Shown piece after piece: positions 1-64,000 of a stretch of DNA of 64,000 bases. Both the position numbers and the translations under genes were made by a program. Within the stretch, counting starts at the first letter, position 1. Every line of letters begins with the position of its first letter. Source of the stretch: a phage. Under the pieces are notes generated by a model. That model was not told the origin of the DNA. It was given only the letters and a program-made list of their open reading frames with translations, and ran no database searches. The DNA is taken from the sequence record PZ738962.1; one strand, given 5' to 3'.

Positions 1-188
1 ACGTCAAGTCGAGCATAAATTCCTTTTCGACGCAGTGCATGATCTTCGGTATCATAATAAAATTCGTGTTTTAGAGTGTTAGCACGATCTACTAGATTGT
101 ATCCGTCATACATTGCTACCCACAAATCACAGATTGTTTCGACGCCAATTTGTGAGTGTGCATAGTATTTTAATTCAAGTTCTTTCAT
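1..188 (-). CDS. hypothetical protein, N-terminal part only (ORF runs off window start)
   Basis: ATG at 188 preceded by AAGGG; frame open to position 1 (MKELELKYYAHSQIGVETICDLW...); immediately downstream of rnh; no family recognised. Confidence 0.4.
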   Translation of the reverse strand, partial: MKELELKYYAHSQIGVETICDLWVAMYDGYNLVDRANTLKHEFYYDTEDHALRRKGIYARLD

Positions 189-198
189 ATATCAACCC

Positions 199-1146
199 TT
201 AGAACTCACCAATTTTCTGCAACATTTTAACTAACGCATTTGTTACAAAATAGTTATAAATTTTACCGCGTGGTGCTGGTTTAGATTTCTCCCATGCTAA
301 CAAAATTTCATATTCGATGTTATCAGGAATAAATTCAAAATCAATAAGTTCGCGGTTTTCGTCAAAGCGTCGTGCTTCTTCCTCTGTCATCAAAGACTTT
401 GGATCTTCGGCATCGAAAATTTGCTCTAACCATTTGGTTGCAATTGGTTTAGCTCGTTCTCCTTCCAGTCGTGAGATAATGAAATCACTACGGCACTTGA
501 TCGAAGCTACACCGTCTTTTGCGTCACCCTTAACACATTTTACCATAAGGTCTTTGTAAGGGCTACCATATTTGCATTTCTTCCATGCTTTCTGTACTGG
601 TGCCCACTGTTTCACATTTTTGTATTTGTGCAACTGTGTGTAGTCACCATCGCCGGAGTTGATTAGCACCTGGCGACCTTCTACAGAAAACTTTTTAGTT
701 AATACAGCGATTATATCATCCGCTTCAACTTTGTCAACCTTAATAACGTGATAAGGCATGTTCTCTTTAAACTCTTCGGTGATCTTATTGATCGCAGCAA
801 AGATCATCTCCCAATCACGCGGATCTGCGTCTCGTTTTTCCTTACGGTTGCGTTTATAGTAAGGTGCGATATCACGTCGCCAGTAACCTTTGCTTGAATC
901 AAAGGCAAGTACCGTAATTGGGTATTGCTCTTTGAATTTTGTCATATTATAACGCATGGTGTCAAGGATAAGATGACGGATCATACCTTCATTAATAGGA
1001 TCTTCCGGTTTAAAGGTATGTGAGATAGTAGCAATCATAAGCTGCGACATATCAATCAAATGCACACCTTCCGGCAGTTTATCTTCTGGATCATCGAAGA
1101 AATCATTAAGTGTAGCGGTCGTTTTTGTAAATGGGTTATACGTCAT
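199..1146 (-). CDS. rnh: RNase H (5'-3' exonuclease / flap endonuclease)
   Basis: 315 aa; long collinear similarity to T4 RNase H as recalled (GYWRRD, YKxNR, EADDxIAV, SxDGDxTQLHKY, GKIYxYF). Confidence 0.9.
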   Translation of the reverse strand: MTYNPFTKTTATLNDFFDDPEDKLPEGVHLIDMSQLMIATISHTFKPEDPINEGMIRHLILDTMRYNMTKFKEQYPITVLAFDSSKGYWRRDIAPYYKRNRKEKRDADPRDWEMIFAAINKITEEFKENMPYHVIKVDKVEADDIIAVLTKKFSVEGRQVLINSGDGDYTQLHKYKNVKQWAPVQKAWKKCKYGSPYKDLMVKCVKGDAKDGVASIKCRSDFIISRLEGERAKPIATKWLEQIFDAEDPKSLMTEEEARRFDENRELIDFEFIPDNIEYEILLAWEKSKPAPRGKIYNYFVTNALVKMLQKIGEF

Positions 1147-1148
1147 AA

Positions 1149-1334
1149 TTAAGTTCTCTCCACTCTCACAACAACATATTCGCCAAACGAGTTAGATACT
1201 TCACGGTCATACCCGTACTTCTCCATAACTCGCAGAATTGCATTGTTTAATTCGGCGCGGAAATAATTGTAATCCTTATCAGGGATTCTGTCAACTACCC
1301 ATTTTGCACCTTCTGACAAATCAACTTTAACCAT
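1149..1334 (-). CDS. hypothetical small protein (61 aa)
   Basis: ATG start; stop abuts rnh start (translational coupling); no family recognised. Confidence 0.5.
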   Translation of the reverse strand: MVKVDLSEGAKWVVDRIPDKDYNYFRAELNNAILRVMEKYGYDREVSNSFGEYVVVRVERT

Positions 1335-1372
1335 AATATATCATCCTCTTTTGTTTCTATCAAGCCTTATTT

Positions 1373-1380
1373 TATAAATA
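1373..1380 (+). promoter_or_regulatory. T4-type late promoter TATAAATA upstream of gene 34
   Basis: exact TATAAATA about 29 nt before the gene 34 ATG, followed by AAGGAG. Confidence 0.6.
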
Positions 1381-1408
1381 TGAACATACTATAAAAGGAG
1401 ACCCAATA

Positions 1409-4400
1409 ATGGCAGATTTTTCTCAACATTTCAAGGCCACATTTGGCTTTGACGCTGGTAATGAAAAGGTCGTCAATGTAGCATTGGCTGATAAGAATGT
1501 CAACACCGATGCGGTCAACGTTGAATTTTTCAATTACCATAATGGTATTACTCAGTATGACACAACTCGCGGTTATGATCAATACGGAACTACAATCTAT
1601 CAAAACCGTCCGTATTATGCAAAAGAAGATATCACAAAGCCAGCAGGTGATTTTGACCCGACTAAATGGCAAGCACTGCGCACGGACCCACGTTGGGATT
1701 ATATTGCAGCAACTTCCGGTGATACTCCTTTACAGTCTGGTGATTATATCGCAGCAGATGGTCAATTTGCAAACTTGACTTTCTCTATGCCAACTAAACC
1801 AGCAGAGGGAGACACTATAACAGTAAAAGATATCGGTGGCAAGTGTGGTGTTAACGAATTATCGTTCTTGAGTACAGGACATGAGTTTTACCATAACGGT
1901 AATGTGTACAACCGAAAATGGTATTGCACTACCCCGTATGCAATGAACTATTTCATCTTTGTTCGTAATCGTTGGCATGTTTATCAGACAGGAACAGAGC
2001 CACGCGGTGTGTACGCACAGCCAGCGATTGATGCTATTCAAATGCAGAATGGTGATCAGGTATTTCGTCGTAGTTCGTTGGGTAATATTACCTTAGTGCT
2101 TCCTAAGTTTGCCAACAATGGCGACATGATCCAGACTACAGACCTTGACGGATTAACCGCAACCAACCACGTTACGGTTAAAGTTCATGAGCACGCAGAA
2201 GAACAATCAATTGGCACGTCCGGTCTAAAAGAGATTATCGGTAAGCGTAGCGGTCATGGTGTATTCATCTTTGACAAGACGGAAAACTTATGGCGTTTGT
2301 GGGATGGTGATCAGTCTGTTCGTCTTAAACCGATCATCAATGACACTCGCTTGCAACCTAATAGTTATGTTGCTGTATTTGGTGGTCGTGATGTTACTCT
2401 GACGCTGCCGACCAATGTCGAGCCGGGTGATCGTATTCAAGTTTCTATGCAGTATATGAACGGAAACCAGAATTGCCGTATTATCACCGCCACAGAGGAT
2501 ACAAAAATCCTTATGCAGAAAAACATGGTTCAGTTTCCTAAGCGTAGCGAGTACCCATTCAATGGGACCGATACATGGACGGGAGTATCTGAATTGTCTT
2601 TCAACGCTGCAAATGATTATGTACCTTATCTGGAGTTCTCTTATTCAGAAGGTGATGATGGTAAGAAATACTGGTTGGTGGCACATGCTCACCCGATTGT
2701 AGAACGAGTAGATCCGACTCGTAAAGATCGTGTTGGTGTAATTGCACTGGCTACCCAAACTGAAACGAATAAAAACCATGAAGAGAATCCTAGCGACGAA
2801 GTTGCAGTAACACCAAAAATGCTGGCTAATAAAACCGCCAACGAAACTCGACGCGGTATTGCTCGCATTGCGACTCAAGCGGAAACGCATCAAGATACTG
2901 GTTCCAACTTCCTGGATGATGTTATCGTTACGCCTAAAAAGTTAAATGACTGTGTTGCTACCGAAGCCCGTCGTGGTGTGATGGAAATTGCAACCCAGCA
3001 CGAAACCAATGAAGGTTTAGACGATACCCGCGCTATTACTCCTAAGAAATTAGAAGAACGTCGCGCTTCCGAAGATCTCGCTGGTATTGCTGAAATTGTT
3101 CAGGCTGGCGGCAGTGCTGCCGCTCGACGTGGCGAAGCTGGTACAGGGATCTATAACATCAATGACCATGCTAAAATTGTTACGCCAAAAAACATCAACG
3201 AAGTCAAGGCGACCGAAACTTCCCGTGGTGTTGGCTATCTGGCAACTGACGCGGAAGTGCAAGGGGCTACAGAATCAACCCCGCAAGATGCTTTACTCAT
3301 CACGACTCGCACGCTAACGAAACGTACTGCTACCGAATCGCGCACTGGTATCGCTGAAATTGCAACTCAGGAAGAAACAAACTTAGGTCAAAGTGATAAC
3401 CATATCATCACGCCTAAAAAGCTGCATACTCGCCGCGCAACGGAAACTTTACATGGTTTAGCAGAAATTGCAACTCAGCCGGAATTTGACGAAGGTCTTG
3501 ATGATGCTCGCATTTCTACCCCATTGAAGATTAAAACCTTCTTTGAGAATGCACAGCGTTTGAAAGTAGATCCAACTCAGGGTCTTAACCTTACTGGTGA
3601 TTTGTGGCAAGGTATCATGATCAGCGGTCTGGATGCAACCGAAGACACAAAAGGTGTCGCTAAAGTTGCGACTACTCAGCTTACTGACGCTGGTCAAGAT
3701 GATACTACAATCATCACGCCTAAAAAGCTGCAAGGCAAAAAGGCCACCGAAGGTAAAGAAGGCATTATCCGAGTTGGTACTCAAGCCGAAACCGTGGCTG
3801 GTATTATGGACAATGTAGCAATTTCTCCGAAGAACTTCAAATATGTTGTTCAGACAGAGGATACATGGAAAGCAACCGAAGCGCGTCGTGGATTCTTGAA
3901 AGTTGCTACTCAGGAAAACTGTTTTGTTGGTGATAATCTGCAAGGTTCTACTCAAGAACTAGGAAACTACCAGCATGACGGAATTGCTGTTACCCCTAAA
4001 GGATTAAACTACGCACTTGCTAATTTCTTACCTAAGATGGCAACCGCTCAGAATAGTTTGAAATTGGGTAACGTAGAGGCCGCTAAATGGGCGCGTAGAG
4101 ACATTGACCAGACCATAGAGAGCAATTACACGTTTAATAAAAACGTTAACGTGAAGGGCGATTTAGAGTGCTTAAAATCAGGTTCCTTTGAAACTCTGTA
4201 TGTGACTAAGAACTCTACTGATGATCCGAGTAATGGTCATCTGGTGTTGGGTGAGCGTGGAGTTGACGGTCACACCGGAATTACTCTGCATGGCACAACC
4301 GCATCGGAAGGCATGAAAAACTCCTGGTCTATTATCGTTGGTGGTACTGGAACGGCGCAAGCAGTTAATAGTGGCGCTATCGCTTTCGGTCAAATCAATG

Positions 4401-5149
4401 ATGGTGGAGTCGTCGAGCATTACGCCTTTGCTATGGAACACACTGGCGACGCGACAGCATATAGAAACTTAATGGCAGGTCGTAACCTGTATGCAAAACA
4501 AGGCGGTTTATACATTGTTGACCTGTCTAATCCGGCAATGACTCGTTCCTCAGATGGTATGCTGAATATCGGTCACGGTGGAAGTGTTAACATCAAGGCA
4601 GGTTCTCAAACGTTAACTACAGAGATCGCAGGGCAGAAATATCAGATCGTACACGCAGGAAACGCCGACGAAGTTCTTAACCGTCGGTTTGTTAAGAATG
4701 CTGGCGATACAATGGTCGGTAAGCTGACTATGGATAATGCGCCTATTGTTTCTGTTAAACATGAAGCTAGCGCGGCAACCGCTCCGGCAATCGGTAACAT
4801 CGGTTTCTGGAATATGCGAGTTACTACCCAGAACATCAAAGAAACTTATCCAGAGAAGAAAAACGGTACTCTGATGCAATGGGGTACTGACGCGGACGGG
4901 CTTACTCAGCTTTGGTCCCCTGATGGTACTCATAAACATTATATCCGTTCCGGTACTGGTGGTCAATGGACCGCATGGGGTGAAATTTACACCAAACAGA
5001 ATAAGCCTACCGCTCAGGAAATCGGGGCAGTAGTTGCAGAAGGTGGTTTAATGAACTCTATGACGGTTCGTGATTGGATCAAAGTTGGTAATGTTAAAAT
5101 CATCGCCAATAATCTGACTCGTACCGTAGATTTTATCTGGGAAGACTAA
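1409..5149 (+). CDS. 34: long tail fibre proximal subunit gp34
   Basis: 1246 aa; N-terminus and repeated ATQxET...ITPKKL motifs match T4 gp34 as recalled; position between rnh and 35. Confidence 0.9.
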   Translation: MADFSQHFKATFGFDAGNEKVVNVALADKNVNTDAVNVEFFNYHNGITQYDTTRGYDQYGTTIYQNRPYYAKEDITKPAGDFDPTKWQALRTDPRWDYIAATSGDTPLQSGDYIAADGQFANLTFSMPTKPAEGDTITVKDIGGKCGVNELSFLSTGHEFYHNGNVYNRKWYCTTPYAMNYFIFVRNRWHVYQTGTEPRGVYAQPAIDAIQMQNGDQVFRRSSLGNITLVLPKFANNGDMIQTTDLDGLTATNHVTVKVHEHAEEQSIGTSGLKEIIGKRSGHGVFIFDKTENLWRLWDGDQSVRLKPIINDTRLQPNSYVAVFGGRDVTLTLPTNVEPGDRIQVSMQYMNGNQNCRIITATEDTKILMQKNMVQFPKRSEYPFNGTDTWTGVSELSFNAANDYVPYLEFSYSEGDDGKKYWLVAHAHPIVERVDPTRKDRVGVIALATQTETNKNHEENPSDEVAVTPKMLANKTANETRRGIARIATQAETHQDTGSNFLDDVIVTPKKLNDCVATEARRGVMEIATQHETNEGLDDTRAITPKKLEERRASEDLAGIAEIVQAGGSAAARRGEAGTGIYNINDHAKIVTPKNINEVKATETSRGVGYLATDAEVQGATESTPQDALLITTRTLTKRTATESRTGIAEIATQEETNLGQSDNHIITPKKLHTRRATETLHGLAEIATQPEFDEGLDDARISTPLKIKTFFENAQRLKVDPTQGLNLTGDLWQGIMISGLDATEDTKGVAKVATTQLTDAGQDDTTIITPKKLQGKKATEGKEGIIRVGTQAETVAGIMDNVAISPKNFKYVVQTEDTWKATEARRGFLKVATQENCFVGDNLQGSTQELGNYQHDGIAVTPKGLNYALANFLPKMATAQNSLKLGNVEAAKWARRDIDQTIESNYTFNKNVNVKGDLECLKSGSFETLYVTKNSTDDPSNGHLVLGERGVDGHTGITLHGTTASEGMKNSWSIIVGGTGTAQAVNSGAIAFGQINDGGVVEHYAFAMEHTGDATAYRNLMAGRNLYAKQGGLYIVDLSNPAMTRSSDGMLNIGHGGSVNIKAGSQTLTTEIAGQKYQIVHAGNADEVLNRRFVKNAGDTMVGKLTMDNAPIVSVKHEASAATAPAIGNIGFWNMRVTTQNIKETYPEKKNGTLMQWGTDADGLTQLWSPDGTHKHYIRSGTGGQWTAWGEIYTKQNKPTAQEIGAVVAEGGLMNSMTVRDWIKVGNVKIIANNLTRTVDFIWED

Positions 5150-5154
5150 TTAAA

Positions 5155-5172
5155 GGGGGGCGAAAGCCCCCC
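5155..5172 (+). terminator. GC-rich stem-loop (GGGGGGC-GAAA-GCCCCCC) between 34 and 35; possible attenuator or RNA stability element
   Basis: perfect 7-bp GC stem with GNRA-type loop 5 nt after gene 34 stop; no clear U-tract. Confidence 0.4.
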
Positions 5173-5184
5173 TATGGGGTTATT

Positions 5185-6324
5185 ATGACACAAGATATAG
5201 AATTACGCAATACTGGAATTAGGTTTGCGCATTTCGACGAAGACTCTGCGACATTTACCAGCATTTCAGAAAATAACTCTGTGATGTATAAGCTGGAAGT
5301 GCGCGGATCTAATGCGGATTCTACCAAACCAGCAAGAATTAGATTTAATGGAGTGGAGATCGTTGGCACTGGCTATGAAAATGGCCTAAATTTTAAAGTT
5401 CTTACTCCAACTGGACAACTACACGAAGAAAAGGTATTCTATGGTCGCGGTGCTGTTTTGGCAATGCGTGATTATCTTTCTTTGCTGAAAGGTGACTATA
5501 TCATTGCGATGGCAACGCACGGAGAATTGTTTGCAGATCCGATCAGTGATGGTGTATTCTCTAAGCTGGGATCTGTATCATTCCCGAATCACATTTTGCT
5601 ACAGCAAATGCCTCGTGTATCATATGCAGCAATTTATTCTACTAAAATGGGTAAAATTGTGTGCGAAGGGATGCAAGCAACTCACGGGGAAGGACAAGAT
5701 TCATCTATACAAATTGAGAAAGTCTATGATACTATAGATGATCTTGCTATAACAGGAACACCACAACGATTTTTAGATTATCCGGTTGAGTATGTTAGCG
5801 AAGATGCCGAACATTTCGAGCTAATACAATGGCCTCATGATGAGACCAGCGCCCCACTTGAGGATTTTAACATAAAGGCAGGTGACAAACTATCAATATC
5901 CTTTGAATTGTTCCGTGATAGTGCCGCAGCCGCAGCCAACGTAACAGCGCGTTTCTATCACAACTACTTCACCGATGGACAATATCAAACTGGTGTTCGG
6001 TACAATGCCAGCAAAAAAGACCAATGGGAAAAGTTTGAAGCAGTCTATACAGTACCGGAAGGAGTTGATAGTGTAGTAACTGGTTGTATCAGATATCCAA
6101 CCAACTCCAATGAAGGTATTGTTAAAATTAGAAACATACTAATAACGCCGATCAGTGGAGTCGTCAAAACTACTGGTCCTACTTCATTTGGTGTTAATGG
6201 TGTTAGAACAACTCATATTCAGGATAACGGTGATTTTACTAACCCTGTAATGAGTCTTCTTAAGCTGCCTAGAGATAATAAACACATCACATCCAACAAC
6301 TTTAAAGAGTTCGATGTTGATTAA
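5185..6324 (+). CDS. 35: long tail fibre hinge connector gp35
   Basis: 379 aa; similarity to T4 gp35 as recalled (VSYAAxY, FGVNGxR near C-terminus); synteny 34-35-36-37. Confidence 0.85.
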   Translation: MTQDIELRNTGIRFAHFDEDSATFTSISENNSVMYKLEVRGSNADSTKPARIRFNGVEIVGTGYENGLNFKVLTPTGQLHEEKVFYGRGAVLAMRDYLSLLKGDYIIAMATHGELFADPISDGVFSKLGSVSFPNHILLQQMPRVSYAAIYSTKMGKIVCEGMQATHGEGQDSSIQIEKVYDTIDDLAITGTPQRFLDYPVEYVSEDAEHFELIQWPHDETSAPLEDFNIKAGDKLSISFELFRDSAAAAANVTARFYHNYFTDGQYQTGVRYNASKKDQWEKFEAVYTVPEGVDSVVTGCIRYPTNSNEGIVKIRNILITPISGVVKTTGPTSFGVNGVRTTHIQDNGDFTNPVMSLLKLPRDNKHITSNNFKEFDVD

Positions 6325-6334
6325 CATTTTTAAC

Positions 6335-6366
6335 AAGCCGATCCATGTGGTCGGCTTTATTTTTAT
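6335..6366 (+). terminator. intrinsic terminator after gene 35
   Basis: hairpin AAGCCGATCC-ATGT-GGTCGGCTT followed by TATTTTTAT. Confidence 0.6.
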
Positions 6367-6484
6367 ACAGTTGGTTAAATTGTAACCAAAACGAAGAAAG
6401 ATCTTTAGAATAATAAAAATTTGTTTCGGTTAAAAAGTAGTCAGTGCCTACGGCACGTCGCGAAGCGATATTTTGTTAACATTC

Positions 6485-6492
6485 TATAAATA
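6485..6492 (+). promoter_or_regulatory. T4-type late promoter TATAAATA upstream of gene 36
   Basis: exact TATAAATA 34 nt before the gene 36 ATG. Confidence 0.6.
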
Positions 6493-6525
6493 CTCGGAAC
6501 TATAACTAATTTTTGAGGTTACTTT

Positions 6526-8016
6526 ATGGCAGATTTGAAATATGGATCTACTGTAGGTGGATCTCCCATTTGGACGCAAGGAAACTTGACGATCCAGCCA
6601 GCAGGGGATCAGCTTTTCTACAAAGGTCATAAAATCTATACCGCTTTTGATAGACCTTCGGCTACCGATTTTGATGCTGTTAGTGCATCCGAAGGTGGCA
6701 CATTTCAAAAGCAAGTTCATTTCGAGGAAGGTTTAAGCGTAGGTAGCGCATCGGCAGGTGAAACCAAAAAGAATGGTATCTTTAAAGGTCAGAGCGACGC
6801 TGCTAATTTTGACGGCGTAAGCTGGGGTTTGCATTCATGGAAGTCAATCGGCTTTGTTAATGCCCGTGATGGCGTTATTATGGCGTATATTGACACCACA
6901 ACGGGCGAATTTAAGTCTAAAGGGACTATCGAAGGGACAACCATTAAAGACACAGGTCAACGCGTCTATAGCCCTGTTAATAAACCAACGAATAATGATT
7001 TGGATTTAGTTTCCCGTCGCGGTGATACTCTCTCAGGAACGTATAATTTAAACACTGTCACTGTTAAACTATCGGTTGATTCGAAATTAATTGCAAGGGA
7101 ACGTGATTTAATTAATTTTGATGCGACTAAGATCTATTATGGTAACGTTCTTGATACGTTGGTCTTCCGAAGTAAAGATGAGCCTACCATTTTTGTTAAT
7201 GGCAAAGAAGGTCGTTTTTATCACACCAACAATAAACCAACTAAAGCCGATGTTGGGCTAGGCAATGTCACCAATGATGCACAGGTTAAACGTGCTGGTG
7301 ATATTATGGAAGGTAACTTGCAAGCGCCTAGAATGTTGGCGACAAACGATCCTGCTGGTCCTAATGAATTGGTTCGTTTGAGCTACTTTGAGAGAAAATC
7401 AATGGTAGCAAATCCAACCATCATTGGAAACGTTGATTGGAACACTCTTATTAATCGCGGTATCTATCGTGTGGAAAATGCTGGGTCGGGTACTAATAAA
7501 CCGTCTGATAGCTATTATAATGGCGTTTTGATGGTATATCGCCCAGAAGATGCGGTCGGTACTCGTCGAATTGTTCAGGTGTATTATCCTGAATCTATTG
7601 ACCATCCGATGTGCTGGCGTTCGTGTTCTAATGAATCATGGACTGCATGGAACTATGTAGATCACCGTAAATTAGCCGATATTCGCTATGTTAACGTAAC
7701 TGGCGATACCATGACAGGACCGTTAACTGTTCCGGCTGCAAACGGTGTTAGAACGGCTATAGGTGCATATAATGGTGATAACTACTATGCTGGGTTAAAT
7801 AGTGCCGATGGCACGGCTATGATTCACCGTATCAGCGATATTAAAGCCACTGAAAAATTGGGTATTACACATGATTCGAAAGCTGTTTTCGTTAAATCGC
7901 GTGGAAATACTCAAGCCACAGACCGCTATGAACTTTACCACGAAGGGCATAAACCTACCCCTGCCGAAGTTGGAGCGGTTCCACTTAATGCGGTGATTGA
8001 TTTTGGTACTTTCTAA
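6526..8016 (+). CDS. 36: long tail fibre distal connector gp36 (extended relative to T4)
   Basis: 496 aa; N-terminus MADLKYGSTVGGSPIWTQGN matches T4 gp36 start as recalled; T4 protein is much shorter. Confidence 0.8.
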   Translation: MADLKYGSTVGGSPIWTQGNLTIQPAGDQLFYKGHKIYTAFDRPSATDFDAVSASEGGTFQKQVHFEEGLSVGSASAGETKKNGIFKGQSDAANFDGVSWGLHSWKSIGFVNARDGVIMAYIDTTTGEFKSKGTIEGTTIKDTGQRVYSPVNKPTNNDLDLVSRRGDTLSGTYNLNTVTVKLSVDSKLIARERDLINFDATKIYYGNVLDTLVFRSKDEPTIFVNGKEGRFYHTNNKPTKADVGLGNVTNDAQVKRAGDIMEGNLQAPRMLATNDPAGPNELVRLSYFERKSMVANPTIIGNVDWNTLINRGIYRVENAGSGTNKPSDSYYNGVLMVYRPEDAVGTRRIVQVYYPESIDHPMCWRSCSNESWTAWNYVDHRKLADIRYVNVTGDTMTGPLTVPAANGVRTAIGAYNGDNYYAGLNSADGTAMIHRISDIKATEKLGITHDSKAVFVKSRGNTQATDRYELYHEGHKPTPAEVGAVPLNAVIDFGTF

Positions 8017-8021
8017 TTTTA

Positions 8022-8046
8022 GCGGGGATTATCTCCCCGCTTTTCT
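8022..8046 (+). terminator. intrinsic terminator after gene 36
   Basis: hairpin GCGGGGA-TTATC-TCCCCGC followed by TTTTCT. Confidence 0.55.
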
Positions 8047-8086
8047 AAATAATATTATTCTAATAACCGTTTAAGGATTTTATAAA

Positions 8087-11029
8087 ATGGCAGATTTAAG
8101 CAGAATCCAATTTAAACGCACTAGCACTAAAGGTCGTAAACCGGATGCTAGTACGATGAATCCGGGGGAATTGGCAATCAACCTTGCGGATCAATATCTT
8201 CTTACTAAAAATGATTCCGGTACTATTATCAATTTAAGTTGTCCTCCGGTTTATGACCGCGATGTTACAATGGCGGGTAAGGTTAAAGGTAATAATTATA
8301 TCTTAAGTAAAACCGCTAACTATCTGGAAGATCAGACAGCGAGAGATCTTAACTACTTTGGTGCTTTCCGTACCAATGGTCTTGATGGTCTTCTCGAACT
8401 CACGCTAAACGTTCCTCACTCTTCCGGTGTCCAACATGGTCGAGGATTTACTTTCCAGTATGGACATACTGGATCACGAGTAGAAACCTATGGCTATAAT
8501 AGAGAAGGTCAAAAAGCATTTAGCTATAAAATGTATCACGAAGGTGATAAACCAACTCCAGGAGAATTGAACGTCTATAGCAAACAAGAAGTTGACCGTA
8601 TGTTTGTTAAGAACGTTAAACTTGCTACATCTCCTAGTGATATCGTTGAAGGCTATTTTAAATTAGCAACTGCAATGATTCCACAAAACGGTCTTAGCGT
8701 ATTTTTCCGTATTCATGGTGGTAACGGATATAACGTTACTGCATACGATCAAGTTGATATTGTAGAAATTGTTATTCGCAGTGGAAATGGTCGCCCTAAA
8801 GGTGTTAACGTTATTGCATATCGCCGAAATACAAACAAATCATTTGATGTTTTGGCTGTTAATACTTCTGGTGATAACTATGATATCTATGTGAAATATC
8901 AGCGTTACACTGATAACGTTATTGTTGAATTTGGTAAAAGTGTTGGTGTTAATCTGGTAGTTCATGACGTTCCAGATTTTGTTGCTGAACGTCCTGCTGG
9001 TGATAATGTTATTGGCGGTCGTGCTGTAACTCTTTTCAACACCGAAAACAAACGAGGTGTGTTGAGTTTTGACGATAACACACAAAATAGTTATGATATT
9101 GTTCACTTGAGTAATGATAGGGGTACTGGACGAAAATATATTCGTAAATTCCGTAGCAACTATAATGAAATGATTTGGCATGAGACGGTTCAAGGTTCTA
9201 CTTATCGACTCGCCACGGGTAGTACAGATGCTCAGGAGATTCTAACCGTTGAATCTAGTAGCTCTATTTCTGGGACTCATAAAGGTAATATTCTTTCTGG
9301 TCGAATGATGTTGGGTGGCGGTAGTAATGTTATTACCTTGCGGCGTCCTGCTGGTCAATCCAACCATATTGCGTTTCAAGATAATCGTACTGGAGCTATT
9401 ACCCGTCAAGGGTGGATCGGTTATGGTAATGCTGATACTAACGTTTTTGAATGGTATAGTGATGTAGGTGGTAGTTCTATTCGTCACCACATCGACGGAC
9501 AGATCGAACTTGCAACCGGTAACACAAAACGCGTTTATACTAACGCTCAATTCATCTCAATGAATAGCGACGCCTACCGTATGATCTACGGTAATTATGG
9601 TGCATTCTGGCGTAATGATGGTGGTAAAGTTTATCTTCTTTCTACTGCCGAAAATGATACATTGGGCGGATGGAACGGCAACCGACCATTTATTTACGAT
9701 TTAACAACTGGTAAAGTTACTTTAGGTGGAGACGGTAACGAAGGCGCATTAGTTCTCGAAAGAGATAGCCGTGCGGCTAGATTTGCTGGCGACATTTACG
9801 TTGGCAAAGGGATGTTAACATTTGATGCCGGACGATTAAATTCTCGCGATTACTTCCGGTTTAACCATTGGGGCGATAGCAATAACGCGCGTGATAACAT
9901 TTTACAGCTTGACGATAGCATAGGTGCACACTTCACCACTGAACGTACTTTAGCAACTGGTGCAATTAAAACTAAATTCTTCGGTAATTTGGAATCTGCT
10001 GGTCAAATTAAATGGGGTAAAGGGACCGCCACATCTACGTTTACTCTACGTGTATGGGGTAGCGATAGCCGTAAACAAATATTTGAATGCGGCGATGAAA
10101 GCGGGTGGCATTGGTATACCCAACGCGCTGGCGGTCCAGATACTTCTGCAATTGAGTTTGCCATCAACGGTACTGTTCGGCCTCAAGCAATTCACACTGG
10201 CGGTAATATCACTATCAACGGTGCTGATATTGAGTTTCGTCGCACTGGCAATAAGCACATCTGGTTTAGAGATCCGAACGGTTTAGAATTGGGTCTGTTG
10301 TACTGCGATGATGCTGGTGTTATGCGTATGCGCGGTGAGAAACAAACCGAAGTCTGGAAATTCGGCGGTAAGATGATTCAACTTGAAACTGGTACTGTTT
10401 CCGGTGGAGGTAATGGCCTGATTCGTGGTTCTGTTGCTGGTGGTAGTTGGACTAGCTGGCGTGATCGTGCTTCCGGTTTACAGGTAGACTGTCAACAATC
10501 AACCGATTCCGCTCATAACGTATGGAAAGCAACCCATCAAGGTAAATATCATATAGCAGCAATGGGTGTACACGTTCCTAGCGGTACTATCGGAAATGCT
10601 ATGGTGCGTATGCACGTACACGATGCAACTTTTGACTGGGGTGCGAGCGGTGACTTCCAAGCAAGCCGTAATGGTAATTTTAACGATGTTTATATTCGTT
10701 CTGATGCTCGCCTTAAAATCAACAAGGAAGAGTATAAGGAGAATGCCACCGATAAAGTTAATCGCTTGACGGTATACACCTATGACAAGGTTAAATCTTT
10801 AACCGACCGTACTGTCATTGCTCATGAAGTTGGTATTATTGCTCAGGATCTTGAGAAAGAATTGCCGGAAGCAGTAACAACTTCTAAGGTCGGCGATCCT
10901 GATAAGCCAGAAGAGATCTTAACAATTTCTAACTCTGCTGTCAACGCTCTTTTAATTAAGGCGTTTCAGGAAATGAGCGAAGAATTGAAAGCCGTTAAAG
11001 CTGAACTAGCGGAACTTAAAAAGAATTAA
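8087..11029 (+). CDS. 37: long tail fibre distal subunit gp37 with C-terminal intramolecular chaperone domain
   Basis: 980 aa; N-terminus MADLSRIQFKR...GELAINL matches T4 gp37 pattern; C-terminus carries an SDARLK...GIIAQDL motif plus coiled coil. Confidence 0.85.
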   Translation: MADLSRIQFKRTSTKGRKPDASTMNPGELAINLADQYLLTKNDSGTIINLSCPPVYDRDVTMAGKVKGNNYILSKTANYLEDQTARDLNYFGAFRTNGLDGLLELTLNVPHSSGVQHGRGFTFQYGHTGSRVETYGYNREGQKAFSYKMYHEGDKPTPGELNVYSKQEVDRMFVKNVKLATSPSDIVEGYFKLATAMIPQNGLSVFFRIHGGNGYNVTAYDQVDIVEIVIRSGNGRPKGVNVIAYRRNTNKSFDVLAVNTSGDNYDIYVKYQRYTDNVIVEFGKSVGVNLVVHDVPDFVAERPAGDNVIGGRAVTLFNTENKRGVLSFDDNTQNSYDIVHLSNDRGTGRKYIRKFRSNYNEMIWHETVQGSTYRLATGSTDAQEILTVESSSSISGTHKGNILSGRMMLGGGSNVITLRRPAGQSNHIAFQDNRTGAITRQGWIGYGNADTNVFEWYSDVGGSSIRHHIDGQIELATGNTKRVYTNAQFISMNSDAYRMIYGNYGAFWRNDGGKVYLLSTAENDTLGGWNGNRPFIYDLTTGKVTLGGDGNEGALVLERDSRAARFAGDIYVGKGMLTFDAGRLNSRDYFRFNHWGDSNNARDNILQLDDSIGAHFTTERTLATGAIKTKFFGNLESAGQIKWGKGTATSTFTLRVWGSDSRKQIFECGDESGWHWYTQRAGGPDTSAIEFAINGTVRPQAIHTGGNITINGADIEFRRTGNKHIWFRDPNGLELGLLYCDDAGVMRMRGEKQTEVWKFGGKMIQLETGTVSGGGNGLIRGSVAGGSWTSWRDRASGLQVDCQQSTDSAHNVWKATHQGKYHIAAMGVHVPSGTIGNAMVRMHVHDATFDWGASGDFQASRNGNFNDVYIRSDARLKINKEEYKENATDKVNRLTVYTYDKVKSLTDRTVIAHEVGIIAQDLEKELPEAVTTSKVGDPDKPEEILTISNSAVNALLIKAFQEMSEELKAVKAELAELKKN
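10700..11026 (+). other. peptidase S74-like intramolecular chaperone (auto-cleaving) domain at gp37 C-terminus
   Basis: SDARLKINKEEY...VYTYDK...GIIAQDLEKELPEAV...coiled coil; matches the conserved SDxRxK / GxIAQ signature of endosialidase and T5 pb1 C-terminal chaperone domains. Confidence 0.65.
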
Positions 11030-11071
11030 GGAAAAATCCCAGGGAAGGGAAACTATTAAGGAGAAACGGCT

Positions 11072-11311
11072 ATGGTCTATAATATCGTCATTGGTGCTTT
11101 GTCTAGTTTCGGAATGAAACTATTATCAAAGTTAATTAGTGAAAAGATGCTCACTAAAATTTTCTTCTATTGCGCTCGTCGTCTTGCGGCCTATACCAAT
11201 ACGCCAATTGATGATCGTTTTGTGGAAGAACTTTATAAGGAGTTTAATAAAGATCAATCAGAAGATAGCAACGAGAAAGATAAACCTAGTGATAGTCAAG
11301 TACCTAAATAA
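11072..11311 (+). CDS. hypothetical small membrane protein (79 aa) between 37 and t
   Basis: ATG with AAGGAGAAACGGCT upstream; hydrophobic N-terminal helix then charged tail; overlapping alternative frame 11139..11327 judged less likely. Confidence 0.45.
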   Translation: MVYNIVIGALSSFGMKLLSKLISEKMLTKIFFYCARRLAAYTNTPIDDRFVEELYKEFNKDQSEDSNEKDKPSDSQVPK

Positions 11312-11344
11312 GAGTACACTGTCATAGTTATCTTAGGGCATTAT

Positions 11345-12001
11345 ATGCAAGTTTCTGAAAAAGAGAAAGACTTTGCTATCTCAAATGTCCTGCGCGCTAT
11401 TTTCACAACTAAAAGCACGGAGTTGCTCGTACTTCGTGTTTTTGCTGCCGTCGTGTTGTCCATATTAGCATTTGTCGTTTATAGTAAAAACGAGTTATTT
11501 GCGCTTTATAAAGAGACTCGTTATGAGACTTATGCTCACGTTCTCCAGGTAGAGAAAGACCGCAATTTTGATAATGCAGCACAGGAGCAGTTACAGATAG
11601 TTCATGTGTCGGCTGATGCCGATTTTTCTGCTGTTTTTAGCTTTCGTCCGAAAAACCTAAACTATTTTGTTGATTTGGTGGCATATGAAGGAAAGCTACC
11701 GCATACGATCGATGAAAAGAATTTAGGCGGGTTCCCTATCAATAAAACGAGTGAAGAATATCGTAGGCATCTTTTAGGTAAATCATATTTTACCGATAAA
11801 GATTTCCAGTATATTCCATCGAGGGAGAAAAAATTAGAGAATATCGATATAGGGTTTATGTATTCTTGTCCTATATTCAATCTCGATAATGTCTATTCTG
11901 GTAGTATCGCCATTGCATGGAAGAATAAACCGGATATTGACATTGAGAATTTGGATACTCTTTGCAATCAATCTGCCAGAATCCTCGGAAGGATTAGATA
12001 A
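11345..12001 (+). CDS. t: holin (lysis inhibition-sensitive T holin)
   Basis: 218 aa; strong similarity to T4 T as recalled (LEQLQIVHVSADADFSAVFSFRPKNLNYFVDLVAYEGKLP, FMYSCPIFNLDNVYSG, ARILGR). Confidence 0.9.
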   Translation: MQVSEKEKDFAISNVLRAIFTTKSTELLVLRVFAAVVLSILAFVVYSKNELFALYKETRYETYAHVLQVEKDRNFDNAAQEQLQIVHVSADADFSAVFSFRPKNLNYFVDLVAYEGKLPHTIDEKNLGGFPINKTSEEYRRHLLGKSYFTDKDFQYIPSREKKLENIDIGFMYSCPIFNLDNVYSGSIAIAWKNKPDIDIENLDTLCNQSARILGRIR

Positions 12002-12006
12002 CTTAA

Positions 12007-12040
12007 AGGGGAAGCCTTTCGGCCTCCCCTTCTTTTTTAT
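12007..12040. terminator. terminator hairpin at the convergence point of plus-strand late module and minus-strand early genes
   Basis: AGGGGAAGCC-TTTC-GGCCTCCCCT followed by TCTTTTTTA on plus strand; minus-strand gene 12037..12285 ends adjacent. Confidence 0.55.
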
Positions 12041-12285
12041 TGGCGCATAGAAGCCCCTGAATCACATTTTGACGCTGTATGATGAAAACAGGTAGCGTAC
12101 CAGTCATCGGCTTGTTTGTCTTCGTCAGAAAACGCGTAATTTCGTTGTATGCCGTTTTCTACTTTGACCAGCGCAATAGCTGTTTCTGGAAGATCAATCA
12201 ATCGGACAAAATCGCCATCTTCCCATTCTACACGAGCAATATCATAACCCATCTCAAAGTATACAATCGCTTGTTCTAATTTCAT
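12037..12285 (-). CDS. hypothetical small protein, possible DUF2829 (Tad2-like) fold
   Basis: 82 aa; pattern M-x-L-E-Q-A-I...G-x-x-I-A-R-x-x-W...DDW resembles DUF2829 N- and C-terminal motifs from memory; start overlaps upstream stop (ATGA). Confidence 0.5.
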   Translation of the reverse strand: MKLEQAIVYFEMGYDIARVEWEDGDFVRLIDLPETAIALVKVENGIQRNYAFSDEDKQADDWYATCFHHTASKCDSGASMRQ

Positions 12286-12593
12286 TCTGGAAACTTCCCG
12301 TAAATGTTCTCTGCCAACATACGCGCATCGCTAATGATATCTTTCATGCTATGACCGTAGTGTTCAGCCATTGAGTTGACACAATCAACAAAGAAATTAT
12401 AACGGCGACGGTTTAAGATTTCTTCTCTGCTATAGTTTTCATATTTGACGGTCGAGTGTGCTTTCTCGATTGCCTTGATTGCTATATTGACTTCATTGAT
12501 AATGGTTTTAGCATTGTATGCGCCACGACGGATCAGGATATTTGTCAATTCTCTTGCAATATCTTGCAATTCTTCATATTCATGTTCAAACAT
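12282..12593 (-). CDS. hypothetical protein (103 aa from ATG; track ORF extends to a TTG at 12614)
   Basis: ATG at 12593 preceded by GAGGT; coupled to downstream gene. Confidence 0.5.
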   Translation of the reverse strand: MFEHEYEELQDIARELTNILIRRGAYNAKTIINEVNIAIKAIEKAHSTVKYENYSREEILNRRRYNFFVDCVNSMAEHYGHSMKDIISDARMLAENIYGKFPE

Positions 12594-12617
12594 AATCAAC
12601 CTCGCAAAATACAATCC

Positions 12618-12950
12618 TTACAGATGAAAACCTGTTACGATCACCGCATCGATCTTACCGCTAGGAATAAACGGTTCGCCCTCTTTTATTTCAACTTTGA
12701 ATTGATGCCATTTCGCTAATACTTCTTCCGGTACACCCAGCGATTCGGCGTCTGCTTTAGTTTCATCCATAATCCAACTAGGCTGCATGAGAGCATAGTT
12801 TACATAGTCCATTTCTGGGGTCATGTCATCAATGTTAATATATTTGCAGTTGACGCGTTTCAGAATTTCAAATTCTTTATTGTCAACCTGTACCATGTAT
12901 AATTCAGTAGTTTCTGGAATCAGTTCCCACACAATCAGTACATTTTTCAT
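12618..12950 (-). CDS. hypothetical protein (110 aa)
   Basis: ATG with GTGAGGTG upstream; no family recognised. Confidence 0.55.
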   Translation of the reverse strand: MKNVLIVWELIPETTELYMVQVDNKEFEILKRVNCKYINIDDMTPEMDYVNYALMQPSWIMDETKADAESLGVPEEVLAKWHQFKVEIKEGEPFIPSGKIDAVIVTGFHL

Positions 12951-12958
12951 AGTTCACC

Positions 12959-13327
12959 TCACTTAACAAAGATTTTCTTTAATGCTTTCAGGATCGTTGC
13001 TTCCGGCGCTTCTTCCGGTGGAGGAAGCAATTCTACCACTTCCTCTTCCAACTCGATATAGTCTACCAGATATTCTACATAGAATGCAAGTGCTTCCATG
13101 AAATTAGATGCTACATCCGATTCACCACAAGCGCCTACATGCATTGTATAAACATCACTGCGATCAAGTTTGTGGATGCTTCCCAGATAGTTTCGGTTAT
13201 ACCAGACTTCCCACACTTTCAGCTTTCCGGTTTTGGTTGCTGTTTTATAATCGGTTTCGTAATGATGCAATTGACGTTGCAAATCATTGATAATAACACA
13301 TTTTTCGTAATTGTTTTGAATTTCCAT
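12959..13327 (-). CDS. hypothetical protein (122 aa)
   Basis: ATG with TGAGGATTACATC upstream; acidic C-terminus. Confidence 0.55.
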   Translation of the reverse strand: MEIQNNYEKCVIINDLQRQLHHYETDYKTATKTGKLKVWEVWYNRNYLGSIHKLDRSDVYTMHVGACGESDVASNFMEALAFYVEYLVDYIELEEEVVELLPPPEEAPEATILKALKKIFVK

Positions 13328-13337
13328 GATGTAATCC

Positions 13338-13529
13338 TCACTTATCGTTAAGAAGTTCTAAAACTTTCTGTCGTACTTTGTCAATATTAGTTGATTCAAA
13401 AACTGTACGGTATCCCCAGCTTTGACCGTATGATCGCGAGCAATCCCCATATCCCCATTGTTCAACCTGATAGTATTCAAGGAATGGGTGCTGCCGAACT
13501 ATGATACCATCGCGATTAAAAATTACCAT
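13338..13529 (-). CDS. hypothetical small protein (63 aa from ATG)
   Basis: ATG at 13529 preceded by GTGAGGATTAATATT; track start at 13544 is GTG. Confidence 0.45.
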   Translation of the reverse strand: MVIFNRDGIIVRQHPFLEYYQVEQWGYGDCSRSYGQSWGYRTVFESTNIDKVRQKVLELLNDK

Positions 13530-13553
13530 AATATTAATCCTCACGTCAACAAC

Positions 13554-13841
13554 TTATTTTCGGTTGTGGTCACGATATGTTTTAAAATATCCCTCGTACC
13601 ACGGTAAAATATCTGGATTTTTACCACTATACAGACCTTTAACCATCATGTCAATAAGGCCATCTGGTGTTTGATAGTTTCCAGCTTTTATAAGCTCTCT
13701 GATTAAAATCTCTCTGTATATGTCTTTCGGATCTTCGTAATCAACTTGTATTGTGGTTGTTGTCTCGCTTAATTTGGTTTCTGGAGTATCTTGCATCGCC
13801 TTCCACCAATCTTTTGTAATCTTCATGTTATTGAATTGCAT
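13554..13841 (-). CDS. hypothetical protein (95 aa)
   Basis: ATG with AAGAGGTTAAATT upstream. Confidence 0.5.
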   Translation of the reverse strand: MQFNNMKITKDWWKAMQDTPETKLSETTTTIQVDYEDPKDIYREILIRELIKAGNYQTPDGLIDMMVKGLYSGKNPDILPWYEGYFKTYRDHNRK

Positions 13842-13852
13842 AATTTAACCTC

Positions 13853-14611
13853 TTACTTGCAAACGTATTGATCTACATCAATTGCTCCACCGAATGTAGG
13901 ATGACGTTTTTCAAATCGAATAGTTCCGTCGTTTGGTTCGAAAACGGAGTATTCATATAGATCTTTCTTGCCAACATTCTTATAAAACCCGCCTTTAGTC
14001 ATAACGGTTTCTTGTACGTTTGCTTTGTGTACGTTGTATTCATCAATGTATACAAAATCAACCATCTTCCCATTTTTAATGGTTACTTTAAGATCCCCTG
14101 GCTGGTTTCCATATTTTGCATACAGTGGAGCCTCTTTAATTTTTGTGGAAATTCCATCTTTCATACTCCACTCATAACGAACGGTGCATTGATAGGTCAA
14201 AGTTTCGACCTTCGGTTCTTCTACCACTTTTGCCTCCTGTTTCGGTTGTTCTTCTTCAACCTTCGCAGAAGTCTCTGAATCGCTTTCTGACGCGGTTTCT
14301 TCTTTAGGTAATACATTCATCAAGTTTTGGATTTGAGCGTTATATACAGCCTCCAGTGGCTGAATCTGCCCGATATTGATCATTGTATCACGAACAGTTT
14401 TATTCCAGTTTCGTTGCTCTTGTTTCAGAGACGGATCAATCTTAACAGCCTTAACATATACTTCATGAAGTTTAGAGTCCAGTGCGGAGATAGACTCATT
14501 AGCACAAATAAACTTCTCTGATTTGGTAGTAGCTTTAGCGCAATCAAAGGACGCAGCGTTAGCACCGAAAGCAGTAGCAGAAAGAACGATAGCAGCGATA
14601 ATGTTTTTCAT
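13853..14611 (-). CDS. secreted protein with N-terminal DUF1311 (LprI-like) domain
   Basis: 252 aa; signal peptide MKNIIAAIVLSATAFGANA; FDCAKATTKSEKFICANESISALDSKLHEVY...QRNW matches DUF1311 Cys pattern; acidic linker; C-terminal domain with two Cys. Confidence 0.6.
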   Translation of the reverse strand: MKNIIAAIVLSATAFGANAASFDCAKATTKSEKFICANESISALDSKLHEVYVKAVKIDPSLKQEQRNWNKTVRDTMINIGQIQPLEAVYNAQIQNLMNVLPKEETASESDSETSAKVEEEQPKQEAKVVEEPKVETLTYQCTVRYEWSMKDGISTKIKEAPLYAKYGNQPGDLKVTIKNGKMVDFVYIDEYNVHKANVQETVMTKGGFYKNVGKKDLYEYSVFEPNDGTIRFEKRHPTFGGAIDVDQYVCK

Positions 14612-14645
14612 AATATATTCCTCAGTGTTTTGTCTTGATGGGAGT

Positions 14646-14674
14646 ATGTTACTACTCCCTTAATCCGGTGTCAA
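14646..14674 (-). promoter_or_regulatory. PeSL-type early promoter (TTGACA-N17-TAACAT) with GGGAGTA/TACTCCC stem-loop
   Basis: minus-strand TTGACA, 17-bp spacer, -10-like hexamer; inverted repeat spans spacer and -10; drives 13853..14611. Confidence 0.55.
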
Positions 14675-14685
14675 CTACTTTTAAA

Positions 14686-14985
14686 TTATTTTCGCCATTC
14701 ACCGGAAACAATAAAGTTTGTAAAGTGATCGTGGTCCATGATAACGTCATTAAGTACCATATGTGGATACACTTTAGTGATAATTTTACTAAGTACCATA
14801 TGCGGATATGCTTTAGTGTAATCACGTTTACGATCAGTCATCCAGTCAACGAAAGTTGGTGCAAAGTACGGTACACCGTCAGACGATGCCATATTAAACC
14901 CTTTATCAACCATAAATGCAGCCGCCCTAAGATTTTTAATTGAAGTAGTGCGACTAATTTCAAAAACTTTATCGGTAAAATTCAT
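14686..14985 (-). CDS. hypothetical protein (99 aa from ATG) containing an internal 39-bp tandem repeat
   Basis: ATG at 14985; contains KAYPHMVLS...KVYPHMVLN repeat encoded by imperfect direct repeat 14751..14822. Confidence 0.45.
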   Translation of the reverse strand: MNFTDKVFEISRTTSIKNLRAAAFMVDKGFNMASSDGVPYFAPTFVDWMTDRKRDYTKAYPHMVLSKIITKVYPHMVLNDVIMDHDHFTNFIVSGEWRK

Positions 14986-14986
14986 T

Positions 14987-15196
14987 TTAAGCCCCCGCTC
15001 GTGCATTAATACGCATTTTCTGTATAGCCATGATCTGGTTTACTGCTTCTTCTTTACGTTCTTGCGTGATAATGTGACCAGATTCCGCAAACTCTCCAGC
15101 AACTTCTTCTACGATCTCGCGAACTTGAGAACGTCCAAAGATGCGGTTTCCTTCGTAGCTCATAAACTCTGTTACTACTTGCTCGATAGATTTCAT
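14987..15196 (-). CDS. hypothetical small protein (69 aa)
   Basis: ATG preceded by GGAGAATCAC leader of a PeSL cassette. Confidence 0.55.
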   Translation of the reverse strand: MKSIEQVVTEFMSYEGNRIFGRSQVREIVEEVAGEFAESGHIITQERKEEAVNQIMAIQKMRINARAGA

Positions 15197-15225
15197 GTGA
15201 TTCTCCTTTCGTTTGGTATGGGAGT

Positions 15226-15254
15226 ATGTTACTACTCCCTTATCTTTACGTCAA
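15226..15254 (-). promoter_or_regulatory. PeSL-type early promoter (TTGACG-N17-TAACAT) with GGGAGTA/TACTCCC stem-loop
   Basis: same architecture and near-identical sequence as copy at 14646; drives 14987..15196. Confidence 0.55.
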
Positions 15255-15261
15255 CTAGTTT

Positions 15262-15504
15262 TTAGAAATTTTTCGCTTCTTCTTCGGTCATCATCACCGC
15301 GCATTCGTGCATAACTTTGAAAACCGGGTCAATCATATCGAATGCTTCGCTGGACAGTTTACGAGAAGCGATTTTGATTGCTTCAACGTCTTCTACTACA
15401 GGAACAAAAACAGTTTTCAGTTCGTCGAGCACGGCAGCTTCTTTTTCATTCAGGAAGATCCCAGCGTCGTACAGTGCAACTTCGATAACATTAACTTTAA
15501 CCAT
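15262..15504 (-). CDS. hypothetical small acidic protein (80 aa from ATG)
   Basis: ATG at 15504 preceded by GGAGGAAATAAAA; longer track ORF would run through the promoter. Confidence 0.5.
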   Translation of the reverse strand: MVKVNVIEVALYDAGIFLNEKEAAVLDELKTVFVPVVEDVEAIKIASRKLSSEAFDMIDPVFKVMHECAVMMTEEEAKNF

Positions 15505-15538
15505 TTTTATTTCCTCCAGTTCGTTTCGGTATGGGAGT

Positions 15539-15567
15539 ATAATACTACCGATGACCTTTGGCGTCAA
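15539..15567 (-). promoter_or_regulatory. PeSL-type early promoter (TTGACG-N17-TATTAT), degenerate stem-loop
   Basis: TTGACG, 17-bp spacer, TATTAT; conserved leader ACTCCCATACC...GGAGG; drives 15262..15504. Confidence 0.5.
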
Positions 15568-15769
15568 CTGCTTTTTTATTATTTTCGTGAAAATTTTTCG
15601 TCGCCTCATGTGCTTTTCGCTGGGCTTCTTGTTGTGCTTGCTGGCGTGCTGCCTCTTGTGAAGCCATAACGGAAGCATTTGCAGCAGTTACAGCCGCTAC
15701 CATCGCTGCGGTATTAGCATTTACAGTACATGCACTAGCCAGCAAAGCAATTGCAATCATTTTCTTCAT
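15545..15769 (-). CDS. small secreted or lipoprotein-like protein (74 aa)
   Basis: N-terminal signal-like MKKMIAIALLASACT then Ala/Gln-rich low-complexity region; ATG with AAGGGGAAAC upstream. Confidence 0.45.
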   Translation of the reverse strand: MKKMIAIALLASACTVNANTAAMVAAVTAANASVMASQEAARQQAQQEAQRKAHEATKNFHENNKKAVDAKGHR

Positions 15770-15936
15770 AGTTTCCCCTTTAGGTTATCTTCGACCTTCA
15801 CCCATTCCGCGTATTCTTGCGCGGCTACTTTCGGATTTAGTCCGTCTTCGTACATTGCTTCAAGTAATTCTTCGTCGGTGGGCTTATACCCTAGATAAGC
15901 CTTCACCTGATTTTTCCAAATTTTATACCAGTTCAT
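15766..15936 (-). CDS. hypothetical small protein (56 aa from ATG)
   Basis: ATG at 15936 immediately after upstream stop (TGATAATATG). Confidence 0.4.
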   Translation of the reverse strand: MNWYKIWKNQVKAYLGYKPTDEELLEAMYEDGLNPKVAAQEYAEWVKVEDNLKGKL

Positions 15937-15940
15937 ATTA

Positions 15941-16213
15941 TCACCAGTCAAGAGCGCGTGTCTCTGCGTCTTCCCATGCTTGATCCATAACAGCCTTGAA
16001 AACATATTCTAAAGTATCATCTTTAGAGAATCCGAAGACCTTAGACGGAATATCTTCAATTGCTACTCCCGCGACTTCTGCATTACGCGCTTGGCAATAA
16101 TGCAACTCTAAGTTATCGAGATAGCGACCGCCTAATTTCTCCATATCATCCCAGCATTTCCAGTAACCTACTTTATTTGCAATCGCTAACACCTTGCTGT
16201 TTTCGTTGTTCAT
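15941..16213 (-). CDS. hypothetical protein (90 aa from ATG)
   Basis: ATG at 16213 preceded by GGAGAATCAAAG leader. Confidence 0.5.
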   Translation of the reverse strand: MNNENSKVLAIANKVGYWKCWDDMEKLGGRYLDNLELHYCQARNAEVAGVAIEDIPSKVFGFSKDDTLEYVFKAVMDQAWEDAETRALDW

Positions 16214-16244
16214 CTTTGATTCTCCTTTTGTTTGGTATGTGTGT

Positions 16245-16273
16245 ATTATGCAATGATGGATTTGTGAAGTCAA
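16245..16273 (-). promoter_or_regulatory. PeSL-type early promoter (TTGACT-N17-CATAAT)
   Basis: TTGACT, 17-bp spacer, CATAAT, conserved ACACACATACCAAAC...GGAGAATCA leader; drives 15941..16213. Confidence 0.55.
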
Positions 16274-16280
16274 CAACTTT

Positions 16281-16314
16281 TTAAAATAAAAAAGCCGACC
16301 ACACGGATCGGCTT
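16281..16314 (-). terminator. intrinsic terminator (minus strand) after gene 16324..16719
   Basis: hairpin AAGCCGATCC-GTGT-GGTCGGCTT followed by U-run on minus strand; near-identical to the plus-strand terminator at 6335. Confidence 0.6.
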
Positions 16315-16323
16315 AATAATCAG

Positions 16324-16719
16324 TTACTTACTAAATTTCTTTTTGGCTTCGTCTACCGCATGAGATGCCAGTACCGCAGCCGCATGTGCACTTTTATCTG
16401 TGTTGCAGAGAACGCCCAGATAAACATCACGCCAAAGTTTAATCATCTCGTAGATCATATCAATATCATTTTCTTGTTTGTTGGCGATGCTATTCGTCGT
16501 TATCTGGTAAGGTAACGGCTTGATCTGTACTGGTTCCGCCATCGGGCTAATCGGTTTCGGATCAGTCATAATAGGTGCTGTTGTGGGTGGTGTTTTCCAT
16601 ACGTCATTATTCCACGGTTTAATCGTTGTATCGTAAAGTTTATAAGGATTTTTGTCTGGATTAACCATCCAGGCATGATGAGTACCCAAACCATTTGAAG
16701 TGATGCGTCGTTCAGTCAT
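16324..16719 (-). CDS. hypothetical protein (131 aa)
   Basis: ATG with GGAGGGAAAGT upstream; Pro/Thr-rich middle region. Confidence 0.55.
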   Translation of the reverse strand: MTERRITSNGLGTHHAWMVNPDKNPYKLYDTTIKPWNNDVWKTPPTTAPIMTDPKPISPMAEPVQIKPLPYQITTNSIANKQENDIDMIYEMIKLWRDVYLGVLCNTDKSAHAAAVLASHAVDEAKKKFSK

Positions 16720-16915
16720 ACTTTCCCTCCAAAAATTCTTTCATCAAATAGTCTATCGTTGCTCTGTGTTCTGGTGTGTTTGTTATCTCTGCTAACTTAT
16801 TCAGAGATTCAATAGTGATCCGGTTGGCTTCTTCCATAGTCTCAACGACCATTGGCACAATCTTTTTATTGTTGTACACAAATGCAATATAACCGCCTTC
16901 TGGATATTCTTTCAT
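16712..16915 (-). CDS. hypothetical small protein (67 aa from ATG)
   Basis: ATG at 16915 preceded by AAGAAGGG; directly upstream of gene 52 stop. Confidence 0.45.
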   Translation of the reverse strand: MKEYPEGGYIAFVYNNKKIVPMVVETMEEANRITIESLNKLAEITNTPEHRATIDYLMKEFLEGKYD

Positions 16916-16917
16916 AA

Positions 16918-18264
16918 TCAACCCTTCTTAAGTTCTTTAAGATCTTTCTTATATTCCTTCATTGCGGTCGTCTTTGTCCAATACTCATATTCACTATGAT
17001 GTTTATCGGAATCTTTGACCAGTCGATCATACTCTTCTTGAGTAACGCTATACAATGGCATAGAAACTAGCTTATCGGCGTATGGACGCAGTTTTTCATG
17101 TCCATTGATGGATTGCATTACCTCGGCCTTTTTCTTGCCCTGTAGCTCGATTTCGCCCTTAATTACGCGGTCGATAAATTCAGCTTTAGCCATTGCATAA
17201 TTGTATGCTTCCAGTGTTTCCGCTTGCATCAATTCAATGCGTTTATCGACATACCCTAATCGGATTTCGACGAATCGACGGATCAGATCGCTCGCTTTCT
17301 CGAATACTTCAACTAAACCACGTTCATTAACCACTACGATATTCTGGGCTACTAACTGCGTTAGTTTAAAATCCTTCATGATTTGCTCATGTCGAGCGGA
17401 TTCATCTTCGCTTTTGAAATAATCGCGTTTCAGTGTTACTTCAAATCTGAATCCGTCCTTAGAGCAACGGTCATTATACGATACAATCAGATCTTTTTCT
17501 TCCAGTGCATCAAGTACCGCTACATATTCTTCACGGTCGAACTTATAAGGAACTTCTGATATTGTCAGCTTAGTCTTGCCGTTTAGTTCATATGTACCCT
17601 CAAGAATCACACCATCGCGATCATCTCGCGGGATAACTTTACCCGTGAATTTCGGGAATTGAACACTAGGTTCTTTATCCAGTTTTCCGGCAAGTGCTAG
17701 CTCTGTGCATTCAATGAGGCTTTCCAGTGAATGCGGTAAAATGTCAGTTTTATACCCTGTAGCAATACCACTAATACCATTAGCCAATACCATTGGCACA
17801 ACTGGCAAGTAGAACGCTGGCGGGATGTGTTCCAGATCTTCGTGCTTGGGTGCGCAATTCATATCTTTATAGATTTTAAAGAAGTTTTCATGCACGCGAG
17901 CAAAGATATAACGTGCCGCACCTGCTTTCTGGACTAAACGCGATCCGAAGTTACCTTGACCGTCAAGCAGTGGAGTATTATTGCTCCATGTATTCGCCAT
18001 AAGTGATCCGGCTTCTACGGCATTAGTTTCCCCGTGGTGATAACCCAACTCGGCAACACCAGATCCAATATCTGCCATCTTACGGAATTTCTTACGGTCG
18101 CCTTTACTCTTTTGCAAAGCACATTCCATAACAAAGCGTTGCACTGGTTTAAGCCCATCTACTAATTGAGGAATCCCGCGTTCCTCGGCAGAATAGATCG
18201 CATATTCCTTAGCTTCATTATGTACAATGCTTTCAAGGCTGCGGTAAGTAACTGATTTATTCAT
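16918..18264 (-). CDS. 52: DNA topoisomerase II medium subunit gp52 (GyrA-like)
   Basis: GyrA signature DGLKPVQRF and long similarity to T4 gp52 as recalled; start set to ATG at 18264 (GAGGTG upstream) to match T4 N-terminus. Confidence 0.9.
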   Translation of the reverse strand: MNKSVTYRSLESIVHNEAKEYAIYSAEERGIPQLVDGLKPVQRFVMECALQKSKGDRKKFRKMADIGSGVAELGYHHGETNAVEAGSLMANTWSNNTPLLDGQGNFGSRLVQKAGAARYIFARVHENFFKIYKDMNCAPKHEDLEHIPPAFYLPVVPMVLANGISGIATGYKTDILPHSLESLIECTELALAGKLDKEPSVQFPKFTGKVIPRDDRDGVILEGTYELNGKTKLTISEVPYKFDREEYVAVLDALEEKDLIVSYNDRCSKDGFRFEVTLKRDYFKSEDESARHEQIMKDFKLTQLVAQNIVVVNERGLVEVFEKASDLIRRFVEIRLGYVDKRIELMQAETLEAYNYAMAKAEFIDRVIKGEIELQGKKKAEVMQSINGHEKLRPYADKLVSMPLYSVTQEEYDRLVKDSDKHHSEYEYWTKTTAMKEYKKDLKELKKG

Positions 18265-18271
18265 CTTCACC

Positions 18272-18634
18272 TCATACACGCTTACAAATCACATTCTTTA
18301 CTTTATCAGATTTATCAGCCCAATCCAATAGCCATTTTAACGGAAGGATTGACACAATAAACGGGGCAGCAATCAAAGCAAACATGATACACCTGATAAT
18401 CAGGAAAACGCAAGTGACAAAACTAGCGATAGTGATCCCGACAAAACAAAATACCATAGAAAACAGAGTAATGATATAGAAAGGCCAGAATACCCACTCC
18501 CGCATCTTAACGCCTTTGTATTCTCTGAATTGCTTAAAATCTACAAACAACTCTCGGATAGACGCGTACAGGACAGAAAAATCATCTTTCATTGCTCTGA
18601 ATGAGCAATCTTCTATTTTAGAATGACCTAGCAT
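18272..18634 (-). CDS. hypothetical membrane protein (120 aa)
   Basis: two long hydrophobic segments (WVFWPFYIITLFSMVFCFVGITIASFVTCVFLII, FALIAAPFIVSILPL). Confidence 0.5.
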   Translation of the reverse strand: MLGHSKIEDCSFRAMKDDFSVLYASIRELFVDFKQFREYKGVKMREWVFWPFYIITLFSMVFCFVGITIASFVTCVFLIIRCIMFALIAAPFIVSILPLKWLLDWADKSDKVKNVICKRV

Positions 18635-18636
18635 TA

Positions 18637-18930
18637 TTAACCGCCTTTAACCATTGATACAGGAATTGTTTTCTGATTTGTGTATAAGTGGCCTACTTCA
18701 ATTTTTTCTTGAATCACCACGACGTTACAATATCCACTGTCTTTAAGTTTTCTGATAATGACTCGCTTTTGTTCGTCGGTGATAGGATTGACTGTTCTCA
18801 CCAATTCACCGCAAATAATAGCACCATCTTTACAATTACCAGTAACTTTCATGCTACGACCGTGAACAACAACCACGTCACCGTAAATCACATTTTCGTC
18901 GTCATATTTGGTAATAACCGTGACCGTCAT
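18637..18930 (-). CDS. hypothetical protein (97 aa)
   Basis: ATG with AGAGGGAATACATT upstream. Confidence 0.5.
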   Translation of the reverse strand: MTVTVITKYDDENVIYGDVVVVHGRSMKVTGNCKDGAIICGELVRTVNPITDEQKRVIIRKLKDSGYCNVVVIQEKIEVGHLYTNQKTIPVSMVKGG

Positions 18931-18949
18931 AATGTATTCCCTCTAAGAA

Positions 18950-18968
18950 AGGCCGCGCAAAGCGGCCT
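18950..18968 (-). terminator. stem-loop / terminator (minus strand) between 18976..19302 and 18637..18930
   Basis: AGGCCGC-GCAAA-GCGGCCT followed by UUUCUUA on minus strand. Confidence 0.5.
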
Positions 18969-18975
18969 ATGTTGA

Positions 18976-19302
18976 TTATTGTTCTACAGTATAACCGTTG
19001 TTTTCAAGCCATGCAATAACAATCTTCTCACCAATTTCATCGAGCATTTCATCAGATCCATATTCTTTGATGAAAATCGATGGATCGTTATTGCTTACTA
19101 CGTGCTGAATCACAACATGTTCAGGAATTGCGTCTAGTAGTTCGCTATGATCATACTCATTAACGATATCTTCAACACTAACATTATTAACCAAATCAAC
19201 ATCATCCATAGTCACAGTAACGCGACCGGACGGACGCAATGAATATTGGCTACTTTCAACTTCAACATGTGCACTTTCGCAAGTAACTTTCATATCAACC
19301 AT
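18976..19302 (-). CDS. hypothetical highly acidic protein (108 aa from ATG)
   Basis: ATG at 19302 preceded by CAGAGGAATTGATT; strongly Asp/Glu-rich. Confidence 0.5.
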   Translation of the reverse strand: MVDMKVTCESAHVEVESSQYSLRPSGRVTVTMDDVDLVNNVSVEDIVNEYDHSELLDAIPEHVVIQHVVSNNDPSIFIKEYGSDEMLDEIGEKIVIAWLENNGYTVEQ

Positions 19303-19316
19303 AATCAATTCCTCTG

Positions 19317-20309
19317 TTAGTAATGGCTAAAACCTTCGGTCACATCTTCAACCACATAGTAACGATGACAGCGCATTTTGGCATTTGCATAATCTTTCGG
19401 GATACTTACAACGTGACGCGGATCAACTTTGCATTTAATGATTCGGCCTCGTCCACCGCCATAGTGCGGAATATAGTGTTTCGCTGCAACGTGGAGGCCA
19501 TTAGAGCAAGTGCGATCATCATCTGGGTCCACGTCTTTACGCTTCATTTTAACCGTGCGACCTGGGCTATTATCAAACGTATGCGTAAAGAAATCTTTAT
19601 AATCAACATCAACACGTTTCCATGCATAGAAACAACCATCTTCCACGATCTCAATGTCGTTGTGCTCTAAGAAGTCAAATAGACGATCTACGGCCTTACG
19701 GCTAGGGTTTTTCTTGCACTTCTCAAAGAAGTTCAGATAGTGCGTATATGGCTTATTCTCTTTAATCGACTCCACAACTCGACGAGTCAGATTATTATCA
19801 AGAACAATATTATGATAATACACAATACCATTTTCGATACGGAAAGCGCCGTGATAATATACTTCAACCGCTTTCTTAATGTCAATCAGCGTAATTGCTT
19901 TAATAAAATCATTCTGCTTAATTGCTTCCAGTGCTTCATTAAAGTTAACATGTGATGGATCAGCAGTATAAACAATGTCACCACATGTAATAGTAATAAA
20001 CTTAGTTGAGGCTATGGCTACGATTTTTGAGGAAGTAGTCACGGGCTTTTTTGCGCGTTCACCGCCTTTTCCTTTACTGGTTTTACGGCGTGCTTTACGT
20101 TTTTCTAGTGCCTTGCGACCTTCCGCTACTGCGTCTTTCTGAATCAGTAATACACGGGAGGCAGTACGACGAGATACCCCAAATGCTGCCGCAAGTGCTT
20201 CGCGGGTAGTAAACTTACCTTCGCCCCACTGTTTAGCCAGTTTGATTTGTTTTTCAGAATCCAGGCATTGAACGTTACGGTCAGAGACGGTGATTTTTGC
20301 TTTAGTCAT
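19317..20309 (-). CDS. rIIB: rIIB protein
   Basis: strong similarity to T4 rIIB as recalled (DRLFDFLEHNDIEIVEDGCFYAWK, TFDNSPG, CSNGLHV, VDPRHVVSIP); N-terminal HTH; start at ATG 20309 (AGAGGA upstream). Confidence 0.9.
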   Translation of the reverse strand: MTKAKITVSDRNVQCLDSEKQIKLAKQWGEGKFTTREALAAAFGVSRRTASRVLLIQKDAVAEGRKALEKRKARRKTSKGKGGERAKKPVTTSSKIVAIASTKFITITCGDIVYTADPSHVNFNEALEAIKQNDFIKAITLIDIKKAVEVYYHGAFRIENGIVYYHNIVLDNNLTRRVVESIKENKPYTHYLNFFEKCKKNPSRKAVDRLFDFLEHNDIEIVEDGCFYAWKRVDVDYKDFFTHTFDNSPGRTVKMKRKDVDPDDDRTCSNGLHVAAKHYIPHYGGGRGRIIKCKVDPRHVVSIPKDYANAKMRCHRYYVVEDVTEGFSHY

Positions 20310-20371
20310 AGTATTCATTCCTCTATTAGTTGGGCGACTATCGCCGCCCGATTCACATCATTATACCAGAA

Positions 20372-20503
20372 TTATTTTGCTTCTACAACCTTGCGGATTG
20401 TGCGGTCTGATACATTATAGATTCGTGCCAGTTCGCCTTTAGTCAAGCCGCGAGCGTATTGTTTACGGATGGTTTCTTTCTGGATAGCGGTCAGTTTAGT
20501 CAT
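20372..20503 (-). CDS. small HTH protein (43 aa) resembling the rIIB N-terminal region
   Basis: MTKLTAIQKETIRKQYARGLTKGELARIYNVSDRTIRKVVEAK; AAGAGGTG SD; below track length cutoff; HTH pattern parallels rIIB residues about 20-55. Confidence 0.5.
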   Translation of the reverse strand: MTKLTAIQKETIRKQYARGLTKGELARIYNVSDRTIRKVVEAK

Positions 20504-20514
20504 AATATCACCTC

Positions 20515-22623
20515 TTAAAATTTAACATTCTTAACCAGTTTCATAAAGTCTTGTGCGCGTTTGTCGTTATGCAGAATACGATACCAGTTATCTACAATAT
20601 CATACAGTAACGGGCTATTCTCTTTAAACTTCGCACAAACTGCTTTAATTCGTTCGTTTGCTGCCGTGAATTTTTCATCACAAATCTTTTTAGTTTCTTC
20701 GTCCATAATCCAACGGGTGTGAAGGAGTAACTTGGAAACCACTTTATTATAATGACGACCGTACAGTCTGTCAATAAATTCTGGAACACAGCGTTCTAGT
20801 TCATCGTCATGAAACAACATAGTGATCACACCCAGATATTCGCCATACCCCAGATGATTGGTCTTAACCTTCTTAGCCAGACCAGCCAGCTTACCGCGAA
20901 CAAATTCTAGCGCACATTCCAATTGTTCGTCAACGAGATATTTTTGTGTCTCGTTTCGAGTAATAATATACTTTGTTACCCCGAAGTAGTCAAGCGCCGT
21001 GTGTAATGTATTTTCACTATGGATCGATTTACGACTACGGCTTTCGAATGCATCACCTACGCGGAACATGTGCAAGCCTGATAACTCGCGAATCTCTGCT
21101 GCTTTCATGTGATGGCTGGTTTTATGCCAACTGTCACCAATCTTTTCCATAATATACACGTTAGGCAGCTTGGGAGTAGCTTCACGTTGTGTACGCTCGG
21201 TCTTCTCCGGTTTAACTGCTTTAGCACGCAGATCATCGGCCTCGGACACTTTAATCACGGTCATTTCAGATTCATCATAATACTGTTTGATGTACTCGAA
21301 AGTCTCCATATGTTTTTCGTTGCGCTGACGGAACACCAGTACCTTTTTATTGATTCCGTATTCCTGGACCATGCCGTTAAGAGTCAGTGCACGCAGTTTC
21401 GGTTTATCGGTATCATCAATAAGACACGTAATATCTTCTTTATGCATCCATACAAAATGCGTAATGTTGTATTGACTGCTAACGAAAGCAGGGCGCAATT
21501 TACTGATTGTGTGACGAGTACGATACAGAGTATACACCTGACCTTCTACGTCATTAGGCGAATCTTTACCAGCATTCACAAACTTATTATAGATTGCTAC
21601 CGGATCATCCCATTGTCCGATCTTACCCATCTTGCTAATAATATTGCGTTGAGTCGATGAATACTCGCTCATAAATTGCGCAAGTTTACGCTCTGTTTTA
21701 ATGTTGGCGATCTTCTCTTTGACCTTTTCCAACATCATTTCATTGATTTCTGCAATGCGTTTTTCGATGTTCGCTTTAGTCTCAATTGACAAGTGAACTT
21801 CTTCACGCGATGGCATCAGGTCCAGATCACCCAACTCAAAATTAATGTAAATGGTCTGGTGCTGGCGGTTTACAGCTTCTAACCATGTTCCGCGAACATA
21901 TTCATACGGGATCGGATACTGAATCTTACCCATGATTGCATATACTACATAGGAATCGTTATCACGCCCATTACAAACATAATAATTATCAAAGCTAGGG
22001 AAATAATTAATTTCGATTGCATTGATATTAGGTTTGTGTTCCCCAAAATGACGCAGTACAAATTGCGCTTCTCGATGCCATGTCTGAATATCTTTTTCTT
22101 TCACCGGAATAGTGATTTTCAGACCATTGTCTTCATAGGTCGGTTCGTCGAAAATCTGCACCATTTTCGGCATAGAGTTTTGCACAAATGCCGTAAAGCC
22201 ATAAGCGCGACCATTGTAGTAGTTTACGATTGTAAAGGTGTCGGTGTAGCTATAAGCAGATTTCGCACCCAAACCAAAAGATCCGATATAATCATTAGTT
22301 TGGTCTTTTGTTGATTCAAAGTAAACCGTAAACAGTTGTTCTAATTCTTTCTTAGACGGAATACCAGTACCATAATCACGCACAGAAAAATACGGTTCGA
22401 TTGCAGTTGGTAAATGAATATCAAACGGACGATCTAAGGTTCCGGCTTCTTTGTGAGTGTCGGTAGCATTGCACGAATACTCACGGACGCAAGCACGTTC
22501 ACAATATTGATAAGTGTTCTTAGAAAGCACCATAAAAGCCTTGCTACTTGCTTTCAGTGAAAAATCAACCGCACCGCTCAAGTCACTGCCAAATACTTCT
22601 TCATTATCAATATGCATTTTCAT
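20515..22623 (-). CDS. rIIA: rIIA protein (GHKL-type ATPase fold)
   Basis: 702 aa; N-terminal ATPase-like motifs (DYGTGIP, GSFGLGAKSAYSYTDTFTI) and size/position as for T4 rIIA. Confidence 0.85.
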   Translation of the reverse strand: MKMHIDNEEVFGSDLSGAVDFSLKASSKAFMVLSKNTYQYCERACVREYSCNATDTHKEAGTLDRPFDIHLPTAIEPYFSVRDYGTGIPSKKELEQLFTVYFESTKDQTNDYIGSFGLGAKSAYSYTDTFTIVNYYNGRAYGFTAFVQNSMPKMVQIFDEPTYEDNGLKITIPVKEKDIQTWHREAQFVLRHFGEHKPNINAIEINYFPSFDNYYVCNGRDNDSYVVYAIMGKIQYPIPYEYVRGTWLEAVNRQHQTIYINFELGDLDLMPSREEVHLSIETKANIEKRIAEINEMMLEKVKEKIANIKTERKLAQFMSEYSSTQRNIISKMGKIGQWDDPVAIYNKFVNAGKDSPNDVEGQVYTLYRTRHTISKLRPAFVSSQYNITHFVWMHKEDITCLIDDTDKPKLRALTLNGMVQEYGINKKVLVFRQRNEKHMETFEYIKQYYDESEMTVIKVSEADDLRAKAVKPEKTERTQREATPKLPNVYIMEKIGDSWHKTSHHMKAAEIRELSGLHMFRVGDAFESRSRKSIHSENTLHTALDYFGVTKYIITRNETQKYLVDEQLECALEFVRGKLAGLAKKVKTNHLGYGEYLGVITMLFHDDELERCVPEFIDRLYGRHYNKVVSKLLLHTRWIMDEETKKICDEKFTAANERIKAVCAKFKENSPLLYDIVDNWYRILHNDKRAQDFMKLVKNVKF

Positions 22624-22637
22624 AATATAATCCTCAC

Positions 22638-22895
22638 TTAATTAAAATCTTCTTTGTCCATCTCTGCGTAGATTACATCCCACGCCCATAAATCAATAAA
22701 CGCATTATATGTCACGGTGCAATCGTTGTCAATCACTTCTTTCGCATATTTCTTGATGTTTTCGTAGGAAACTTGCGGGTCAATTTTGTGTTTACGAAGG
22801 TGCGCATATTCATATCTCAGACATTTCATAAACAGGTCCATCGATTTCTTTTCTCGATGACACTTGGCGATCATAAAATCAAAACTTCGACTCAT
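22638..22895 (-). CDS. hypothetical protein (85 aa)
   Basis: ATG with AAGGAG upstream. Confidence 0.5.
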   Translation of the reverse strand: MSRSFDFMIAKCHREKKSMDLFMKCLRYEYAHLRKHKIDPQVSYENIKKYAKEVIDNDCTVTYNAFIDLWAWDVIYAEMDKEDFN

Positions 22896-22906
22896 TTTTC
22901 TACTCC

Positions 22907-23101
22907 TTATACATTTTCAATTACCCATTGCAGATGGGCTTCTGCGTCAACCAGTTCAGCGCGGCTTTTCTCTAAGCACTTGCTGTATTCTTTACGTTCC
23001 CACTCGGCAATTTCGTTTTTCAGGACTTCTTCATAGTAAGCAATTACGCCTTTCAGGTCTGAAACTTTACGGCTTGCCAATTCGATGTAATGGTTACGCA
23101 T
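22907..23101 (-). CDS. hypothetical small protein (64 aa)
   Basis: ATG preceded by GGAGAATCAAA leader. Confidence 0.5.
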   Translation of the reverse strand: MRNHYIELASRKVSDLKGVIAYYEEVLKNEIAEWERKEYSKCLEKSRAELVDAEAHLQWVIENV

Positions 23102-23288
23102 TTTGATTCTCCTTTGTTACTAGATAACGAATTTGGTCTTGTATTGCGATCAGTTCCCAGCGTGCTACTTTCATCATGGAAACTGACTCTTTGAACATAA
23201 TATTAGCTTTTTCCTTCTCCCCTGTCAAGTAGAGTTCTGCAATTTTTTCACAAAATTTTTGAGTTTCTTCATTCTTAAACGGTTTCAT
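23094..23288 (-). CDS. hypothetical small protein (64 aa from ATG)
   Basis: ATG at 23288 downstream of PeSL promoter; track start at 23297 is TTG. Confidence 0.45.
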   Translation of the reverse strand: MKPFKNEETQKFCEKIAELYLTGEKEKANIMFKESVSMMKVARWELIAIQDQIRYLVTKENQNA

Positions 23289-23318
23289 ATAAGTCAACCT
23301 TTTGTTTTCGATGGGGAC

Positions 23319-23347
23319 ATTATGATATATCCCCGATCCAGTGTCAA
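23319..23347 (-). promoter_or_regulatory. PeSL-type early promoter (TTGACA-N17-CATAAT) with GGGGA.../...TCCCC stem-loop
   Basis: TTGACA, 17-bp spacer, CATAAT; inverted repeat GGGGATATATCATAATGTCCCC. Confidence 0.55.
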
Positions 23348-23354
23348 CAGATTT

Positions 23355-23654
23355 TTAATCTTTTTTCAGTGCATCCATTACTCGCTCTGCGATCAGTTCT
23401 CGTAAGCACTGATAACCATGATATTTGATGGCAATGTCACGCAGATCATTAACCAGTTCCCGTACTTCATGGTCTTTCAGATCGTCTCTGTATTTCGATT
23501 TAACCGTGTCTTTAGGTGGATTGTGGATAACCTGAAAACCTTGTTCTGCAATCACTGCGGCTTCTCGCTGGCGTTCATGCTGTACTGTATTTTTGATCAG
23601 GTCTGCTTCCATGAACTTTGCCATACTCATCATCATGTTATTCTTTTTGCTCAT
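23355..23654 (-). CDS. hypothetical protein (99 aa)
   Basis: ATG with GAGGATTTAATA upstream. Confidence 0.5.
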   Translation of the reverse strand: MSKKNNMMMSMAKFMEADLIKNTVQHERQREAAVIAEQGFQVIHNPPKDTVKSKYRDDLKDHEVRELVNDLRDIAIKYHGYQCLRELIAERVMDALKKD

Positions 23655-23686
23655 TATTAAATCCTCATAAAAGAAAGGGAGACTCC

Positions 23687-23715
23687 CATTATAGAGAATC
23701 TCCCTTGTATGTCAA
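23687..23715 (-). promoter_or_regulatory. PeSL-type early promoter (TTGACA-N17-ATAATG) with GGGAGA.../...TCTCCC stem-loop
   Basis: overlaps the stop of gene 39; inverted repeat GGGAGATTCTCTATAATGGGAGTCTCCC. Confidence 0.5.
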
Positions 23716-23718
23716 GTG

Positions 23719-25542
23719 TTATGATTGCATCCAAATTTTGCGTTGATCTGCATCTTCACTATAGAGCAAATCGAATAGCTCTTTATAGTTTTCCGGTAAC
23801 GTGATGATTTCCATTACAGGATCGTTGATCACGCGATGATAATCTGATTCTGTAAGCGATGCTAACCCTTTGATATATCGAATGTTGTAACCTTTGATAT
23901 TATCGCGATCGTTCTCGAAATCTTCTAGGTCATAATACCATCGAACATCATCACCTTTCTTTGGTTCAGCAATGATAATAGGTGTTTTGATAAACCGGAT
24001 TCGTCCATCTTCGAACAATTCAGGCCAACGAGCAAAGAAAGAGATCAGACTAGGTTTAATAGACCCGATGCCGTCAGTATCAGCGTCAGTCATAATCGCA
24101 ATATTTTTGTATTGCATAACTTCCAGCGCATCAACACCAAATTGCAAACCAGTGATCGCCATGATGTTAAAAATTTCGGCGTTCTTAACGATCTTTGCCT
24201 CCGGTTGTTCCCACGTTGTAAGAGTTTTGCCTCGCAACGGGAAACCTCCATGTAAATCTTGATCACGTACAGAGATCAGATAGTTGATCGCGGAATCACC
24301 TTCCGTCAAAAACAGGGTAGTTTCTGCGTCAGTTCCAATAAGGTTAGCTTTAACGTGTTTTGCCACCTTAGCCCGTTTCGCTGCCTTTGCTGCCTTAGTC
24401 GCTGCCGCTTTATCTGCTGCCTCTTTGCGTGCCAGGACTACAGCAATAATAGGCATGATAATGTTTTCTTTCTTAGCAATGACTTTAGCCAGCTTTTTAA
24501 AATCAAGATCAATATGACGCTTGATATCACCAGTTGGATTAGTCAATCGTTCTTTTGTCTGTGAATCAAAACGAAGGTTAGGCAATTCACGAACAATCAA
24601 AATACAGGTCAATCCAGACTTAACCGCAGCTTTAGTAACATCAACCTTATATTCTTTCTTGATTCGTTTTACAATCTCTTCACAAAGATCATCTGTCACG
24701 TAGTCTACGTGTGTTCCCCCGTTTTTGGTAAACAGACCATTAGCAAATGATACTGATTTAAAACCTTCACCTTCAACCGCAGGAACTAGGGCAAGTGAAA
24801 AGTTTTTATCTTCAATGACAAACGGATCATCATTGTATAGTTTAGCATAATCCTTGAACTTACTAACAATACGTTTACCATTAAACTTAAACGTGATCTT
24901 AGGAAAGATTACGCTCAATGATTGCAGACGATCATGAACAATATCTAAAACAGAGTTGTCCATCATATAACCTTCGAAGTGGTCGAAGTCTGGACAAAAT
25001 GTAACCTTCGTTCCCTTCAATTTTGATGGTTTTGATGACCATGTGATATTTTCAGCCCCGTTTGTGCATTGAACGGTCATTTCTGTTTCACCGTCACAGG
25101 TCACACCAGTAAACCAATCGCTAAAGAAATTTGACAACGACGACCCCACACCGTTCATCCCTTGCGTTAATCGATTGGTATCATCAAAGTTAGACCCTGC
25201 TTTTGTTCGTGTCCATGCGGCCACAGGTTGCGGAATCTGCGTACCCTCTGGGGTAGTAACCATATGTTGAGGAATACCGCGACCGTTGTCTGTTACCGTA
25301 ACAATATTGTTTTGGATATCGACGCTAATCACATTGGCAAATTCAAAATTAGTGCGAATCGCCTCGTCTACAGAGTTGTCGATGATCTCATCAATGATTT
25401 TAACCAGTCCTGGAACATATGAAATTTTTGTCCATTTACCGAACAGGAAACGTTGATGTTCTTCGTAAGTTGTTGATCCTATATACATTCCTGCACGCTT
25501 AAGGACATGTTCACGATCAGATAAAATGCGAAACTCACTCAT
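23719..25542 (-). CDS. 39: DNA topoisomerase II large subunit (GyrB-like; gp39 with gp60-equivalent region fused)
   Basis: 607 aa; GyrB ATPase and TOPRIM-like motifs; single uninterrupted ORF. Confidence 0.9.
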   Translation of the reverse strand: MSEFRILSDREHVLKRAGMYIGSTTYEEHQRFLFGKWTKISYVPGLVKIIDEIIDNSVDEAIRTNFEFANVISVDIQNNIVTVTDNGRGIPQHMVTTPEGTQIPQPVAAWTRTKAGSNFDDTNRLTQGMNGVGSSLSNFFSDWFTGVTCDGETEMTVQCTNGAENITWSSKPSKLKGTKVTFCPDFDHFEGYMMDNSVLDIVHDRLQSLSVIFPKITFKFNGKRIVSKFKDYAKLYNDDPFVIEDKNFSLALVPAVEGEGFKSVSFANGLFTKNGGTHVDYVTDDLCEEIVKRIKKEYKVDVTKAAVKSGLTCILIVRELPNLRFDSQTKERLTNPTGDIKRHIDLDFKKLAKVIAKKENIIMPIIAVVLARKEAADKAAATKAAKAAKRAKVAKHVKANLIGTDAETTLFLTEGDSAINYLISVRDQDLHGGFPLRGKTLTTWEQPEAKIVKNAEIFNIMAITGLQFGVDALEVMQYKNIAIMTDADTDGIGSIKPSLISFFARWPELFEDGRIRFIKTPIIIAEPKKGDDVRWYYDLEDFENDRDNIKGYNIRYIKGLASLTESDYHRVINDPVMEIITLPENYKELFDLLYSEDADQRKIWMQS

Positions 25543-25645
25543 TATTAAACCTCTTCATAACATAACCATAACTTACTGCAACCGCCACAAAGACGGCTGC
25601 AACAATCATATTAAAAATTGAGTGATTGTCAAGTATATGACTCAT
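25535..25645 (-). CDS. possible 36-aa hydrophobic peptide gene overlapping gene 39 start
   Basis: MSHILDNHSIFNMIVAAVFVAVAVSYGYVMKRFNNE; start overlaps upstream stop as ATGA; below track cutoff; could be non-coding. Confidence 0.3.
   Translation of the reverse strand: MSHILDNHSIFNMIVAAVFVAVAVSYGYVMKRFNNE
25605..25632 (-). promoter_or_regulatory. candidate sigma70-like promoter upstream of gene 39 (TTGACA-N16-TATGAT)
   Basis: TTGACA with 16-bp spacer to TATGAT. Confidence 0.35.
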
Positions 25646-25815
25646 GACACGCGCACATTTTTATCGTAATACCCGCCATTAATCCCGCGCGGGGCAGTCA
25701 ATCCCTGTTTGCATTCTTTACCGCATTCAGGGCATTCTGCCTTTTCACGCTCGGAAATTTTGCGGATTTTCTGAAATTGACCGTGTTCTTCACAAGAATA
25801 ATCGTATAATGGCAT
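25642..25815 (-). CDS. FmdB-family-like zinc-ribbon protein (57 aa from ATG)
   Basis: MPLYDYSCEEHGQF...CPECG matches the MPxYxYxCxxCG...CPxCG zinc-ribbon pattern; ATG at 25815 with AAGGGGAT upstream; track ORF start at 25896 lies inside dexA. Confidence 0.5.
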   Translation of the reverse strand: MPLYDYSCEEHGQFQKIRKISEREKAECPECGKECKQGLTAPRGINGGYYDKNVRVS

Positions 25816-25816
25816 A

Positions 25817-26485
25817 TTATCCCCTTTGTTTCTTAACTGAATTTGGATCTGGATTTTCTGGTAGGTCTTCCAGACCCATAGCATAACGTTGTGCATAGAT
25901 TAGCATAAGAATATCGCGAGCGCAATCATGAATTGCATCATGTGCGATAAAACCATCTAGCGTACCCATTGGTAACGGACACTCACACATCCCGCGATGC
26001 ATCAATGTACGCTCAATGGCGGTGCGAACATCTCGGATGTTCCAGAATCGCACAGGTTCAAGATTGAACGTCTCTCGTGTATTGTGTGCATCGCGGATCA
26101 TATCAACTAGTAACGGAATATCAAACGCATTACCGCGTGACCACATTACGGATTTAACCGGATCTACTCCTACAGATTCACAGAATGCGTTAAAACGCGC
26201 TAAACCTTCTTTAGTTGATACTTCCGTACCATTTGTGATTAATTGCTTTCTCATGCCTTCTGAGGCGGTATTCTTCCACCATTCAACCACACCATGATCA
26301 AAGATCCTTACACCTTTCTGGGAAGGAATATCAAATTTGACCAGAAAGGAATTGTCAACCAGCTCTTTAAATGTAGGTGGATTGTGCGGATCTTCTTTAA
26401 ATCCGATTGCCGCCATATTGATCACCGCCCCATCAGGCGGATAACCTAAACTTTCAAAGTCAATCATTAAATCCATTGGAAGCAT
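25817..26485 (-). CDS. dexA: exonuclease A (3'-5' DnaQ-like exonuclease)
   Basis: 222 aa; strong similarity to T4 DexA as recalled (WWKN, FDIPLLVDMIRD, LEPVRFWNIRDVRT, GTLDGFIAHDAIHDCARDILM, RYAMGLED). Confidence 0.9.
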   Translation of the reverse strand: MLPMDLMIDFESLGYPPDGAVINMAAIGFKEDPHNPPTFKELVDNSFLVKFDIPSQKGVRIFDHGVVEWWKNTASEGMRKQLITNGTEVSTKEGLARFNAFCESVGVDPVKSVMWSRGNAFDIPLLVDMIRDAHNTRETFNLEPVRFWNIRDVRTAIERTLMHRGMCECPLPMGTLDGFIAHDAIHDCARDILMLIYAQRYAMGLEDLPENPDPNSVKKQRG

Positions 26486-26486
26486 T

Positions 26487-26726
26487 TTAAATATCCTCCG
26501 CGATGTGTCGGAACAACTCCAGATCGTTTTTATCTAACACTAGATTGCATTTGGTTGACCGATAATTGCAAACATTAATCAGTAAACTTTCCATCGCCTG
26601 TACCGACTGTACTTTATGTCGAAAAGACATTACATGTTGTGCATAATCAGCGTGAATTTTATCACGATGGAATGTTACGATGGCATCTAAACATAACAGT
26701 TTATCAAGTTCATCAATAATCATCAT
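26487..26726 (-). CDS. hypothetical protein (79 aa)
   Basis: ATG start; position equivalent to T4 dexA-flanking small genes. Confidence 0.5.
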   Translation of the reverse strand: MMIIDELDKLLCLDAIVTFHRDKIHADYAQHVMSFRHKVQSVQAMESLLINVCNYRSTKCNLVLDKNDLELFRHIAEDI

Positions 26727-26727
26727 A

Positions 26728-26895
26728 TCAGTAACCCCGCTTAGTGAAGTGATCTATCATGGAATTAATACAATCGGCCTCGCTGATTCCAGATATACCC
26801 CATCCGTAGTTACCCCACCTGAAATGCATGTATACACATTCGCCATGATACGATACTTTCACTTCGTCAAATTCTGGGATACTTCGCATAATCAT
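26728..26895 (-). CDS. hypothetical small protein (55 aa from ATG)
   Basis: ATG at 26895 preceded by TTGAGGAATATT; track start is TTG. Confidence 0.4.
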   Translation of the reverse strand: MIMRSIPEFDEVKVSYHGECVYMHFRWGNYGWGISGISEADCINSMIDHFTKRGY

Positions 26896-26906
26896 AATAA
26901 TATTCC

Positions 26907-28298
26907 TCAAATATAGTCTACACGATACCGTGCACGGGTAACACCCACATATAATAACTGCATTGCCAATTCAAAGTCAACATTATCTGTACACATGCAA
27001 GGGGTATACAGGAACACACGGTCTACGCTGATTCCTTGTGACTTATGAATAGTGCAAGCTGGTAATGCTTTTACATTCAAGAACATACGCTTCATCGTCC
27101 AGAAAGAATCCCAATCCGGTTTAAAATTCGGATTCTCTTTCTTCATTTCGCGATATTGTCCGGCGACCGTATTCAGATAGATAGAGAAAATGTTCTTCTG
27201 ACGTTGTTCTGTCAGAATGTTGATTTCTACTAAATCTGGTTTATCTGTAGTTATTCCGACTGCATCTAAACCGACTTTCTGATTTAGGATTTCTTTGTCT
27301 TCGTCATCATCGACGCTTTCCACTTTCAGAGTATATCCTAAAACTGGTTGCGGATCTACCCCCGTGCAACGTAATGTAAATTCGCGCGGTATAACCTCTT
27401 TAACTCGGATCATCTCACCATTGTTAAAAATAATATTGGGAATCTTCTTCCCGCGTTCATCTCGCAGATATTCGATCAATGGTTCCTGAGTAACCAGAAT
27501 TTCATCTACAATCACTGGTTCATCGGTGTTATAAACGCGCTTACGCACAATTTCATTGAGTTTTTCGACGCTCTTGTTAGTGTAGGCCAGAATACGGTTT
27601 TCTAGAAGGTCTTCCGGCGTTTTAACGGTTTCGAAATAATGCTTCATAAACTCCGGCAGAGTTGAGCTATGGAATACACCCTCGTTACCGCACTGCTTTT
27701 CGAATACCCATTTACCATTACGGACAGCGGTCGCCACATCAATTATTGGCGCATTAGATCGTTTAATCTCTGTAAGTTCTACATTCTGAAACCTTTCATC
27801 GGTGAAGAAAGGAGAGATCGACGTTGCACCGCTCGGATCAACTGGTCGTAACTGGTACAGATCACCCACGGCAATAATAACAATTCGACCGTTGATACTC
27901 TTCATGAGAATATCAAATAGTTTCTTATCGACCATACTCGCTTCATCAACAATGATGATCTGAACATCATCTAGCTTAGGAGTATCTTTTTGCTCAAATA
28001 CTTGAGTATCTTCATAGTTGGTCGGGTTTAGTCGCAGTAGTGCATGTAAAGTAAATGCTTGACGACCTACCGCTTTACTCAAAACTTTTTTAGCCTGGTG
28101 GGTAGGCGTTGCCAAAACCACACCAGTTACACCACGGCGGACCATTTCCTGAACAATGAATTTCATCATTGCGGTTTTACCAGTACCCGCCGCACCCCGG
28201 ACAGTTGTATGCTTCTTTTGTTCAATGCGTTTCATTAGAACATCAAAAGCATGTTTTTGCCCGTCTGTTAACATATCGAAAGTTAATACTCTGCTCAT
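26907..28298 (-). CDS. dda: Dda DNA helicase (SF1)
   Basis: 463 aa; N-terminus LTDGQKHAFDVLMKRI...GAAGTGKT...ATPTHQAKKVLSK matches T4 Dda as recalled. Confidence 0.9.
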   Translation of the reverse strand: MSRVLTFDMLTDGQKHAFDVLMKRIEQKKHTTVRGAAGTGKTAMMKFIVQEMVRRGVTGVVLATPTHQAKKVLSKAVGRQAFTLHALLRLNPTNYEDTQVFEQKDTPKLDDVQIIIVDEASMVDKKLFDILMKSINGRIVIIAVGDLYQLRPVDPSGATSISPFFTDERFQNVELTEIKRSNAPIIDVATAVRNGKWVFEKQCGNEGVFHSSTLPEFMKHYFETVKTPEDLLENRILAYTNKSVEKLNEIVRKRVYNTDEPVIVDEILVTQEPLIEYLRDERGKKIPNIIFNNGEMIRVKEVIPREFTLRCTGVDPQPVLGYTLKVESVDDDEDKEILNQKVGLDAVGITTDKPDLVEINILTEQRQKNIFSIYLNTVAGQYREMKKENPNFKPDWDSFWTMKRMFLNVKALPACTIHKSQGISVDRVFLYTPCMCTDNVDFELAMQLLYVGVTRARYRVDYI

Positions 28299-28612
28299 TA
28301 TCCTAAAATCCTCACCTTGCGAACACAGATAGTATTGAGTTCTCGCCGTACCCGTTCTTTTTCATATTCAGGAATTTTATATTCGATACCATCCCGAACA
28401 ATTTCAGAAGACCGGATTATGCCAAATTTTCGTTTAGGCACAACCTTGTATTTCGGTTCACCTGCCAATAGACTCTCACAATAATCTATCTGATCACACA
28501 TTGACGCTAACGCAGCATCATGTGTTTCGCAAGTTAGGACGCGACCCTTCGCGTCCACTGAGTATTGAAAGAATCCGTCTTTATCACGATAACATACAGC
28601 AAATACATGCAT
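28298..28612 (-). CDS. hypothetical protein (104 aa), dda.1 position
   Basis: ATG; start and stop overlap neighbours (coupled). Confidence 0.5.
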   Translation of the reverse strand: MHVFAVCYRDKDGFFQYSVDAKGRVLTCETHDAALASMCDQIDYCESLLAGEPKYKVVPKRKFGIIRSSEIVRDGIEYKIPEYEKERVRRELNTICVRKVRILG

Positions 28613-29367
28613 TATAAACCTACCTTCGCTTTCATCAATTCAATCCACGACGCATCAATCGGAAGCCCGTATTTCACGCGTTCTTTTTGTGCTGGCGTTA
28701 AGTTCTCATACTTAGAAAGAGATTCAATCAAAACGCTGGTATATTTTAGCACGATTTCGGTATTGTTTGCAATAGCCTTAAGTTTTTCTTCTTTCTTGTT
28801 GATTTCGCTAAGGGCTTGCTTGAGATCTGCAATTTTCTGATAACGTTCTTCCATACGGAAGAGAGTATTTTTAATCGCTCGCTCGGCTGCCTCTGCTTTC
28901 TCCGGTTCGTTGTGCTTTTTGTGGCGCTCGATTGCTAATTTCTTTTCTTCGATTGCCATTTCCTGATTTTTGATGCGATTCTCGTTAAGTTCGATCCACT
29001 CGATGTACTTCGCACGTAGGGCAATTTCATCATCAGAAAGTTTACCGTTAGTTCCTAGTTCTTGGATCTCTTTAAGAGATTCGATAGTGTGATTGCCACG
29101 GAAAGAATTGTATTTCAGTTTAACCGGAATTACATTGCCATCAACATATCCCAGATTGCAATCAATGCGCTCTAAGGAGAGTCCGTCATCACCTTCACCG
29201 AAAGCCTCACCTGAATAGGCACAATGAGTCTGACGGTAAATGTTACGAACAGTGACTAAGCTCATAGAGAAGTCTTTGTTGCGACGTGAAGCGCCAGCCA
29301 TGATAGAGTTCAGCCGGAAAACAACCAGCGCCAATTCTTCGTTAGATTTAAAAGCAAACAGTTTCAT
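28612..29367 (-). CDS. Srd-like protein (by synteny), HNH-like Cys/His motif plus long coiled coil
   Basis: 251 aa; occupies the dda - srd - mod position of T4; HCAYSGE...ERIDCNLGYVDGNV motif; identity with T4 Srd not verified. Confidence 0.45.
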   Translation of the reverse strand: MKLFAFKSNEELALVVFRLNSIMAGASRRNKDFSMSLVTVRNIYRQTHCAYSGEAFGEGDDGLSLERIDCNLGYVDGNVIPVKLKYNSFRGNHTIESLKEIQELGTNGKLSDDEIALRAKYIEWIELNENRIKNQEMAIEEKKLAIERHKKHNEPEKAEAAERAIKNTLFRMEERYQKIADLKQALSEINKKEEKLKAIANNTEIVLKYTSVLIESLSKYENLTPAQKERVKYGLPIDASWIELMKAKVGL

Positions 29368-29396
29368 AATTGATTCTCCTTAGTTGGTATGTGTGT

Positions 29397-29425
29397 ATTA
29401 TTGTCTATCTGGTTTGTCCTGTCAA
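29397..29425 (-). promoter_or_regulatory. PeSL-type early promoter (TTGACA-N17-AATAAT)
   Basis: conserved leader ACACACATACCAAC...GGAGAATCA; drives 28612..29367. Confidence 0.5.
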
Positions 29426-29428
29426 CAC

Positions 29429-29932
29429 TTAAATTAAAGAAAATTTGTAAATCTCTATCAGATCGCCGTTACACGCGTAAACTTCCTCGATCTCATCAAG
29501 GATCATGGTCGTCCCTGTCTTGTATATGCACTCGCGCTCATCTGCCAACATAGCATACAAAGACAGTCGAGTAGTCGGATTGTCATACTCTTTAGACACC
29601 ACTCGGTCAATAGCATGTTCGTAATAATTCATGCAAGGCTTGGTAGGTTTTATTGCAATAATCTTTCCTGTTGCATAAACATCGGTTGCAAAGTCCTCTG
29701 CTGTTGATTGCAGTGGCGTAAAGCTCATAGGACGCTCTACAACGAAAGAATCGCCTACAATTAAGGTATCCAGCTTACGACCTTCTCTTTTGCTCACACC
29801 GCGATACAAGGCTTCATGATGCACTAACCGCTCAGTCTTTTCGATCAATCCATTAAGGATCGACATATCGATATTTTCTTTAGAGTTCATCACCTCATCA
29901 ATGATGTTAAGTTCTTCTGGTGTAAATTGCAT
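29429..29932 (-). CDS. ADP-ribosyltransferase (ModA/ModB-like)
   Basis: 167 aa; R-S-E triad pattern (YRG ... SFT ... ERE) typical of ADP-ribosyltransferases; position as T4 modA/modB. Confidence 0.65.
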   Translation of the reverse strand: MQFTPEELNIIDEVMNSKENIDMSILNGLIEKTERLVHHEALYRGVSKREGRKLDTLIVGDSFVVERPMSFTPLQSTAEDFATDVYATGKIIAIKPTKPCMNYYEHAIDRVVSKEYDNPTTRLSLYAMLADERECIYKTGTTMILDEIEEVYACNGDLIEIYKFSLI

Positions 29933-29965
29933 AATAAAAAAGCCTCCAATCTTTCGACGGGAGGC

Positions 29966-29994
29966 ATAATAAAACCATTATAGAGTAGTGTCAA
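29966..29994 (-). promoter_or_regulatory. early promoter (TTGACA-N17-TATTAT) with downstream leader hairpin
   Basis: TTGACA, 17 bp, TATTAT; GCCTCC...GGAGGC hairpin in leader; drives the mod gene. Confidence 0.5.
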
Positions 29995-30001
29995 CTAATT
30001 T

Positions 30002-30520
30002 TTAGTAGCCGCGTTCTTGACGGGCGAAGTTTTCAGCATTTTTCAGATAGTACAGCTTGAAGATATCCTTAGCGGTTAAACCTAAGCCCAGCATTTTAAT
30101 CAGCACAAAATGCCAGATATCGATCAATTCCATCACAATTTCGGTTTTATCGTCATCTGACAGATCAGCAAATTTACGCGCTCGTGCTTCGCCGTGGTTC
30201 TTCTTCCACACTTTAGTAATTGCGCTTGCATCTTTGCCATTTGACATGCCACCCAGGGCAACATAAAGTTCTCGTGTCTCGTCGTCGATTGCGTCATCCC
30301 ACAACTTCATCCAGTCAAGGATCTCCCCGCAAGTTTCCAGCTTATCAGGATGCGGCACCCACTCAAATTTATCAGCTAGTGCGACCTGTAAGCCTTTTTG
30401 CATATCTAACATTACTTGCAGCGGATCTTTGCCGCTAGTGATTGCCTCGGAATACGCAATACCAGCTTTAGACATAGTTTCGTCGCTAACCAGACCAGCA
30501 CAAGAATTAAATTCTGACAT
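30002..30520 (-). CDS. 56: dCTP pyrophosphatase (dCTPase/dUTPase) gp56
   Basis: strong similarity to T4 gp56 as recalled (GEDPLxxMLDMQ, LYxALGGMSNG, DIWHFxL, YYLKNxENxxRQ); start at ATG 30520. Confidence 0.9.
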   Translation of the reverse strand: MSEFNSCAGLVSDETMSKAGIAYSEAITSGKDPLQVMLDMQKGLQVALADKFEWVPHPDKLETCGEILDWMKLWDDAIDDETRELYVALGGMSNGKDASAITKVWKKNHGEARARKFADLSDDDKTEIVMELIDIWHFVLIKMLGLGLTAKDIFKLYYLKNAENFARQERGY

Positions 30521-30534
30521 ATTCACCTCATTGA

Positions 30535-31563
30535 TTAAAATTTACAATATTTCATAAACCGCATTTTAGCCATCAGACCTTGTACGGTGTTCTCTTTGAT
30601 ATATTCCATGATCTGGTCGCGTGTAGCGCCCTCGTCCTGAATCATGGCGTTAACGTCTTTAGAATGCCACGGGCAGCGATCCCACAAAACAATCTTTTCC
30701 CCTGCATTGATAAACTTTTCCAGTCGGTGCATTGTATCGGCAGACCGTGGTTCCGCATCAAGTACAAACACTCGCTGGTCTGGGAAAGGGATTTCATCTA
30801 ATCCCAACGTACCGCCAGTAATTGCACACCCGTTATCAATAAACAATGAATCGATCGGACCTTCTAAGAAATACACTGGTTTACTCGGATCGGCGCGTTC
30901 AAGACCATAGACCTTACTCGCTAACTCGTGAGTTTTAATCGTCATATATTTGGTCTTTCCGTAATCCTTTCTCAATGCTCGCCCCTGAACGGATTCTATC
31001 TTGTTCTCGCGGTTAAAGATAGGAATAACTAAACGCGGTTCAGGTTGTGGATTCTTGAAAGTATCAGCCTTAATGTGATTTGCTACCTTTTGCCATTCTC
31101 TCGTGAAATACAGAAGATCCCATTTATCGTGGGGAATGCAACGATCACTGACATACTTTATTATAGGATGATTAGCCGGAAGAGTATCTAATCTCTCGCA
31201 GAAAGGCAATGTTTGCACTTTCTTAATCTCCGGCTTTTCTACCTTTTTCAGTGGCTTGAACGTGGTGTTCTTGTGGTCGCCTTGTTCCTTCCGTCGTTCC
31301 ATAAGCCATTCCCTGAATAAGTCCGGCTTATACTGTTTGAGAAATTCACCTAACGGCTGATTGTAGTTACAGTTGAAACAGCCACAACGCAAACTATCCT
31401 TATAGGTATAGATACGGAATCGCGCTTGAGTATGATTTTTCTTTGAGTCACCGCAGATCGGACAACTACAGACCAGCGTAAATGAGCTAGTATGCAACCG
31501 TTTAAAATTTCGTTCGCCGTATATGGCTTTTTCCGCTATTTCATAATCTGCGTAGTAAATCAT
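30535..31563 (-). CDS. 61: DNA primase gp61
   Basis: 342 aa; N-terminal zinc-binding CxxC...CxxC region and primase core; same length as T4 gp61. Confidence 0.85.
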   Translation of the reverse strand: MIYYADYEIAEKAIYGERNFKRLHTSSFTLVCSCPICGDSKKNHTQARFRIYTYKDSLRCGCFNCNYNQPLGEFLKQYKPDLFREWLMERRKEQGDHKNTTFKPLKKVEKPEIKKVQTLPFCERLDTLPANHPIIKYVSDRCIPHDKWDLLYFTREWQKVANHIKADTFKNPQPEPRLVIPIFNRENKIESVQGRALRKDYGKTKYMTIKTHELASKVYGLERADPSKPVYFLEGPIDSLFIDNGCAITGGTLGLDEIPFPDQRVFVLDAEPRSADTMHRLEKFINAGEKIVLWDRCPWHSKDVNAMIQDEGATRDQIMEYIKENTVQGLMAKMRFMKYCKF

Positions 31564-31572
31564 AATAACCTC

Positions 31573-31776
31573 TTATAGCTCAAATTTCATGAAAGTTCCT
31601 ACACTTTCATTTTCATTCTCTCCGTTCTCATCTAAGCCAAATTTGTAGACACTACCATCTGGAGATGTGTAAGAGAATACACGAAAACGGCCTACCGGGT
31701 CAAGTTCTGTAAATTCATATTCTTTTCCGGCTTCAAAAAGTGCATATGTGCTTTTAAGACATTTCATCGTAATCAT
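31573..31776 (-). CDS. hypothetical small protein (67 aa)
   Basis: ATG overlapping upstream stop (ATGA). Confidence 0.5.
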   Translation of the reverse strand: MITMKCLKSTYALFEAGKEYEFTELDPVGRFRVFSYTSPDGSVYKFGLDENGENENESVGTFMKFEL

Positions 31777-31931
31777 TTAAGCGCCACCGACAACAGAATG
31801 AGAACTACACCAACATACATTGTGACCTCGGATAACTTTTCTGTTTTTGTTTTGTGTCCAGATAATCCGAAAACAACAACACCGATAATAGCGGACAGCA
31901 AGCCAACGATAAACATGATGATACTAAGCAC
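31773..31931 (-). CDS. possible small two-helix membrane protein (52 aa, GTG start)
   Basis: AAGGAG 7 nt upstream of GTG; hydrophobic VLSIIMFIVGLLSAIIGVVVFGL...MYVGVVLILLSVAL; stop overlaps next start (ATGA); below track cutoff. Confidence 0.4.
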   Translation of the reverse strand: MLSIIMFIVGLLSAIIGVVVFGLSGHKTKTEKLSEVTMYVGVVLILLSVALK

Positions 31932-32100
31932 TGTCTTTCTCCTTTTTGCGTTTTTCTTTACCCGCTACACTAGGTCCGCGATTGGTAATAGATCCGCTCG
32001 TTTCACCTGCTGCGATCTTCTCAGGATTGCCGCCAGCATCGCCAGCGGTCATATCTTCTTTGAGTTTATTTTCTTCAACAAACTGTTTAAATCCAATCAT
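31924..32100 (-). CDS. possible small protein (58 aa)
   Basis: ATG overlapping upstream stop (ATGA); hydrophilic, Gly/Lys-rich; below track cutoff; plus-strand track ORF 31798..32154 judged antisense artefact. Confidence 0.35.
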   Translation of the reverse strand: MIGFKQFVEENKLKEDMTAGDAGGNPEKIAAGETSGSITNRGPSVAGKEKRKKEKDSA

Positions 32101-32474
32101 AGAATAATCTCTTTCAGTAAGTCAACAATCTGGTCTTTCGTCAGTTTATCCTGATTCTCGACAATCTTGATAACACAAGCATTAACATCTTTTCGAGTCA
32201 CGCGGGAGATCGTTTTAATACGATGAAACGGTTCGTAGAAATATACTGCTTCATTATAGAGAGCGGATACTTTACGACGCATTTGATCTTTATCTGACAA
32301 GAAAACAAGTGCTGTTTTATGACCTTCTACACCCGCCACGTTATATAGTTCAGCAACACCCCAGCGACCTTCCGGTTCAATCATTCCGGCGTGTTTACCG
32401 TCGATAAAAATAAGAATATCTCCGTTGAATGCGGTTTTGAATGCTACATCTTCCGGCGTAATCATATTTTTCAT
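32097..32474 (-). CDS. hypothetical protein (125 aa)
   Basis: ATG with AAGGAGAC upstream. Confidence 0.55.
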   Translation of the reverse strand: MKNMITPEDVAFKTAFNGDILIFIDGKHAGMIEPEGRWGVAELYNVAGVEGHKTALVFLSDKDQMRRKVSALYNEAVYFYEPFHRIKTISRVTRKDVNACVIKIVENQDKLTKDQIVDLLKEIIL

Positions 32475-32504
32475 AATATAGTCTCCTTAGAGTTTCATTA
32501 TAAA

Positions 32505-33140
32505 TTAATCTAATGTAGAAAGCAAATGTTTTGTTTCTTTCAGTTGTCGTTCAAGATTTTTGCGTTTCTCTTTAAGTTGCATTTTAGCATTATTTCGCTC
32601 TCTTGTAACCTCTTTATCAATGCTCTTATTCCAGTTATCAATATCAGAATAAGTTGGCATACCCAGTTCTAGACCTAATGCGGTTGGATGCAGGGTAACA
32701 GTCCATAAACCGCTAATCTTCTTAAATAGGTCGGGGTGTAGTGTACTATCTACATCTTCCGGTGTCAACTCTTTTTCTTCTTTCAGTGGTGGGATCTCGT
32801 CATATGGTTCCAGTGCATTTACTTTAATATCAGATACCTCATCAAAGAATCCGCGTACATCCGCAGGAAATACACAAGCAATTTCCCAACCGCGATCACG
32901 CAGAGAAGTAATATTTTTCACTCCCCCACCATGTGTGATGATTGAGGTGACATTGCCATCAAGGTCCACCGAATTTACGAGAAATGGCTTATCGTCTGTC
33001 AGATCATTATAAAACTGTGCTTCGGCTGTAGTCATCTCCAGAAACAGATCTCGGATCGGACGACCGTCAGGTGCGTTACCTTCCTTGAGAGTATAAAAGC
33101 GACTTACGATCCATTTTGGCGGTAAAGCATTAGCGATCAT
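32505..33140 (-). CDS. hypothetical protein (211 aa) with HGGG motif
   Basis: ATG with AGGAGATATAAC upstream; ITHGGGVKNI motif; basic coiled-coil C-terminus; no family confidently recognised. Confidence 0.55.
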   Translation of the reverse strand: MIANALPPKWIVSRFYTLKEGNAPDGRPIRDLFLEMTTAEAQFYNDLTDDKPFLVNSVDLDGNVTSIITHGGGVKNITSLRDRGWEIACVFPADVRGFFDEVSDIKVNALEPYDEIPPLKEEKELTPEDVDSTLHPDLFKKISGLWTVTLHPTALGLELGMPTYSDIDNWNKSIDKEVTRERNNAKMQLKEKRKNLERQLKETKHLLSTLD

Positions 33141-33190
33141 GTTATATCTCCTATCAAATCATTCACCAGCGCCCCGCAGGGCGCATTTTA

Positions 33191-34603
33191 TTAGAAAGTC
33201 ATGTTATTTGCTAGCTCGTCGAGTTTTTCTCGTTTCTCGGCTTGTTGTGCGCTTTGTGGTTTAACTTGTGCATTCTCCTGATCTGCGATCTGGTTTGATA
33301 CTTCATACCAACGCTGATTGCCTTTTTTCACACCAACGTTAAACCGTGAATAATAGTTCTTGTCACCGTAACGAGACTTGATCTGCTTCATGAGTTGAAC
33401 GCCCATTTTAGCCAGGTCTTCGGTTTCGATAACACCCAACATAAAATCGGCTGTAGCCGGAAGACCTGCTGATTCAGCGGTATCACTCATGTTAAGGTCT
33501 GACGCATCCCAACCTGCGCGGGTAGTCTGTGCCGCAGTCCAACCAACAACATCCCACTTAACAAAAAATCCTCGCAGTTCTTCCGCAATCGCCTTAACTA
33601 GTGTGTAACTATTTTCAGAGTATACACGCAAGCGAGACGATGCGCAAATCCCCAGATAGTCAACAATCACAACATCAGGTTTAAACTGTTTCTTGAGTCG
33701 CAATTCATTCATTAACGCCTCAAAGTGATTGGAGTTCGCGCCACCAGTCGGATACTGCTTGATCATCAATTTTCCAACCGGACGATCTCCGATCTTCTTA
33801 TTCTTAACACGCTTCATACGTGCGGAATATTCCGCAAAAGAAACATTACCATTATCCAATTCATCTAATGTAATGTCAAGCAAGTTTGCGTCGATACGTT
33901 TGGCTACGACATGCTCTGCCATCTCCATTGAGATATACAATACATCATAACCACATTCCATATAATCCGCAGCAAGAGAACACAATCCAAGCGATTTACC
34001 AACATTTACACCAGCAAGCAACACATTTAGCGTTTTTCTTTCCGCCCCTCCTTTCGTGATTTTATTCAACATCGGCAGCTTAAACGGGATCTTATTCGCT
34101 TTAGTCTGATATAGCAAGAATCGTTTTTCAAAGTCATTAAACCAGTCATGACCTACATCAGAATCAAACGTAATGGATAGTGCTTCCTGCATGATCTCAG
34201 GAATAGCTCCCTCACTCGGCAATTTCTTATTCTGTTTCTCTTTTGGTAGTTGTGCGTTCGCCTGAATCTCTAGCGCCCGTGACATTGCATTATACATGGC
34301 ACGGTCACGAATAAATTTTTCTGTTTCCTTCATTAACCAATCAAGGTCTTCCGGTGTATTCTCCAGCGAATCAAGAAGAGTTTTAGCCCCTTCATATGTT
34401 GTCTGATTGCCTCTCTCCTTGTCCAAAGCAATCTGTAATGCAGTTGGCGTAGGAATATTGGAATATTCGTCTACGTGCTTTTTAATCAGCTTATAAATCA
34501 GTTTTTCTTCGTCTTCGGTGAAGTAGTCCGCTTTAAGGTGAGGCCATACATTCGTAAAGAATGCGCCATTGTAAATCAACTGTGAAAAGATAGTTTTAAT
34601 CAT
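33191..34603 (-). CDS. 41: replicative DNA helicase gp41 (DnaB-like)
   Basis: 470 aa; Walker A GVNVGKS, DnaB-like motifs; collinear with T4 gp41 as recalled. Confidence 0.9.
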   Translation of the reverse strand: MIKTIFSQLIYNGAFFTNVWPHLKADYFTEDEEKLIYKLIKKHVDEYSNIPTPTALQIALDKERGNQTTYEGAKTLLDSLENTPEDLDWLMKETEKFIRDRAMYNAMSRALEIQANAQLPKEKQNKKLPSEGAIPEIMQEALSITFDSDVGHDWFNDFEKRFLLYQTKANKIPFKLPMLNKITKGGAERKTLNVLLAGVNVGKSLGLCSLAADYMECGYDVLYISMEMAEHVVAKRIDANLLDITLDELDNGNVSFAEYSARMKRVKNKKIGDRPVGKLMIKQYPTGGANSNHFEALMNELRLKKQFKPDVVIVDYLGICASSRLRVYSENSYTLVKAIAEELRGFFVKWDVVGWTAAQTTRAGWDASDLNMSDTAESAGLPATADFMLGVIETEDLAKMGVQLMKQIKSRYGDKNYYSRFNVGVKKGNQRWYEVSNQIADQENAQVKPQSAQQAEKREKLDELANNMTF

Positions 34604-34917
34604 ACATAGCCCCCAACTACACGCATAACAAAGGTCTTGAGTTTATACCAGAAAGTTTCTTTTTTCAACTTTTCTTCTGCTTCTTTGATCTGCGCGGTTA
34701 ACGCCTTAATGACGTGTGGATATACCACATCACGATCTGACGGCGTGGAGTAGTCGACCACAATACCTTTAGTGTCTGGATCGTATTCAACATTATGAAT
34801 ATAGACAATATGATGTTCTCCCTCTTCATCAACAATTATCAATTCCTGAATAACTGTCTTCATTGCTTCTTGAATCAAACCGTGTGCTTCTTCTAAACTT
34901 GTTGGCTTCTTATCCAT
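34600..34917 (-). CDS. gp40-like protein (by position between 41 and uvsX)
   Basis: 105 aa; synteny with T4 gene 40; sequence identity not verified. Confidence 0.4.
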   Translation of the reverse strand: MDKKPTSLEEAHGLIQEAMKTVIQELIIVDEEGEHHIVYIHNVEYDPDTKGIVVDYSTPSDRDVVYPHVIKALTAQIKEAEEKLKKETFWYKLKTFVMRVVGGYV

Positions 34918-34972
34918 AATATAATCCTCTCTAGATATGAAAAAGGGGCACGTAGCCCCTTTACTACCATTG

Positions 34973-36043
34973 TTATGCTAACATATCTTCGATTTCTTTG
35001 TCAACTGCTTCGTCGCTGATCACTTGCCCCAGCTTATAATGATCGTTGATTGCTTCGTTAAACTTATCGTTTGTCAGAAGTGGTTTCCAGAACTCAATGC
35101 TATTGGTTTCTTTAGCACGGAACTTGCGTTCTTCGGTTTCCATCTCTCCGGTCTCAGTATTCAGGATTGAACGAGAATACCAGCCGTTTGACGGTTTCAC
35201 TACCCAGCCTAACTCTACAGCCAACTCCAGCAAACCGGAATAAGGATCGATACCACCGCTAAATGTTACGCTAATCGGGAACTTAGATTTTTCTTTAACG
35301 GTTCGCGATTTTTCCGCATTCAGGATAAAATCATAACCAGTAATTTCGGTTCCTTCTTTCTGCTGACGACGACCAATAATGAAAACTTCATTGGCTGAAT
35401 ACATCGCGCCAGTACCGCCGGACATAACGGTCTTACTAAACATTTCTTGCGTTTCGTAAGTGTGGTTAATAGCGATGCACGGGATATCATTCATAGTCAG
35501 ATACGGCGTAACCATACGGAACAAGCCTTTAAGTGCTTTAGCTCGCGTCATATCCTGTGCGGATTTCTCATTAATCGCGTCTTCAACTTCTTTTTTACTT
35601 GCTAAGTTACCGATTGAGTCAATAAAGATGATCACTTTATCTTCGCGGGTAATTTGCTCAAGCTGGTTCATGATTTCAAATTTAAGTTCTTCGATGTTCT
35701 TGATTGGAACATGCACCACGCGATCAGGATCTACACCCATAGATTCAAGATAAGCGGATGTAATACCGAACTCAGAATCAAAGAACAAACACGCCGCATC
35801 AGGATTCTGTTTCATGTATGCACTAACGCAAGTTAATCCCATGTTTGATTTAAAGTGCTTAGACGGACCAGCAAAGAAAATCAGACCAGATTGAAAGCCT
35901 TTTTTAAGATCACCTGAAAACGCAATATTCAGCATCGGGATCTTAGTGCGAGTATTTGTTTTTTCGTTAAAGAAGCTGGATTTAGACAGTACCGCAGTAG
36001 TTTTCAGGGTAGAGTTCTTTTTCAGTTTTTCCAGTACAGACAT
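34973..36043 (-). CDS. uvsX: UvsX recombinase (RecA-like)
   Basis: 356 aa; RecA-fold motifs (FFAGPSKHFKS Walker A-like region, IFIDSIGNL Walker B-like); synteny. Confidence 0.9.
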   Translation of the reverse strand: MSVLEKLKKNSTLKTTAVLSKSSFFNEKTNTRTKIPMLNIAFSGDLKKGFQSGLIFFAGPSKHFKSNMGLTCVSAYMKQNPDAACLFFDSEFGITSAYLESMGVDPDRVVHVPIKNIEELKFEIMNQLEQITREDKVIIFIDSIGNLASKKEVEDAINEKSAQDMTRAKALKGLFRMVTPYLTMNDIPCIAINHTYETQEMFSKTVMSGGTGAMYSANEVFIIGRRQQKEGTEITGYDFILNAEKSRTVKEKSKFPISVTFSGGIDPYSGLLELAVELGWVVKPSNGWYSRSILNTETGEMETEERKFRAKETNSIEFWKPLLTNDKFNEAINDHYKLGQVISDEAVDKEIEDMLA

Positions 36044-36054
36044 TATTAATACCT

Positions 36055-36243
36055 CTATTCAGTTAATCCGTAATACTTTAATTGCTTCATTGTTATTCGA
36101 TCTTTGTATTGCTCTTGAATTAACCGTTTCATCGCATCAACATCGATCGTCACAAATACTTCGTTGCTGTGATTTCCGTGAACTTTCTTGAAATGCTCTA
36201 TGCCTTCCTCTCGTTCACGTTTAATCTTTTCAATGTCTCTCAT
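36055..36243 (-). CDS. hypothetical small protein (62 aa from ATG)
   Basis: ATG at 36243; track start at 36282 is GTG inside a hairpin. Confidence 0.4.
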   Translation of the reverse strand: MRDIEKIKREREEGIEHFKKVHGNHSNEVFVTIDVDAMKRLIQEQYKDRITMKQLKYYGLTE

Positions 36244-36304
36244 AGTATATTTCTCACATTGGCGGGTATCGTCACCCAACACCCGCCATTATACACACTT
36301 TATC

Positions 36305-38983
36305 TTAAATGTCAAACAGGTCAGTCAGAGAAGCAACTTTTTCATATTGCAGTTTTGCAGCCGTGGTAATGTTCTCTAGTGGTTTGACGAAAGTCTTATT
36401 AAACAACAAAGGCCAGTCTAACCACTTTAACACCTCTGATTCAATTTCTGGAGGAATACGAGTACCAGACAACCAACCAAAACAGATTTCTCCAAACGGA
36501 TTTCGGTCTTTAAGCGGTACAATCATAACCTTCTCGCCTTCACGAATCGGATCTAGTCCGAATTTTCGAGCATTACGATTATAACACAATACACTCTTAA
36601 CCGCATACGGACAACCCTTAATCGGATACCCGTTTGAATCGCTGTATTTCTGTAGGTTGTTTGCCGATGATACCGCAGCAACCTCAAGATAGTCAAGTTT
36701 TCTAAACTCTTGCTCAAAAATACCGTAGTATTCCTGCAATGACTCTTCCCCTTCCTGCAACATACGGCGAATACATTCTTTCAGTGATTTCTGACATGCT
36801 TTAGGGGTGGAGCTACGTTGCGTTTCCAAGCCCATGATTTTTAGCTTAGGTTCAGCAAAGCGCGTTCCTTCCATATCCCAAACATTAAGAGCATAACGCT
36901 TTTTGCCAGTCCAGAATCCACCGATACCCGCAGATTTCAACGGAGGACCAGCAATTGCCTCACGGTCCATAAACATCAAGTGCTCATAGTTATTCATGTA
37001 CTCGCATAACTCGCGATATCCCTTGTCGATAATAGGTTCCATTCGATGTTTACCGAAATTATCAAGGAAGTCAACAAGTTTTTCGGTATCGTCGAAACGG
37101 TCTTCCCCGCCAACCTTATCAACAACATTGTTAACCAGCACATAAACGGAGTCAGTATCACAATAACGAACATATGCAAAATCAGTTGTTCCGCAAAGCT
37201 CGTTTAAGTATTCGTTAATCTTACGCTCAATCCACTGAATTGCAAGCTGACCAAACAGTGTGATCGCACTAGCGTTACGGAGATCATAAAATCGGAATTT
37301 AGGATTCCCCAACGCACCATAAAGGGAGTTGATCAAAACTTTTCGAGAAAGCTGGTTTGTATTGCACAAGATCGACTCGTCTTTACATTCTTCCAGCAAT
37401 TTCTCTAAGGCATCTTTACTTAATTCAGAAAGCATCGATTTAAACGCTTCATCGAAGTCGTGACGCACTTCAACGCTATAGCTAATGGTTCCCCCATAAA
37501 CATGATTTTCATCGTGCAGAATCGCTTTACAGAGTTCAGCATTGCGATCACATGCCAGCATCATATTTTTGTACTGCTTACGCTGATCAAATACCTTTTT
37601 AATCTCAATAGGTACGATACCATGAATATCTTTTCGATACATCCACCCGTTAGGCGAGCAAGAATACTCATCACTAGGACGTGGTGCAGTTTTATTGATA
37701 TACTCGTGCATCGGTGCAGCATCAAAAGATCCAGCGATTGTTTCAGGAGAAATATTAACCTGTCGAATAATAGATGGGTACAGACTTGTTAAGTCAAAGC
37801 TCATCATCCAACGGTAAGCATTCGGCACAGGTTCTTTTACGAATGCTCCTGGATACGTCTGCTTAGGCTGTATCTTGTTCTCTGGTACTACTTTACCCTC
37901 TGCTTTCAGAGATCCGAAGATAATAGCATCCCATACTTTCATCGGGTTATAAACATGGTTAAATTTAATCTTTGCATAGAAACATAGACTATACACAAGA
38001 TCGATAAATCCACGCTTTTTATCAATCGCCAGAACACGATCAACGTCGCCGATGTTATAATCGATGTAAAGTTGATGGTTGTCATCACGCAATTTCTTTA
38101 ACGGACCATCATAATCAACCTTACCGATTCCTGTCTCATATTCAGCAACATAATCTAACGCATATGTTGGTTGAGTCGTAAAGCTAAATTTCTTGTATAG
38201 GTCAATATAATCAAGGCTTTCGATCCCCATGATCGTAAATGCTTCACGCTCGTTGCCAAAATCATCCTGTGAGATTCGGGATTTAATCTTACCGCACGGG
38301 CTTAGACGGTTAGCGGTTCTACTTCCGAACTTATTACTGATACGTTTAATGATATATGGAATATCGAATGTTTCTGTGTTCCAGCCAGTGAAACCAACGG
38401 GTCGGTTTTCCTCAAAGAATCGGATGTATTCTAACAGCAATTCATCTTCTGTGTCATAGACGTTATAAACAACGCGATCTACAATATCAGGTCGAAGAAT
38501 AGACTTGCTAGATTCCCAGATTTCACCGTTTTTTCCTTTCAAATCAAATACAAAGAAACGATCATGTACGGAATCATAATGCGTAATTGCATCGATAGGA
38601 TATTTCGCTTCTTCTGGTTTAGGAAATTCTGGGGCAGTGACCTCGATATCAACCCATGCTACACGGATTTTATTTCGGTCATATCGAATCTCGCCTTTAT
38701 ACGTATCAGACAGATAGGAGATGATAAAATCATCCATCCCTAGCGCCTCTTGCCCCATTTCTCCCATCTTTTTACGCCATTTGTTGGCCTCGTTCATAGA
38801 GGGGAATTTTTTAGCAATGCAAGGTTTGCCATAGATATCTTTATAATTCGTAACCATACCAGGCGCGGCATGATGAAATAAAGTTGGCGTATATTCAACG
38901 TAACGCTCTTGTTCTTGTCCAGCATCATCAATATAACGCTCGTAGATCTTATCACCCACTCGCTCACATGACAGAAAATACAT
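36305..38983 (-). CDS. 43: DNA polymerase gp43 (family B)
   Basis: long collinear similarity to T4 gp43 as recalled (exo motifs, SLYPSIIRQ, YCDTDS); start at ATG 38983 with GTGAAGGAG upstream. Confidence 0.95.
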   Translation of the reverse strand: MYFLSCERVGDKIYERYIDDAGQEQERYVEYTPTLFHHAAPGMVTNYKDIYGKPCIAKKFPSMNEANKWRKKMGEMGQEALGMDDFIISYLSDTYKGEIRYDRNKIRVAWVDIEVTAPEFPKPEEAKYPIDAITHYDSVHDRFFVFDLKGKNGEIWESSKSILRPDIVDRVVYNVYDTEDELLLEYIRFFEENRPVGFTGWNTETFDIPYIIKRISNKFGSRTANRLSPCGKIKSRISQDDFGNEREAFTIMGIESLDYIDLYKKFSFTTQPTYALDYVAEYETGIGKVDYDGPLKKLRDDNHQLYIDYNIGDVDRVLAIDKKRGFIDLVYSLCFYAKIKFNHVYNPMKVWDAIIFGSLKAEGKVVPENKIQPKQTYPGAFVKEPVPNAYRWMMSFDLTSLYPSIIRQVNISPETIAGSFDAAPMHEYINKTAPRPSDEYSCSPNGWMYRKDIHGIVPIEIKKVFDQRKQYKNMMLACDRNAELCKAILHDENHVYGGTISYSVEVRHDFDEAFKSMLSELSKDALEKLLEECKDESILCNTNQLSRKVLINSLYGALGNPKFRFYDLRNASAITLFGQLAIQWIERKINEYLNELCGTTDFAYVRYCDTDSVYVLVNNVVDKVGGEDRFDDTEKLVDFLDNFGKHRMEPIIDKGYRELCEYMNNYEHLMFMDREAIAGPPLKSAGIGGFWTGKKRYALNVWDMEGTRFAEPKLKIMGLETQRSSTPKACQKSLKECIRRMLQEGEESLQEYYGIFEQEFRKLDYLEVAAVSSANNLQKYSDSNGYPIKGCPYAVKSVLCYNRNARKFGLDPIREGEKVMIVPLKDRNPFGEICFGWLSGTRIPPEIESEVLKWLDWPLLFNKTFVKPLENITTAAKLQYEKVASLTDLFDI

Positions 38984-39015
38984 AATATAAACTCCTTCAC
39001 TTACGAAAGACACTC

Positions 39016-39044
39016 ATTATAGGGGAATCGACTTAGTTTGTCAA
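39016..39044 (-). promoter_or_regulatory. consensus sigma70-type promoter for gene 43 (TTGACA-N17-TATAAT)
   Basis: perfect -35 and -10 hexamers with 17-bp spacer, about 30 nt upstream of the gene 43 ATG. Confidence 0.65.
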
Positions 39045-39065
39045 TACCCCTATCCCATCAGTATC

Positions 39066-39428
39066 TTATCGCCCGATCTGATATTTCTCGATCAGCGTCC
39101 ACTCTTCTTTCTGTTTGAAAGACAGTACACGGAAATTATTAACTTCGGTAGTTTCAAAATCACTATCAATCAGGGTACACAGATTCCACTGCGCAAGAAG
39201 TTTTGCAATGTTATTACGGCGTAATTCATCTTCCCACGTCATTTTAACACTACGACCATCTAATTTCAACAACTCCTTGAAATGAACGATGTAATAGCGC
39301 CCTTTCTTCTGGAGAATATGACAAGACTGATACAGTGTCTTGTCACGATTGTTGGCAATGCCGCAGCGGGTTAAAGTTTCCTTAATTTTAAGGAAGTTTT
39401 CAGGACTAATCAAATTAATTTCAATCAT
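39066..39428 (-). CDS. regA: translational repressor RegA
   Basis: 120 aa; near-collinear with T4 RegA as recalled (KETLTRxGIANNxDKxLYQSCHILQKKG, NNFRVxSFKQK). Confidence 0.9.
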   Translation of the reverse strand: MIEINLISPENFLKIKETLTRCGIANNRDKTLYQSCHILQKKGRYYIVHFKELLKLDGRSVKMTWEDELRRNNIAKLLAQWNLCTLIDSDFETTEVNNFRVLSFKQKEEWTLIEKYQIGR

Positions 39429-39429
39429 T

Positions 39430-40008
39430 TTACCACCTTTCTATAATCTTTTTAAGTCGTTTCCTTTCTGTCTGATTCTTAGTAACACCCGCCAAAAGTT
39501 CATCGGTCGCATACGGTTTAATGTGCTTCAATAACTTGTCCATATATCCCTTTTCATTAGCCAAATCGAGATAAAACCGGGCGTCATCCATATTTACACA
39601 ATATGCTTTCGCCACTGCCATTAAAACCAATTTTTGGTCCAATTCTTCTGTTAGTTTAGCCCATTTACCGTATCGTTTCCCCTTAGAAATACTCTGTAAG
39701 AGATAATCAAAATGCATTTGATCTGGGAGGCCATGACCGATTAAATTCATCACATACGCGCTATATAGGCAATCTGCGTGCTGGGAAAGAGCGGTGTTAA
39801 TCCATCTCTGGTTATATGCAGAATTGTTTCCCACATTAACGCGCTGTTTATCTAAGGTGATATGATCCATCAGAGCAAATAATGCATTGTCGGTTTTCTC
39901 GGTGAATGTATCCGCTAATTCAGACACCTTTTCCCAATCACGAGAGCGCCATGCAATTTCATGCTCGTTTAATTGTGTATCATCTTCACCGAAAAATTGA
40001 CCTAACAT
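39430..40008 (-). CDS. 62: clamp loader small subunit gp62
   Basis: 192 aa; similarity to T4 gp62 as recalled (QLNEHxxAW, KRYGKWAKL); synteny regA-62-44-45. Confidence 0.85.
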   Translation of the reverse strand: MLGQFFGEDDTQLNEHEIAWRSRDWEKVSELADTFTEKTDNALFALMDHITLDKQRVNVGNNSAYNQRWINTALSQHADCLYSAYVMNLIGHGLPDQMHFDYLLQSISKGKRYGKWAKLTEELDQKLVLMAVAKAYCVNMDDARFYLDLANEKGYMDKLLKHIKPYATDELLAGVTKNQTERKRLKKIIERW

Positions 40009-40982
40009 TATACGAACTCCAATTCAACCATTAATTGCATTAACAAAAAGACAATGTGAATCTCTTTATCAGCCGCGTGTGCAAACATCTGATTATTTTC
40101 ACCGATAATCTCGGTCAGACGAATAATCGACGCTGGCTTAACTTGAGTATACAACTCATTATAAAGTTTCTTGACAAATTGAGCGTATGTATTGGTATAT
40201 CGCGGTGCAAGTTTACGCACATTAGCAAACTGTTTAGTTTTAAGTGCTTCCACCACATCGGTTACTTCGGTATTGCTACTTTCGATAACCATGCTCAATA
40301 CGCCAGCATCAATTTTACCATGTTTAGCGTAGCGGTCCAAAAGTTTCATTACGCGTCGGAAGTCTGGGAAGTTCTGTTTAACCAGTTCCGCTAATACGCG
40401 CATTTCTTCTACTGGCACACCTTCTTTATCAAGAATTGCTTTACACCGGACGATCATTTCTTTCATCATGCGAAGCTGATCATCTTTAGTCGGAGATCCA
40501 AACGTGATTGGATCAAATCGAGATCGTAACGCTGGGATAATACCTTCTAGATCGTTTGCTGTGATAATGAATGTCACGTTGTTTGAGTATGCCTCAGAGA
40601 AACTACGCAAGTGTCTTTGAGCATCAGCTAGCCCCGCTCGGTCATACTCATCGATAATAACAACTTTGCCTTTTTCTCGTTTTTCTTCATCGAGTGATAC
40701 ACTCTGCGCAAAGCGTGTAATCTCATCTCGGATAAAATCAATCTTACAATCTGCGCCGTTAACAAACAGATAATCAACACCCACATCTTCGCAAAGCGCC
40801 TTAGCAACGGTTGTTTTACCAGTACCCGGCGATGGGCTATGCAGAATCATTGACGGGATTCGGCCTTGCTTAACAATCTGCGCGAAGATCTTTTTATCTG
40901 CTTCCGGCAGAATACATTCAGAAATTGATTTCGGACGGTATTTCTGTTCCCACTGAAACTCATTTTCATTAACACTCAGCAT
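40008..40982 (-). CDS. 44: clamp loader large subunit gp44 (AAA+)
   Basis: similarity to T4 gp44 as recalled (EQKYRP, HSPSPGTGKTTVAKALC, IIDEYDR); start at ATG 40982. Confidence 0.9.
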   Translation of the reverse strand: MLSVNENEFQWEQKYRPKSISECILPEADKKIFAQIVKQGRIPSMILHSPSPGTGKTTVAKALCEDVGVDYLFVNGADCKIDFIRDEITRFAQSVSLDEEKREKGKVVIIDEYDRAGLADAQRHLRSFSEAYSNNVTFIITANDLEGIIPALRSRFDPITFGSPTKDDQLRMMKEMIVRCKAILDKEGVPVEEMRVLAELVKQNFPDFRRVMKLLDRYAKHGKIDAGVLSMVIESSNTEVTDVVEALKTKQFANVRKLAPRYTNTYAQFVKKLYNELYTQVKPASIIRLTEIIGENNQMFAHAADKEIHIVFLLMQLMVELEFV

Positions 40983-41048
40983 ATAATCACCTCTCACAAA
41001 TTACATCATTAAAACGGGGAGTATTTTATACTCCCCACAAACATTATA

Positions 41049-41735
41049 TTAGTCGGTGTAGCTGGAGTCAAGGTCACACGCGATCATATAAGATACGGTT
41101 TCACTTGCCAGCCATACAGCCTTACGGCGAGTGAAGCTCAGTTTGTAATCGCCGAAGTCAGTAGCAACCAGTTTCATGTTATCTTTACGAATAAAGAAAT
41201 GGAAGTCTGCGGTTCCGGTATATTCGCCCATATCAAGACAAAACATCTCATTAGGATTATTTTTGTCAATCTCTTCCCAACCTTTGATCATCAGACGACC
41301 ATCAATCGGAAGAAATTCAAGGCGATCCACTTTAAGCTGATTGCTCATTTTCATAAGCTGTTTCAGATCGTCGTTGCTCAGTTCGTAATCTACATCGCTT
41401 GCAGGTGGAGTAACTCGGCCTTTCGGTGATACGATAGCAGCAGCACTAGCACCAGGGTAATTAATTTTCAGACGATCATTAGACACACGAATGTTACCAG
41501 TGCGGTCATCAACCGTAATATCTGCTTCATCGCCTACCAGATTCAGAATACCCAAGAAAGAGTTAAGATCATAGATCCCAATTTCGTGTTCCAGTTCTTG
41601 ATTCAGAGTCGCTTCACCATATACAACGTTTGTCATGTTTTTGGTGATCAGGACGTTTCCTTTTTTCAGGATGATACCTGGGTTAATAGCGGAAAAGTTT
41701 TTCAGGGTAGCAATGGTTTCTTTAGTCAGTTTCAT
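41049..41735 (-). CDS. 45: sliding clamp gp45
   Basis: 228 aa; N-terminus MKLTKETIATLKNF matches T4 gp45 as recalled; start at ATG 41735. Confidence 0.9.
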   Translation of the reverse strand: MKLTKETIATLKNFSAINPGIILKKGNVLITKNMTNVVYGEATLNQELEHEIGIYDLNSFLGILNLVGDEADITVDDRTGNIRVSNDRLKINYPGASAAAIVSPKGRVTPPASDVDYELSNDDLKQLMKMSNQLKVDRLEFLPIDGRLMIKGWEEIDKNNPNEMFCLDMGEYTGTADFHFFIRKDNMKLVATDFGDYKLSFTRRKAVWLASETVSYMIACDLDSSYTD

Positions 41736-41765
41736 CAAATCACCTTTATCATGTTAATCAATTAA

Positions 41766-42143
41766 TTACGGGTTTACTTCGTGTTCGTTACGAATCTTGA
41801 GCATTTTGTTTTGGAAGTTTTCCGCAGCTTTCTCATCAATAGTATGAGTATATCTGAATCCAATATATGCTGTCAAGTATTGTTGCAGAGCATAGACAGT
41901 AACAGGATTCTTTGCGGTCTTCTTGCCTTCGAGATATACCAGATCCCCGCAAGGTTCAAACGCAAGTTTACGACGAATCACATTATCAACAAACTCATCA
42001 ACAACAAAATGCCAAATGTTGCTATCGGTTCCAATATCAAAATTAACCACACTGCCACGTTTGACATAATCAAACGGTATCGGGAATAGTTTATAGTCAA
42101 GTTCGATAAACATTAATTGTTCTTTTAAGCTCATACGTTTCAT
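41766..42143 (-). CDS. hypothetical protein (125 aa from ATG), rpbA position
   Basis: ATG at 42143 with GGGAAG upstream; occupies T4 rpbA position but identity not verified. Confidence 0.45.
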   Translation of the reverse strand: MKRMSLKEQLMFIELDYKLFPIPFDYVKRGSVVNFDIGTDSNIWHFVVDEFVDNVIRRKLAFEPCGDLVYLEGKKTAKNPVTVYALQQYLTAYIGFRYTHTIDEKAAENFQNKMLKIRNEHEVNP

Positions 42144-42147
42144 TCTA

Positions 42148-42525
42148 TCACTTCCCATCAGCAATTGCGATCAGACGAGTTACTACTACGCTAGCGGCTT
42201 CAATCAGCAGTTCATCAGTGTCAATCTGATAACCCTTTTCGAGAATATCTTTACCTCGAATAGTTTTAGCGCCTTTAGCAATAGAATCATTGTAATACTT
42301 GCGCATTGCCGCGATCCATTCTTTTTGCACCATATCATCAATATGAGCGTACAGTTCAAAACGTGCTTGCTGCGGGATAACCTTCATTTTAGCTTTCTCG
42401 CTTTCCGGCATTTGCAGTACCCACGCTTTACGGATCTTGTTCATTGCTCGGTCAAATTCGAGGCTGGTTTTCTTGTTCTGAATGTCTGCTACAGTAATTT
42501 TAGCCAGGTTTGCGGAAGTAGTCAT
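42148..42525 (-). CDS. hypothetical protein (125 aa from ATG)
   Basis: ATG at 42525 with GGAGATTAATATT upstream. Confidence 0.5.
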   Translation of the reverse strand: MTTSANLAKITVADIQNKKTSLEFDRAMNKIRKAWVLQMPESEKAKMKVIPQQARFELYAHIDDMVQKEWIAAMRKYYNDSIAKGAKTIRGKDILEKGYQIDTDELLIEAASVVVTRLIAIADGK

Positions 42526-42555
42526 AATATTAATCTCCAAAATAAAATCAGTATA

Positions 42556-42786
42556 TCACGTTCTAAAGTTTGTTGCAACCCCAGCATCAGGGTAATCAAG
42601 TTTATCAAAGTTTGGGACCAGCATAAACTCATGATGACGACAAGACAACATTTTTGTTATGTCTTCATCGCTGTATATGCTGTTTTTCATATCCCCCATA
42701 CTAACTACATATTCTTCACCGGAATATAGATTGATTAAGGTATACAATTCTAACTCCGGCTGCGTTACTCTGTCAAATGTTAACAT
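42556..42786 (-). CDS. hypothetical small protein (76 aa)
   Basis: ATG; stop overlaps gene 46 start region. Confidence 0.45.
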   Translation of the reverse strand: MLTFDRVTQPELELYTLINLYSGEEYVVSMGDMKNSIYSDEDITKMLSCRHHEFMLVPNFDKLDYPDAGVATNFRT

Positions 42787-44455
42787 TCATTTCAGTGAAT
42801 CGCCCACGTTTAACCATCTTGAGATGACGGCTAAAATCATCAGGGTTATGGTCACGATGGCTGATAATATACACGTTATCATCTAACTTGTCAATGATGG
42901 AATCAAGTGCTTTTACGCCTTGAACGTCCGTAGCCCCATCATAAATTTCGTCGAGTACCAACAAAGAAATGTTAGTACCAGATACTTTACCAGCAACATC
43001 ACGCCATGTAAAGAGCATCGCAAGGTCAATACGTGCTTTTTCGCCTTGACTGAACGATGTATACGAAAACGATTCACGCCCCCGTGATTTGATTGTTTCG
43101 TTAAACTCTTCATCTAGCGTAAAGATATAATCCGCTTCCATGATATCAAGATAATACGCAATCCGATCATTGAAATATGGAATATATTTCTTGACGATAG
43201 ACGCCTTAACACCGGAATCCTTCAACATTTCTGTTACAAATCCACGGTGATATTTTTCAAGAACTAGCTTTGATTTTTCATTAGTAATCTCTACCAGTTC
43301 GTGTTCCAGTTTAGCAAGTTCTTCGGAATTGTCAACCCTTTCTTTTTGTAATTCCTGAATTGCTTTCTGGATCTGTTTAGCCCGACCTACAGATGCCGTT
43401 AAATTCGCTCTCTGTGACTCTATAGCGCGTTTAATTTCCAAGACCTTAGTTTGTGCTGTCTGGAAAGAATTGGCTTTCTCTGCGTATTCTACGCGTTTCT
43501 CGTCAATAAGAGACAGTTTATGTTCGGCTTGTGCTTTTTGTTCGCGTACAGCCTGATCATTACCCTGAATGATCGGTTGTGTGCACGTAGGACAGATCCC
43601 GCCTTTCTCATGCATATGAATAACACGGTCAAAGTTCTGGATCTGCGCACCAATCTGAGCAATAGCAGTATTGATTTTAGTCAATGCCGCGCTAGGATCT
43701 TCCGGCATAACAACCGACAATAGCTCATCTGTCAAGCGTGTTTCTTCGGCTTTAAACGCTTTAGCTGATTCTACTTCTTTCTCGTACATATTCTGCAAAC
43801 GCTGTAGATTCTCGGCACTCGCCTTGCTAGCGTCTTCTATGTACTTTTTATGAGTGTTGATTTGTTGCTGAACGTGATTAGCTTTCATTTCCTGCATTTG
43901 GATATTCTGGGTAATCTCTCGCACATACGCTTTATTCAGTTTATCCATTTCGCCTAGCGTAGCAATATCAAGCAAATCCTCGACCAGTTTACGGCGACCC
44001 GCTGCCGGAAGACTCATAAACGGAACATAACCAGCAGTGCCTAAAACAACGATCTGTTTAAAGCTGGCTAGGTTCATGCCTATGATACCTTCAAAATATT
44101 CCTGAAAGTCTTTGGTGCTTGCGCTCTCGTCGATCTTTTGACCGTCGCGATGCACTTCGAATACTTCCGGTTTTTGACCACGTTTGATATAAAACTCTTT
44201 CCCGTCCAGTTCAAACCAGACTTCGACTAACAGTTTCTTTTTGTTGACGCTGTTAATCAATTGGCCTTTCTTGATACTACGAAACGGTTTACCGAACAAC
44301 ACAAAGCAAAGCGCCTCGATCATTGTTGATTTACCAGCACCGTTAACACCAGTGATTAGTGTCTTTTTGAATCCGTCTAGCTGAATCTCAACAGGTTCAG
44401 CACCCACGCTCATTATATTTTGATAGCGCAAGGTTTTAAAATTTAACTTTGCCAT
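42773..44455 (-). CDS. 46: recombination nuclease subunit gp46 (SbcC/Rad50-like ATPase)
   Basis: strong similarity to T4 gp46 as recalled (YxNIMSVG, LITGxNGxGKSTM, FSQGEKARID, LxLDE); start at ATG 44455 with GGAG upstream. Confidence 0.95.
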   Translation of the reverse strand: MAKLNFKTLRYQNIMSVGAEPVEIQLDGFKKTLITGVNGAGKSTMIEALCFVLFGKPFRSIKKGQLINSVNKKKLLVEVWFELDGKEFYIKRGQKPEVFEVHRDGQKIDESASTKDFQEYFEGIIGMNLASFKQIVVLGTAGYVPFMSLPAAGRRKLVEDLLDIATLGEMDKLNKAYVREITQNIQMQEMKANHVQQQINTHKKYIEDASKASAENLQRLQNMYEKEVESAKAFKAEETRLTDELLSVVMPEDPSAALTKINTAIAQIGAQIQNFDRVIHMHEKGGICPTCTQPIIQGNDQAVREQKAQAEHKLSLIDEKRVEYAEKANSFQTAQTKVLEIKRAIESQRANLTASVGRAKQIQKAIQELQKERVDNSEELAKLEHELVEITNEKSKLVLEKYHRGFVTEMLKDSGVKASIVKKYIPYFNDRIAYYLDIMEADYIFTLDEEFNETIKSRGRESFSYTSFSQGEKARIDLAMLFTWRDVAGKVSGTNISLLVLDEIYDGATDVQGVKALDSIIDKLDDNVYIISHRDHNPDDFSRHLKMVKRGRFTEMNVNI

Positions 44456-44699
44456 TAATCCACTCCGCAATCACACATTCCATAATATTAAATGCTAACA
44501 CATCTTCATCAATGTTGTAAACACTTGCCGCCTTCACTTTAACTAATGTGTCTCTGCGATCTGGCAACATGATCACATAATCCAGTGTCGCAGGATCATA
44601 TGTCATAAAGGGATCAACATAAATCCCTTTATTCAATGCCAGATATTCGCGAAGACCTTCTATAACCCTGTGTCTAAGGTAGGTCATCGATAGAATCAT
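44436..44699 (-). CDS. hypothetical protein (87 aa)
   Basis: ATG; overlaps gene 46 start by about 20 nt. Confidence 0.45.
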   Translation of the reverse strand: MILSMTYLRHRVIEGLREYLALNKGIYVDPFMTYDPATLDYVIMLPDRRDTLVKVKAASVYNIDEDVLAFNIMECVIAEWINGKVKF

Positions 44700-45268
44700 T
44701 TTAGTTTATGTTCCTCTAAAAATTCTTCAATTTCACCTTGCAGGTCTTCCGCTTGCTGTTCCAGAATATCGCGAAATTCACCTACAGTCAAGCGGTAATC
44801 ACATTTCACCAGTCGATGCGGGAGAATATACCCTTTATACATTGTCTCTGACGCTTCCAGGAATACCCCACTATGCATGACAGAGATCCAACCTGTTAAC
44901 GTCAATGGAGTATTCGGAAAATAATACTTGCTGGATTGTTTCCACTGTACGAAAGCACCATATACAATCGGATTATATTCACCAACCACACTCTTAATAA
45001 TGGATTCTACTTTGTCTTTTACAAAGTCGCCAATGTCCATAGTTACCATCAAATCCTGTGGATGAATCACTTTAAGGTAACGACGATAACCGTCATCATA
45101 CCACATCTTAACCACTGGCTGACCCCACATTTTAGCAATACGCGCTTTCAGATAGCCATAGATTGGATTCTTGTGATATGATTGTTTTATTGTGTATTTG
45201 TTCACCAATTCAATAAAATGTTCAATTACCAGCGAATCAGAATCAGCCGCGACCATAGTCGTATTCAT
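44696..45268 (-). CDS. hypothetical protein (190 aa from ATG at 45268; alternative ATG at 45292)
   Basis: ATG at 45268 has GAGGAACATATT upstream. Confidence 0.5.
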   Translation of the reverse strand: MNTTMVAADSDSLVIEHFIELVNKYTIKQSYHKNPIYGYLKARIAKMWGQPVVKMWYDDGYRRYLKVIHPQDLMVTMDIGDFVKDKVESIIKSVVGEYNPIVYGAFVQWKQSSKYYFPNTPLTLTGWISVMHSGVFLEASETMYKGYILPHRLVKCDYRLTVGEFRDILEQQAEDLQGEIEEFLEEHKLK

Positions 45269-45560
45269 AATATGTTCCTCGTTCAATCTCATATTGTTTC
45301 AGGTCTTCTAAAAGTTCATCCATTGCTTGTTTCAGCACATGACGCAGCGTAAAGTAATAGCTTTCATCAAATTCTATTTCCTCGCGAGGAATAGAACGAA
45401 TCTTACACTTAACGGTAGTGTCAGTGAGTCGCTTTTCTAGCATCATCCGAACTTCTTCATGCTCTTTGGAATACCATACGTCAACGGAGATCCCCTTACG
45501 GCGAGCGAACATCGGCAACGCTGCATTAAATTCCATTACTTTTTGTGTAAGTGTTTTCAT
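45243..45560 (-). CDS. hypothetical protein (105 aa)
   Basis: ATG with ATGGAGTC upstream. Confidence 0.5.
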   Translation of the reverse strand: MKTLTQKVMEFNAALPMFARRKGISVDVWYSKEHEEVRMMLEKRLTDTTVKCKIRSIPREEIEFDESYYFTLRHVLKQAMDELLEDLKQYEIERGTYYEYDYGRG

Positions 45561-45808
45561 CGTACAGACTCCATAGATCCACGCGCAATAACATTCTGGG
45601 TAATATCAGCAATCTTACGGGATACAATGGTTGCTAGTTCCAGTCTAGTGATATTGTCTCGGTCGAAAGGAATTTCGTCATGTGTCCACATCCCGTAGTT
45701 AGAACGGAAGGATAGCATATGTTGACCATTCCGAACAACCTCAAAAACTCGGATCTTAGTAAACTTCTCTAAACTTGCGTTAAATTCTTTCAGTGCATCA
45801 GTAATCAT
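45557..45808 (-). CDS. hypothetical protein (83 aa from ATG)
   Basis: ATG at 45808 with GGAGGTTATT upstream, downstream of PeSL promoter. Confidence 0.5.
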   Translation of the reverse strand: MITDALKEFNASLEKFTKIRVFEVVRNGQHMLSFRSNYGMWTHDEIPFDRDNITRLELATIVSRKIADITQNVIARGSMESVR

Positions 45809-45833
45809 AATAACCTCCAATCAATTTTTAGAG

Positions 45834-45862
45834 AGTATAACGGGGATTTCTCCCCGCGTCAA
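45834..45862 (-). promoter_or_regulatory. PeSL-type early promoter (TTGACG-N17-TATACT) with CGGGGA.../...TCCCCG stem-loop
   Basis: immediately after gene 47 stop; inverted repeat in spacer. Confidence 0.55.
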
Positions 45863-46888
45863 CTAACTTTTTGCGCTATTTACCTCGGCTAAAAGTTCAT
45901 CAGAAATACGCTTGACCGCCGCAAGTTCTTCCGGTTCTAGGTTTTGTTCTTCCAGATATTCATATACCATCTGAATAGTGCTTTTAACTTCAATAACACC
46001 TGTTTCCTGTGATGCGCTACTCTCCAGTTTATGGACCACTTTTAGCTTGTGTACAACGGCCTCTAACGCGCTTTCTAACTTAGTTAACCCATTATCAGCA
46101 ACCGTTGCAATAAGACGCACACTAAGCCCCTTAAAGCGTTCTACATCGATTTTATCATCTGACGGGTAAGTGATACGCACATGATAAGTTTTGTCATTCT
46201 GGATAAACTCTTTTTTGTGTGTATCGGTATCGAATACCCAAAACCCACGCGGATCGTTTTCGTCACCCGCCGTTAGTGTGTATGGTGTACCGATATACGT
46301 TACATTACCGCCATCGCTGATAGTATGAAAATGACCGGAAAACACTTCACGGTATTTCTTGAGAAAGTCCGCGCTATAACCTTCGGATTTTAGCCCTTTA
46401 TAGAAATAGTAACCGGACAATTCCCAATGGCCTACACAATATTCGCTGAATGAGTTTTGAATAAACTCTAAAATCTCTGATTTATTGTCATCACAAAACC
46501 ACGGGAACAGATCAAATGATACACCATCAAAGGTAACTGTTTCCGGTTTATCGATAACCTTAATGCAATCATACTGGCTTAACACTTCACGCGGTGCGTT
46601 AGGCTGGATCTTGTTTCGTTTAAACATATCATGGTTCCCGACCGTGATATAACAAGTAATTCCAGCCTCTTCCAGTAATGGGATGACCTTAGTACGGTTA
46701 AATTTCATGGTTTCATGGGTAATTGCTTTTCGGCAATCAAACCAATCCCCTGTTTGAATCCATGTCTTAATATTATGCTCTTTGGAGTATTCAACCGCCT
46801 TCTTGATGGTATCAAGAATATACTCATGCACCCACGGATCATCGCCACCGATACCAGTATGCAGATCACCTAAAAGCAAAATTTTCAT
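45863..46888 (-). CDS. 47: recombination nuclease subunit gp47 (Mre11/SbcD-like phosphoesterase)
   Basis: 341 aa; MKILLLGDLH...GDWFD...GNHD metallophosphatase motifs; similarity to T4 gp47 as recalled. Confidence 0.9.
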   Translation of the reverse strand: MKILLLGDLHTGIGGDDPWVHEYILDTIKKAVEYSKEHNIKTWIQTGDWFDCRKAITHETMKFNRTKVIPLLEEAGITCYITVGNHDMFKRNKIQPNAPREVLSQYDCIKVIDKPETVTFDGVSFDLFPWFCDDNKSEILEFIQNSFSEYCVGHWELSGYYFYKGLKSEGYSADFLKKYREVFSGHFHTISDGGNVTYIGTPYTLTAGDENDPRGFWVFDTDTHKKEFIQNDKTYHVRITYPSDDKIDVERFKGLSVRLIATVADNGLTKLESALEAVVHKLKVVHKLESSASQETGVIEVKSTIQMVYEYLEEQNLEPEELAAVKRISDELLAEVNSAKS

Positions 46889-46930
46889 AGTCTCTTCCTC
46901 TCTTCGTTTTCGATGCTCTCACTATATCAC

Positions 46931-46956
46931 AGAAAAATAAAAAGGGAAACCCCTTT
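46931..46956 (-). terminator. intrinsic terminator (minus strand) after 46979..47266
   Basis: AAAGGG-AAAC-CCCTTT hairpin followed by U-run on minus strand. Confidence 0.5.
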
Positions 46957-46978
46957 CGGAGTCTCCCTTATAAAGCCA

Positions 46979-47266
46979 TTACAGCATACTTAATACCGTT
47001 TGCCGTGTACTAATCCACATAGCAGAAAGCAGTTCTGGCGTGTGTGGCTGTTTGTAGATATCACGTAATTTTCCGATAGCGTAGATATACGCATCACGAT
47101 TATCATCGATGATAGCTTGTTCAGCCCACCGCTTAAGGCGTGCAATCTCTCGCGAGTTCTTACGCAAGATCTTTTCCGCTTTCTTAGCGGCTTTAGCCTC
47201 TAGTTCTGCTTGTACTTTGTCTACTTCATTCACTGCAATCTGGTCATGCTGTTCATCGTAAGTCAT
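46979..47266 (-). CDS. hypothetical protein (95 aa from ATG)
   Basis: ATG at 47266 with AAGGA upstream, directly after upstream stop; track start is TTG. Confidence 0.5.
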   Translation of the reverse strand: MTYDEQHDQIAVNEVDKVQAELEAKAAKKAEKILRKNSREIARLKRWAEQAIIDDNRDAYIYAIGKLRDIYKQPHTPELLSAMWISTRQTVLSML

Positions 47267-47267
47267 G

Positions 47268-47501
47268 TTATTTTCCTTCTGGGATATAATCAATTATTAA
47301 AGAAAATTCATCTTCTGATACATTATAGCTATGTGAGATTGTACCCGTAAAGACCTCAAGATCCGGTGATTTGATATTGCACGGATCGATAATCACCGGA
47401 ACGCCGCAATCTCTCAAAAATAATTTGGCGAAATACGGCACAAGGTCAGTTTCAAACTCTGCTTCTTCCAGCAAACGGGAAATGTTAATTTTCAATCTCA
47501 T
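47268..47501 (-). CDS. hypothetical protein (77 aa)
   Basis: ATG; overlaps gene 55 stop. Confidence 0.45.
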
Positions 47502-48018
47502 AAAATTGGTCCAAGCTAGGCAATTCCTCGGTCAATACATCTTCAACCTTTGGCGCTTTCGGTTTATTGACCGATTCCTCGTAGTTGTTGATTTTATCGT
47601 AAATGTCCTGTATGAATGCCTCATCAGCAATCTGGCACATATCAGCGTCGCGTTCGTCATATACATGATGCACAAAATATTTGTATTTTGCGGCTGTCGC
47701 TGTTCTCTCTTTTTTAATGCGCTGTACAAAAGCATTAAAGCACGCTTGCGTGATGTAAGCATGAGGATTTTTATACTTTGTCTCGTCAAAATTAATCAAA
47801 CCCTTGACCGCCGCTTCGATTCCGTCGTCGATCATTTCTTCGCGCCACGTTTGACTATAACCAGAAAAGTTAAAACGACGTGATAGATTTTTAGAGATTT
47901 GCATAATTGCTAGGCCGATTTGATCGCTCATTGGAACTTGCCGACCTTCTGCTGCAATTTGTTGTTTCCAACGGCAAATTTCTTCGTAAAGCTCTTTATT
48001 GTTTACATAATCAGACAC
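47485..48018 (-). CDS. 55: late-transcription sigma factor gp55 (apparent GTG start)
   Basis: 177 aa; strong similarity to T4 gp55 as recalled ([58 protein letters not shown]); conserved N-terminus requires the GTG at 48018. Confidence 0.9.
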
Positions 48019-48058
48019 TTCGCACCCTCGCTATTATTTAGGAAATAACCCTTTCGGG

Positions 48059-49528
48059 CTATTCCCCATTACCATTATACTTTCTTTGCTTAGTTATCCA
48101 CACTCTAACCATCTCTACAGATTCGCCGTCAGACGGATCAAGAGTTTTTCCTTTTTTCTTCATGCGGTACTTAAATCCGTTAAATCTTGCATTCTCTTGC
48201 TCGTTAAAGTCGAACATCTTTTTAAATGATTTTCGCCCTTTACGCTCACCACATTCTAGCGGAATCATTCGGTCTGTTATTACATTGGCATTAGGCAGAA
48301 ACGTTTTTAGATAATCCACCAACGCCCAATCAGGAACATATAGATTAACATTCTCCTTGCTCTCGTTGTCTCTCAGGTTACAACGCAAACATAATTGAAA
48401 TGCTGGTTCCAGATAATCAGACACATGACGCGCTTTCAAAAACTCGTTTGTCGGGAGATCACAACTATTAGCAAGACCTTTTAAAATATCAATCTCCCAT
48501 CGTTGAGGGTTAAAGCTGAACATCACAGCAACATTTTTATGATGAATGTAAGAGTTAAGACCATAAGATCCGTAAGGTATCCGCTCACCAATACCATTTG
48601 TACACGCTTCACGGTCCCGATTCACGGTATAAATGAAGTCATCGCCACATTCATTTTTAACCATATCAACAAGACGTTCAAAGGTATTGTTTGTTTCTGA
48701 CTGGTGACGCGACCAGCGTTCGGAGTCCGTCATAAGGATGATGTTAACTCTATCTGTATTTTTATATTCTTTGAAATATAGTCTGGATTCTAGCGCACTC
48801 GGAACAAAATCGCAATTTGCATAGTATCGTAGATACTTCCCACTATATGTATCAAAGAGATTTGCACATGCTATCGTAACCTTTTTAAAGTCTCCCCACG
48901 TACCGTGTTTGTTATCGTTCAAGAAAACAATTTTCGACCCATTCTTCCGGTGTCCTTCGTTATGTTTTACCATAACGTTGATTTTCTTCTCTAATAACGC
49001 CTCATAAAGCCCTCTAAGAGAAGAATCGATCATATCAGTACCATCCTTTGCACTTTCTATCTTTTCTTTGATAGCGGCCTTCTCAGAGTCTTTTAGAACT
49101 AAGTTCTGTAGGCATTCCGATTCGTCGGCGATTGGTTCGCAATGCTTCGTGATAAGTTCAAGATTAGACTTAAACGGATACTCATTAAATTCAACCAGTT
49201 GAGGAACTTCATCAATGTAAAGAGCATATTCACCAAACATTTTTGAACGTTCCATATTAGATAACGCTGTATGTGTAATGAATATCACATCAGCACCGTC
49301 TTTAACTGATTGCATTATCGACGCTTGCACTGTCTTAAGGCTTCTTAGTCTTGTGCTATCAATCAAGACAGCACGACCGCCCATTCTTTTAAACTTATTG
49401 TAAGATTGTTCACTTAAAACACGAGATGGCGAAGCAATAACCGCTTTTTCTTTTGTCTCTAGGACGTGGGAAAGTATAGCATCAGTTTTCCCAGCCGCTG
49501 GCAATGCGATTAATGTTTCAATCTTCAT
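48059..49528 (-). CDS. uncharacterised P-loop NTPase, helicase-like N-terminal domain (489 aa)
   Basis: Walker A IALPAAGKT, motif Ia-like ASPSRVLSEQ, Walker B LYIDEVP; C-terminal 300 aa without recognised motifs. Confidence 0.6.
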   Translation of the reverse strand: MKIETLIALPAAGKTDAILSHVLETKEKAVIASPSRVLSEQSYNKFKRMGGRAVLIDSTRLRSLKTVQASIMQSVKDGADVIFITHTALSNMERSKMFGEYALYIDEVPQLVEFNEYPFKSNLELITKHCEPIADESECLQNLVLKDSEKAAIKEKIESAKDGTDMIDSSLRGLYEALLEKKINVMVKHNEGHRKNGSKIVFLNDNKHGTWGDFKKVTIACANLFDTYSGKYLRYYANCDFVPSALESRLYFKEYKNTDRVNIILMTDSERWSRHQSETNNTFERLVDMVKNECGDDFIYTVNRDREACTNGIGERIPYGSYGLNSYIHHKNVAVMFSFNPQRWEIDILKGLANSCDLPTNEFLKARHVSDYLEPAFQLCLRCNLRDNESKENVNLYVPDWALVDYLKTFLPNANVITDRMIPLECGERKGRKSFKKMFDFNEQENARFNGFKYRMKKKGKTLDPSDGESVEMVRVWITKQRKYNGNGE

Positions 49529-49815
49529 TAGAAACCCTTACGTCGTGCTTTCTGGCATTTCTTGATCATTTTATCAGAAATTTCGCGCTTAGGTGCAATC
49601 TCTTTCACACCGAAAGCACTAATGCCAAATTCAGAGAGAATATATTCAACTAACAATTCACGCACACGCGCTTTACCGATATTCACGCCGTTATTTTTCA
49701 GATATGTCTGGCCTTCGACTTGCATCAGATCTAAATCTGCGTCGGTAATATTGATTTCTTCCATGCGCCCAAATCGAGAATAAACCATGTGTGCGATTGC
49801 ATTGTGTACTAACAT
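49528..49815 (-). CDS. hypothetical protein (95 aa from ATG)
   Basis: ATG at 49815 with GAGTGAGGAATATATT upstream; track start is TTG. Confidence 0.5.
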   Translation of the reverse strand: MLVHNAIAHMVYSRFGRMEEINITDADLDLMQVEGQTYLKNNGVNIGKARVRELLVEYILSEFGISAFGVKEIAPKREISDKMIKKCQKARRKGF

Positions 49816-49836
49816 AATATATTCCTCACTCAAGAA

Positions 49837-49995
49837 TTACTTAATAATACTTACTTTACCAGATCCGTGACAATGAGCACAACACCCATCACCACGCAAT
49901 CCTGTTCCGTTACAGTGTTTACACTTCTTCAACGGTAAAGCCATTATAGCAAATAAAGCAATAATGAATACCGAAACTAAATTCTCAATAATCAT
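49837..49995 (-). CDS. small membrane-anchored protein with DnaJ-type zinc finger (52 aa)
   Basis: MIIENLVSVFIIALFAIMALPLKKCKHCNGTGLRGDGCCAHCHGSGKVSIIK: N-terminal hydrophobic helix then two CxxCxGxG motifs; GAGGG SD; below track cutoff. Confidence 0.5.
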   Translation of the reverse strand: MIIENLVSVFIIALFAIMALPLKKCKHCNGTGLRGDGCCAHCHGSGKVSIIK

Positions 49996-50254
49996 AAATC
50001 GCCCTCAGTTCTTTATAGCCTCCAATGTGCTCGTTGTCAATGAATATCTGGGGGTATACAAATCGGAGGCTCTTTGAGTTCAGCCTCCCCGCCAGTTCTT
50101 CAATCATATCACGGTCGGGAATAATGTCAACCCCGACCTGCTTGAATACTGGTTTAAGTGTATACGGAATACCCAGATCATCCAGTAGCTTCATTGCACT
50201 AATACAACCATAACAATGATAAGCCTCTTTCGGTATGCCGTATATCTCGATCAT
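49985..50254 (-). CDS. glutaredoxin/thioredoxin-like protein (NrdH/NrdC-like, CYGC active site)
   Basis: 89 aa; CxxC active site near N-terminus, C-terminal IGGYKELRAxY glutaredoxin signature. Confidence 0.75.
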   Translation of the reverse strand: MIEIYGIPKEAYHCYGCISAMKLLDDLGIPYTLKPVFKQVGVDIIPDRDMIEELAGRLNSKSLRFVYPQIFIDNEHIGGYKELRAIYDY

Positions 50255-50748
50255 TTCTCAGCCTTTAATCTTTCTAGTTCTTCTTCCAGTTCCTTGATCC
50301 GTTGGTCACGTTCAAAGTCACGCTGCAACTTAGTGGCGAATACTCGTTTAAACTGATTGTAATCATCGATTTTAAACACTTCTTCTTCGCCATAGCGACG
50401 TACAGAAACTTCGTAGTTATTGAATAATTGTTCCAACATTGCATCAGTAGTCAGTTCTGACGACACCACTTTAAAATAACGTTCTTCTGATTGCAAAAAC
50501 CAGTTGTGCGCGTATTCCCGTACATCATCAACATCTCGACAGGTGTATGTTTTTCCATCAATTTCAATCGCAGAAACATATTCGATATCTGAAGCAATTT
50601 TTTCAAAAGCGATAACTTTAAATGTACGGTCACCGATAAAGTCTGCTATTGCATCATTTGCAACACTGGTTGCAAATGCTTTCCGCGCTCGCTCGTTTTT
50701 CCACTGATAGGTCATACCAACAACAAACATATTACCATCAACAAACAT
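50251..50748 (-). CDS. paralog-family protein A1 (WKxxxAxxxF...IEIDG...ERYFKVV module)
   Basis: start at ATG 50748 with GAGGA upstream; 5' end contains an 18-bp perfect tandem duplication; shares module with 50750..59044 paralogs. Confidence 0.55.
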   Translation of the reverse strand: MFVDGNMFVVGMTYQWKNERARKAFATSVANDAIADFIGDRTFKVIAFEKIASDIEYVSAIEIDGKTYTCRDVDDVREYAHNWFLQSEERYFKVVSSELTTDAMLEQLFNNYEVSVRRYGEEEVFKIDDYNQFKRVFATKLQRDFERDQRIKELEEELERLKAEK

Positions 50749-50749
50749 A

Positions 50750-51574
50750 TTACCATCCTCGCTCTTTACCAATCAAAAATTCAACTTCACGACGTTTAAT
50801 GTCTTCTTGAAGGTCTTTAATCTTCTGGCGATCTTGCATGATTTCATCCATCTTGTCAAGTGCCGCAATGAAATCATCGAAACGTTCAAAGGTTTTACCT
50901 TCATTTGCTTCGCCAAATTTAACCATTGTCAGGCCGTAACGACTACTAAACAGACGTTTCAACTGTCCAACGATCTTAGAATCAGTGGTTATAACTTCCA
51001 ATTCTTCTACTTCACGAAAGAATTTTCTATCAGAATCAATAAACCAGCTAGTTCCTTTATGGTCTCTATCTTCGGTTGCGCTCATTAGAGTATGGTCTTT
51101 ACCATCAATTTCAATTACATCAATTTGCCCACATGGACGAACATTTTTAACAGTAAAAGGTCTATAATTTATTGCTCGTGCAATAACATAATTAAGATTA
51201 GATACGTTTTCAGCATAATGACAGAAGTCGGTCATAGCATTCGCATCTTTCCAAGTATAAGTTTTACCAACTTCCCATTTCTGGGGAACTTCTTCAACTT
51301 CACGAAAGAATTTTCGATCGAATGGACTAAAGAAATATGTTGCAGTCCAAATGTCTTTTCCTGTAGCAGTTTTCGCCGTATGATAAACACCGTCTAGCTC
51401 TATTGCATCAATCCAACCGTTATCATCGATCTCGATGATGGTAAATGGCTTGTCACCAATAGCTGCACTAATATCGCTGTTAAGTGGAGAAAGAACACCT
51501 TCTCCGTTAGTAATAAACTCAGTTTTAGCGTTTTCATCTTTCCAGGTGTAGGTTTTACCAATTTCCCATTTCAT
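50750..51574 (-). CDS. paralog-family protein A2 (two tandem copies of the module)
   Basis: 274 aa; MKWEIGKTYTWKD...FDRKFFREVEE then QKWEVGKTYTWKD...DSDRKFFREVEE; coiled-coil tail. Confidence 0.6.
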   Translation of the reverse strand: MKWEIGKTYTWKDENAKTEFITNGEGVLSPLNSDISAAIGDKPFTIIEIDDNGWIDAIELDGVYHTAKTATGKDIWTATYFFSPFDRKFFREVEEVPQKWEVGKTYTWKDANAMTDFCHYAENVSNLNYVIARAINYRPFTVKNVRPCGQIDVIEIDGKDHTLMSATEDRDHKGTSWFIDSDRKFFREVEELEVITTDSKIVGQLKRLFSSRYGLTMVKFGEANEGKTFERFDDFIAALDKMDEIMQDRQKIKDLQEDIKRREVEFLIGKERGW

Positions 51575-51586
51575 AATATATTCCCC

Positions 51587-52051
51587 TTAACCGATTTTAT
51601 CAAGTTCGTTTAATGCTTTCTCTGCTTCCTGTATAGCTTGCACCCTTTCCGGCATTTTGTCAAGAAAATCTTTCAACTCTTCAAAACTGGAGATATGACG
51701 CAATGCGTTAGCACCGATAGCCGCATGTGATTTGCATTCAAAGCGGATTTTATAATTATCCATCGCCAACTTGAGAAGATCAATTAATTTAGATTCTTCT
51801 GGAATAATAATTTCTTCAAATCTGCTACGGTCATGATCCAGAAACCAACAAGATAGACCTACATCGGTTGAACTCATATAAGTTCCATCATGAAGATAAA
51901 CAGACCGCACGTATCCTTTTTTCGCATCAACCGACGCAACTTTAAACGGTAATCGCAGATATTTCAAATAATCAACATCATACCATTTAAAAAATTGGTT
52001 TGCATCTTTTACATCTTTCCACGCATAGGTCTTACCAGCTTCCCATTTCAT
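51587..52051 (-). CDS. paralog-family protein A3
   Basis: start set to ATG 52051 (MKWEAGKTYAWKD) by paralog alignment; track ORF starts 5 codons upstream. Confidence 0.55.
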   Translation of the reverse strand: MKWEAGKTYAWKDVKDANQFFKWYDVDYLKYLRLPFKVASVDAKKGYVRSVYLHDGTYMSSTDVGLSCWFLDHDRSRFEEIIIPEESKLIDLLKLAMDNYKIRFECKSHAAIGANALRHISSFEELKDFLDKMPERVQAIQEAEKALNELDKIG

Positions 52052-52055
52052 AATA

Positions 52056-52583
52056 TCATCTCTCATTTTTGATACGTGATTCTAATTGGATCATACGGTC
52101 GCGCGTTTGTTTGTATTCTCGGATAGCACCGATCCGGCTAGGCATACCATCCAGTACGCTCTTAATACCTTCTAGGGTAGTGATTTTAGCAATGCTATTA
52201 TGCAACCCCATCTTATCGATCAACTGAATGTCGTAGGCTTCCATAAGCAGACCCAGACGTTCTAAAGTTAGGTCTTCTTCTTTTTCTTCAGAATCTGGAA
52301 TCTTAGGTTCAATAATAACTTCGGTAAAGAAACGACGCTCACCCGACCAAAACCACACACCGGAACAGCCAATAGGGGATTCTTTTAACGTCATAGAGTC
52401 GAAATCACTACCAATAATAGTAATTTCTCTAACATCACCATCATCGTCAAGGTCTTCTACCCTAAACGGGCGACCAGCCAACAAGTCAACAATACATCTG
52501 TTAATAGACGACGAAAATTTAGTCAGTTCGGCTTTCGACGCTTCGCATTCAATCTTGTAAGTTTTACCAACTTCCCATTCCAT
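52056..52583 (-). CDS. paralog-family protein A4
   Basis: start at ATG 52583 (MEWEVGKTYKIE) with TTGAGGTG upstream; ERRFFTEV motif. Confidence 0.55.
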   Translation of the reverse strand: MEWEVGKTYKIECEASKAELTKFSSSINRCIVDLLAGRPFRVEDLDDDGDVREITIIGSDFDSMTLKESPIGCSGVWFWSGERRFFTEVIIEPKIPDSEEKEEDLTLERLGLLMEAYDIQLIDKMGLHNSIAKITTLEGIKSVLDGMPSRIGAIREYKQTRDRMIQLESRIKNER

Positions 52584-52593
52584 AATAATCACC

Positions 52594-53096
52594 TCAAATA
52601 ATTTTCACTGGAATACTATTAACAATCTTGTATTGTACTTGATTGTCAGACCCCCGCCACGGCTTCTTCGTTGGCATATCTTTAATATAACGCCCATCGA
52701 TGAACATGTCAACTGATTCTACAATTTTTCTTTGCTCATCATTCAATTGGTCAAGGGTATAACCGGACCATAGCCAAATATCTTTATTTGGCATCCATGA
52801 TTTTACTTCATCGATGATCCGCTGTACACCCTTTAAATTGCGTTTATACAATGGATCGCCACCTAAGAATGTTAGCCCCTGAATAAAATCAGGTCTAAGC
52901 AGATCCAGAATCAATCCCATTGTATCATCGGTGAATGGTTCCCCGTTCTTAGGATTGAGTAGGCTAGCATTAAAGCAACCATCACATGCGTGTGAACATC
53001 CGGTAACGTAAAGGGAGACTCTCACTCCCTCACCGTTAACCATATCACAATCTTTAATATCGGCATAGCGTAGTTTGCCGTATGTATCAGAACTCA
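52594..53096 (-). CDS. nrdG: anaerobic ribonucleotide reductase activating protein (radical SAM)
   Basis: CxxxCxxC motif GCSHACDGC; similarity to T4 NrdG region; start at ATG 53096. Confidence 0.85.
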
Positions 53097-53239
53097 TATT
53101 CAATTACCCCGAACTCGTTTACAATCTGCGCTTTATAGTAACCACCGCGAGATGCTAATAGATAAGCTGGGCTTAGGTATTCGTATTCACGGATTTCTAC
53201 TTGTGCGTTTTCAGTTTCCCAAATCAGTAAAGTCCACAT
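53087..53239 (-). CDS. hypothetical small protein (50 aa from ATG)
   Basis: ATG at 53239 preceded by GGAGAATCAAAT leader downstream of PeSL promoter; track ORF start would lie upstream of the promoter. Confidence 0.4.
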   Translation of the reverse strand: MWTLLIWETENAQVEIREYEYLSPAYLLASRGGYYKAQIVNEFGVIEYEF

Positions 53240-53281
53240 ATTTGATTCTCCTGTAAAGTTGTATCTCGTCTTGATGAATAT

Positions 53282-53310
53282 AGTATAGGGGATCTCGCGA
53301 TCCCCGTCAA
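53282..53310 (-). promoter_or_regulatory. PeSL-type early promoter (TTGACG-N17-TATACT) with GGGGATC.../...GATCCCC stem-loop
   Basis: inverted repeat GGGGATCGCGAGATCCCC within spacer. Confidence 0.55.
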
Positions 53311-53314
53311 GCAT

Positions 53315-53842
53315 TTATTTTAAATTTTTTCGAATGTAGTCAGACCATTCCTTCCCTGTCAGTTCGGTCCCATTCTGGAAACTGAAATATTCATACGGCA
53401 TCGAGTCAAGATAAAACAGGATCATACATCGCGCCATATAATACCAATCACGATTAAAGTAAACTACGTTATCGCCAGTACCATCAGCACCTTTATCATA
53501 ACCATCGCGGGTACGGGCGACCCATTGAATAGTATCAGTTTTCTCACGGATCGTAACAGGTTCCCAATATCCAGCACATCCAGCATGACCACACGAACAA
53601 GTAAGGAAATATTGTCCTTTTGCTTTGTTGTCATCCCATTCACGATGGATTGGTTCGATCTCGTGAAACAGTGCTAAGCAATCATGATTATGCAACACTG
53701 GCTTACCATCAATCAATGCATGGAATGTATACAAACGACCAGTAGACAAATAGTTATCTTCTCGCTCTACAAGTTCAATAGCAATCTTTTTAGCTCGTTC
53801 TTTGTGTCGTTGTGCTTTACGCTTACGGTTTAATGATTTCAT
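53315..53842 (-). CDS. hypothetical Cys-rich protein (175 aa from ATG)
   Basis: ATG at 53842 with GTGTGAGGTG upstream; basic N-terminus; CSCGHAGCAGYWE cluster. Confidence 0.5.
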   Translation of the reverse strand: MKSLNRKRKAQRHKERAKKIAIELVEREDNYLSTGRLYTFHALIDGKPVLHNHDCLALFHEIEPIHREWDDNKAKGQYFLTCSCGHAGCAGYWEPVTIREKTDTIQWVARTRDGYDKGADGTGDNVVYFNRDWYYMARCMILFYLDSMPYEYFSFQNGTELTGKEWSDYIRKNLK

Positions 53843-53859
53843 ATTCACCTCACACATTA

Positions 53860-54399
53860 TCAAAGGTCGCGATATAGTACATTATGAAAATGAGAACTTG
53901 CATTACCAATATTGTAGATAATAAATTCTTCATCCGGCGCTTGCGCTACAAATTGAGTATGAGCAACCGCCACAACCTTAAAAATACGATCCGTGATCTT
54001 GTGTTTAATTTCTGCCCCTACTTCCATAGGAACATATTCATTTGTTTCTGTTTCAGTCGCAAAACAGCCATCTTCTTCATAAGCACGAACAAATCGATCG
54101 CAATCAGTACGCTTAACAAATTCAAGAGTATACAATTCTCGTGAATTGTCGGTATAGACCAATACAGAATTATTATGATAGCGAATCACATACAGGTTAT
54201 TATCATCGTCAATTACGCAAAAGCTACGGATTCCTTCGCCTTGACTCCAACAGATATTAACCACCGTTCCTCTAATAAAAAAACTTTCCTTTAAATTAAA
54301 ACTAGTCAATGTGCTAGCGTGCATTTTAACAACAACACCATCGCCAATTTCCAGTTTACGAAGTTTAACTTCTTTGTTCAGTACACAAAACATCATCAT
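53860..54399 (-). CDS. hypothetical protein (179 aa)
   Basis: ATG with ACGAGAGGACAAC upstream. Confidence 0.55.
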   Translation of the reverse strand: MMMFCVLNKEVKLRKLEIGDGVVVKMHASTLTSFNLKESFFIRGTVVNICWSQGEGIRSFCVIDDDNNLYVIRYHNNSVLVYTDNSRELYTLEFVKRTDCDRFVRAYEEDGCFATETETNEYVPMEVGAEIKHKITDRIFKVVAVAHTQFVAQAPDEEFIIYNIGNASSHFHNVLYRDL

Positions 54400-54428
54400 G
54401 TTGTCCTCTCGTTGTTTTCGATGTGAGC

Positions 54429-54456
54429 ATTATACATTAGCTAATCATGTTGTCAA
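54429..54456 (-). promoter_or_regulatory. sigma70-type early promoter (TTGACA-N16-TATAAT)
   Basis: consensus hexamers; drives 53860..54399. Confidence 0.55.
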
Positions 54457-54460
54457 CACC

Positions 54461-54494
54461 CCAAAACGAAAAAGCCGACCCTTTCGGATCGGCT
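54461..54494 (-). terminator. intrinsic terminator (minus strand) after nrdD
   Basis: hairpin AGCCGATCCGAAAGGGTCGGCT followed by UUUUCGUUUU on minus strand; same stem family as 6335 and 16292. Confidence 0.6.
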
Positions 54495-54499
54495 GAAAT

Positions 54500-56362
54500 T
54501 TACATGTGCTTAACGCGGTTTACCATCTCGGAGTGTTTCCCGTGGTTGAATGGACGCAGATCAACAGATCCAAGATATCCACTAACGCGACGGATAACAT
54601 TCATCTTTTCCAGATTGTCATTACCGCAATCAGGACAAACAAAACCAGACTCGGTCGCTCTCATTTCCTTAGTAGATCCGCATACATGACATACATCAGA
54701 AGGAGTATTAACACCGAAGTAGTGCAATTTATCCATTGCATAGTCTACTACAGTTTCAAGACCTTTCAGGTTGTTTTTCATGTCTGGGAACTCAACATAA
54801 GAGATCATGCCACCGGACGCCAGCCAGTGATAATCTTTCTCAAAGTCAATTTTCTCAAATGGAGTGACTTTCCGGTCTACGTCAAGGTGGAATGAGTTGG
54901 TGTACCAGTCTTTATCGGTAGCACCCTTAACAATACCAAATTGCTCTCGGTCCAGTCGATTAAATCGATAGCAAAGGCTCTCGGCTGGAGTACCGTAAAG
55001 ACTAAACCCAAGTCCGGTTTCGTCCTTCCATTTTTCAGTATAATGACGCAAGATCTTAAGAATATGTTTACCGTATCGCTGCGCATCTTCCGAATCAAAC
55101 GGATGAACACCAAACAGGACGCTCAATACCTCATGTAAACCAATATATCCAAGAGAGATACTAGCGCGACCATCTTTCAACACTTCCAAAATTTCATCGT
55201 TTTGATGAATACGGAAAAACGCACCTTCGGTATACAGCACCGGAGCAACATTGGCTTTAGCCCCTTTTAAAGCGTCTACGCGACTCATGAGCGCATCAAA
55301 GCAAATAGGCATACGATTGGCTAGCTCTTGTTCGAATAGCTCAATTCTGCGCATTACAGACGCTTTACCAGCACGACGCGCGGCAATAAGGGCAATACGC
55401 GGAAGATTCAGGGTCACAACACCCAAGTTATTACGTCCGTCTAATACTTCTTCGCCTTTCTCATTATGCCACACACCCAGGAAGCTACGACAACCCATCG
55501 GGCTAACCGGAACACTAGATCCGGTGATACTACGGTTATTCTTCGCAGAGATATAATCAGGGTAAAGACGCTTACTAGAACATTCCAATGCAAGTTGCTT
55601 AATGTCGTAGTTCGGATCTTCCGGTTTAAGGTTTAATCCTTCTTCTAAGAACATCACCAGCTTAGGAAACACCGGAGTGATACCATCTTTACCTAAACCT
55701 TTAGTTCGAACGTTCAGGATCGCTTTCTGAATCAGTTTTTCTTCCCAGCTAGTACCCATACCAAAGGTTAAAGTCACAAAAGGCGTTTGACCGTTGGTGG
55801 AGAACAAAGTGTTGATTTCATATTCCAACGCTTGATACCCGTCTAAAGTTTCTTTTTCTGTCTTCTCTTGTGCATAGAGAGTATCAGCTTTGATTCCGTA
55901 GGTTTCGGCATCAGCAAGGTGTTTATGATATGTTTTCTCAACATACGGTGCTAACACCTGATCGATGTTTGCGATTGTGGTCCCGCCATATTGATGACTT
56001 GCCACCTGTGCGATAATTTGAGCGGTTACAGCACAAGCAACGCCGATTGATTTCGGACTTTCGATTTGTGCGCTACCCAATTTAAAACCATTCTCTAACA
56101 TGTCTTTGAGATTAACAAGACAGCAGTTAGTAAACGGCATAGCGGGTGCATAATCCATATCATGATAATGAATGTCACCGTCTACATGCGCTTTATAGAT
56201 GTGCTCAGGTAACACGGTTTTAGCAATCTGTTTAGACACAGCACCAGCAATCAGATCTCGACGTGTCGGGAATGTTCGCGCGTCTTTGTTCGCGTTCTCT
56301 TTGCTTACTTCGTTTTCTTTACCCGTTGCGATCTCTGTAATGTCTTTGATTAGTTTTTCCAT
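54500..56362 (-). CDS. nrdD: anaerobic ribonucleoside-triphosphate reductase
   Basis: 620 aa; C-terminal glycyl-radical region RRVSGYLG and zinc-ribbon CHVCG...CPDCG; uninterrupted ORF. Confidence 0.9.
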   Translation of the reverse strand: MEKLIKDITEIATGKENEVSKENANKDARTFPTRRDLIAGAVSKQIAKTVLPEHIYKAHVDGDIHYHDMDYAPAMPFTNCCLVNLKDMLENGFKLGSAQIESPKSIGVACAVTAQIIAQVASHQYGGTTIANIDQVLAPYVEKTYHKHLADAETYGIKADTLYAQEKTEKETLDGYQALEYEINTLFSTNGQTPFVTLTFGMGTSWEEKLIQKAILNVRTKGLGKDGITPVFPKLVMFLEEGLNLKPEDPNYDIKQLALECSSKRLYPDYISAKNNRSITGSSVPVSPMGCRSFLGVWHNEKGEEVLDGRNNLGVVTLNLPRIALIAARRAGKASVMRRIELFEQELANRMPICFDALMSRVDALKGAKANVAPVLYTEGAFFRIHQNDEILEVLKDGRASISLGYIGLHEVLSVLFGVHPFDSEDAQRYGKHILKILRHYTEKWKDETGLGFSLYGTPAESLCYRFNRLDREQFGIVKGATDKDWYTNSFHLDVDRKVTPFEKIDFEKDYHWLASGGMISYVEFPDMKNNLKGLETVVDYAMDKLHYFGVNTPSDVCHVCGSTKEMRATESGFVCPDCGNDNLEKMNVIRRVSGYLGSVDLRPFNHGKHSEMVNRVKHM

Positions 56363-56375
56363 TGTATCACCTATG

Positions 56376-56396
56376 AAAAAGCGGGATTTCTCCCGC
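56376..56396 (-). terminator. intrinsic terminator (minus strand) after 56407..56901
   Basis: hairpin AGCGGGA-GAAA-TCCCGCT followed by UUUUU on minus strand. Confidence 0.55.
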
Positions 56397-56406
56397 TCGT
56401 TGATAG

Positions 56407-56901
56407 TTATTTTACCAGTTCTGCTAATTCTTTTTCTTTAGCTTCTAGTTCAGCTTTAAGCTGTTTAATCTCTTGTCGCTTCTTATTAGCGGCTTCCTGC
56501 TTACTATTTCGGATAACCTGATCTAGATACAACTCCCAATCCTGAATATTTTTGATAATGTATCCGTCAACATTAATTGGTCGGAGATTCAGTACAGCTT
56601 CCAGTTTAGTCGCAAAAACTTTAATTGCTGGCGTGAAGTATTCATATTCGTTATCTTCAAACCAATAACCTAGACTTGCATTATCAATACGAAGACGAAG
56701 TTCAAGATCAAGGTCTTTATCTTCGGTGTAAAGATCTTTCACCTGACCCAGCGAACTAACAACAACTTTAAAACGAATTTTATCTACACCACCAAACACA
56801 TCAGTAAGTATACCAGCAATTGAGCTATTAGCGCAAGATTGGTCGCTGAATGCGTCAAGGTTTTCTTTAGTTACAGTATACCAAACATCTTGTACCCACA
56901 T
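56407..56901 (-). CDS. hypothetical protein with C-terminal coiled coil (164 aa)
   Basis: ATG with GAGAGGATTATATT upstream. Confidence 0.55.
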   Translation of the reverse strand: MWVQDVWYTVTKENLDAFSDQSCANSSIAGILTDVFGGVDKIRFKVVVSSLGQVKDLYTEDKDLDLELRLRIDNASLGYWFEDNEYEYFTPAIKVFATKLEAVLNLRPINVDGYIIKNIQDWELYLDQVIRNSKQEAANKKRQEIKQLKAELEAKEKELAELVK

Positions 56902-56931
56902 AATATAATCCTCTCGTTGTTAAGTGGGAGT

Positions 56932-56959
56932 ATTATAGCATACTCCCTTCGCATGTCAA
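56932..56959 (-). promoter_or_regulatory. PeSL-type early promoter (TTGACA-N16-TATAAT) with GGGAGTA/TACTCCC stem-loop
   Basis: inverted repeat GGGAGTATGCTATAATACTCCC. Confidence 0.55.
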
Positions 56960-58134
56960 GCACTAACTTTTTTCTTTACTGCTTTCACCTTCTGGCGAAT
57001 TGCTCGAATCTCTTCGATCTCTTTTTCAGTCTCTTTAACAATTTCTTTGCGATTCTGAATATCTGTATCTAGATTATCATCAAGTTTAGGCAGCATGTCA
57101 ATCAAGAACTTTTTAAAGTCTTTCAGGTTTCGGATAACAGCACCTTCACCCATTACCGCCACGCCTACACCATCCGGCAGATCACCAAACAGCTTAACCA
57201 GTTCAGACAGATGATCATGATCTTCTAGTGCTTCTTCCGGTTCAGATGGCAGTTCAACAAAGTTATAACGTTCATCATTGCTGATCAAGTGATACCAGCA
57301 AAGACCGAAAGATTTCGGTGTATATTCTACACCATCAATTTCAACCGCGTCAACACTTCCATAATCATCTACTTTAGTTACCTTAAATCCTTGTCCCAGC
57401 TTTTGAACAATTTCAACAACATGACTTGATACAGTTTCAGCGGTAAACCAATATGGCAAATTATGCTGATTTGGTTTGTAGCGTTCACCTACTTTAAATC
57501 TCTGACCATCCGCTTGCATAGAATGAAATTGTTGTTTCGTGATTTCCGCGAAGTATTCAAATTCGCTACCGTCAAACAAGCAATTCCATTGATCACAAAA
57601 ACGGTCCGCCTTGACGGTTTCACCTTTCGCGGTGATCATGGTAGCTGATCCGTGCAATTCTTCTTCAACTAAAAAGCCATATTCGACAAAATCAACAAGT
57701 TTCATGGCTTCTTTGTGCTCTGGGTCATGCTCTCCCCAGAATCGCTTAAATTCTTGCAAACCTTCTGGGGTAAACGAATAACATTTACCTTTTTCAAAGT
57801 AAGTCGGCATTGCATCCTCTTTCTTGTTCATCGCTTCGTATGCCTCTTTTGAGATACGTTTAAAGTATTTGCGCTCATTGTGCATAATCATAGTAGACCA
57901 ATAATAAACGATATCCTCAGCGGAATAAACTACATCTCCAGCTTCAATAGTAATAACATGACCGTGGTCATCTTTTTCTAATACTTTAAAGCCCTTTTCT
58001 ACGATTTCAGCAACCCGAATATGACCACGGCGCGAAGCATCGGTCAGAATAATTGAATAGCGAGAAAAGTCTAGAAACTCATCTTTACCGCCTTCACGGA
58101 ATGCATAGTAATGACCTTCAAAGAATTTAGCCAT
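56956..58134 (-). CDS. paralog-family protein A5 (392 aa, multiple copies of the module)
   Basis: repeated x-IDG/IEAG...ERKYF-like modules (NERKYFKRISKEAYEAM, DERYNFVEL) plus coiled-coil tail. Confidence 0.55.
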   Translation of the reverse strand: MAKFFEGHYYAFREGGKDEFLDFSRYSIILTDASRRGHIRVAEIVEKGFKVLEKDDHGHVITIEAGDVVYSAEDIVYYWSTMIMHNERKYFKRISKEAYEAMNKKEDAMPTYFEKGKCYSFTPEGLQEFKRFWGEHDPEHKEAMKLVDFVEYGFLVEEELHGSATMITAKGETVKADRFCDQWNCLFDGSEFEYFAEITKQQFHSMQADGQRFKVGERYKPNQHNLPYWFTAETVSSHVVEIVQKLGQGFKVTKVDDYGSVDAVEIDGVEYTPKSFGLCWYHLISNDERYNFVELPSEPEEALEDHDHLSELVKLFGDLPDGVGVAVMGEGAVIRNLKDFKKFLIDMLPKLDDNLDTDIQNRKEIVKETEKEIEEIRAIRQKVKAVKKKVSA

Positions 58135-58165
58135 AATATAATCCTCTCGTTGTTTAGATGGGAGT

Positions 58166-58194
58166 ATCTTACTACTCCCGTTTCATCATGTCAA
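58166..58194 (-). promoter_or_regulatory. PeSL-type early promoter (TTGACA-N17-TAAGAT) with GGGAGTA/TACTCCC stem-loop
   Basis: near-identical to copies at 14646 and 15226. Confidence 0.5.
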
Positions 58195-58757
58195 GCGTTA
58201 AATGACTTTTGGATCTCTTTCAGTTCAGCTACTTTATCTGCGCTGAATTTAGCGTAGGTATCATGTCGAATAATTTCACTTTCAAGAAAGGTTTCCAGCC
58301 GAGATCTATTTTCAATAAGGAACTCTTTCAGGTCTTCTGCGTTCTTGATAAAGATTTTATTGTCGGTAATGTCATCTTCAATCGCAAAGGAGATAGAGCG
58401 AACTTTACCAAACAAGTTAATCAGATCTTCCAGAGATTCTTCTTTCTTAACTGGTTTCATTTCTTCAAACTGCTTTTTAGTGATGCGTTTAAAGTATTTG
58501 CGCTCGCTTGCATCAATCATGATTGACGCACCCTCATAATCATGAGTTTCTACCAAATACACTTTACCCATAACATTAACCGTAAGAACTTTAAAGCCCC
58601 TGTGAAGCACACCATACAGGAACTTGTTATGTTGTGGGTAGCGTTTAACAAATTCCTCTGCGGACTCAGCATTACGGAAAGTGTAATAACGACCTCGTTC
58701 AAAAACAGCATCAGTTGAAGACTTAGCCGGATACAATTTATACGTTTTCTGTACCAT
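58191..58757 (-). CDS. paralog-family protein A6
   Basis: start at ATG 58757 with AGAGGATTATATT upstream; SERKYFKRITKKQFEEM motif. Confidence 0.55.
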   Translation of the reverse strand: MVQKTYKLYPAKSSTDAVFERGRYYTFRNAESAEEFVKRYPQHNKFLYGVLHRGFKVLTVNVMGKVYLVETHDYEGASIMIDASERKYFKRITKKQFEEMKPVKKEESLEDLINLFGKVRSISFAIEDDITDNKIFIKNAEDLKEFLIENRSRLETFLESEIIRHDTYAKFSADKVAELKEIQKSFNA

Positions 58758-58771
58758 AATATAATCCTCTA

Positions 58772-59044
58772 TCATTTCACTAATTGAACAGCACGGAACA
58801 GAATGCGCTCACACGGAAGCAGCATAAATTCCCAACGCGGATCAAAGTCTTTAGCGGTGTATGTTTTCCCATCAACCGAGATTTCACTTACATAACCAAC
58901 AGGTGACACTTTAAGAACAGTAAACCCATTCTTGATGACTTCGTAGGTATCTTTCACCCCTTCGTATTCATCATCTAAGAAGTCTTTATGTGCTTGCTCA
59001 GATTTAAAAACATAGGCAACACCGGATTTAAACATCTTACGCAT
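58772..59044 (-). CDS. paralog-family protein A7 (90 aa from ATG)
   Basis: start at ATG 59044 after GGAGAATCAACA leader; ISVDGKTYTAKDF motif. Confidence 0.5.
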   Translation of the reverse strand: MRKMFKSGVAYVFKSEQAHKDFLDDEYEGVKDTYEVIKNGFTVLKVSPVGYVSEISVDGKTYTAKDFDPRWEFMLLPCERILFRAVQLVK

Positions 59045-59075
59045 TGTTGATTCTCCTTCTTGATTAGATGGGAGT

Positions 59076-59104
59076 ATTTTACTACTCCCATTTCTTATTG
59101 TCAA
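59076..59104 (-). promoter_or_regulatory. PeSL-type early promoter (TTGACA-N17-TAAAAT) with GGGAGTA/TACTCCC stem-loop
   Basis: same cassette as 58166; directly after gene 49 stop. Confidence 0.5.
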
Positions 59105-59107
59105 CTA

Positions 59108-59581
59108 CTATCTTAATCTTTGTATGAATTGTTTCTTATACTTCTTCGTGATCTCTTCTCTTGTATCAGCGTCACAATAATCGAAACCTTCTGCGTCCAT
59201 AATAGCAACCATCTCCGCGCGTGTCAAGCGTGAAAATCGTTTTACTTTATCAACAGCATATTGAGGATGTAAATGATTGTTGGTGTAGTCTCCTTTGATG
59301 TAATTAACATAGTTTGTAGCCCAAACAACGAAATCAGCACCTAAAGCACCAACACCAAACCGTTTAAAGTCTCCGGTCAACGATCCTTCTAGGCGGTTGC
59401 AACACGAATGAAGCAATCCCCTTACGCGGCCTTGCCCTTTCCCATCTAGATCGTGGTCGTGGTCAAGATGGTTTTTGCTCATATCCTCAAAAAGTGGCAA
59501 TTGACAAAGGGGGCAAATGCCCCCCTGTTTTTCGAATAGTTCTTGTTTGTACTCTTTAGCACTCTTAGCAGTCAGTAACAT
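59108..59581 (-). CDS. 49: endonuclease VII (Holliday junction resolvase) gp49
   Basis: strong similarity to T4 endo VII as recalled (MLLT-KxxKE, HLDHDH, GxVRGLL, CNxxEG, FSRL, KKQ); start at ATG 59581 with GGAGGGTG upstream. Confidence 0.9.
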   Translation of the reverse strand: MLLTAKSAKEYKQELFEKQGGICPLCQLPLFEDMSKNHLDHDHDLDGKGQGRVRGLLHSCCNRLEGSLTGDFKRFGVGALGADFVVWATNYVNYIKGDYTNNHLHPQYAVDKVKRFSRLTRAEMVAIMDAEGFDYCDADTREEITKKYKKQFIQRLR

Positions 59582-59605
59582 AAATTCACCCTCCAAAGAA
59601 GGTAT

Positions 59606-59887
59606 TTAACCATTAATCTTGTTTTTGACTACAAAGGATCGGAACTCATCAAAGCCACCGATATAATCACCGTCATAGAAAATCTGCGGCATGGTGGCAA
59701 TAACTTCTACCCCTGCGCGATCCTGAATATCGGCAATGATAGAATCAATCTTTACCGGACGACCGTTTTCGTCCACACCATCATTAACCGGAATGTAGAT
59801 GTAAGGGATCTTACGCGATTCACAAAGGCGCTTTGCATTCTGGCAATACTTACAGTTGTAACCTTCAAAACCAAAAATTTCTACCAT
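59606..59887 (-). CDS. nrdC: glutaredoxin (NrdC-like thioredoxin, CKYC active site)
   Basis: CKYC active site, MPQIFYDGDYIGGFDEFRSF C-terminus resembling T4 NrdC; start at ATG 59887. Confidence 0.75.
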   Translation of the reverse strand: MVEIFGFEGYNCKYCQNAKRLCESRKIPYIYIPVNDGVDENGRPVKIDSIIADIQDRAGVEVIATMPQIFYDGDYIGGFDEFRSFVVKNKING

Positions 59888-59895
59888 GTTATACC

Positions 59896-60708
59896 TCAAT
59901 CTACGTTAGTTACATAAACTTCTTGTGTATCAGAAGACTTGCCACCTGAACGATCTAGGCAATAGGTCTTATTCAACAGGACGCAGTTTAAATCATTCCG
60001 CTTGATAAAGTCAAGAAGATGATCATTTACCTTTCCCTTATGATGTGTGACATTACTGATACCAAACTGAAAACCACGCGCCATAATAGATTCTACCCAC
60101 TGATAGAATTTAATCTCTTCCTCGTCACTCCAGAACTTATTATATTCCGCAGAAGTGATAAGGTACGGCGGGTCCAAATAAACGAAATCACCCGGCAAGA
60201 TCTCGATCTCGTCATAACGACCAGACGTAAAACTGATTCGACCGTCTTTGTTTTCTTCCTTAAAATTCAGGACACGCTCTACCGCGTTTTCGTTAAAAGT
60301 CCGGCGACCAAAATTAGCATTAAATTCGCCCTTCCTGTTATGACGGTTAATGTTGCTAAAACTGTGCTGAATCAGAACAAACAGAGATAGCGGATCTGGA
60401 TTCTCATTATACTTCTTACGGAATGCCATGTAAGCATCTTTATCATCACGAGACAAACCATTTTCGGCAATAATCCTCTTGATCATAAAAACCGGATCAG
60501 GACACTCATCAATGGCCTTGTAAGCGTCAATTAAGCGGTGATCATAGTCATTAGCCAGCACATCCCCTTCGACGTACAGAGACACACTCAAGCCACCACA
60601 AAAGGCATCGACAAAGCGGTTATAGTGCTTAGGGAAATACTTACTAACACCAGGCAATAACTTTTCCTTATTGCCCGTATAGGGAATTAAACCTAATGCT
60701 TTCTTCAT
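59896..60708 (-). CDS. dam: DNA adenine methyltransferase (Dam)
   Basis: 270 aa; FxGxG-like SAM motif FVDAFCGGLSVSL and catalytic DPPY; collinear with T4 Dam as recalled. Confidence 0.9.
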   Translation of the reverse strand: MKKALGLIPYTGNKEKLLPGVSKYFPKHYNRFVDAFCGGLSVSLYVEGDVLANDYDHRLIDAYKAIDECPDPVFMIKRIIAENGLSRDDKDAYMAFRKKYNENPDPLSLFVLIQHSFSNINRHNRKGEFNANFGRRTFNENAVERVLNFKEENKDGRISFTSGRYDEIEILPGDFVYLDPPYLITSAEYNKFWSDEEEIKFYQWVESIMARGFQFGISNVTHHKGKVNDHLLDFIKRNDLNCVLLNKTYCLDRSGGKSSDTQEVYVTNVD

Positions 60709-60765
60709 TATCCCTTCCTCAAATAAGTTCTTTCAATTTCTACCAGTTCGAAAAATTCTTCCCAA

Positions 60766-61143
60766 TCACACGGAAAATTGCAGTTTCCAAAAATGGTCTT
60801 CATTGTAAAGTTCTTTACCGGATGGCAACTTAATATCTGTTACAGTATACCAACCGCAACAATCGCAATCACCCTCAGCAACAGAAACTTTCGTAGGAAT
60901 TTGCATCATTGCAAGATACAAAGGCACGTCGGACTGTTCAAAGATCATGTAACCTTCATGGTCAAACGAAACAAAATTATCATCACCCAAAAAAGGGATA
61001 TAGTGGTCATAGTCAGTAACAGGTTGACCGTGTAATTCCCATTCTACAATATTAATCTTACCGCTAAAAGTGATACCCATCATATCAACCATAAAATGGG
61101 TATCATCGATGTAAATCTTACTAGGAGTTGGATAAACCATCAT
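60766..61143 (-). CDS. hypothetical protein (125 aa)
   Basis: ATG start; Cys cluster EGDCDCCGW. Confidence 0.5.
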   Translation of the reverse strand: MMVYPTPSKIYIDDTHFMVDMMGITFSGKINIVEWELHGQPVTDYDHYIPFLGDDNFVSFDHEGYMIFEQSDVPLYLAMMQIPTKVSVAEGDCDCCGWYTVTDIKLPSGKELYNEDHFWKLQFSV

Positions 61144-61150
61144 ATAATCC

Positions 61151-61444
61151 TCATATCTCAGAGAATAGAATCTCTGTTAATCGTACTGACTGCTCTCTGA
61201 ATGTTAGCGTATACTCGAAAGGAAAGTCAACACCCAACTTCAAAAGAGAATAGCCTACCGCCTCTTTATGCTTGTCTGTTAGGGCAATCCTAACCAATTC
61301 CCGTTGAATCTCTTTAGGCGGTGAATGGATAGTAACACGGGTATCATGTAATGTCCAGTCACCATTTCGAATTAAGATTAACGGTTTATCATCATTGAAG
61401 ATCACCGACCCCTTTCCGGTCGGTGAGTGTTTTATATTAATCAT
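61151..61444 (-). CDS. hypothetical protein (97 aa from ATG)
   Basis: ATG at 61444; track start is TTG. Confidence 0.45.
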   Translation of the reverse strand: MINIKHSPTGKGSVIFNDDKPLILIRNGDWTLHDTRVTIHSPPKEIQRELVRIALTDKHKEAVGYSLLKLGVDFPFEYTLTFREQSVRLTEILFSEI

Positions 61445-61658
61445 CAAATTCTAAGAAATATTCTGGAACGATATAACCGTTAAAGTCATTGCACTTATAA
61501 AAGTGTGGTGCATTTAATGCTGGATGAGCATTAGTAAAGAGTTTACCCTCTAGAAACAGAATGTAATTAATAGGTCTAATACCTACAGAATCAGGGTCTA
61601 AACCTTTTTCTTTCAGTTCAGCCAGCGTTAAAACTCGTCCAGATCGTAACTTAGCCAT
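61437..61658 (-). CDS. hypothetical protein (73 aa)
   Basis: ATG; overlaps neighbours. Confidence 0.45.
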   Translation of the reverse strand: MAKLRSGRVLTLAELKEKGLDPDSVGIRPINYILFLEGKLFTNAHPALNAPHFYKCNDFNGYIVPEYFLEFDD

Positions 61659-61944
61659 GATTTACCCCTAATTCATCAAGATTATGTCGCAGCATTTCAG
61701 AGTATTTTTCTACTTCCTTGATCTTAGTGTGGATCTCCACGATCTCATCTTCACTATCAGATAGTTTAATGGCAATAGCGAGCGTGCTTTTACCAGCTTT
61801 CATAGTCTCTTTCCGTTCAACCAATAGATCCGCGTGTTTCAATAGCAATTCTTCACGTCGAACATAAGCGACGGTCAAAGCCTCATCAGCGATTTCTAAA
61901 GCATTTTCAGCGACACCAACAACCATTTTACGAGTAGACAGCAT
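61651..61944 (-). CDS. hypothetical protein (97 aa)
   Basis: ATG with AGGTGAATTT upstream. Confidence 0.5.
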   Translation of the reverse strand: MLSTRKMVVGVAENALEIADEALTVAYVRREELLLKHADLLVERKETMKAGKSTLAIAIKLSDSEDEIVEIHTKIKEVEKYSEMLRHNLDELGVNHG

Positions 61945-61958
61945 AAATTCACCTCACA

Positions 61959-62267
61959 TTATTTCACGTTAACGCCGTTATCAATCCAGCCGACGCTATT
62001 TGGTTTAACAGTTTTACCATAGGATGCATACTTAATCAAGCATGGTTTAACATCATTATCAAATCTTCCTAAACGTACTCCCAAATCAGGAATATCCATG
62101 TATGCGGCTTTATATCCCCATGTACCGTATTCAGAATCAATCTCAACCGGACGGCCTTTAAAAGCATACACTACACCGTGACGGTCAACGATAACATAGC
62201 GATAGCCAGCCGGAAGATACACAGTTTCGCCGTAAACTTTAACTGGAGTAGCAGAAGAGATAAACAT
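61959..62267 (-). CDS. hypothetical protein (102 aa from ATG)
   Basis: ATG at 62267 with GAGGATTATATT upstream, downstream of consensus promoter. Confidence 0.5.
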   Translation of the reverse strand: MFISSATPVKVYGETVYLPAGYRYVIVDRHGVVYAFKGRPVEIDSEYGTWGYKAAYMDIPDLGVRLGRFDNDVKPCLIKYASYGKTVKPNSVGWIDNGVNVK

Positions 62268-62301
62268 AATATAATCCTCACATCGTTCATTTGATGCGGT
62301 C

Positions 62302-62330
62302 ATTATATGATAACCGCATTTTCATGTCAA
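62302..62330 (-). promoter_or_regulatory. PeSL-type early promoter (TTGACA-N17-TATAAT) with GCGGT.../...ACCGC stem-loop
   Basis: consensus hexamers; inverted repeat GCGGTTATCATATAATGACCGC. Confidence 0.6.
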
Positions 62331-62336
62331 CAGTTT

Positions 62337-62645
62337 TTAAAAATCTTCTTCCGGTTTATATCGACCGTCATCGACTGGTTTTGGACTGAATCCTTTATGC
62401 GTGCGCGGCTTCGCTTCCGGTTTACCAGCAATCATCAAACCAAAACATTTCAGCCCCTTATAACACATAACAATATCAACCACGGTCCACGTTATAGGCC
62501 AGACGATTGCAGCAATACAAAATGCTCCTGTATCGACCTCTTTGGTGTCCTTGTCGAATCTGGCATACAAGCAGAATACTAGATACGAGATCATTGCACC
62601 AGTAATCCAGATATAAAGTACATTAACAATATCTTGTGTTGTCAA
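62337..62645 (-). CDS. small two-helix membrane protein (102 aa, TTG start)
   Basis: TAAGGAGG 5 nt upstream of TTG at 62645, immediately after upstream stop; two hydrophobic segments. Confidence 0.45.
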   Translation of the reverse strand: MTTQDIVNVLYIWITGAMISYLVFCLYARFDKDTKEVDTGAFCIAAIVWPITWTVVDIVMCYKGLKCFGLMIAGKPEAKPRTHKGFSPKPVDDGRYKPEEDF

Positions 62646-62655
62646 ATTGTCCTCC

Positions 62656-62934
62656 TTACATGTCTTGCAGTGCATAAAAGCATTTTTCTTCGTAGTCATA
62701 GAAAATGTCAAAGTATGCTTTTTCTACATACTCGCCATTGATCCAAGCGGCAGTAACAATCAGAGTGGTCCAGGTAGATCCGCTCTCAACGGTAAAGGTT
62801 TTAATACCCAGCTTCGCTGCCAAGTCGAACGCAAACCGGACGCAACCACGACAGGAAGTGATGTTGGAAGTTTTGATTTTAAAGCCACCGCGAGTTTTAG
62901 AAATTTCTACTTTAGCGAAAGACAGGTTGCTCAT
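62656..62934 (-). CDS. hypothetical protein (92 aa from ATG)
   Basis: ATG at 62934 after GGAGAATCAAA leader of PeSL cassette. Confidence 0.5.
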   Translation of the reverse strand: MSNLSFAKVEISKTRGGFKIKTSNITSCRGCVRFAFDLAAKLGIKTFTVESGSTWTTLIVTAAWINGEYVEKAYFDIFYDYEEKCFYALQDM

Positions 62935-62976
62935 TTTGATTCTCCTTAAGAAAGTGTGTTTCGTTTTGATGTGTGT

Positions 62977-63005
62977 AGTATAGGGGATCACCGATCCCCT
63001 GTCAA
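62977..63005 (-). promoter_or_regulatory. PeSL-type early promoter (TTGACA-N17-TATACT) with GGGGATC.../...GATCCCC stem-loop
   Basis: inverted repeat GGGGATCGGTGATCCCC; near-duplicate of 53282 copy. Confidence 0.55.
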
Positions 63006-63022
63006 CAACTTTTTTTATGATT

Positions 63023-63277
63023 TTAGTGAATTAACTCTACACCAAAATGAGGCACAGAGAACGCCTTACAAAACACATATTCATCATGTTTAGGAATCGC
63101 CCCTAACCGCTCTATTTCGCTCGCTAACACTATAAACTGTTTATCTGGTGCATATGCCTTGCGTGCTTCAACAACGCACGGAAAACGCGTTTTAGCGAGT
63201 TCGGGATAGTTTTCTGACTCCAGCAGGACAATGAATACCCTGTTACATTGATTGTAGAATCCTGTTTTTGATTTCAT
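63023..63277 (-). CDS. hypothetical protein, possible member of paralog family B (84 aa from ATG; start uncertain)
   Basis: ATG at 63277; overlaps upstream gene end; alternative ATG at 63319. Confidence 0.35.
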   Translation of the reverse strand: MKSKTGFYNQCNRVFIVLLESENYPELAKTRFPCVVEARKAYAPDKQFIVLASEIERLGAIPKHDEYVFCKAFSVPHFGVELIH

Positions 63278-63581
63278 CAAGTTTTCTTCTCTGTACAATT
63301 CGTGCAATCTTCCTTTCATGATTTCGTTGGTTCTTGTCTTCACAGTTTACCCACTCAACAAGGTCTTTACCTAACTCGAAAGCCCATTCTCGGTCTTGCT
63401 TTACGTTTTGTAGGTATGGACTTTCTGACACTCTACGAAGTGATGTTGTCGTAACAAGAATGATCTCAGGAATGGTCGGATGTTCTTTTCCATATACAAT
63501 AGGACGCGAGTTACTATCAATACCTTGTAAGAAGGTGTATCCTGAATCACTTAGAATCATATACTTTTTCATTTCACACAT
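63243..63581 (-). CDS. paralog-family protein B2 (SDSGYTF...PIVYG motif)
   Basis: ATG at 63581 overlapping upstream stop (TGATG); N-terminal region similar to 63581..63838. Confidence 0.45.
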   Translation of the reverse strand: MCEMKKYMILSDSGYTFLQGIDSNSRPIVYGKEHPTIPEIILVTTTSLRRVSESPYLQNVKQDREWAFELGKDLVEWVNCEDKNQRNHERKIARIVQRRKLDEIKNRILQSM

Positions 63582-63838
63582 CACAGTTTCCTCAACCAGT
63601 TATTAAAGCGAGTAAACCATGATGCTTTTCGTGCTTCTTTTACTTTATGTGCACGCAAACCACTGAAACACCATTCATAATCATCACTGAAACATGATTC
63701 CACAGGAACACCCGCATTTCGTAGTTCTCTGGTCTTTATCATGAATCCTTGACATAAGGGGCGACCTTCAACAATGACAGGAAGTTTAACTTTTTCCATG
63801 AAAGTATACCCAGCACGGTCAATAATTTCAATCTTCAT
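63581..63838 (-). CDS. paralog-family protein B1 (85 aa)
   Basis: ATG with GAGGATTATATT upstream; IIDRAGYTF...LPVIVEGRP...AGVP...YEWCF. Confidence 0.5.
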   Translation of the reverse strand: MKIEIIDRAGYTFMEKVKLPVIVEGRPLCQGFMIKTRELRNAGVPVESCFSDDYEWCFSGLRAHKVKEARKASWFTRFNNWLRKL

Positions 63839-63856
63839 AATATAATCCTCAATTAG

Positions 63857-64000
63857 TTATACCGCCCAGGCTTCATTTGCACGAAAACACCATTCATATT
63901 CAGGAAAATAACCTTTAATTGGTACGCCAGCTTTTTGTAGTTCCTGCGTTTCTACAAGATAATCAAGCCCATAACGACGACCTTCCACGATGATAGGAAG
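63857..64000 (-). CDS. paralog-family protein B0, C-terminal part only (ORF runs off window end)
   Basis: open frame to position 64000; ...LPIIVEGRRYGLDYLVETQELQKAGVPIKGYFPEYEWCFRANEAWAV, clear paralog of 63581..63838. Confidence 0.45.
   Translation of the reverse strand, partial: LPIIVEGRRYGLDYLVETQELQKAGVPIKGYFPEYEWCFRANEAWAV

Follow-up and report, generated by a model that had tools for sequence, protein, structure and literature searches.

Five conserved small genes in the 41-61 interval of Krischvirus phages: a candidate accessory cassette with a gp61.1 homolog that resembles the gp23 maturation junction

Results

The window, by which we mean the whole 64-kb stretch of phage DNA that was analyzed, belongs to Krischvirus (RB49/Phi1-like, 98-99% identity) and carries five small genes on the minus strand between the genes for the gp41 replicative helicase (33191..34603, minus strand) and the gp61 primase (30535..31563, minus strand), which form the upstream and downstream boundaries of the interval. 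In order from gene 41 these are Dc2 (RB49 ORF021c; 211 aa; 32505..33140), Dc1 (RB49 ORF020c; 125 aa; 32097..32474), a gp61.1 homolog (58 aa; 31924..32100), ORF018 (52 aa, GTG start; 31773..31931) and ORF017 (67 aa; 31573..31776), so that each of the five minus-strand reading frames of the original prediction is present exactly where it had been placed. The genes are real, conserved and already annotated in GenBank as Dc2, Dc1, gp61.1, ORF018 and ORF017; the RB49 and Phi1 annotations (Dc2, Dc1, Gp61.1, ORF018c and ORF017c) cover these genes, with protein identities of 94-100%, and assign them no function.

Tight coupling of the whole string through ATGA overlaps had been proposed, and within the string such overlaps occur at two junctions only, Dc1/61.1 and ORF018/ORF017; the remaining junctions are built differently. 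As judged from its overlap, Dc1 is translationally coupled to 61.1. The 61.1 and ORF018 frames overlap by 8 nt (GTGCTTAG), and spacers of 50 nt (gp41 to Dc2), 30 nt (Dc2 to Dc1) and 9 nt (ORF017 to gp61) each contain their own Shine-Dalgarno site. The GC content of the string lies roughly 3-5 points below that of the flanking genes. The 50-nt spacer that follows the gp41 stop, ahead of Dc2, holds an RNA hairpin with a UNCG-type tetraloop, GCGCCC-UGCG-GGGCGC (33169..33184, minus strand), which is stable and appears in both the minimum-free-energy and the centroid fold. The corresponding junction of the relative L005 lacks the hairpin, and an Rfam scan of the region, hairpin included, matched no family.

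The best sigma-70-like match, TTGACA and GATAAT separated by 17 nt (33851..33879, minus strand; 11/12 matches), lies inside gene 41 at the position of a 'hypothetical early promoter' annotated in RB49, and this consensus match could drive transcription of the string. Promoter-like matches overall numbered 16 against an expectation of 9.9 +/- 3.4, which is not clearly above chance, and the transcription model is therefore one that we infer. No late promoter was found on the coding strand, and the sole MotA-like box was unconvincing. Because the five genes share their strand with uvsX, 40, 41, 61 and 56 and leave no room for independent promoters outside coding sequence, they most likely form part of the same transcripts as the replication genes, made early or in mid infection, and would be translated from individual Shine-Dalgarno sites or by re-initiation at the overlapping stop and start codons.

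The whole five-gene set is kept in all 59 Krischvirus records. In comparison with the divergent relative L004, dN/dS was 0.08-0.19 across the five ORFs and 0.04-0.06 for gp41 and gp61, values that place all five under purifying selection. The profile searches that the original prediction had called for were run with each ORF and returned only PHROG families, one or more for each of the five and all of 'unknown function'; Pfam, NCBIfam and PADLOC scans matched no functional family. In GenBank the genes appear as hypothetical proteins under RB49 accessions from the early 2000s, and the literature searched, Desplats et al. 2002 on the RB49 genome apart, yielded no work on the function of these Krischvirus genes. 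The original prediction had named two findings that would count against it, small ORFs that are not conserved or not translated, and a clear housekeeping homology of the 211-aa protein. The ORFs proved to be conserved and under purifying selection and no housekeeping homology of the 211-aa protein was detected, so neither objection applies. It is also exceedingly improbable that the small ORFs, whether in part or altogether, arose by chance as non-coding reading frames. Their shortness, their lack of a database function and the different ORF018 starts given by two annotations would fit such a view, but dN/dS is far below 1 in every ORF, frames and lengths are preserved in relatives at only 32-81% protein identity, Shine-Dalgarno sites are correctly spaced, all five ORFs have PHROG families, ORF017 is conserved across phage families, and the region has no Rfam RNA match. 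This comparative evidence already argues strongly for coding genes.

Dc2 is a lineage-restricted orphan whose gene, throughout this lineage, comes immediately after gp41. It is present in 59/59 Krischvirus records and absent from all other phage records; when 1.84 billion representatives were searched exhaustively by HMM, only 7 true relatives emerged, and no relatives outside Krischvirus were found among isolate phages or in IMG/VR. In the relatives L004 to L009 the gene again directly follows gp41. Its identity across relatives is 23-44%, compared with 67-79% for gp41 and 61-72% for gp61. In the protein, a variable, acidic linker connects an N-terminal domain of ~100 aa to a small second domain, and a basic helix, probably a coiled coil, forms the C-terminus; the weak Pfam matches are of coiled-coil type only and fall on this helix. 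Searches of Dc2 against Pfam, NCBIfam, PADLOC and the PDB gave no accepted match. A similarity to DHFR in the PDB search (E 0.036) was judged to be chance, and a 2,127-aa candidate relative from the exhaustive search (P0042) was judged spurious, being a repeat protein in which the stretch 'VNS.D.DG.V.S' was matched twelve times. Identity with T4 AdfA (phrog_3781), suggested by a similar length (211 vs 208 aa) and the same interval, was rejected in view of no BLAST match, no shared PHROG and an hhalign probability of 0.1%. The ITHGGGV motif that had been pointed out in the 211-aa protein is present there; in close relatives it reads IIAHGGEV, IITQGGTL or IITHKGEC and in distant relatives it is absent, and by this comparison it is not a conserved motif.

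Dc1 is likewise a lineage-restricted orphan protein, with homologs in only 22 clusters and phrog_16174 as the sole PHROG match of the 125-aa query. Homologs are present in L004, L005, L006 and L009 and missing from L008, dN/dS is 0.08, and identity is 34-69% where gp41 is 67-79% identical, so that Dc1, like Dc2, evolves faster than the flanks. AlphaFold2 models built from shallow alignments reached a pLDDT of 48 for Dc2, in which helix 167-210 alone is confident, and 54 for Dc1, so both models are unusable and too poor for a fold search. PDB sequence and profile searches with Dc2, Dc1 and ORF017 returned nothing below E ~0.04 apart from the Dc2-DHFR match. We also considered Dc1 as a divergent TifA. 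The resemblance is limited to the short motif PF.R...RxT[KR][KR]..C, family-against-family hhalign gave a probability of 0.8%, HMM cross-matches were absent, and members of the Dc1 family did not match PF23945, phrog_2375, 12748, 3272 or 8921 at E up to 1, while T4 TifA matched its own families; the candidate was rejected as unsupported.

The two remaining small proteins separate 61.1 from the primase gene. The 52-aa ORF018 product had been described as a two-helix membrane peptide, and hydropathy does resolve two hydrophobic segments with a basic loop (SGHKTKTEK) between them, a hairpin layout that is preserved in L004 and L005. The proposed GTG start with its AAGGAG site gains support from conservation: the AAGGAG precedes the GTG by 7 nt, RB49, Phi1, W115 and ECD7 retain the two elements, and in L004 an ATG replaces the GTG at the same codon. 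RB49 and Phi1 annotate a 47-aa form beginning at an ATG and W115 the 52-aa form, as a 'putative membrane protein'; the conservation pattern favors the 52-aa GTG start over the annotated 47-aa ATG start. ORF018 matches phrog_18360 and is the least constrained gene in the string (dN/dS 0.19-0.49), with two ORFs of its type in tandem in L005 and none in L006, L008 or L009. It shows neither sequence nor profile similarity to Imm or Sp, and identification with either was rejected. ORF017 is a small, acidic protein (pI 4.5; phrog_9181; dN/dS 0.10) that is 97-100% identical within Krischvirus, among the matches listed, and 46-58% identical in Badaguanvirus, Henuseptimavirus and Hafnia phages, where its relatives sit in early small-gene arrays. 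Its similarity to proteins of T1-like Drexlerviridae suggests that the gene is horizontally shared; no relatives were found in bacterial genomes. In ECD7 an HNH homing endonuclease is inserted between ORF017 and gene 61.

The 58-aa protein had been characterized as Gly/Lys-rich and left unmatched, a description that must be revised: it is a gp61.1 homolog, 49% identical to T4 gp61.1 (E 3e-18), and matches phrog_1823 over its full length (E 3e-24). By these matches it is a member of the gp61.1 family, and its position is a variant of the usual one, since in Krischvirus the 52-aa and 67-aa ORFs lie between 61.1 and 61 and the gene is not immediately upstream of the primase gene. In T4, L006, L008, L009, Konradin, AS-zj, K65, Muldoon and VR26 the gene directly adjoins 61, and in GuL6 one small ORF intervenes. 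A tblastn search with gp61.1 matched 1,451 phage records, some of the matches being gene 23 itself, and points to gp61.1 in about 1,450 T4-like genomes. The protein comprises a capsid-targeting-like leader (MIGFKQFVEE), a conserved L-K-E site, a segment homologous to residues 64-101 of gp23, the major capsid protein, and a tail rich in Lys. Its matches to gp23 have E values of 1e-9 for the RB49 protein and 8e-9 for that of T4; all 61.1 sequences compared, from several genera, align to gp23 residues ~57-103 (E 1e-5 to 1e-9), a stretch that covers the Glu65/Ala66 maturation site and the N-arm; and in a search of the whole PDB, T4 gp23 chains were the sole matches. The N-termini of T4 gp61.1 (MKTFKEFIKE), IPI (MKTFKEF) and IPII and IPIII (MKTYQEFIAE) are closely alike. 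Capsid targeting has been mapped to aromatic residues at positions 4 and 7, and processing to Ile and Glu at positions 8 and 10 (PMC9026906); at the sequence level, T4 61.1 carries F4, F7, I8 and E10 and the window protein F4, F7, V8 and E10. At the aligned position of the putative cleavage site, [LIVF]-x-E is present in 12/13 family members and one residue off in the thirteenth, a count that includes long 61.1 forms with an N-terminal extension of ~100 aa.

In T4 the interval is ordered 41, dmd, 61.4, sp, 61.2, 61.1, 61. The statement that it encodes dmd (61.5) and sp (61.3) was borne out, and it holds 61.4/tifA, 61.2/adfA and 61.1 as well. Dmd, TifA and AdfA inhibit host toxins by direct binding, the toxins of Dmd being RnlA and LsoA, and Sp acts in superinfection exclusion. 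Sequence, HMM and profile-profile comparisons of the five Krischvirus ORFs with Dmd, TifA, AdfA, Sp and Imm revealed no similarity. That none of them matches Dmd, as had been stated, was upheld by BLAST, by the PHROG HMM (phrog_2102) and by hhalign (probabilities <=1%). The suggestion drawn from this, that functional analogs of a missing Dmd may be hidden in the string, fared less well: Dmd is not missing, and a genuine dmd lies ~49 kb away in RB49 (record positions 59798-60001), with 45% identity to T4 Dmd (E 3e-17) and a phrog_2102 match at E 3e-31. The RB49 Dmd protein is found at >=80% identity in 59 records, equal to the number of Krischvirus records. With Dmd encoded elsewhere in the genome, the logic of replacement is weak for Dmd function and the idea of a hidden Dmd analog is weakened. 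Homologs of TifA, AdfA and Sp were found neither in the 64-kb window nor in RB49 positions 43,001-143,000, which together cover nearly the whole genome; for hidden analogs of these three, position is the sole argument.

Discussion

The analysis presented here provides a framework for considering the interval between genes 41 and 61 as a hyperplastic accessory cassette of Krischvirus, a reading in which we have moderate confidence and in which a role in host interaction or counter-defense is suggested by position. The interval shows the features expected of a hyperplastic region, namely variable content between core genes, ORFs that are lineage-restricted or shared between lineages, and the insertion of a mobile endonuclease. 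In the sister intervals the order is Dc2, a 99-aa ORF, a 242-aa ORF, Dc1 and 61.1 in L006, Dc2 and 61.1 in L008, and Dc2, a 147-aa ORF, Dc1 and 61.1 in L009. We propose that 61.1 would be the ancestral anchor of the interval, as it adjoins the primase gene, or lies one small ORF away, in eight further phages or contigs outside Krischvirus. Dc2, Dc1, the 52-aa hairpin and ORF017 would be accessory genes, lineage-restricted or horizontally shared, that were inserted at two sites, 41/61.1 and 61.1/61.

That the genes are real, syntenic, narrowly distributed, faster to diverge than their flanks and without homology to known families is shown here, whereas expression timing and all functional assignments are ones that we infer. 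None of Dc2, Dc1, the hairpin and ORF017 has a conserved catalytic motif, alignments A3 and A5 contain no conserved catalytic residues, and the four may act by binding host or phage partners. Dc2 could plausibly be a binding protein that oligomerizes by way of its C-terminal coiled coil, and ORF017 a mobile factor that interacts with the host early on. For the 52-aa peptide, which would form a hairpin in the inner membrane, superinfection exclusion is the candidate role. To judge by analogy from what T4 keeps in this slot, the set would most likely serve in host takeover, counter-defense or exclusion.

Other readings attach to individual genes. Dc2, and perhaps Dc1, might instead be a lineage-specific primosome accessory factor that is co-expressed with gp41 and gp61, binds them and has no part in counter-defense. 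In the window, as in L004, L005, L006/7, L008 and L009/10, Dc2 follows gp41 directly, across spacers of ~10-50 nt, it holds this place even where the remainder of the interval differs, it lies within the uvsX-40-41-61-56 replication cluster, and its predicted coiled coil suggests oligomer formation. However, Dc2 diverges much faster (23-44% identity) than gp41 (67-79%) and gp61 (61-72%), other T4-like phages with the same gp41/gp61/gp59 machinery do without it, RB49 already encodes the gp59 helicase loader, and Dc2 contains no nucleic-acid-binding or ATPase motif. A replication-linked role and synteny by descent fit its constant position in five lineages equally well, and we regard a primosome function as distinctly unlikely. 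We also consider it unlikely that the ORF018 hairpin is a superinfection-exclusion or injection-blocking peptide, a positional counterpart of T4 Sp and Imm. Such a role would agree with the retention of two transmembrane segments and a basic loop despite 32-65% identity, with the tandem copies in L005, with the early-type operon, with the presence of sp in the same interval of T4, and with the absence of Sp and Imm homologs from the window and from RB49 record positions 43,001-143,000. Set against this, ORF018 has no homology to Imm or Sp, its 52 aa leave no periplasmic domain for the binding of gp5 lysozyme that Sp performs, many other roles are possible for small two-TM phage peptides, its dN/dS of 0.19-0.49 marks it as the gene under least constraint in the string, and L006, L008 and L009 lack it.

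The third such reading concerns gp61.1, which may be a head-related peptide whose leader targets it to the prohead scaffolding core and which the prohead protease gp21 cuts after [LIVF]-x-Glu, leaving a Lys-rich product of ~40-45 aa that would remain in the head, be injected along with the DNA or compete with gp23 for a partner that both share. The predicted product begins DMTAGDAGGNPEK... in Krischvirus and DMVAGDSGGNPEN... in T4. Consistent with this proposal are the homology to the gp23 maturation junction and N-arm, with gp23 as the only PDB match, the agreement of the leader with the IPI/IPII/IPIII targeting sequence at four mapped positions, the cleavage site kept in 12/13 sequences and shifted by one residue in 1/13, and the location of gp23 residues 66-105 inside the prohead, where they probably touch the scaffold (PMC9546572). 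However, the 61.1 gene belongs to a replication operon of early/middle type, and between 31300 and 35000 its strand carries no late promoter (TATAAATA); PMC5694885, which includes mass spectrometry of T4 head proteins, does not mention gp61.1; and its constant closeness to the primase gene is left unexplained. In addition, RB49 UvsW.1 begins with the similar sequence MISFKRFLVEA, which could mean that the leader merely reflects a generic helix at the N-terminus, and the argument from targeting is weakened since the search for Krischvirus internal proteins with a 61.1-like leader identified none and matched UvsW.1 only. We therefore put the head-related role forward as a tentative possibility.

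A bolder, combined claim is that gp61.1 is a miniature copy of the gp23 maturation junction (a prohead-targeted, gp21-cut, Lys-rich peptide that is packaged and injected, or a decoy or competitor for a binder of the gp23 N-arm) and that at least one of Dc2, Dc1, the hairpin and ORF017 also represents a new family of host-defense inhibitors; taken as a whole, this claim is doubtful. The resemblance of gp61.1 to the capsid junction, together with its leader, is nevertheless the most useful new observation of this work, as it supplies a testable hypothesis for a widespread 'hypothetical' protein of T4-like phages. For the cassette reading, the T4 interval is the source of three direct inhibitors of toxin-antitoxin defenses, Dmd, TifA and AdfA, and Krischvirus is a common group of therapeutic E. 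coli phages. Because the T4 slot yielded these three inhibitors and the Krischvirus slot is full of unrelated orphans, it is a reasonable place to search for counter-defense and exclusion proteins, and we present the string as a list of candidates rather than as a discovery.

Comparison with characterized T4 proteins places these candidates in context. T4 Imm resembles ORF018 in being a membrane protein of an early operon and in having two hydrophobic helices, although at 83 aa it is far longer, whereas T4 Sp (spackle, phrog_1586) has a cleavable signal peptide and a periplasmic domain and ORF018 is a two-TM hairpin with no soluble domain. The T4 internal proteins IPI, IPII and IPIII and the gp23 N-terminus share with gp61.1 the targeting positions and the Glu cleavage position, but gp61.1 measures only 54-58 aa in T4 and Krischvirus, its gene lies in the replication cluster away from the head genes, a domain of ~100 aa takes the place of the leader in other genera, and the literature searched never lists gp61.1 among virion components. 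At the level of the interval, the region in T4 has been called a possible 'anti-TA island' (Srikant et al. 2022). Four of the five Krischvirus genes are unrelated to any gene of the T4 interval, dmd of Krischvirus lies at a different locus than that of T4, and, unlike in T4, extra genes stand between 61.1 and 61. The two intervals nonetheless occupy the same slot between 41 and 61, on the same strand, as tightly packed small genes whose content likewise varies among related phages, and they have gp61.1 in common.

Results

The five-gene string between gp41 (helicase) and gp61 (primase) is real, although as annotation it is not new, since all five ORFs are already annotated in RB49 and Phi1. 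Positions 30500-34650 are 98-99% identical to these two Escherichia phages and the 59 phage records matched all belong to the RB49-like genus Krischvirus. The minus-strand order is uvsX, gp40, gp41 (33191-34603), the 211-aa, 125-aa, 58-aa, 52-aa and 67-aa ORFs, gp61 (30535-31563), gp56 and a ModB-like gene. The string itself, entirely on the minus strand, comprises Dc2 (211 aa, 32505-33140; dc2/ORF021 in RB49/Phi1), Dc1 (125 aa, 32097-32474; dc1/ORF020), gp61.1 (58 aa, 31924-32100; g61.1), the GTG-initiated 52-aa ORF (31773-31931; ORF018c) and ORF017 (67 aa, 31573-31776; ORF017c). Within the string, the Dc1-61.1 and 52-aa ORF-ORF017 junctions are ATGA overlaps, as is gp40-gp41 outside it; 61.1 shares 8 nt with the 52-aa ORF, and the gp41-Dc2 (50 nt), Dc2-Dc1 (30 nt) and ORF017-gp61 (9 nt) spacers each contain their own Shine-Dalgarno sequence. 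Within the 50-nt spacer lies a stable minus-strand hairpin, GCGCCC-UGCG-GGGCGC, with a UGCG (UNCG-type) tetraloop (33169-33184); an Rfam scan of the region matched no family. Read on the plus strand the hairpin scores as terminator-like, and no plus-strand gene ends there; L005, a contig from a divergent relative, lacks a hairpin at this junction; a different hairpin lies between its Dc2 and Dc1 genes. An antisense ORF of 118 aa on the plus strand (31798-32154), which overlaps the 52-aa gene, 61.1 and the 3' end of Dc1, probably arises as a by-product of the coding strand.

Substitution patterns identify all five ORFs as real coding genes under purifying selection. Measured against L004, a relative with 94% gp41 identity, dN/dS was 0.10 for ORF017, 0.19 for the 52-aa ORF, 0.15 for 61.1, 0.08 for Dc1 and 0.18 for Dc2, compared with 0.04 for gp41 and 0.06 for gp61, so that constraint on the string is about 2-4 times more relaxed than on the flanking replication genes. 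The picture was unchanged against the more distant L005, and all five frames are kept in relatives down to 32-44% protein identity. The GTG start with its AAGGAG site, as originally proposed for the 52-aa ORF, held up: AAGGAG 7 nt before GTG is identical in RB49, Phi1, W115 and ECD7, the divergent L004 has ATG at the same codon, and the W115 annotation uses the 52-aa form, under the name 'putative membrane protein'. We therefore prefer this start over the ATG of the 47-aa form annotated as ORF018 in RB49 and Phi1. Two hydrophobic segments flank a loop, SGHKTKTEK, an architecture retained at 65% identity in L004 and at 32% in L005; the sister-lineage contigs L006, L008 and L009 lack the ORF. 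In L005 a second, 50-aa two-helix membrane ORF (MSLFSFLAGVFVCLISIVMLCSGKKKCKFH..., 1745-1897, plus strand) lies in tandem with the first and was missed by the contig's gene caller.

ORF017 (pI 4.5) is 97-100% identical among the Krischvirus records listed. Beyond this genus, homologues with 46-58% identity are carried by T1-like Drexlerviridae (Badaguanvirus, Henuseptimavirus) and a Hafnia phage, where they sit in early arrays of small hypothetical genes; examples are found in Escherichia phage IME347 of the Drexlerviridae (L017 1853-2053) and Enterobacter phage N5822 (L018 2501-2682), the latter copy appearing frameshifted or mis-annotated. No relatives were found in bacterial genomes. This distribution indicates a phage-only small gene exchanged horizontally between unrelated phage families.

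Among phage records, Dc2 is confined to Krischvirus, where all 59 carry it, and its sequences account for 13 clusters in a set of 5.8 billion proteins. When 1.84 billion representatives were searched exhaustively with a profile, only seven true relatives emerged, all from uncultured sister lineages and each directly after gp41, with identities of 23-44% against 67-79% for gp41 itself; an eighth match is a repeat-protein artefact. The ITHGGGV motif singled out in the original prediction is present in the 211-aa protein and varies among its relatives. The invariant residues (W10, Y16, Y44, F53, V55, G62, R96, F99, G144 and P152) include one Arg and are otherwise mainly aromatic, Gly or Pro; they look structural rather than catalytic. 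AlphaFold2 gave a poor model (pLDDT 48) except for a basic C-terminal helix (167-210, pI 10) with weak, coiled-coil-type Pfam matches only, and phrog_5347, of unknown function, is weakly matched by 6/8 family members. Dc1 is similarly restricted, occurring in L004, L005, L006 and L009 but not in L008; family and structure searches gave no informative match, and its AlphaFold model is unusable (pLDDT 54).

Across lineages, two elements of the interval are fixed (Dc2 follows gene 41 in this clade, 61.1 precedes gene 61 across T4-like phages), and the content between them differs. Dc2 is followed by 99-aa and 242-aa ORFs, Dc1 and 61.1 in L006, directly by 61.1 in L008, and by a 147-aa ORF, Dc1 and 61.1 in L009. 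Klebsiella phage K65 and Escherichia phage VR26 carry sp, tifA-like and other genes before 61.1, and Aeromonas phage AS-zj a homing endonuclease. Krischvirus has its extra genes, the 52-aa ORF and ORF017, between 61.1 and 61. A free-standing HNH homing endonuclease occupies the ORF017-gene 61 junction in ECD7 (L020 1072-1635), where the window has the 9-nt spacer; the Whisky match is split into two pieces with the same total length as in ECD7, which suggests the same insertion. GC content of the string is a few points below that of the flanking genes. In its gene content, the 41-61 interval behaves as a hyperplastic accessory region. Downstream of gp56, a gene with weak likeness to Tad2 is present in sister-lineage contigs; L009 additionally has a Mom-like and an N6/N4 methyltransferase gene (L008 10465-10746; L009 12108-12380, 11255-11884 and 12384-13190). 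The 56/modB surroundings are thus a variable accessory and anti-defence zone too.

Discussion

The original prediction placed dmd and spackle in the corresponding T4 interval, which the T4 record order (41, dmd, 61.4, sp, 61.2, 61.1, 61) bears out. There 61.4 has been renamed tifA, a ToxN inhibitor, 61.2 is adfA (anti-DarT), dmd inhibits RnlA, and the region 'may be an anti-TA island' (Srikant et al. 2022); AdfA binds DarT1 and has no enzymatic domain. Of the five ORFs, the 58-aa one alone has a counterpart in T4, gp61.1 (49% identity, E 3e-18). Dc2, Dc1, the 52-aa ORF and ORF017 showed no BLAST similarity to the T4 interval proteins, share no PHROG or Pfam family with them, and never exceeded 5% hhalign probability against Dmd, TifA, Sp, AdfA or 61.1. 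Dc1 and TifA have in common a short motif, PF.R...RxT[KR][KR]..C; at a profile-profile probability of 0.8% we do not claim a relationship. The argument that Dmd is missing, so that analogues may be hidden in the string, fails for Dmd itself, because RB49 has a bona fide dmd on the minus strand (AY343333 59798-60001; 16798-17001 of the RB49 piece L012), outside the window and about 49 kb from the 41-61 interval. Its 67-aa product shares 45% of 60 aligned residues with T4 Dmd (E 3e-17), matches the Dmd family phrog_2102 (E 3e-31), and occurs at >=80% identity in 59 records, which equals the count of Krischvirus records; its neighbours are unrelated to TifA, AdfA and Sp. No homologue of TifA, AdfA, Sp or Imm was detectable in the window and RB49 43,001-143,000, together nearly the whole genome, and, to judge by its position, the string may hold analogues of these functions.

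The observation behind the original prediction is thus confirmed and its interpretation supported in part. The five genes form an accessory cassette, typical of Krischvirus and annotated before, within the known variable region between 41 and 61. The literature search turned up no functional studies of them; their position and evolutionary behaviour point to host interaction, counter-defence or exclusion as the most likely role, which would fall to a small membrane peptide and to binding proteins of a non-enzymatic kind.

The relationship of gp61.1 to the major capsid protein gp23 is the sole item that offers a concrete new experiment. gp61.1 is homologous to gp23 residues ~57-101, the maturation cleavage junction and N-arm (gene 23: RB49 segment, L013 440-577; T4, L015 1946-3511), and T4 gp23 chains, at residues 64-101, were its only matches in the whole PDB; some annotation pipelines label 61.1 'major capsid protein'. 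This stretch spans the gp21 maturation site, at which 65 residues are removed, and the N-arm is located in the prohead interior, probably in contact with the scaffold (PMC9546572). Alignment of 13 members of the family, which span at least nine genera, gave the consensus [LIVF]-x-E / [DES]-M-[VIT]-AGD[SA]GG..-IA.G.T[ST]GA[VI].N.GP, then a Lys-rich tail, with [LIVF]-x-E at the gp23 cleavage position in 12/13 members and shifted by one residue in the 13th. Long forms of 149-177 aa in other Straboviridae genera, from Acinetobacter phage Konradin (L021 2183-2659), Aeromonas phage AS-zj (L022 2198-2647), Buttiauxella phage GuL6 (L024 995-1486) and Serratia phage Muldoon (L025 965-1498), have a conserved N-terminal domain of ~100 aa ahead of the same site, which accounts for the phrog_2086 match; they lie directly upstream of the primase gene, with one small ORF between in GuL6.

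It is possible, though less likely than not, that gp61.1 is a prohead-targeted peptide cleaved by gp21. Against this, 61.1 sits within a replication operon, its strand has no late promoter in 31300-35000, and its Krischvirus leader, MIGFKQFVEE, is resembled by the N-terminus of RB49 UvsW.1 (MISFKRFLVEA; L013 9832-10068), a likeness reflecting either a shared signal or merely a common N-terminal helix. Mentions of gp61.1 in the literature searched are confined to two papers, and one mass-spectrometry study of T4 head proteins does not name it. The leader before the cleavage-like site is 10-16 residues long in T4 and Krischvirus, and that of T4 61.1, MKTFKEFIKE, invites comparison with the internal head proteins: its first seven residues are common to IPI, and at positions 4, 7, 8 and 10, those mapped for targeting and processing (PMC9026906), it agrees with the IPII and IPIII capsid targeting sequence.

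Follow-up and report, generated by a model that had tools for sequence, protein, structure and literature searches.

Organization of the uvsX-43 interval

In the 64-kb stretch of phage DNA analyzed here (i.e., the window), uvsX and gene 43 are separated by a gap of 261 bp (positions 36044-36304), which contains one ORF of 62 amino acids and one strong hairpin. The features at this locus are as follows:

34973-36043, minus strand: uvsX, RecA-like recombinase, corresponding to RB49p024 (63% identity to T4 UvsX over 350 amino acids, E = 9e-151)
36055-36243, minus strand: 62-amino-acid ORF, homologue of RB49p025, with no assigned function (PHROG 12120, E = 2e-40)
36260-36288, minus strand: predicted stem-loop of 12 pairs (including G-U) with a GGCGGG/CCCGCC core and a 5-nt loop (local fold)
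36288-36315, minus strand: perfect sigma-70 early promoter, TTGACA-16 nt-TATAAT (12/12 consensus match)
36305-38983, minus strand: gene 43, DNA polymerase (55% identity to T4 gp43 over 903 amino acids; coordinates transferred from RB49p026)

As the gap measures 261 bp, it has no room for gene 42 (741 bp in T4) or beta-gt (1056 bp). Since tblastn also found no homologue of either in the window, the statement in a preliminary description of this DNA that both genes are missing between uvsX and 43 holds. The same description gave one small ORF and a hairpin as the sole contents of the interval, which agrees with the ORF at 36055-36243 (minus strand) and the stem-loop at 36260-36288.

The 62-amino-acid ORF, for which a Pfam search returned no match, was found in all Krischvirus records (59), with amino acid identities of 90-99%. 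When the window, RB49 and SAP sequences of this ORF were compared, one variable site was located at a first codon position, one at a second and five at third codon positions; as most of the variation thus affects third positions, the ORF is probably a real gene, i.e., a conserved ORFan.

Read along the minus strand, the elements of the interval occur in the order TTGACA (36315-36310), 16-nt spacer, TATAAT (36293-36288), stem-loop, ORF start (36243), and Shine-Dalgarno sequence and start codon of uvsX. The -35 box lies inside the last codons of gene 43, the stop codon of which occupies 36305-36307, and the first base of the stem-loop, 17 nt past this stop codon, is also the last T of the -10 box. 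The window contains nine perfect matches to the promoter, each of them in minus-strand orientation, as compared to 0.13 expected. The counterpart of the match at 36288-36315 is annotated as a "hypothetical early promoter" in the RB49 record, and a second perfect promoter (39016-39044, minus strand) is located upstream of gene 43. The local fold of the stem-loop reaches -27 kcal/mol (z = -7.25), with 0 of 200 shuffled sequences being equally stable, and both promoter and hairpin are 100% identical across the window, RB49 and SAP. An Rfam scan of positions 35800-36600 matched no RNA family, and the assignment of the hairpin to a known family was thus dropped. A classical intrinsic terminator was likewise dropped as a candidate, as the hairpin lacks a T-run and a terminator scan makes no call there.

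Promoter-early stem-loops (PeSLs), which were described in RB49 and phi1, consist of consensus sigma-70 promoters and polyG/polyC stem-loops and occupy the space from the stop codon of one gene to the beginning of a small ORFan; they fall into five positional subclasses, one of which has the stem-loop just downstream of the -10 box, and in reporter assays their stem-loops functioned as terminators or attenuators (Arbiol et al. 2010, PMC2839356). Promoter activity, too, was demonstrated for PeSLs at other loci, for which a role in recombination is also described. The interval studied here shows consensus boxes, an adjacent G-tract/C-tract stem-loop and a location between a stop codon and a small ORF. 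Judged by its sequence, the hairpin together with the perfect promoter is a PeSL cassette of the kind known from RB49 and phi1. The hairpin noted in the preliminary description is hence present, although not as an isolated feature, as it belongs to a promoter/stem-loop cassette of known type.

One could argue that the hairpin is merely the transcription terminator of gene 43 and has no tie to the promoter, as it is very stable and follows closely on the gene 43 stop codon, and as one PeSL stem-loop, PeSL211/210, behaved as a strong terminator in a reporter test. We consider this unlikely, as no T-run is found behind the stem, the scan does not call a terminator, and the final T of a perfect -10 box doubles as the first base of the hairpin, which is the layout of one published PeSL subclass. 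Moreover, the two readings are compatible, since a PeSL by definition combines a promoter with an attenuator. In a PeSL cassette at this position, the stem-loop would attenuate read-through coming from gene 43, and the perfect promoter would restart early transcription into the 62-amino-acid ORF and uvsX. Overall, the 261-bp gap represents a putative compact expression unit and not a remnant of hydroxymethylcytosine (hmC) genes. As a separate observation, the strong early promoters ahead of uvsX and gene 43 suit the RB49-type transcription program, which lacks motA and asiA.

The window is part of a Krischvirus genome

Megablast matched positions 33000-40000 to 59 phage records, all of them RB49-like (genus Krischvirus), at 95-99% identity. 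Over this region, kaaroe and RB49 are 98.7% and 98.5% identical to the window, respectively, and Phi1, GEC-3S, JSE and others approx. 98.5%; the remainder of the window is 96-98% identical to Krischvirus records. In the alignment with RB49, the window is collinear, with position 20515 corresponding to RB49 position 1 (the end of rIIA) and positions 1-20514 to the right end of the RB49 record, which runs from rnh through the tail-fibre genes to rIIB. The window is thus part of the genome of a Krischvirus, i.e., an RB49-like T4 relative.

Absence of the T4 hydroxymethylcytosine module

T4 proteins were used as tblastn queries against the window and against the complete genomes of RB49 (164,018 bp) and SAP (165,332 bp). 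For the phage studied here, 64 kb were examined, and gene absence beyond these 64 kb rests on its close relatives. These searches detected gp56, Dam, Cd, DenA, Frd, UvsX and gp43 at 35-63% identity. Conversely, gp42 had no homologue in the window and matched only its paralogue Td in RB49 and SAP (E = 0.006-0.008). In all three sequences, the best E-values for alpha-gt and beta-gt were at chance level (0.5-1.8), alc, denB and arn gave nothing better than E = 0.03-0.4, and ndd, imm, motA and asiA showed chance-level matches only. The genes alc, denB, ndd and arn are also missing at the syntenic t-to-rIIB stretch, which lies within the window. A whole-genome search for gene 42 and glucosyltransferases had been proposed in the preliminary description; run on the complete RB49 and SAP genomes, it recovered none of them beyond the Td paralogue.

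The interval between genes 47 (45863-46888) and 55 (47485-48018), in which alpha-gt had previously been reported as not seen, contains homologues of a-gt.4 and a-gt.5 and no other gene, which together with the chance-level tblastn matches confirms this report. With T4 alpha-gt as the tblastn query, no match had an E-value below 0.6. The annotation of the two homologues was carried over from RB49:

46889-47501, minus strand: gp47-gp55 interval with a-gt.4-like (46979-47266) and a-gt.5-like (47268-47501) genes, no alpha-gt

Modification enzymes were also sought among 17 otherwise unannotated proteins of the window; none belonged to a Pfam glycosyltransferase family, and this possibility was dropped as Pfam gave LprI-like, DEAD-like helicase and D12 methyltransferase matches only. 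The Td protein of RB49, which has 410 amino acids with an insertion of approx. 125 amino acids and retains its catalytic Cys context, was considered as a hidden dCMP hydroxymethylase. Its PFNVASY motif keeps the dUMP-specifying Asn at the position where gp42 has Asp, and this candidate was dropped as well.

Overall, the entire T4 hmC module (gene 42, the alpha- and beta-glucosyltransferases, alc, denB, ndd and arn) is absent from this lineage. Gene 42, alc and denB have been assigned to T-even phages, JS98, RB69, CC31, Acinetobacter phages and some Aeromonas phages, with RB49 excluded (Petrov et al. 2010, PMC2993671). The RB43 and RB49 groups have been described as keeping only homologues of DenA and of the dCTPase-dUTPase, with the comment that how these groups cope with the two enzymes needs study (Nikulin and Zimin 2021, PMC8056088), and Krischvirus has been tabulated as positive for dCTPase and denA and negative for hmC, denB, ndd and alc (2025 survey, PMC12115623). 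The gene pattern of the window is thus already known, having been published in 2010, 2021 and 2025.

Retention of gp56

Both gp56 and Dam are encoded in the window, as the preliminary description had claimed, with identities to the T4 proteins of 51% and 47%, respectively, and with Pfam domain matches:

30002-30520, minus strand: gene 56, dCTPase-dUTPase family, all-alpha NTP pyrophosphohydrolase (51% full-length identity to T4 gp56, E = 5e-53)
59896-60708, minus strand: dam, D12-class N6-adenine DNA methyltransferase, corresponding to RB49p063 (Pfam PF02086, 8e-30)

The domain matches of gp56 are to Pfam dUTPase_2 and PRA-PH and to PHROG 173; a search of solved structures for relatives gave no significant match. 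As both metal-binding motifs are preserved, with ETRE (ExxE) and ELID (ExxD) of the window protein matching EFRE and ELVD of T4 gp56 in the alignment, gp56 is probably an active NTP pyrophosphohydrolase. The window protein is 69% identical to RB49 gp56, with flanks of approx. 97% identity, and shares 98.8% amino acid identity with SAP gp56, i.e., represents the same allele.

In T4 biochemistry, gp56 is the source of dCMP and dUMP, and T4-type gp56 activity is incompatible with the synthesis of cytosine DNA in T4. As dCTP removal of T4 strength would block cytosine DNA, the dCTPase activity of Krischvirus gp56 would have to be weaker, balanced or regulated; we infer that this protein must differ from T4 gp56 in strength, specificity or regulation, a difference to which its sequence, with both metal-binding motifs preserved, gives no pointer. 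Where gene 42 is absent, moreover, gp56 is of no service in cytosine replacement. The literature searched yielded no biochemistry of any Krischvirus gp56.

Gene 56 is present in all T4 relatives except four giant phages with host-like dUTPases, and its product has been credited with an "essential dUTPase function" as well as with providing dUMP for dTMP synthesis (Petrov et al. 2010, PMC2993671). We propose that gp56 has been kept because, like Cd, Td, Frd, Nrd and gp1, it is one of the nucleotide-supply proteins that nearly all T4 relatives have in common. It would clear dUTP and dUDP and turn dC nucleotides into dCMP, from which dCMP deaminase and thymidylate synthase would provide dTMP for a genome with 59.6% A+T. 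The role of gp56 is most plausibly dUTP sanitation combined with a dC-to-dT flux shared with Cd and Td.

Avoidance of restriction sites and a possible role of Dam

Observed word counts were compared to the expectation under a maximal-order Markov model, with T4 represented by a 78-kb sample. Among the 64 palindromic hexamers, RB49 lacks 22, SAP 24 and the window 25, with as many as 65 copies expected of a single hexamer; the T4 sample lacks 4, every one of which has an expectation below 2. Non-palindromic hexamers are rarely absent from RB49 (26 of 4032). The median observed/expected ratio of palindromic hexamers in Krischvirus is 0.57-0.66, as compared to 1.0 for non-palindromes (P = 9e-24 in the window), and 0.91 in the T4 sample. 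For example, RB49 contains no copies of TCCGGA (65 expected), AAGCTT (38), ACCGGT (35), GGATCC (34), AGCGCT (30) or CCGCGG (27), and GAATTC occurs twice (46 expected).

Depletion extends to type I recognition sites. EcoKI sites are absent from both RB49 (16 in simulated sequences) and the window (6.5), EcoBI sites number 8 in RB49 (27 expected), and in T4 both occur as expected. For EcoAI, RB49 has one site (9.4 expected) and T4 has 10 (3.6 expected), i.e., T4 shows no depletion. CCWGG is at half its expected frequency in RB49 and as frequent as expected in T4. A site purge of this kind is classically indicative of DNA that encounters restriction enzymes. Coliphage myoviruses without a hydroxymethylase have been found to avoid 55.8% of E. 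coli sites, as compared to 2.4% for those with the enzyme (Rusinov et al. 2018, PMC6286503); the literature searched on RB49 and restriction-site avoidance included no paper that named RB49 directly.

Dam of the window retains the catalytic motif DPPY in the alignment with T4 Dam, as well as the equivalents of T4 S112, R116 and R130, which we take to be DNA-contact residues, whereas the equivalents of M114 and P126 are changed. It is 47% identical to T4 Dam and matches the T4 Dam crystal-structure sequence (PDB 1YFJ) with E = 3.6e-65. Dam is expected to methylate GATC. The observed/expected ratio for this word is 0.99-1.06 in Krischvirus and 0.33 in T4. Within Krischvirus, TGATCA is retained (87 observed, 93 expected), whereas GGATCC is purged (0 observed, 34 expected). 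These counts are compatible with Dam covering GATC-specific, m6A-sensitive enzymes. We also observed that GATC is the one abundant 4-bp palindrome without depletion in Krischvirus.

The preliminary description had raised gp56 and Dam as a possible alternative protection against restriction. For Dam, this idea stands at most for GATC sites, to which its cover would be limited; for gp56 it does not stand, as the protection that can be seen in the sequence is site avoidance. That the two proteins are the main anti-restriction devices of this phage could be argued from the ability of Dam methylation to block m6A-sensitive GATC enzymes and from the undepleted GATC counts, with TGATCA kept and GGATCC purged. 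This appears quite improbable, however, as gp56 works on free nucleotides and, without gene 42, leaves the DNA unmarked, and as Dam covers a single tetranucleotide. Moreover, the genome-wide loss of dozens of other sites indicates that those sites are otherwise unprotected, and T4 has both genes, so that their presence is not peculiar to unmodified genomes. The alternative protection is thus likely to be the restriction-site purge and not gp56: the genome would be protected by having eliminated type II palindromes as well as type I recognition sites, e.g., those of EcoKI.

DNA chemistry of Krischvirus relatives

Digestion showed RB49 DNA to be free of both hmC and ghmC, with HpaII and NheI cutting it (Yaung et al. 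2014, PMC4041780), and RB49-type unmodified DNA has already been used as an experimental control. The DNA of the Krischvirus TB34 was found to contain canonical cytosine by HPLC/MS (2026, PMC13390438). As the window shares 98.5% identity with RB49 over positions 33000-40000, and as neither RB49 nor TB34 has modified DNA, the earlier suggestion of DNA without glucosyl-hydroxymethylcytosine, "as in RB49-like phages", is supported. Chemistry measured in relatives likewise supports the conclusion that this phage replicates with ordinary cytosine.

A 2026 study of the Durham collection reported, on the other hand, that SAP DNA carries approx. one third 5-hmdC and two thirds alpha-gentiobiosyl-mdC and is cleaved by BrxU (PMC13390438). 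SAP is 99.96% identical to the unmodified TB34, a comparison that gave no pathway genes or informative differences, and the SAP modification profile is that of seven Tequatrovirus phages from the same collection (PMC13390438). By tblastn, SAP lacks gp42, a-gt and b-gt, and its genome shows a site purge like that of RB49, including the 24 absent hexamer palindromes.

Taken at face value, the SAP report would mean that Krischvirus, possibly including the phage studied here, replaces cytosine by hmC-type bases through an unknown pathway without gp42 or known glycosyltransferases, in which gp56 (removing dCTP) and DenA would have been retained as working parts. If true, such a pathway in phages that carry gp56, DenA, Cd and Dam would explain why the dCTPase was kept, and without it, the keeping of dCTPase and EndoII poses a minor paradox, as PMC8056088 remarks; the gp56 allele of SAP is also that of the window, and the modified bases and BrxU cleavage were called unexplained by their authors (PMC13390438). 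We nevertheless regard this pathway as very improbable, given that TB34 is canonical and its near-identity to SAP revealed no candidate gene, that HpaII and NheI cut RB49, that gp42, a-gt and b-gt were not detected in SAP, and that the SAP sequence bears a purge indicative of restriction exposure, which is not seen in the hmC-protected T4. A sample problem is probable because the SAP profile matches that of the seven Tequatrovirus phages, and the report is doubtful also because a lineage with masked cytosine would not maintain the purge, as T4 does not. The likeliest explanation of the SAP report is, in our view, a mixed or mislabelled DNA preparation. The per-site purge determined here thus bears on whether the report of hmC in SAP is real, and it suggests that the SAP sequence evolved as unmodified DNA under restriction exposure.

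That gene 42 and the glucosyltransferases are present in this phage outside the 64-kb window is hardly credible: approx. 100 kb of genome lie beyond the window and T4-like genomes are mosaic, with several window segments already replaced as compared to RB49, but six-frame searches of the complete RB49 and SAP genomes found none of these genes, genus-level surveys agree on their absence, the companion genes alc, denB, ndd and arn are gone from their syntenic places in the window, and the window itself carries the restriction-site purge typical of unmodified DNA.

Overall, we consider it very likely that the window derives from a Krischvirus with cytosine DNA and without the hmC module, in which a PeSL cassette and an ORF occupy the uvsX-43 gap, gp56 has a role in nucleotide metabolism, and protection against restriction comes from the site purge. 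Both the observation and its interpretation are a rediscovery of documented facts. The RB49-type lack of gene 42 and the glucosyltransferases with retention of gene 56 has been covered in reviews since 2010, and the finding alone adds little.

Comparison with known systems

The closest known system is the genus Krischvirus itself (RB49, Phi1, JSE, kaaroe, TB34 and SAP; "pseudo-T-even" phages), with 96-99% nucleotide identity to the window. The two share the gene order rIIA-39-dexA-dda-56-61-41-40-uvsX-ORF-43-regA-62-44-45-46-47-55-nrd-49-dam, and the uvsX-43 interval is almost identical in the window and its relatives. The window is, however, identical to no single record. Two gp56 alleles, mutually 69% identical, circulate in the genus, and the window carries the MIZ6/SAP type and not the RB49 type (69% amino acid identity). 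Furthermore, the HNH endonuclease gene RB49p040, located between 47 and a-gt.4 in RB49, is missing from the window, as seen at the alignment junction, and replacement or divergence as compared to RB49 also affects segments at approx. 12.4-12.6 kb and 14.7-15.8 kb as well as some portions of the tail-fibre genes.

T4 and the window have orthologous flanks, uvsX and 43, on either side of the interval, which in T4 extends over 3.6 kb with segA, b-gt, 42, imm and imm.1, whereas it spans 261 bp in the window. From the T4 hmC pathway, the window shares gp56, Cd, DenA, Frd and Dam, whereas gp42, both glucosyltransferases, alc, denB, ndd and arn are absent. As in T4, gene 56 lies beside gene 61, and the product is 51% identical with conserved ExxE and ExxD motifs; unlike in T4, it occurs in a genome without gene 42. 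Dam is of the same D12 class as T4 Dam (PDB 1YFJ, 1Q0S), with the DPPY motif in common and 47% identity. The dam locus differs, being located between 56 and 61 in T4 and beyond gene 49, beside nrdC, in the window, where genes 56 and 61 adjoin each other. The T4 middle-mode genes motA and asiA are absent here, where uvsX and gene 43 instead have consensus sigma-70 promoters ahead of them.

As compared to the PeSLs of RB49 and phi1 (Arbiol et al. 2010, PMC2839356; Comeau et al. 2014, PMC4122927), the cassette in the uvsX-43 interval shows the same near-perfect TTGACA/TATAAT boxes, G-tract/C-tract stem-loop and position between a stop codon and an ORFan, with the stem-loop just past the -10 box. 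It differs from a typical PeSL in its spacer (16 nt as compared to 17), in its location within a conserved core block and not in a hyperplastic region, and in the placement of its -35 box within the coding sequence of gene 43. Finally, the depletion found here, which is strong and site-specific for type II palindromes and E. coli type I sites and is not seen in hydroxymethylase-encoding relatives, is of the kind described by Rusinov et al. 2018 (PMC6286503). They gave one value for four hydroxymethylase-less coliphages taken together, none of them named, whereas the depletion is given here per site for RB49, SAP and the window.

Restriction sites and DNA methyltransferases

Extreme and site-specific purging of restriction sites was observed in the window as well as in the complete genomes of RB49 and a second Krischvirus, SAP; none of this purge was seen in a 78-kb sample of T4. 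Among the 64 palindromic hexamers, 25 were missing from the window, 24 from SAP and 22 from RB49, with expected numbers of up to 65. The four hexamers of the form NCCGGN and the four of the form NGGCCN were all purged or almost missing (CGGCCG occurs once in RB49), while hexamers with a TATA, ATAT or TTAA core were retained. EcoKI sites were absent (0 sites) from the window and RB49, and EcoBI, EcoAI and CCWGG sites were depleted.

GATC, on the other hand, occurred at the expected frequency in Krischvirus (observed/expected ratio of 0.99-1.06; window analyzed over its whole length), in contrast to its strong depletion in the T4 sample (ratio of 0.33; 170 observed as compared to 504 simulated, z = -10.7). 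Dam, an N6-adenine DNA methyltransferase, is encoded by both T4 and Krischvirus, despite these differing GATC counts. Outside the region corresponding to the window, RB49 carries two more annotated DNA methyltransferase genes:

L004:34977-35816, RB49p143, located between genes 8 and 9 of the baseplate; family matches are to amino-methyltransferases, both generic and of the Eco57I/N6 type
L005:26402-27118, RB49p189, annotated as a DNA methyltransferase; no Pfam match

The targets of RB49p143 and RB49p189 could have a bearing on which sites are tolerated.

Promoters

Nine perfect TTGACA-N15-18-TATAAT promoters were found in the window (0.13 expected), all nine of them on the minus strand:

710-737, minus, perfect promoter
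20746-20774, minus, perfect promoter
22704-22732, minus, perfect promoter
23688-23715, minus, perfect promoter
36288-36315, minus, perfect promoter
39016-39044, minus, perfect promoter
54429-54456, minus, perfect promoter
56932-56959, minus, perfect promoter
62302-62330, minus, perfect promoter

At several of these (those at 62330, 56959 and 23715), the -10 box is bracketed by G/C-rich stem-loop arms, and these promoters look like other subclasses of the promoter-early stem-loop (PeSL) cassettes of RB49 and phi1.

Small reading frames and protein families

For residues 17-62 of the 62-aa ORF (36055-36243, minus strand) in the uvsX-43 gap, short stretches with 45-48% identity were found in approx. 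48-kb phages of Salmonella, Klebsiella and Escherichia; these stretches are located in or beside genes annotated as DUF2800/exonuclease. Two nearby proteins in the nrdH-nrdG region (50750-51574 and 52056-52592) share PHROG 5347 and look like a local paralogue pair; for the longer one (50750-51574), there were further matches to goF-like families labelled "mRNA metabolism modulator". The 489-aa protein beside gene 55 (48059-49528; RB49p044, annotated as hypothetical) showed a weak N-terminal match to DEAD/DEAH helicases (Pfam, E = 3e-6).

The Krischvirus thymidylate synthase, encoded outside the window (RB49 td, L005:47382-48614), is 410 aa long; its Thymidylat_synt Pfam match in RB49 is split by an insertion of approx. 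125 aa, with the catalytic and dUMP-specifying motifs intact.

Differences from RB49 and the gene 56 mosaic

The HNH/AP2 endonuclease gene RB49p040, located between gene 47 and a-gt.4 in RB49 (26380-26934), is missing at 46885-46889 of the window. The following segments did not align with RB49 or were just 60-80% identical to it:

7700-10800
12407-12616
14687-15779
26500-26900
41900-42200
50400-50800
62300-62600

These segments, which include tail-fibre genes and several small ORFs, represent mosaic replacement in a genome that is otherwise 96-98% identical.

The gene for gp56, a protein of the dCTPase-dUTPase family (30002-30526), is likewise a mosaic, with gene-precise borders; identity to RB49 is approx. 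72% at the nucleotide level and 69% at the amino acid level, as compared to approx. 97% in the flanks. The window-type allele was found in 16 phage records (e.g., MIZ6 and SAP), and the RB49-type allele in most remaining Krischvirus records. In SAP, the window-type allele has two homing endonuclease genes of the HNH/AP2 type in its flanks, at the 56/61 and 61/61.1 junctions; both of these genes are absent from the window. Together, the allele pattern and the SAP endonuclease genes suggest that gene 56 may have been exchanged by homing-associated co-conversion, of which segF/gene 56 in T4 and T2 is a known case.

Follow-up and report, generated by a model that had tools for sequence, protein, structure and literature searches.

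For replication and recombination, phage T4 is the textbook case, with three well-studied helicases, gp41, Dda, and UvsW. XPD, Rad3, and DinG (E. coli and F. magna DinG, archaeal XPD, and yeast Rad3) carry an FeS domain, which in XPD/DinG proteins helps to form the ssDNA pore. The Arch domain of the XPD/DinG family is located between motifs II and III (PMC11981726, PMC10450177). CasDinG from type IV-A CRISPR systems and S. aureus-type ExoDinG are DinG-like proteins that have lost the FeS cluster and keep a pseudo or vestigial FeS domain, extra N-terminal domains, and CRISPR or exonuclease contexts. Among DinG-like proteins, an FeS or pseudo-FeS domain is absent only in the sDinG subgroup of Nostocales and related cyanobacteria, which consists of MD1, a compact Arch, and MD2 and in which the conserved residues that bind ATP and DNA are reported to be missing (PMC11981726). 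A review of DinG-like helicases mentions no phage or primase-fused forms.

We analyzed a gene for a 489-aa protein within a window of 64,000 nucleotides, the whole stretch of DNA under study, from an RB49-like T4-type phage (Table 1). On the basis of its predicted structure, this protein is a complete, highly diverged two-domain SF2 helicase of XPD/DinG shape that lacks the FeS domain. The reading frame is real and not a chance ORF, because it is conserved at full length in 244 phage records, matches PHROG 2467 (E 9e-175), a family of unknown function, and lies upstream of gene 55 in several genera. RB49 positions 28105-29574 are 99.4% identical to the gene in nucleotides and 100% identical in amino acids, and the RB49 orthologue is annotated "hypothetical protein". 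Among the 1,996 records with gp55, ~12% (about one in eight) carry the gene; T4 itself does not, and the carriers include the RB49 and RB43 groups and almost every Aeromonas T4-like phage. Literature searches for PHROG 2467, Krischvirus helicases, and phage DinG/XPD proteins returned nothing on this protein, and the only prior mentions in literature or annotation were a 2006 note of a weak DEAD/DEAH match and one 'putative helicase' annotation. We rejected a link between the gene and unmodified cytosine in phage DNA: gene 42 (dCMP hydroxymethylase) is present in Aeromonas phages 25, 31, and 44RR (PMC2993671), and phage 25 carries the helicase gene (P0034).

Table 1. Positions of the helicase gene, its motifs and predicted domains, and neighboring features, numbered from the first letter of the window.
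Feature	Position	Strand	Basis or remarks
SF2 helicase CDS (by predicted structure), complete, 489 aa (RB49p044 orthologue; PHROG 2467)	48059..49528	minus	ORF listing, ATG start
Motif I / Walker A, P10-A-A-G-K-T15	49484..49501	minus	P10, G13, K14, T15 invariant in 29 homologues; lysine also in 58 distant relatives
Motif Ia region, A32-S-P-S-R-V-L-S-E-Q-S42	49403..49435	minus	S33, L38, S42 invariant; N-terminus of model helix 36-48
Motif II / Walker B, D106-E-V-P109	49202..49213	minus	D106, E107, P109 invariant; D and E also in 58 distant relatives; ends strand 102-106
106-aa insertion (residues 110-215) within RecA1, between motifs II (DEVP) and III (TIACAN)	48884..49201	minus	Predicted model
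RecA1 return (residues 216-255), motif III-like T218-I-A-C-A-N223	48764..48883	minus	Strand 216-221; N223 and T218 conserved
Predicted RecA-like domain 2 (about residues 256-423)	48260..48763	minus	
Motif VI, Q378-L-C-L-R382-C-N-L-R386 (predicted arginine fingers)	48371..48397	minus	Q378, R382, R386 invariant in phage family, in alignment with distant homologue P0043, and in 58 distant relatives
C-terminal basic tail (residues 424-489)	48062..48259	minus	Disordered linker, then helices 443-458 and 468-486
Conserved tail motif S434-F-K-K-M-F-D-F441, family consensus [ST]-F-Q-x-[ML]-[FY]-x-M	48206..48229	minus	Column counts, 29 homologues
Hairpin, 13 bp, GAAA tetraloop, spans helicase stop codon, no U-tract	48039..48068	minus	RNA fold
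Gene 55 (late sigma factor gene)	47485..48018		
gp55.2 homologue (DUF7570), upstream gene	49528..49815	minus	Pfam DUF7570, E 1.4e-28
Glutaredoxin (nrdH/nrdC-like) gene	49985..50254		
Sigma-70-like promoter-like site	49873..49844		Upstream of helicase gene
Sigma-70-like promoter-like site	50130..50103		Upstream of helicase gene

The original prediction had described a P-loop protein with a helicase-like N-terminus, and the three motifs it named, IALPAAGKT (residues 7-15), ASPSRVLSEQ (32-41), and LYIDEVP (103-109), are present in helicase order. We scored invariance across 29 homologues with 31-74% identity and across a second set of 58 distant long-form relatives. The phage-family consensus for motif Ia is SxSRxLSxQS (33-42), and the catalytic motif residues (the motif I lysine, the motif II DE pair, the motif V G-x-N, and the motif VI Q/R/R) are all invariant in the phage family and in the 58 distant relatives. 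Sequence models recognized little of this. In the 489-aa protein, Pfam DEAD alone matched, at residues 11-130 and 27.4 bits against a cut-off of 26, with no match to Helicase_C or any other Pfam domain-2 model; across the 29 family members the matches were to N-terminal DEAD and AAA_34 only, and neither the query nor any of these proteins matched DEAD_2 (PF06733) or Helicase_C_2 (PF13307) at E <= 1. A PDB sequence search with the single protein or the 29-sequence profile gave nothing meaningful, and NCBIfam gave no match.

The AlphaFold2 model of the protein is confident (pLDDT 87.8, pTM 0.76), aligns across both RecA domains with many SF2 helicases, and, in the structure comparison that the original prediction had proposed, found its best fold matches in DNA helicases with an Arch insertion. 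The earlier statement that no helicase domain 2 is recognizable therefore holds for sequence and fails for fold: the model predicts a second RecA-like domain carrying motif IV FIYTxN (298-303), motif V G323-L-N325, motif Va FSYNP (337-341), motif VI with its arginine fingers, and then LxVPD (396-400). What had been an unassigned 300-aa C-terminal region is resolved by the model into the rest of RecA1, the insertion, RecA2, and the basic tail. In the model, the 106-aa insertion occupies the position of the Arch domain of XPD/DinG helicases, and its size is like that of the CasDinG arch, which has 116 aa folded into helices and a small sheet (PMC10450177). Strand 1 and the P-loop stand at the very start of the protein. 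Motifs Ia and II are separated by about 63 residues, with no FeS or pseudo-FeS domain among them; residues 43-105 are all core strands and helices in the model, and the sole conserved cysteines are C130 and C380.

The phage protein differs from XPD/Rad3/DinG in having neither the FeS domain nor a Cys cluster, in its length of 489 aa compared to 550-740 aa, and in its motif VI spacing of Q-x3-R-x3-R, and structure-based sequence identity to these proteins is 10-17%. CasDinG and ExoDinG are high-ranking structural matches, but the phage protein has none of their additional domains or contexts. We also checked for homology to the T4 housekeeping helicases, as the original prediction had advised, and the protein is orthologous to none of UvsW (SF2), Dda (SF1B), and gp41 (DnaB-like), with UvsW ranking far below DinG/XPD. 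Because RB49 encodes both Dda and gp41, as well as gp61, we rejected replacement of Dda or gp41 by the new helicase.

The gene lies between gene 55, immediately downstream, and the nrdC-like gene, as originally described, with two small ORFs on the nrdC-like side, one encoding the gp55.2/DUF7570 homologue and the other 52 aa long. It is on the same strand as the replication genes, and its synteny, with the nrd genes on one side and 55-47-46 on the other, is shared by Krischvirus, Tulanevirus, Ishigurovirus, Bragavirus, and Muldoonvirus. The stop codon of 55.2 overlaps the helicase start (TAATG), and the two genes are therefore probably co-transcribed and translationally coupled. In T4, gp55.2 is the topoisomerase I inhibitor. 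Of the neighbors, whose co-occurrence the original prediction had proposed to check, 55.2 is also paired with the gene in RB43, Kp_GWPR59, PM2, and avDM6, and no other partner is conserved. An obligate functional pair with gp55.2 is weakened as a candidate explanation: 55.2 occurs in T4 in the absence of the helicase gene, and the two are separated by other genes in Muldoon and in Aeromonas phage 50AhydR13PP, where a gene for a DprA-like recombination mediator overlaps the helicase start. The hairpin at the 3' end of the gene (dG -19.2 kcal/mol, z -3.9, none of 200 shuffles as stable) is probably a transcript 3' end or a stabilizing element ahead of gene 55, and a terminator is annotated at the equivalent place in phage Muldoon. 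Sigma-70-like sites such as the two upstream of the helicase were not enriched over shuffles (11 found vs 8.7 expected), and a search for the late-promoter sequence TATAAATA found none near the helicase gene.

Distant homologues form a superfamily of at least 1,323 clusters at 50% identity. Many are ~800 aa long, with an AEP primase/PriCT-like domain at the C-terminus, and are encoded in prophages and integrative elements. These helicase-AEP primase fusions (PHROG 31024; about 750-890 aa), which include Sphingobium Sj15T_00520 and a Methylocystis 'DEAD/DEAH box helicase family protein', are true homologues of phage residues 2-423 (hhalign probability 100%, E 5e-39; tblastn E 1e-11), with the hhalign match ending at residue 423, and share the invariant motif residues of the phage protein. 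They differ in carrying a ~350-aa C-terminal AEP primase-like fold, with PriCT in some, compared to the 66-aa basic tail of the phage protein, and in residing in temperate elements of Proteobacteria rather than in virulent T4-like phages. Neither an AEP primase domain (DxD, H, and D motifs) nor PriCT is present in the phage protein, which ends 66 residues past the helicase core. One long form lies in a Sphingobium prophage and others adjoin integrases, which ties the helicase module to mobile-element DNA replication. Almost no relatives occurred in a plasmid collection, the genomic context of P0043 was uninformative, and scanning the bacterial loci for tRNA genes gave a single one.

On balance, and guided largely by the model, we favor a catalytically competent FeS-less helicase or translocase of the XPD/DinG type in SF2, serving as an early accessory DNA helicase for replication or recombination. 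ATP would be bound in a site lined by K14 of Walker A, D106/E107 of Walker B, and the arginines R382/R386 of motif VI, and hydrolysis would drive inchworm translocation on ssDNA, probably 5'->3' by analogy with the structural neighbors, with the inserted domain (residues 110-215) helping to separate the strands. In CasDinG, removal of the arch is reported to abolish unwinding and to leave the ATPase activity. Because the FeS domain is absent, polarity and unwinding mechanism are not simply transferable from XPD/DinG. Transcription would most likely be early, with the helicase as the last gene of an nrd-55.2 unit, and the enzyme could act on phage replication and recombination intermediates (forks, D-loops, and R-loops) besides gp41, Dda, and UvsW. 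We infer DNA as the substrate, as well as polarity, timing, and biological role. The presence of gp41, Dda, and gp61 in RB49 and the absence of the gene from 88% of gp55-bearing phages indicate that the role is accessory; it could also lie outside replication and recombination.

The original prediction suggested a defense or counter-defense component. In such a role the ATPase would exclude competing phages, or would strip or evade a host immune effector, for instance a retron, a CRISPR complex, a Hachiman-type sensor, or a restriction enzyme. The accessory distribution of the gene and its location in what in T4 is a region of host-modulating ORFans (55.1, 55.2) are consistent with such a role, the structural neighbors include the immunity helicases CasDinG, Hna, and DdmD, and phage SF2 helicases do meet defense systems, as UvsW and D10 trigger Retron-Eco11 (PMC12746101). 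We nevertheless consider this reading unlikely and found nothing in support of a defense role: PADLOC-DB 2.0 gave no meaningful match (best RTasSLATT, E 0.0088, 13.6 bits, to an unrelated 60-residue stretch), the position is stable in at least six genera and not cassette-like, the protein has no nuclease or effector domain, its sole conserved partner is a gene that T4 keeps without it, and in its distant relatives the fusion partner is a primase-like domain and not a defense effector. A DEAD-box-type RNA helicase or chaperone acting on phage or host mRNA in translation, decay, or processing is very improbable: the Pfam DEAD match is limited to residues 11-130, there is no Q motif or Helicase_C, motif II is DEVP rather than DEAD, the top fold matches are Arch-insertion DNA helicases, and the relatives are fused to DNA primase-like domains. 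Least credible is a degenerate, non-enzymatic remnant with a purely structural or binding function, as proposed for the short cyanobacterial sDinG. The domain architecture of the phage protein is that of sDinG as given in the published description, and the ATP site of sDinG appears defective (PMC11981726), but the phage family, unlike sDinG, keeps all ATP-binding and hydrolysis residues invariant at large evolutionary distances.

The C-terminal tail is specific to the T4-like phage family, stands where the long relatives have the primase-like domain, contains 17 K+R and 10 D+E among 66 aa, and has pLDDT below 50 at residues 426-431 that then rises to 88-91. The conserved motif within it (F435 in 23 of 29 homologues, Q436 in 21, F/Y439 in 26, and M441 in 27) bears a resemblance, at present speculative, to the clamp-binding C-terminal peptides of the phage's own gp43 (SLTDLFDI) and gp55 (SLDQFYEI). 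If the motif bound the gp45 sliding clamp as the C-terminal peptides of gp43, gp55, and gp33 do, the helicase might be brought to forks or to late transcription complexes activated by the clamp, in keeping with the fixed position of its gene next to gene 55. Family-wide conservation of the motif and its placement after a disordered linker agree with this idea, as do similar pairs in an Aeromonas phage (NLDSFYED vs SYQALYQM) and in Muldoon (TLESFYED vs SFQKMFSM). A loose regex matched just SFKKMFDF and the two C-termini in the six-frame ORFs of the window, with 0.5 matches expected, but this count is circular because the regex was written after the three sequences had been seen. Unlike the clamp-binding peptides known from T4, which are terminal, the motif is internal, with 48 residues between it and the C-terminus. 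The residues around it are basic and not acidic, and in the model it forms a short helix of moderate confidence that may simply pack against the tail helices. We regard clamp tethering as doubtful, and equally doubtful is the broader proposal that a large, undescribed class of mobile-element replication proteins (N-terminal FeS-less XPD-like SF2 helicase and C-terminal AEP primase/PriCT) has its helicase module standing alone in the T4-like phages. Virulent T4-like phages would have captured this module and exchanged the primase for a clamp-binding tail, to give a fourth, clamp-tethered 5'->3' helicase at forks or R-loops, encoded beside the gene for the clamp-dependent late sigma factor. The usual order in such proteins is primase and then helicase, and the proposed class would reverse it.

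The XPD/DinG-like accessory helicase that we favor would be a conserved fourth helicase, encoded by ~12% of the genomes of T4-like phages. In practical terms the benefit is modest: "XPD/DinG-like SF2 DNA helicase" could be entered in the annotation of several hundred phage genomes, including some used in phage therapy. For two families of unknown function, PHROG 2467 and PHROG 31024, the homology to at least 1,300 clusters is a first clue to what they do. If active, the protein would be the smallest helicase of XPD/DinG shape that combines an intact ATPase site with the absence of an FeS or pseudo-FeS domain, and would offer a way to study how the FeS domain affects unwinding and polarity.

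The 489-aa open reading frame of the original prediction was borne out, with an ATG start on the minus strand, as were the N-terminal motifs read from it (IALPAAGKT, residues 7–15; ASPSRVLSEQ, 32–41; LYIDEVP, 103–109). At the DNA level the gene shares 99.4% identity with phage RB49 (Krischvirus, Straboviridae), and its product has the same sequence as an RB49 protein annotated in RefSeq as RB49p044, "hypothetical protein"; the same record gives the label gp55.2 to the 95-aa gene just upstream, not to this one. The gene is a "putative helicase" in one GenBank record, and RB49ORF044c was listed as a weak DEAD/DEAH match with an E-value of 0.069 (Nolan et al., 2006; PMC1524935). In Pfam, we obtained only a DEAD/DEAH match (residues 11–130, 27.4 bits, cut-off 26) and a sub-threshold AAA_34 match; the outcome was the same for 29 family members, none of which matched Helicase_C, DEAD_2, or Helicase_C_2. 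NCBIfam and PDB sequence searches, the latter with a single sequence or a profile, gave nothing meaningful, and the protein's PHROGs family (phrog_2467, E 9e-175) is annotated as of unknown function.

An AlphaFold2 model built from a 29-sequence alignment was confident (mean pLDDT 87.8, pTM 0.76) and predicts an SF2 helicase whose two RecA domains are arranged in an XPD/DinG-like topology. Strand 1, the P-loop, and helix 1 are followed by motif Ia, core strands, and the motif II strand (residues 102–106, DEVP), after which a 106-residue insertion (110–215) contributes a beta hairpin, a pair of long helices, and additional strands. A strand with T218-I-A-C-A-N223 lies at the motif III position, a second alpha/beta domain spans residues ~256–423, and a disordered linker (426–431) leads to two terminal helices. 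Foldseek against the PDB ranked XPD, CasDinG, and S. aureus DinG highest (E 3e-10 to 1e-7). In a structural comparison with unlabelled columns, the values were 18.3 for F. magna DinG (second column, 348), 18.0 for XPD, 17.7 for CasDinG, 17.4 for Rad3, 17.1 for S. tokodaii XPD, 14.5 or less for generic SF2 cores (Ino80, HsdR, SecA, Chd1; second column, about 240–260), and 12.3 for T4 UvsW. From this fold and the motif mapping, the C-terminal 300 aa, previously left unassigned, resolve into an insertion at the Arch position, the remainder of RecA1, a full RecA2 domain, and a 66-aa tail, so that the NTPase becomes a complete helicase with motifs IV–VI. The earlier statement that helicase domain 2 is not recognisable thus holds for sequence models but not for the predicted fold.

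In a 2025 review, XPD/DinG helicases are defined by two motor domains plus accessory domains inserted in motor domain 1, namely an Arch that varies in size and, in most cases, an FeS domain; the latter is a pseudo-FeS domain in CasDinG, and in the short sDinG it is wholly absent and the ATP site degenerate (PMC11981726). The phage helicase shares the two motor domains and the Arch-position insertion, which has nearly the length of the 116-aa CasDinG arch (PMC10450177), but has no FeS or pseudo-FeS domain: residues 43–105 are ordinary core elements, and C130 and C380 are the only conserved cysteines. Its layout is closest to that of sDinG, although its catalytic site is intact. Because it lacks such a domain and matches no sequence model of the XPD/DinG family, we do not file it as a DinG family member; it is a separate SF2 lineage with XPD/DinG-like overall architecture.

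By tblastn, 244 phage records contained full-length homologues (185 at 31–45% identity), compared to 1,996 records with a gp55 homologue in the same collection, indicating that about 12% of T4-like genomes have the helicase gene. Carriers infect Aeromonas (77 of 78 T4-like phages), Cronobacter, Enterobacter, Citrobacter, Klebsiella, Serratia, Proteus, Morganella, Erwinia, and Pantoea, and RB43 was also positive; in this collection the gene was not found in T4-type coliphages, Acinetobacter phages, or cyanophages. Pseudoalteromonas phage PH357 (136 kb, not Straboviridae) encodes a 486-aa homologue (locus L021, 2556..4016; Pfam DEAD, 26 bits), and the short form is therefore not strictly limited to Straboviridae. 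We also considered whether the gene tracks phages with unmodified cytosine, which we rejected, as gene 42 and the helicase gene occur together in Aeromonas phage 25.

The predicted location was confirmed, with gene 55 downstream and a glutaredoxin gene (minus strand) upstream, beyond the gp55.2 homologue and a 52-aa ORF, and the base composition is that of the adjoining genes. Krischvirus, Tulanevirus, Ishigurovirus, Bragavirus, and Muldoonvirus all have the helicase gene immediately upstream of gene 55, flanked by the nrd genes on one side and 55-47-46 on the other; the 55.2–helicase pair adjoins gene 34 instead in Pseudotevenvirus. The small ORFan 55.1 fills the slot between 55 and 55.2 in T4, whose gp55.2 (DUF7570) inhibits host topoisomerase I (PMC4396842). 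The 55.2 homologue's stop codon and the helicase start codon share bases (TAATG; AAGG 7–11 nt upstream), and the same overlap occurs in RB49, RB43, Kp_GWPR59, PM2, and avDM6 (compared loci L002, L018, L019, and L020). We rejected an obligate tie to 55.2, as other genes intervene in two genera and T4 has 55.2 alone. In Aeromonas phage 50AhydR13PP, a gene for a DprA-like recombination mediator overlaps the helicase start in place of 55.2. Topoisomerase I inhibition, R-loops, and a DinG-like helicase may be functionally linked.

Features of the helicase gene and its surroundings, with conserved C-terminal motifs of the protein
Feature	Position	Strand	Details
Helicase ORF	48059..49528	-	489 aa, ATG start, ORF listing
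Gene 55, late sigma factor	47485..48018	-	downstream
gp55.2/DUF7570 homologue	49528..49815	-	directly upstream
52-aa ORF	49837..49995	-	upstream of gp55.2 homologue
Hairpin	48039..48068	-	13 bp, GAAA tetraloop; spans helicase stop codon, immediately before gene 55; dG -19.2 kcal/mol, z -3.9
Sigma-70-like promoter-like site	49873..49844		upstream of helicase gene
Sigma-70-like promoter-like site	50130..50103		upstream of helicase gene
DprA-like DNA recombination mediator gene, 50AhydR13PP	L003 3429..4004		PHROG 768, E 7e-66
Motif IV	residues 298-303		FIYTxN; conserved C-terminal block
Motif V	residues 323-325		G323-L-N325; conserved C-terminal block
Motif Va	residues 337-341		FSYNP; conserved C-terminal block
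Motif VI	residues 378-386		Q378-x3-R382-x3-R386; conserved C-terminal block

The hairpin is very stable, has no U-tract, and may serve in processing or stability and not as an intrinsic terminator; phage Muldoon has an annotated terminator at the matching place. The promoter-like sites are not enriched over chance, and no late promoter consensus lies near the gene; early co-transcription with the nrd-55.2 unit is therefore something we infer rather than a result.

Other features of the region were observed alongside. The 52-aa ORF, with an N-terminal hydrophobic helix, two DnaJ-type CxxCxGxG motifs (CKHCNGTG, CAHCHGSG), and only sub-threshold Pfam matches, looks like a membrane-anchored mini zinc-finger protein, judging from its sequence. 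Between the glutaredoxin gene and nrdG (50251..52592, minus strand) lie four tandem paralogous ORFs of 173, 274, 159, and 178 aa, the 274-aa ORF containing two repeats; they share a ~95-aa module (WExGKTYxWKD...RPFxV...IEIDG...WF..DRxFFxEV) followed by a helical tail, have no Pfam match, and are hypothetical proteins p048–p051 in RB49. The HNH-AP2 homing endonuclease gene RB49p040, between gene 47 and a-gt.4 in RB49 (locus L001, 8641..9195), is replaced in the window by a 90-nt intergenic gap (46889..46978), so that RB49-like phages are polymorphic for the presence of a mobile endonuclease.

Word-indexed searches recovered the T4-like family and two long proteins (799 and 826 aa), and the 826-aa protein as query led to a proteobacterial family of ~750–860 aa. 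By hhalign, phage residues 2–423 align to residues 10–438 of this family (probability 100%, E 5e-39), so that the phage helicase and the helicase-primase fusion proteins are homologues. When 1.84 billion cluster representatives were searched exhaustively with a profile, 1,323 clusters matched with E ≤ 1e-3, of which 756 had E ≤ 1e-10; they align over the whole helicase core and fall into two size classes, ~470–560 and ~750–890 aa. In 58 long forms, the Walker A lysine, Walker B D-E, motif V G-x-N, and motif VI Q/R/R are invariant, the same residues as in the phage helicase. An LDFD motif is invariant in the extra C-terminal domain, alongside conserved H and D, and 2 of the 58 match Pfam PriCT_2 (E 4.9e-7) or PriCT_1 there. 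These ~800-aa proteins of proteobacterial prophages and integrase-flanked islands (loci L005, L007–L011, and L022–L025) join an N-terminal SF2 helicase to a C-terminal AEP primase/PriCT-like domain, the opposite order to classical primase-helicase fusions. One lies in a Sphingobium prophage near small terminase, invertase, and tail genes, others adjoin integrase, AlpA, and HTH genes, and none occurs in the cultured-phage and plasmid collections. The family (phrog_31024, annotated function unknown) is sizeable and apparently undescribed. The helicase module is thus repeatedly joined to a primase in mobile elements of the temperate kind, and no other observation points as strongly to a DNA-replication role.

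The gene is conserved, with 57 invariant alignment columns (n = 29 homologues), and its ATPase motifs are intact and strongly constrained; the protein is very probably an active SF2 helicase or translocase, and a non-enzymatic remnant is barely credible. It would translocate on ssDNA, probably 5'→3' by analogy with its structural neighbours, and would act as a helicase in an accessory capacity during replication or recombination, on the intermediates of these processes, a combined reading that we favour on balance. RB49 carries the gene alongside dda, 41, and 61, and replacement of Dda or gp41 was rejected, since both are present. Action on RNA instead is very unlikely. A defence or counter-defence role, suggested originally, is unlikely: nothing supports it, and PADLOC returned nothing meaningful.

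Tethering to the sliding clamp, which we consider quite unlikely and keep as a lead only, would draw on a conserved tail motif, [ST]-F-Q-x-[ML]-[FY]-x-M (here SFKKMFDF), resembling the peptides that end gp43 (SLTDLFDI) and gp55 (SLDQFYEI) of this phage at the C-terminus; however, the pattern was defined post hoc, and the motif is internal with basic surroundings. The accessory helicase that we favour is not a new kind of system. Rather, it is a compact SF2 helicase of T4-like phages, XPD/DinG-shaped and FeS-less, that has relatives fused to primase in prophages. It adds an uncharacterised fourth helicase to a model phage family and provides a starting point for two PHROG families that lack a functional annotation.
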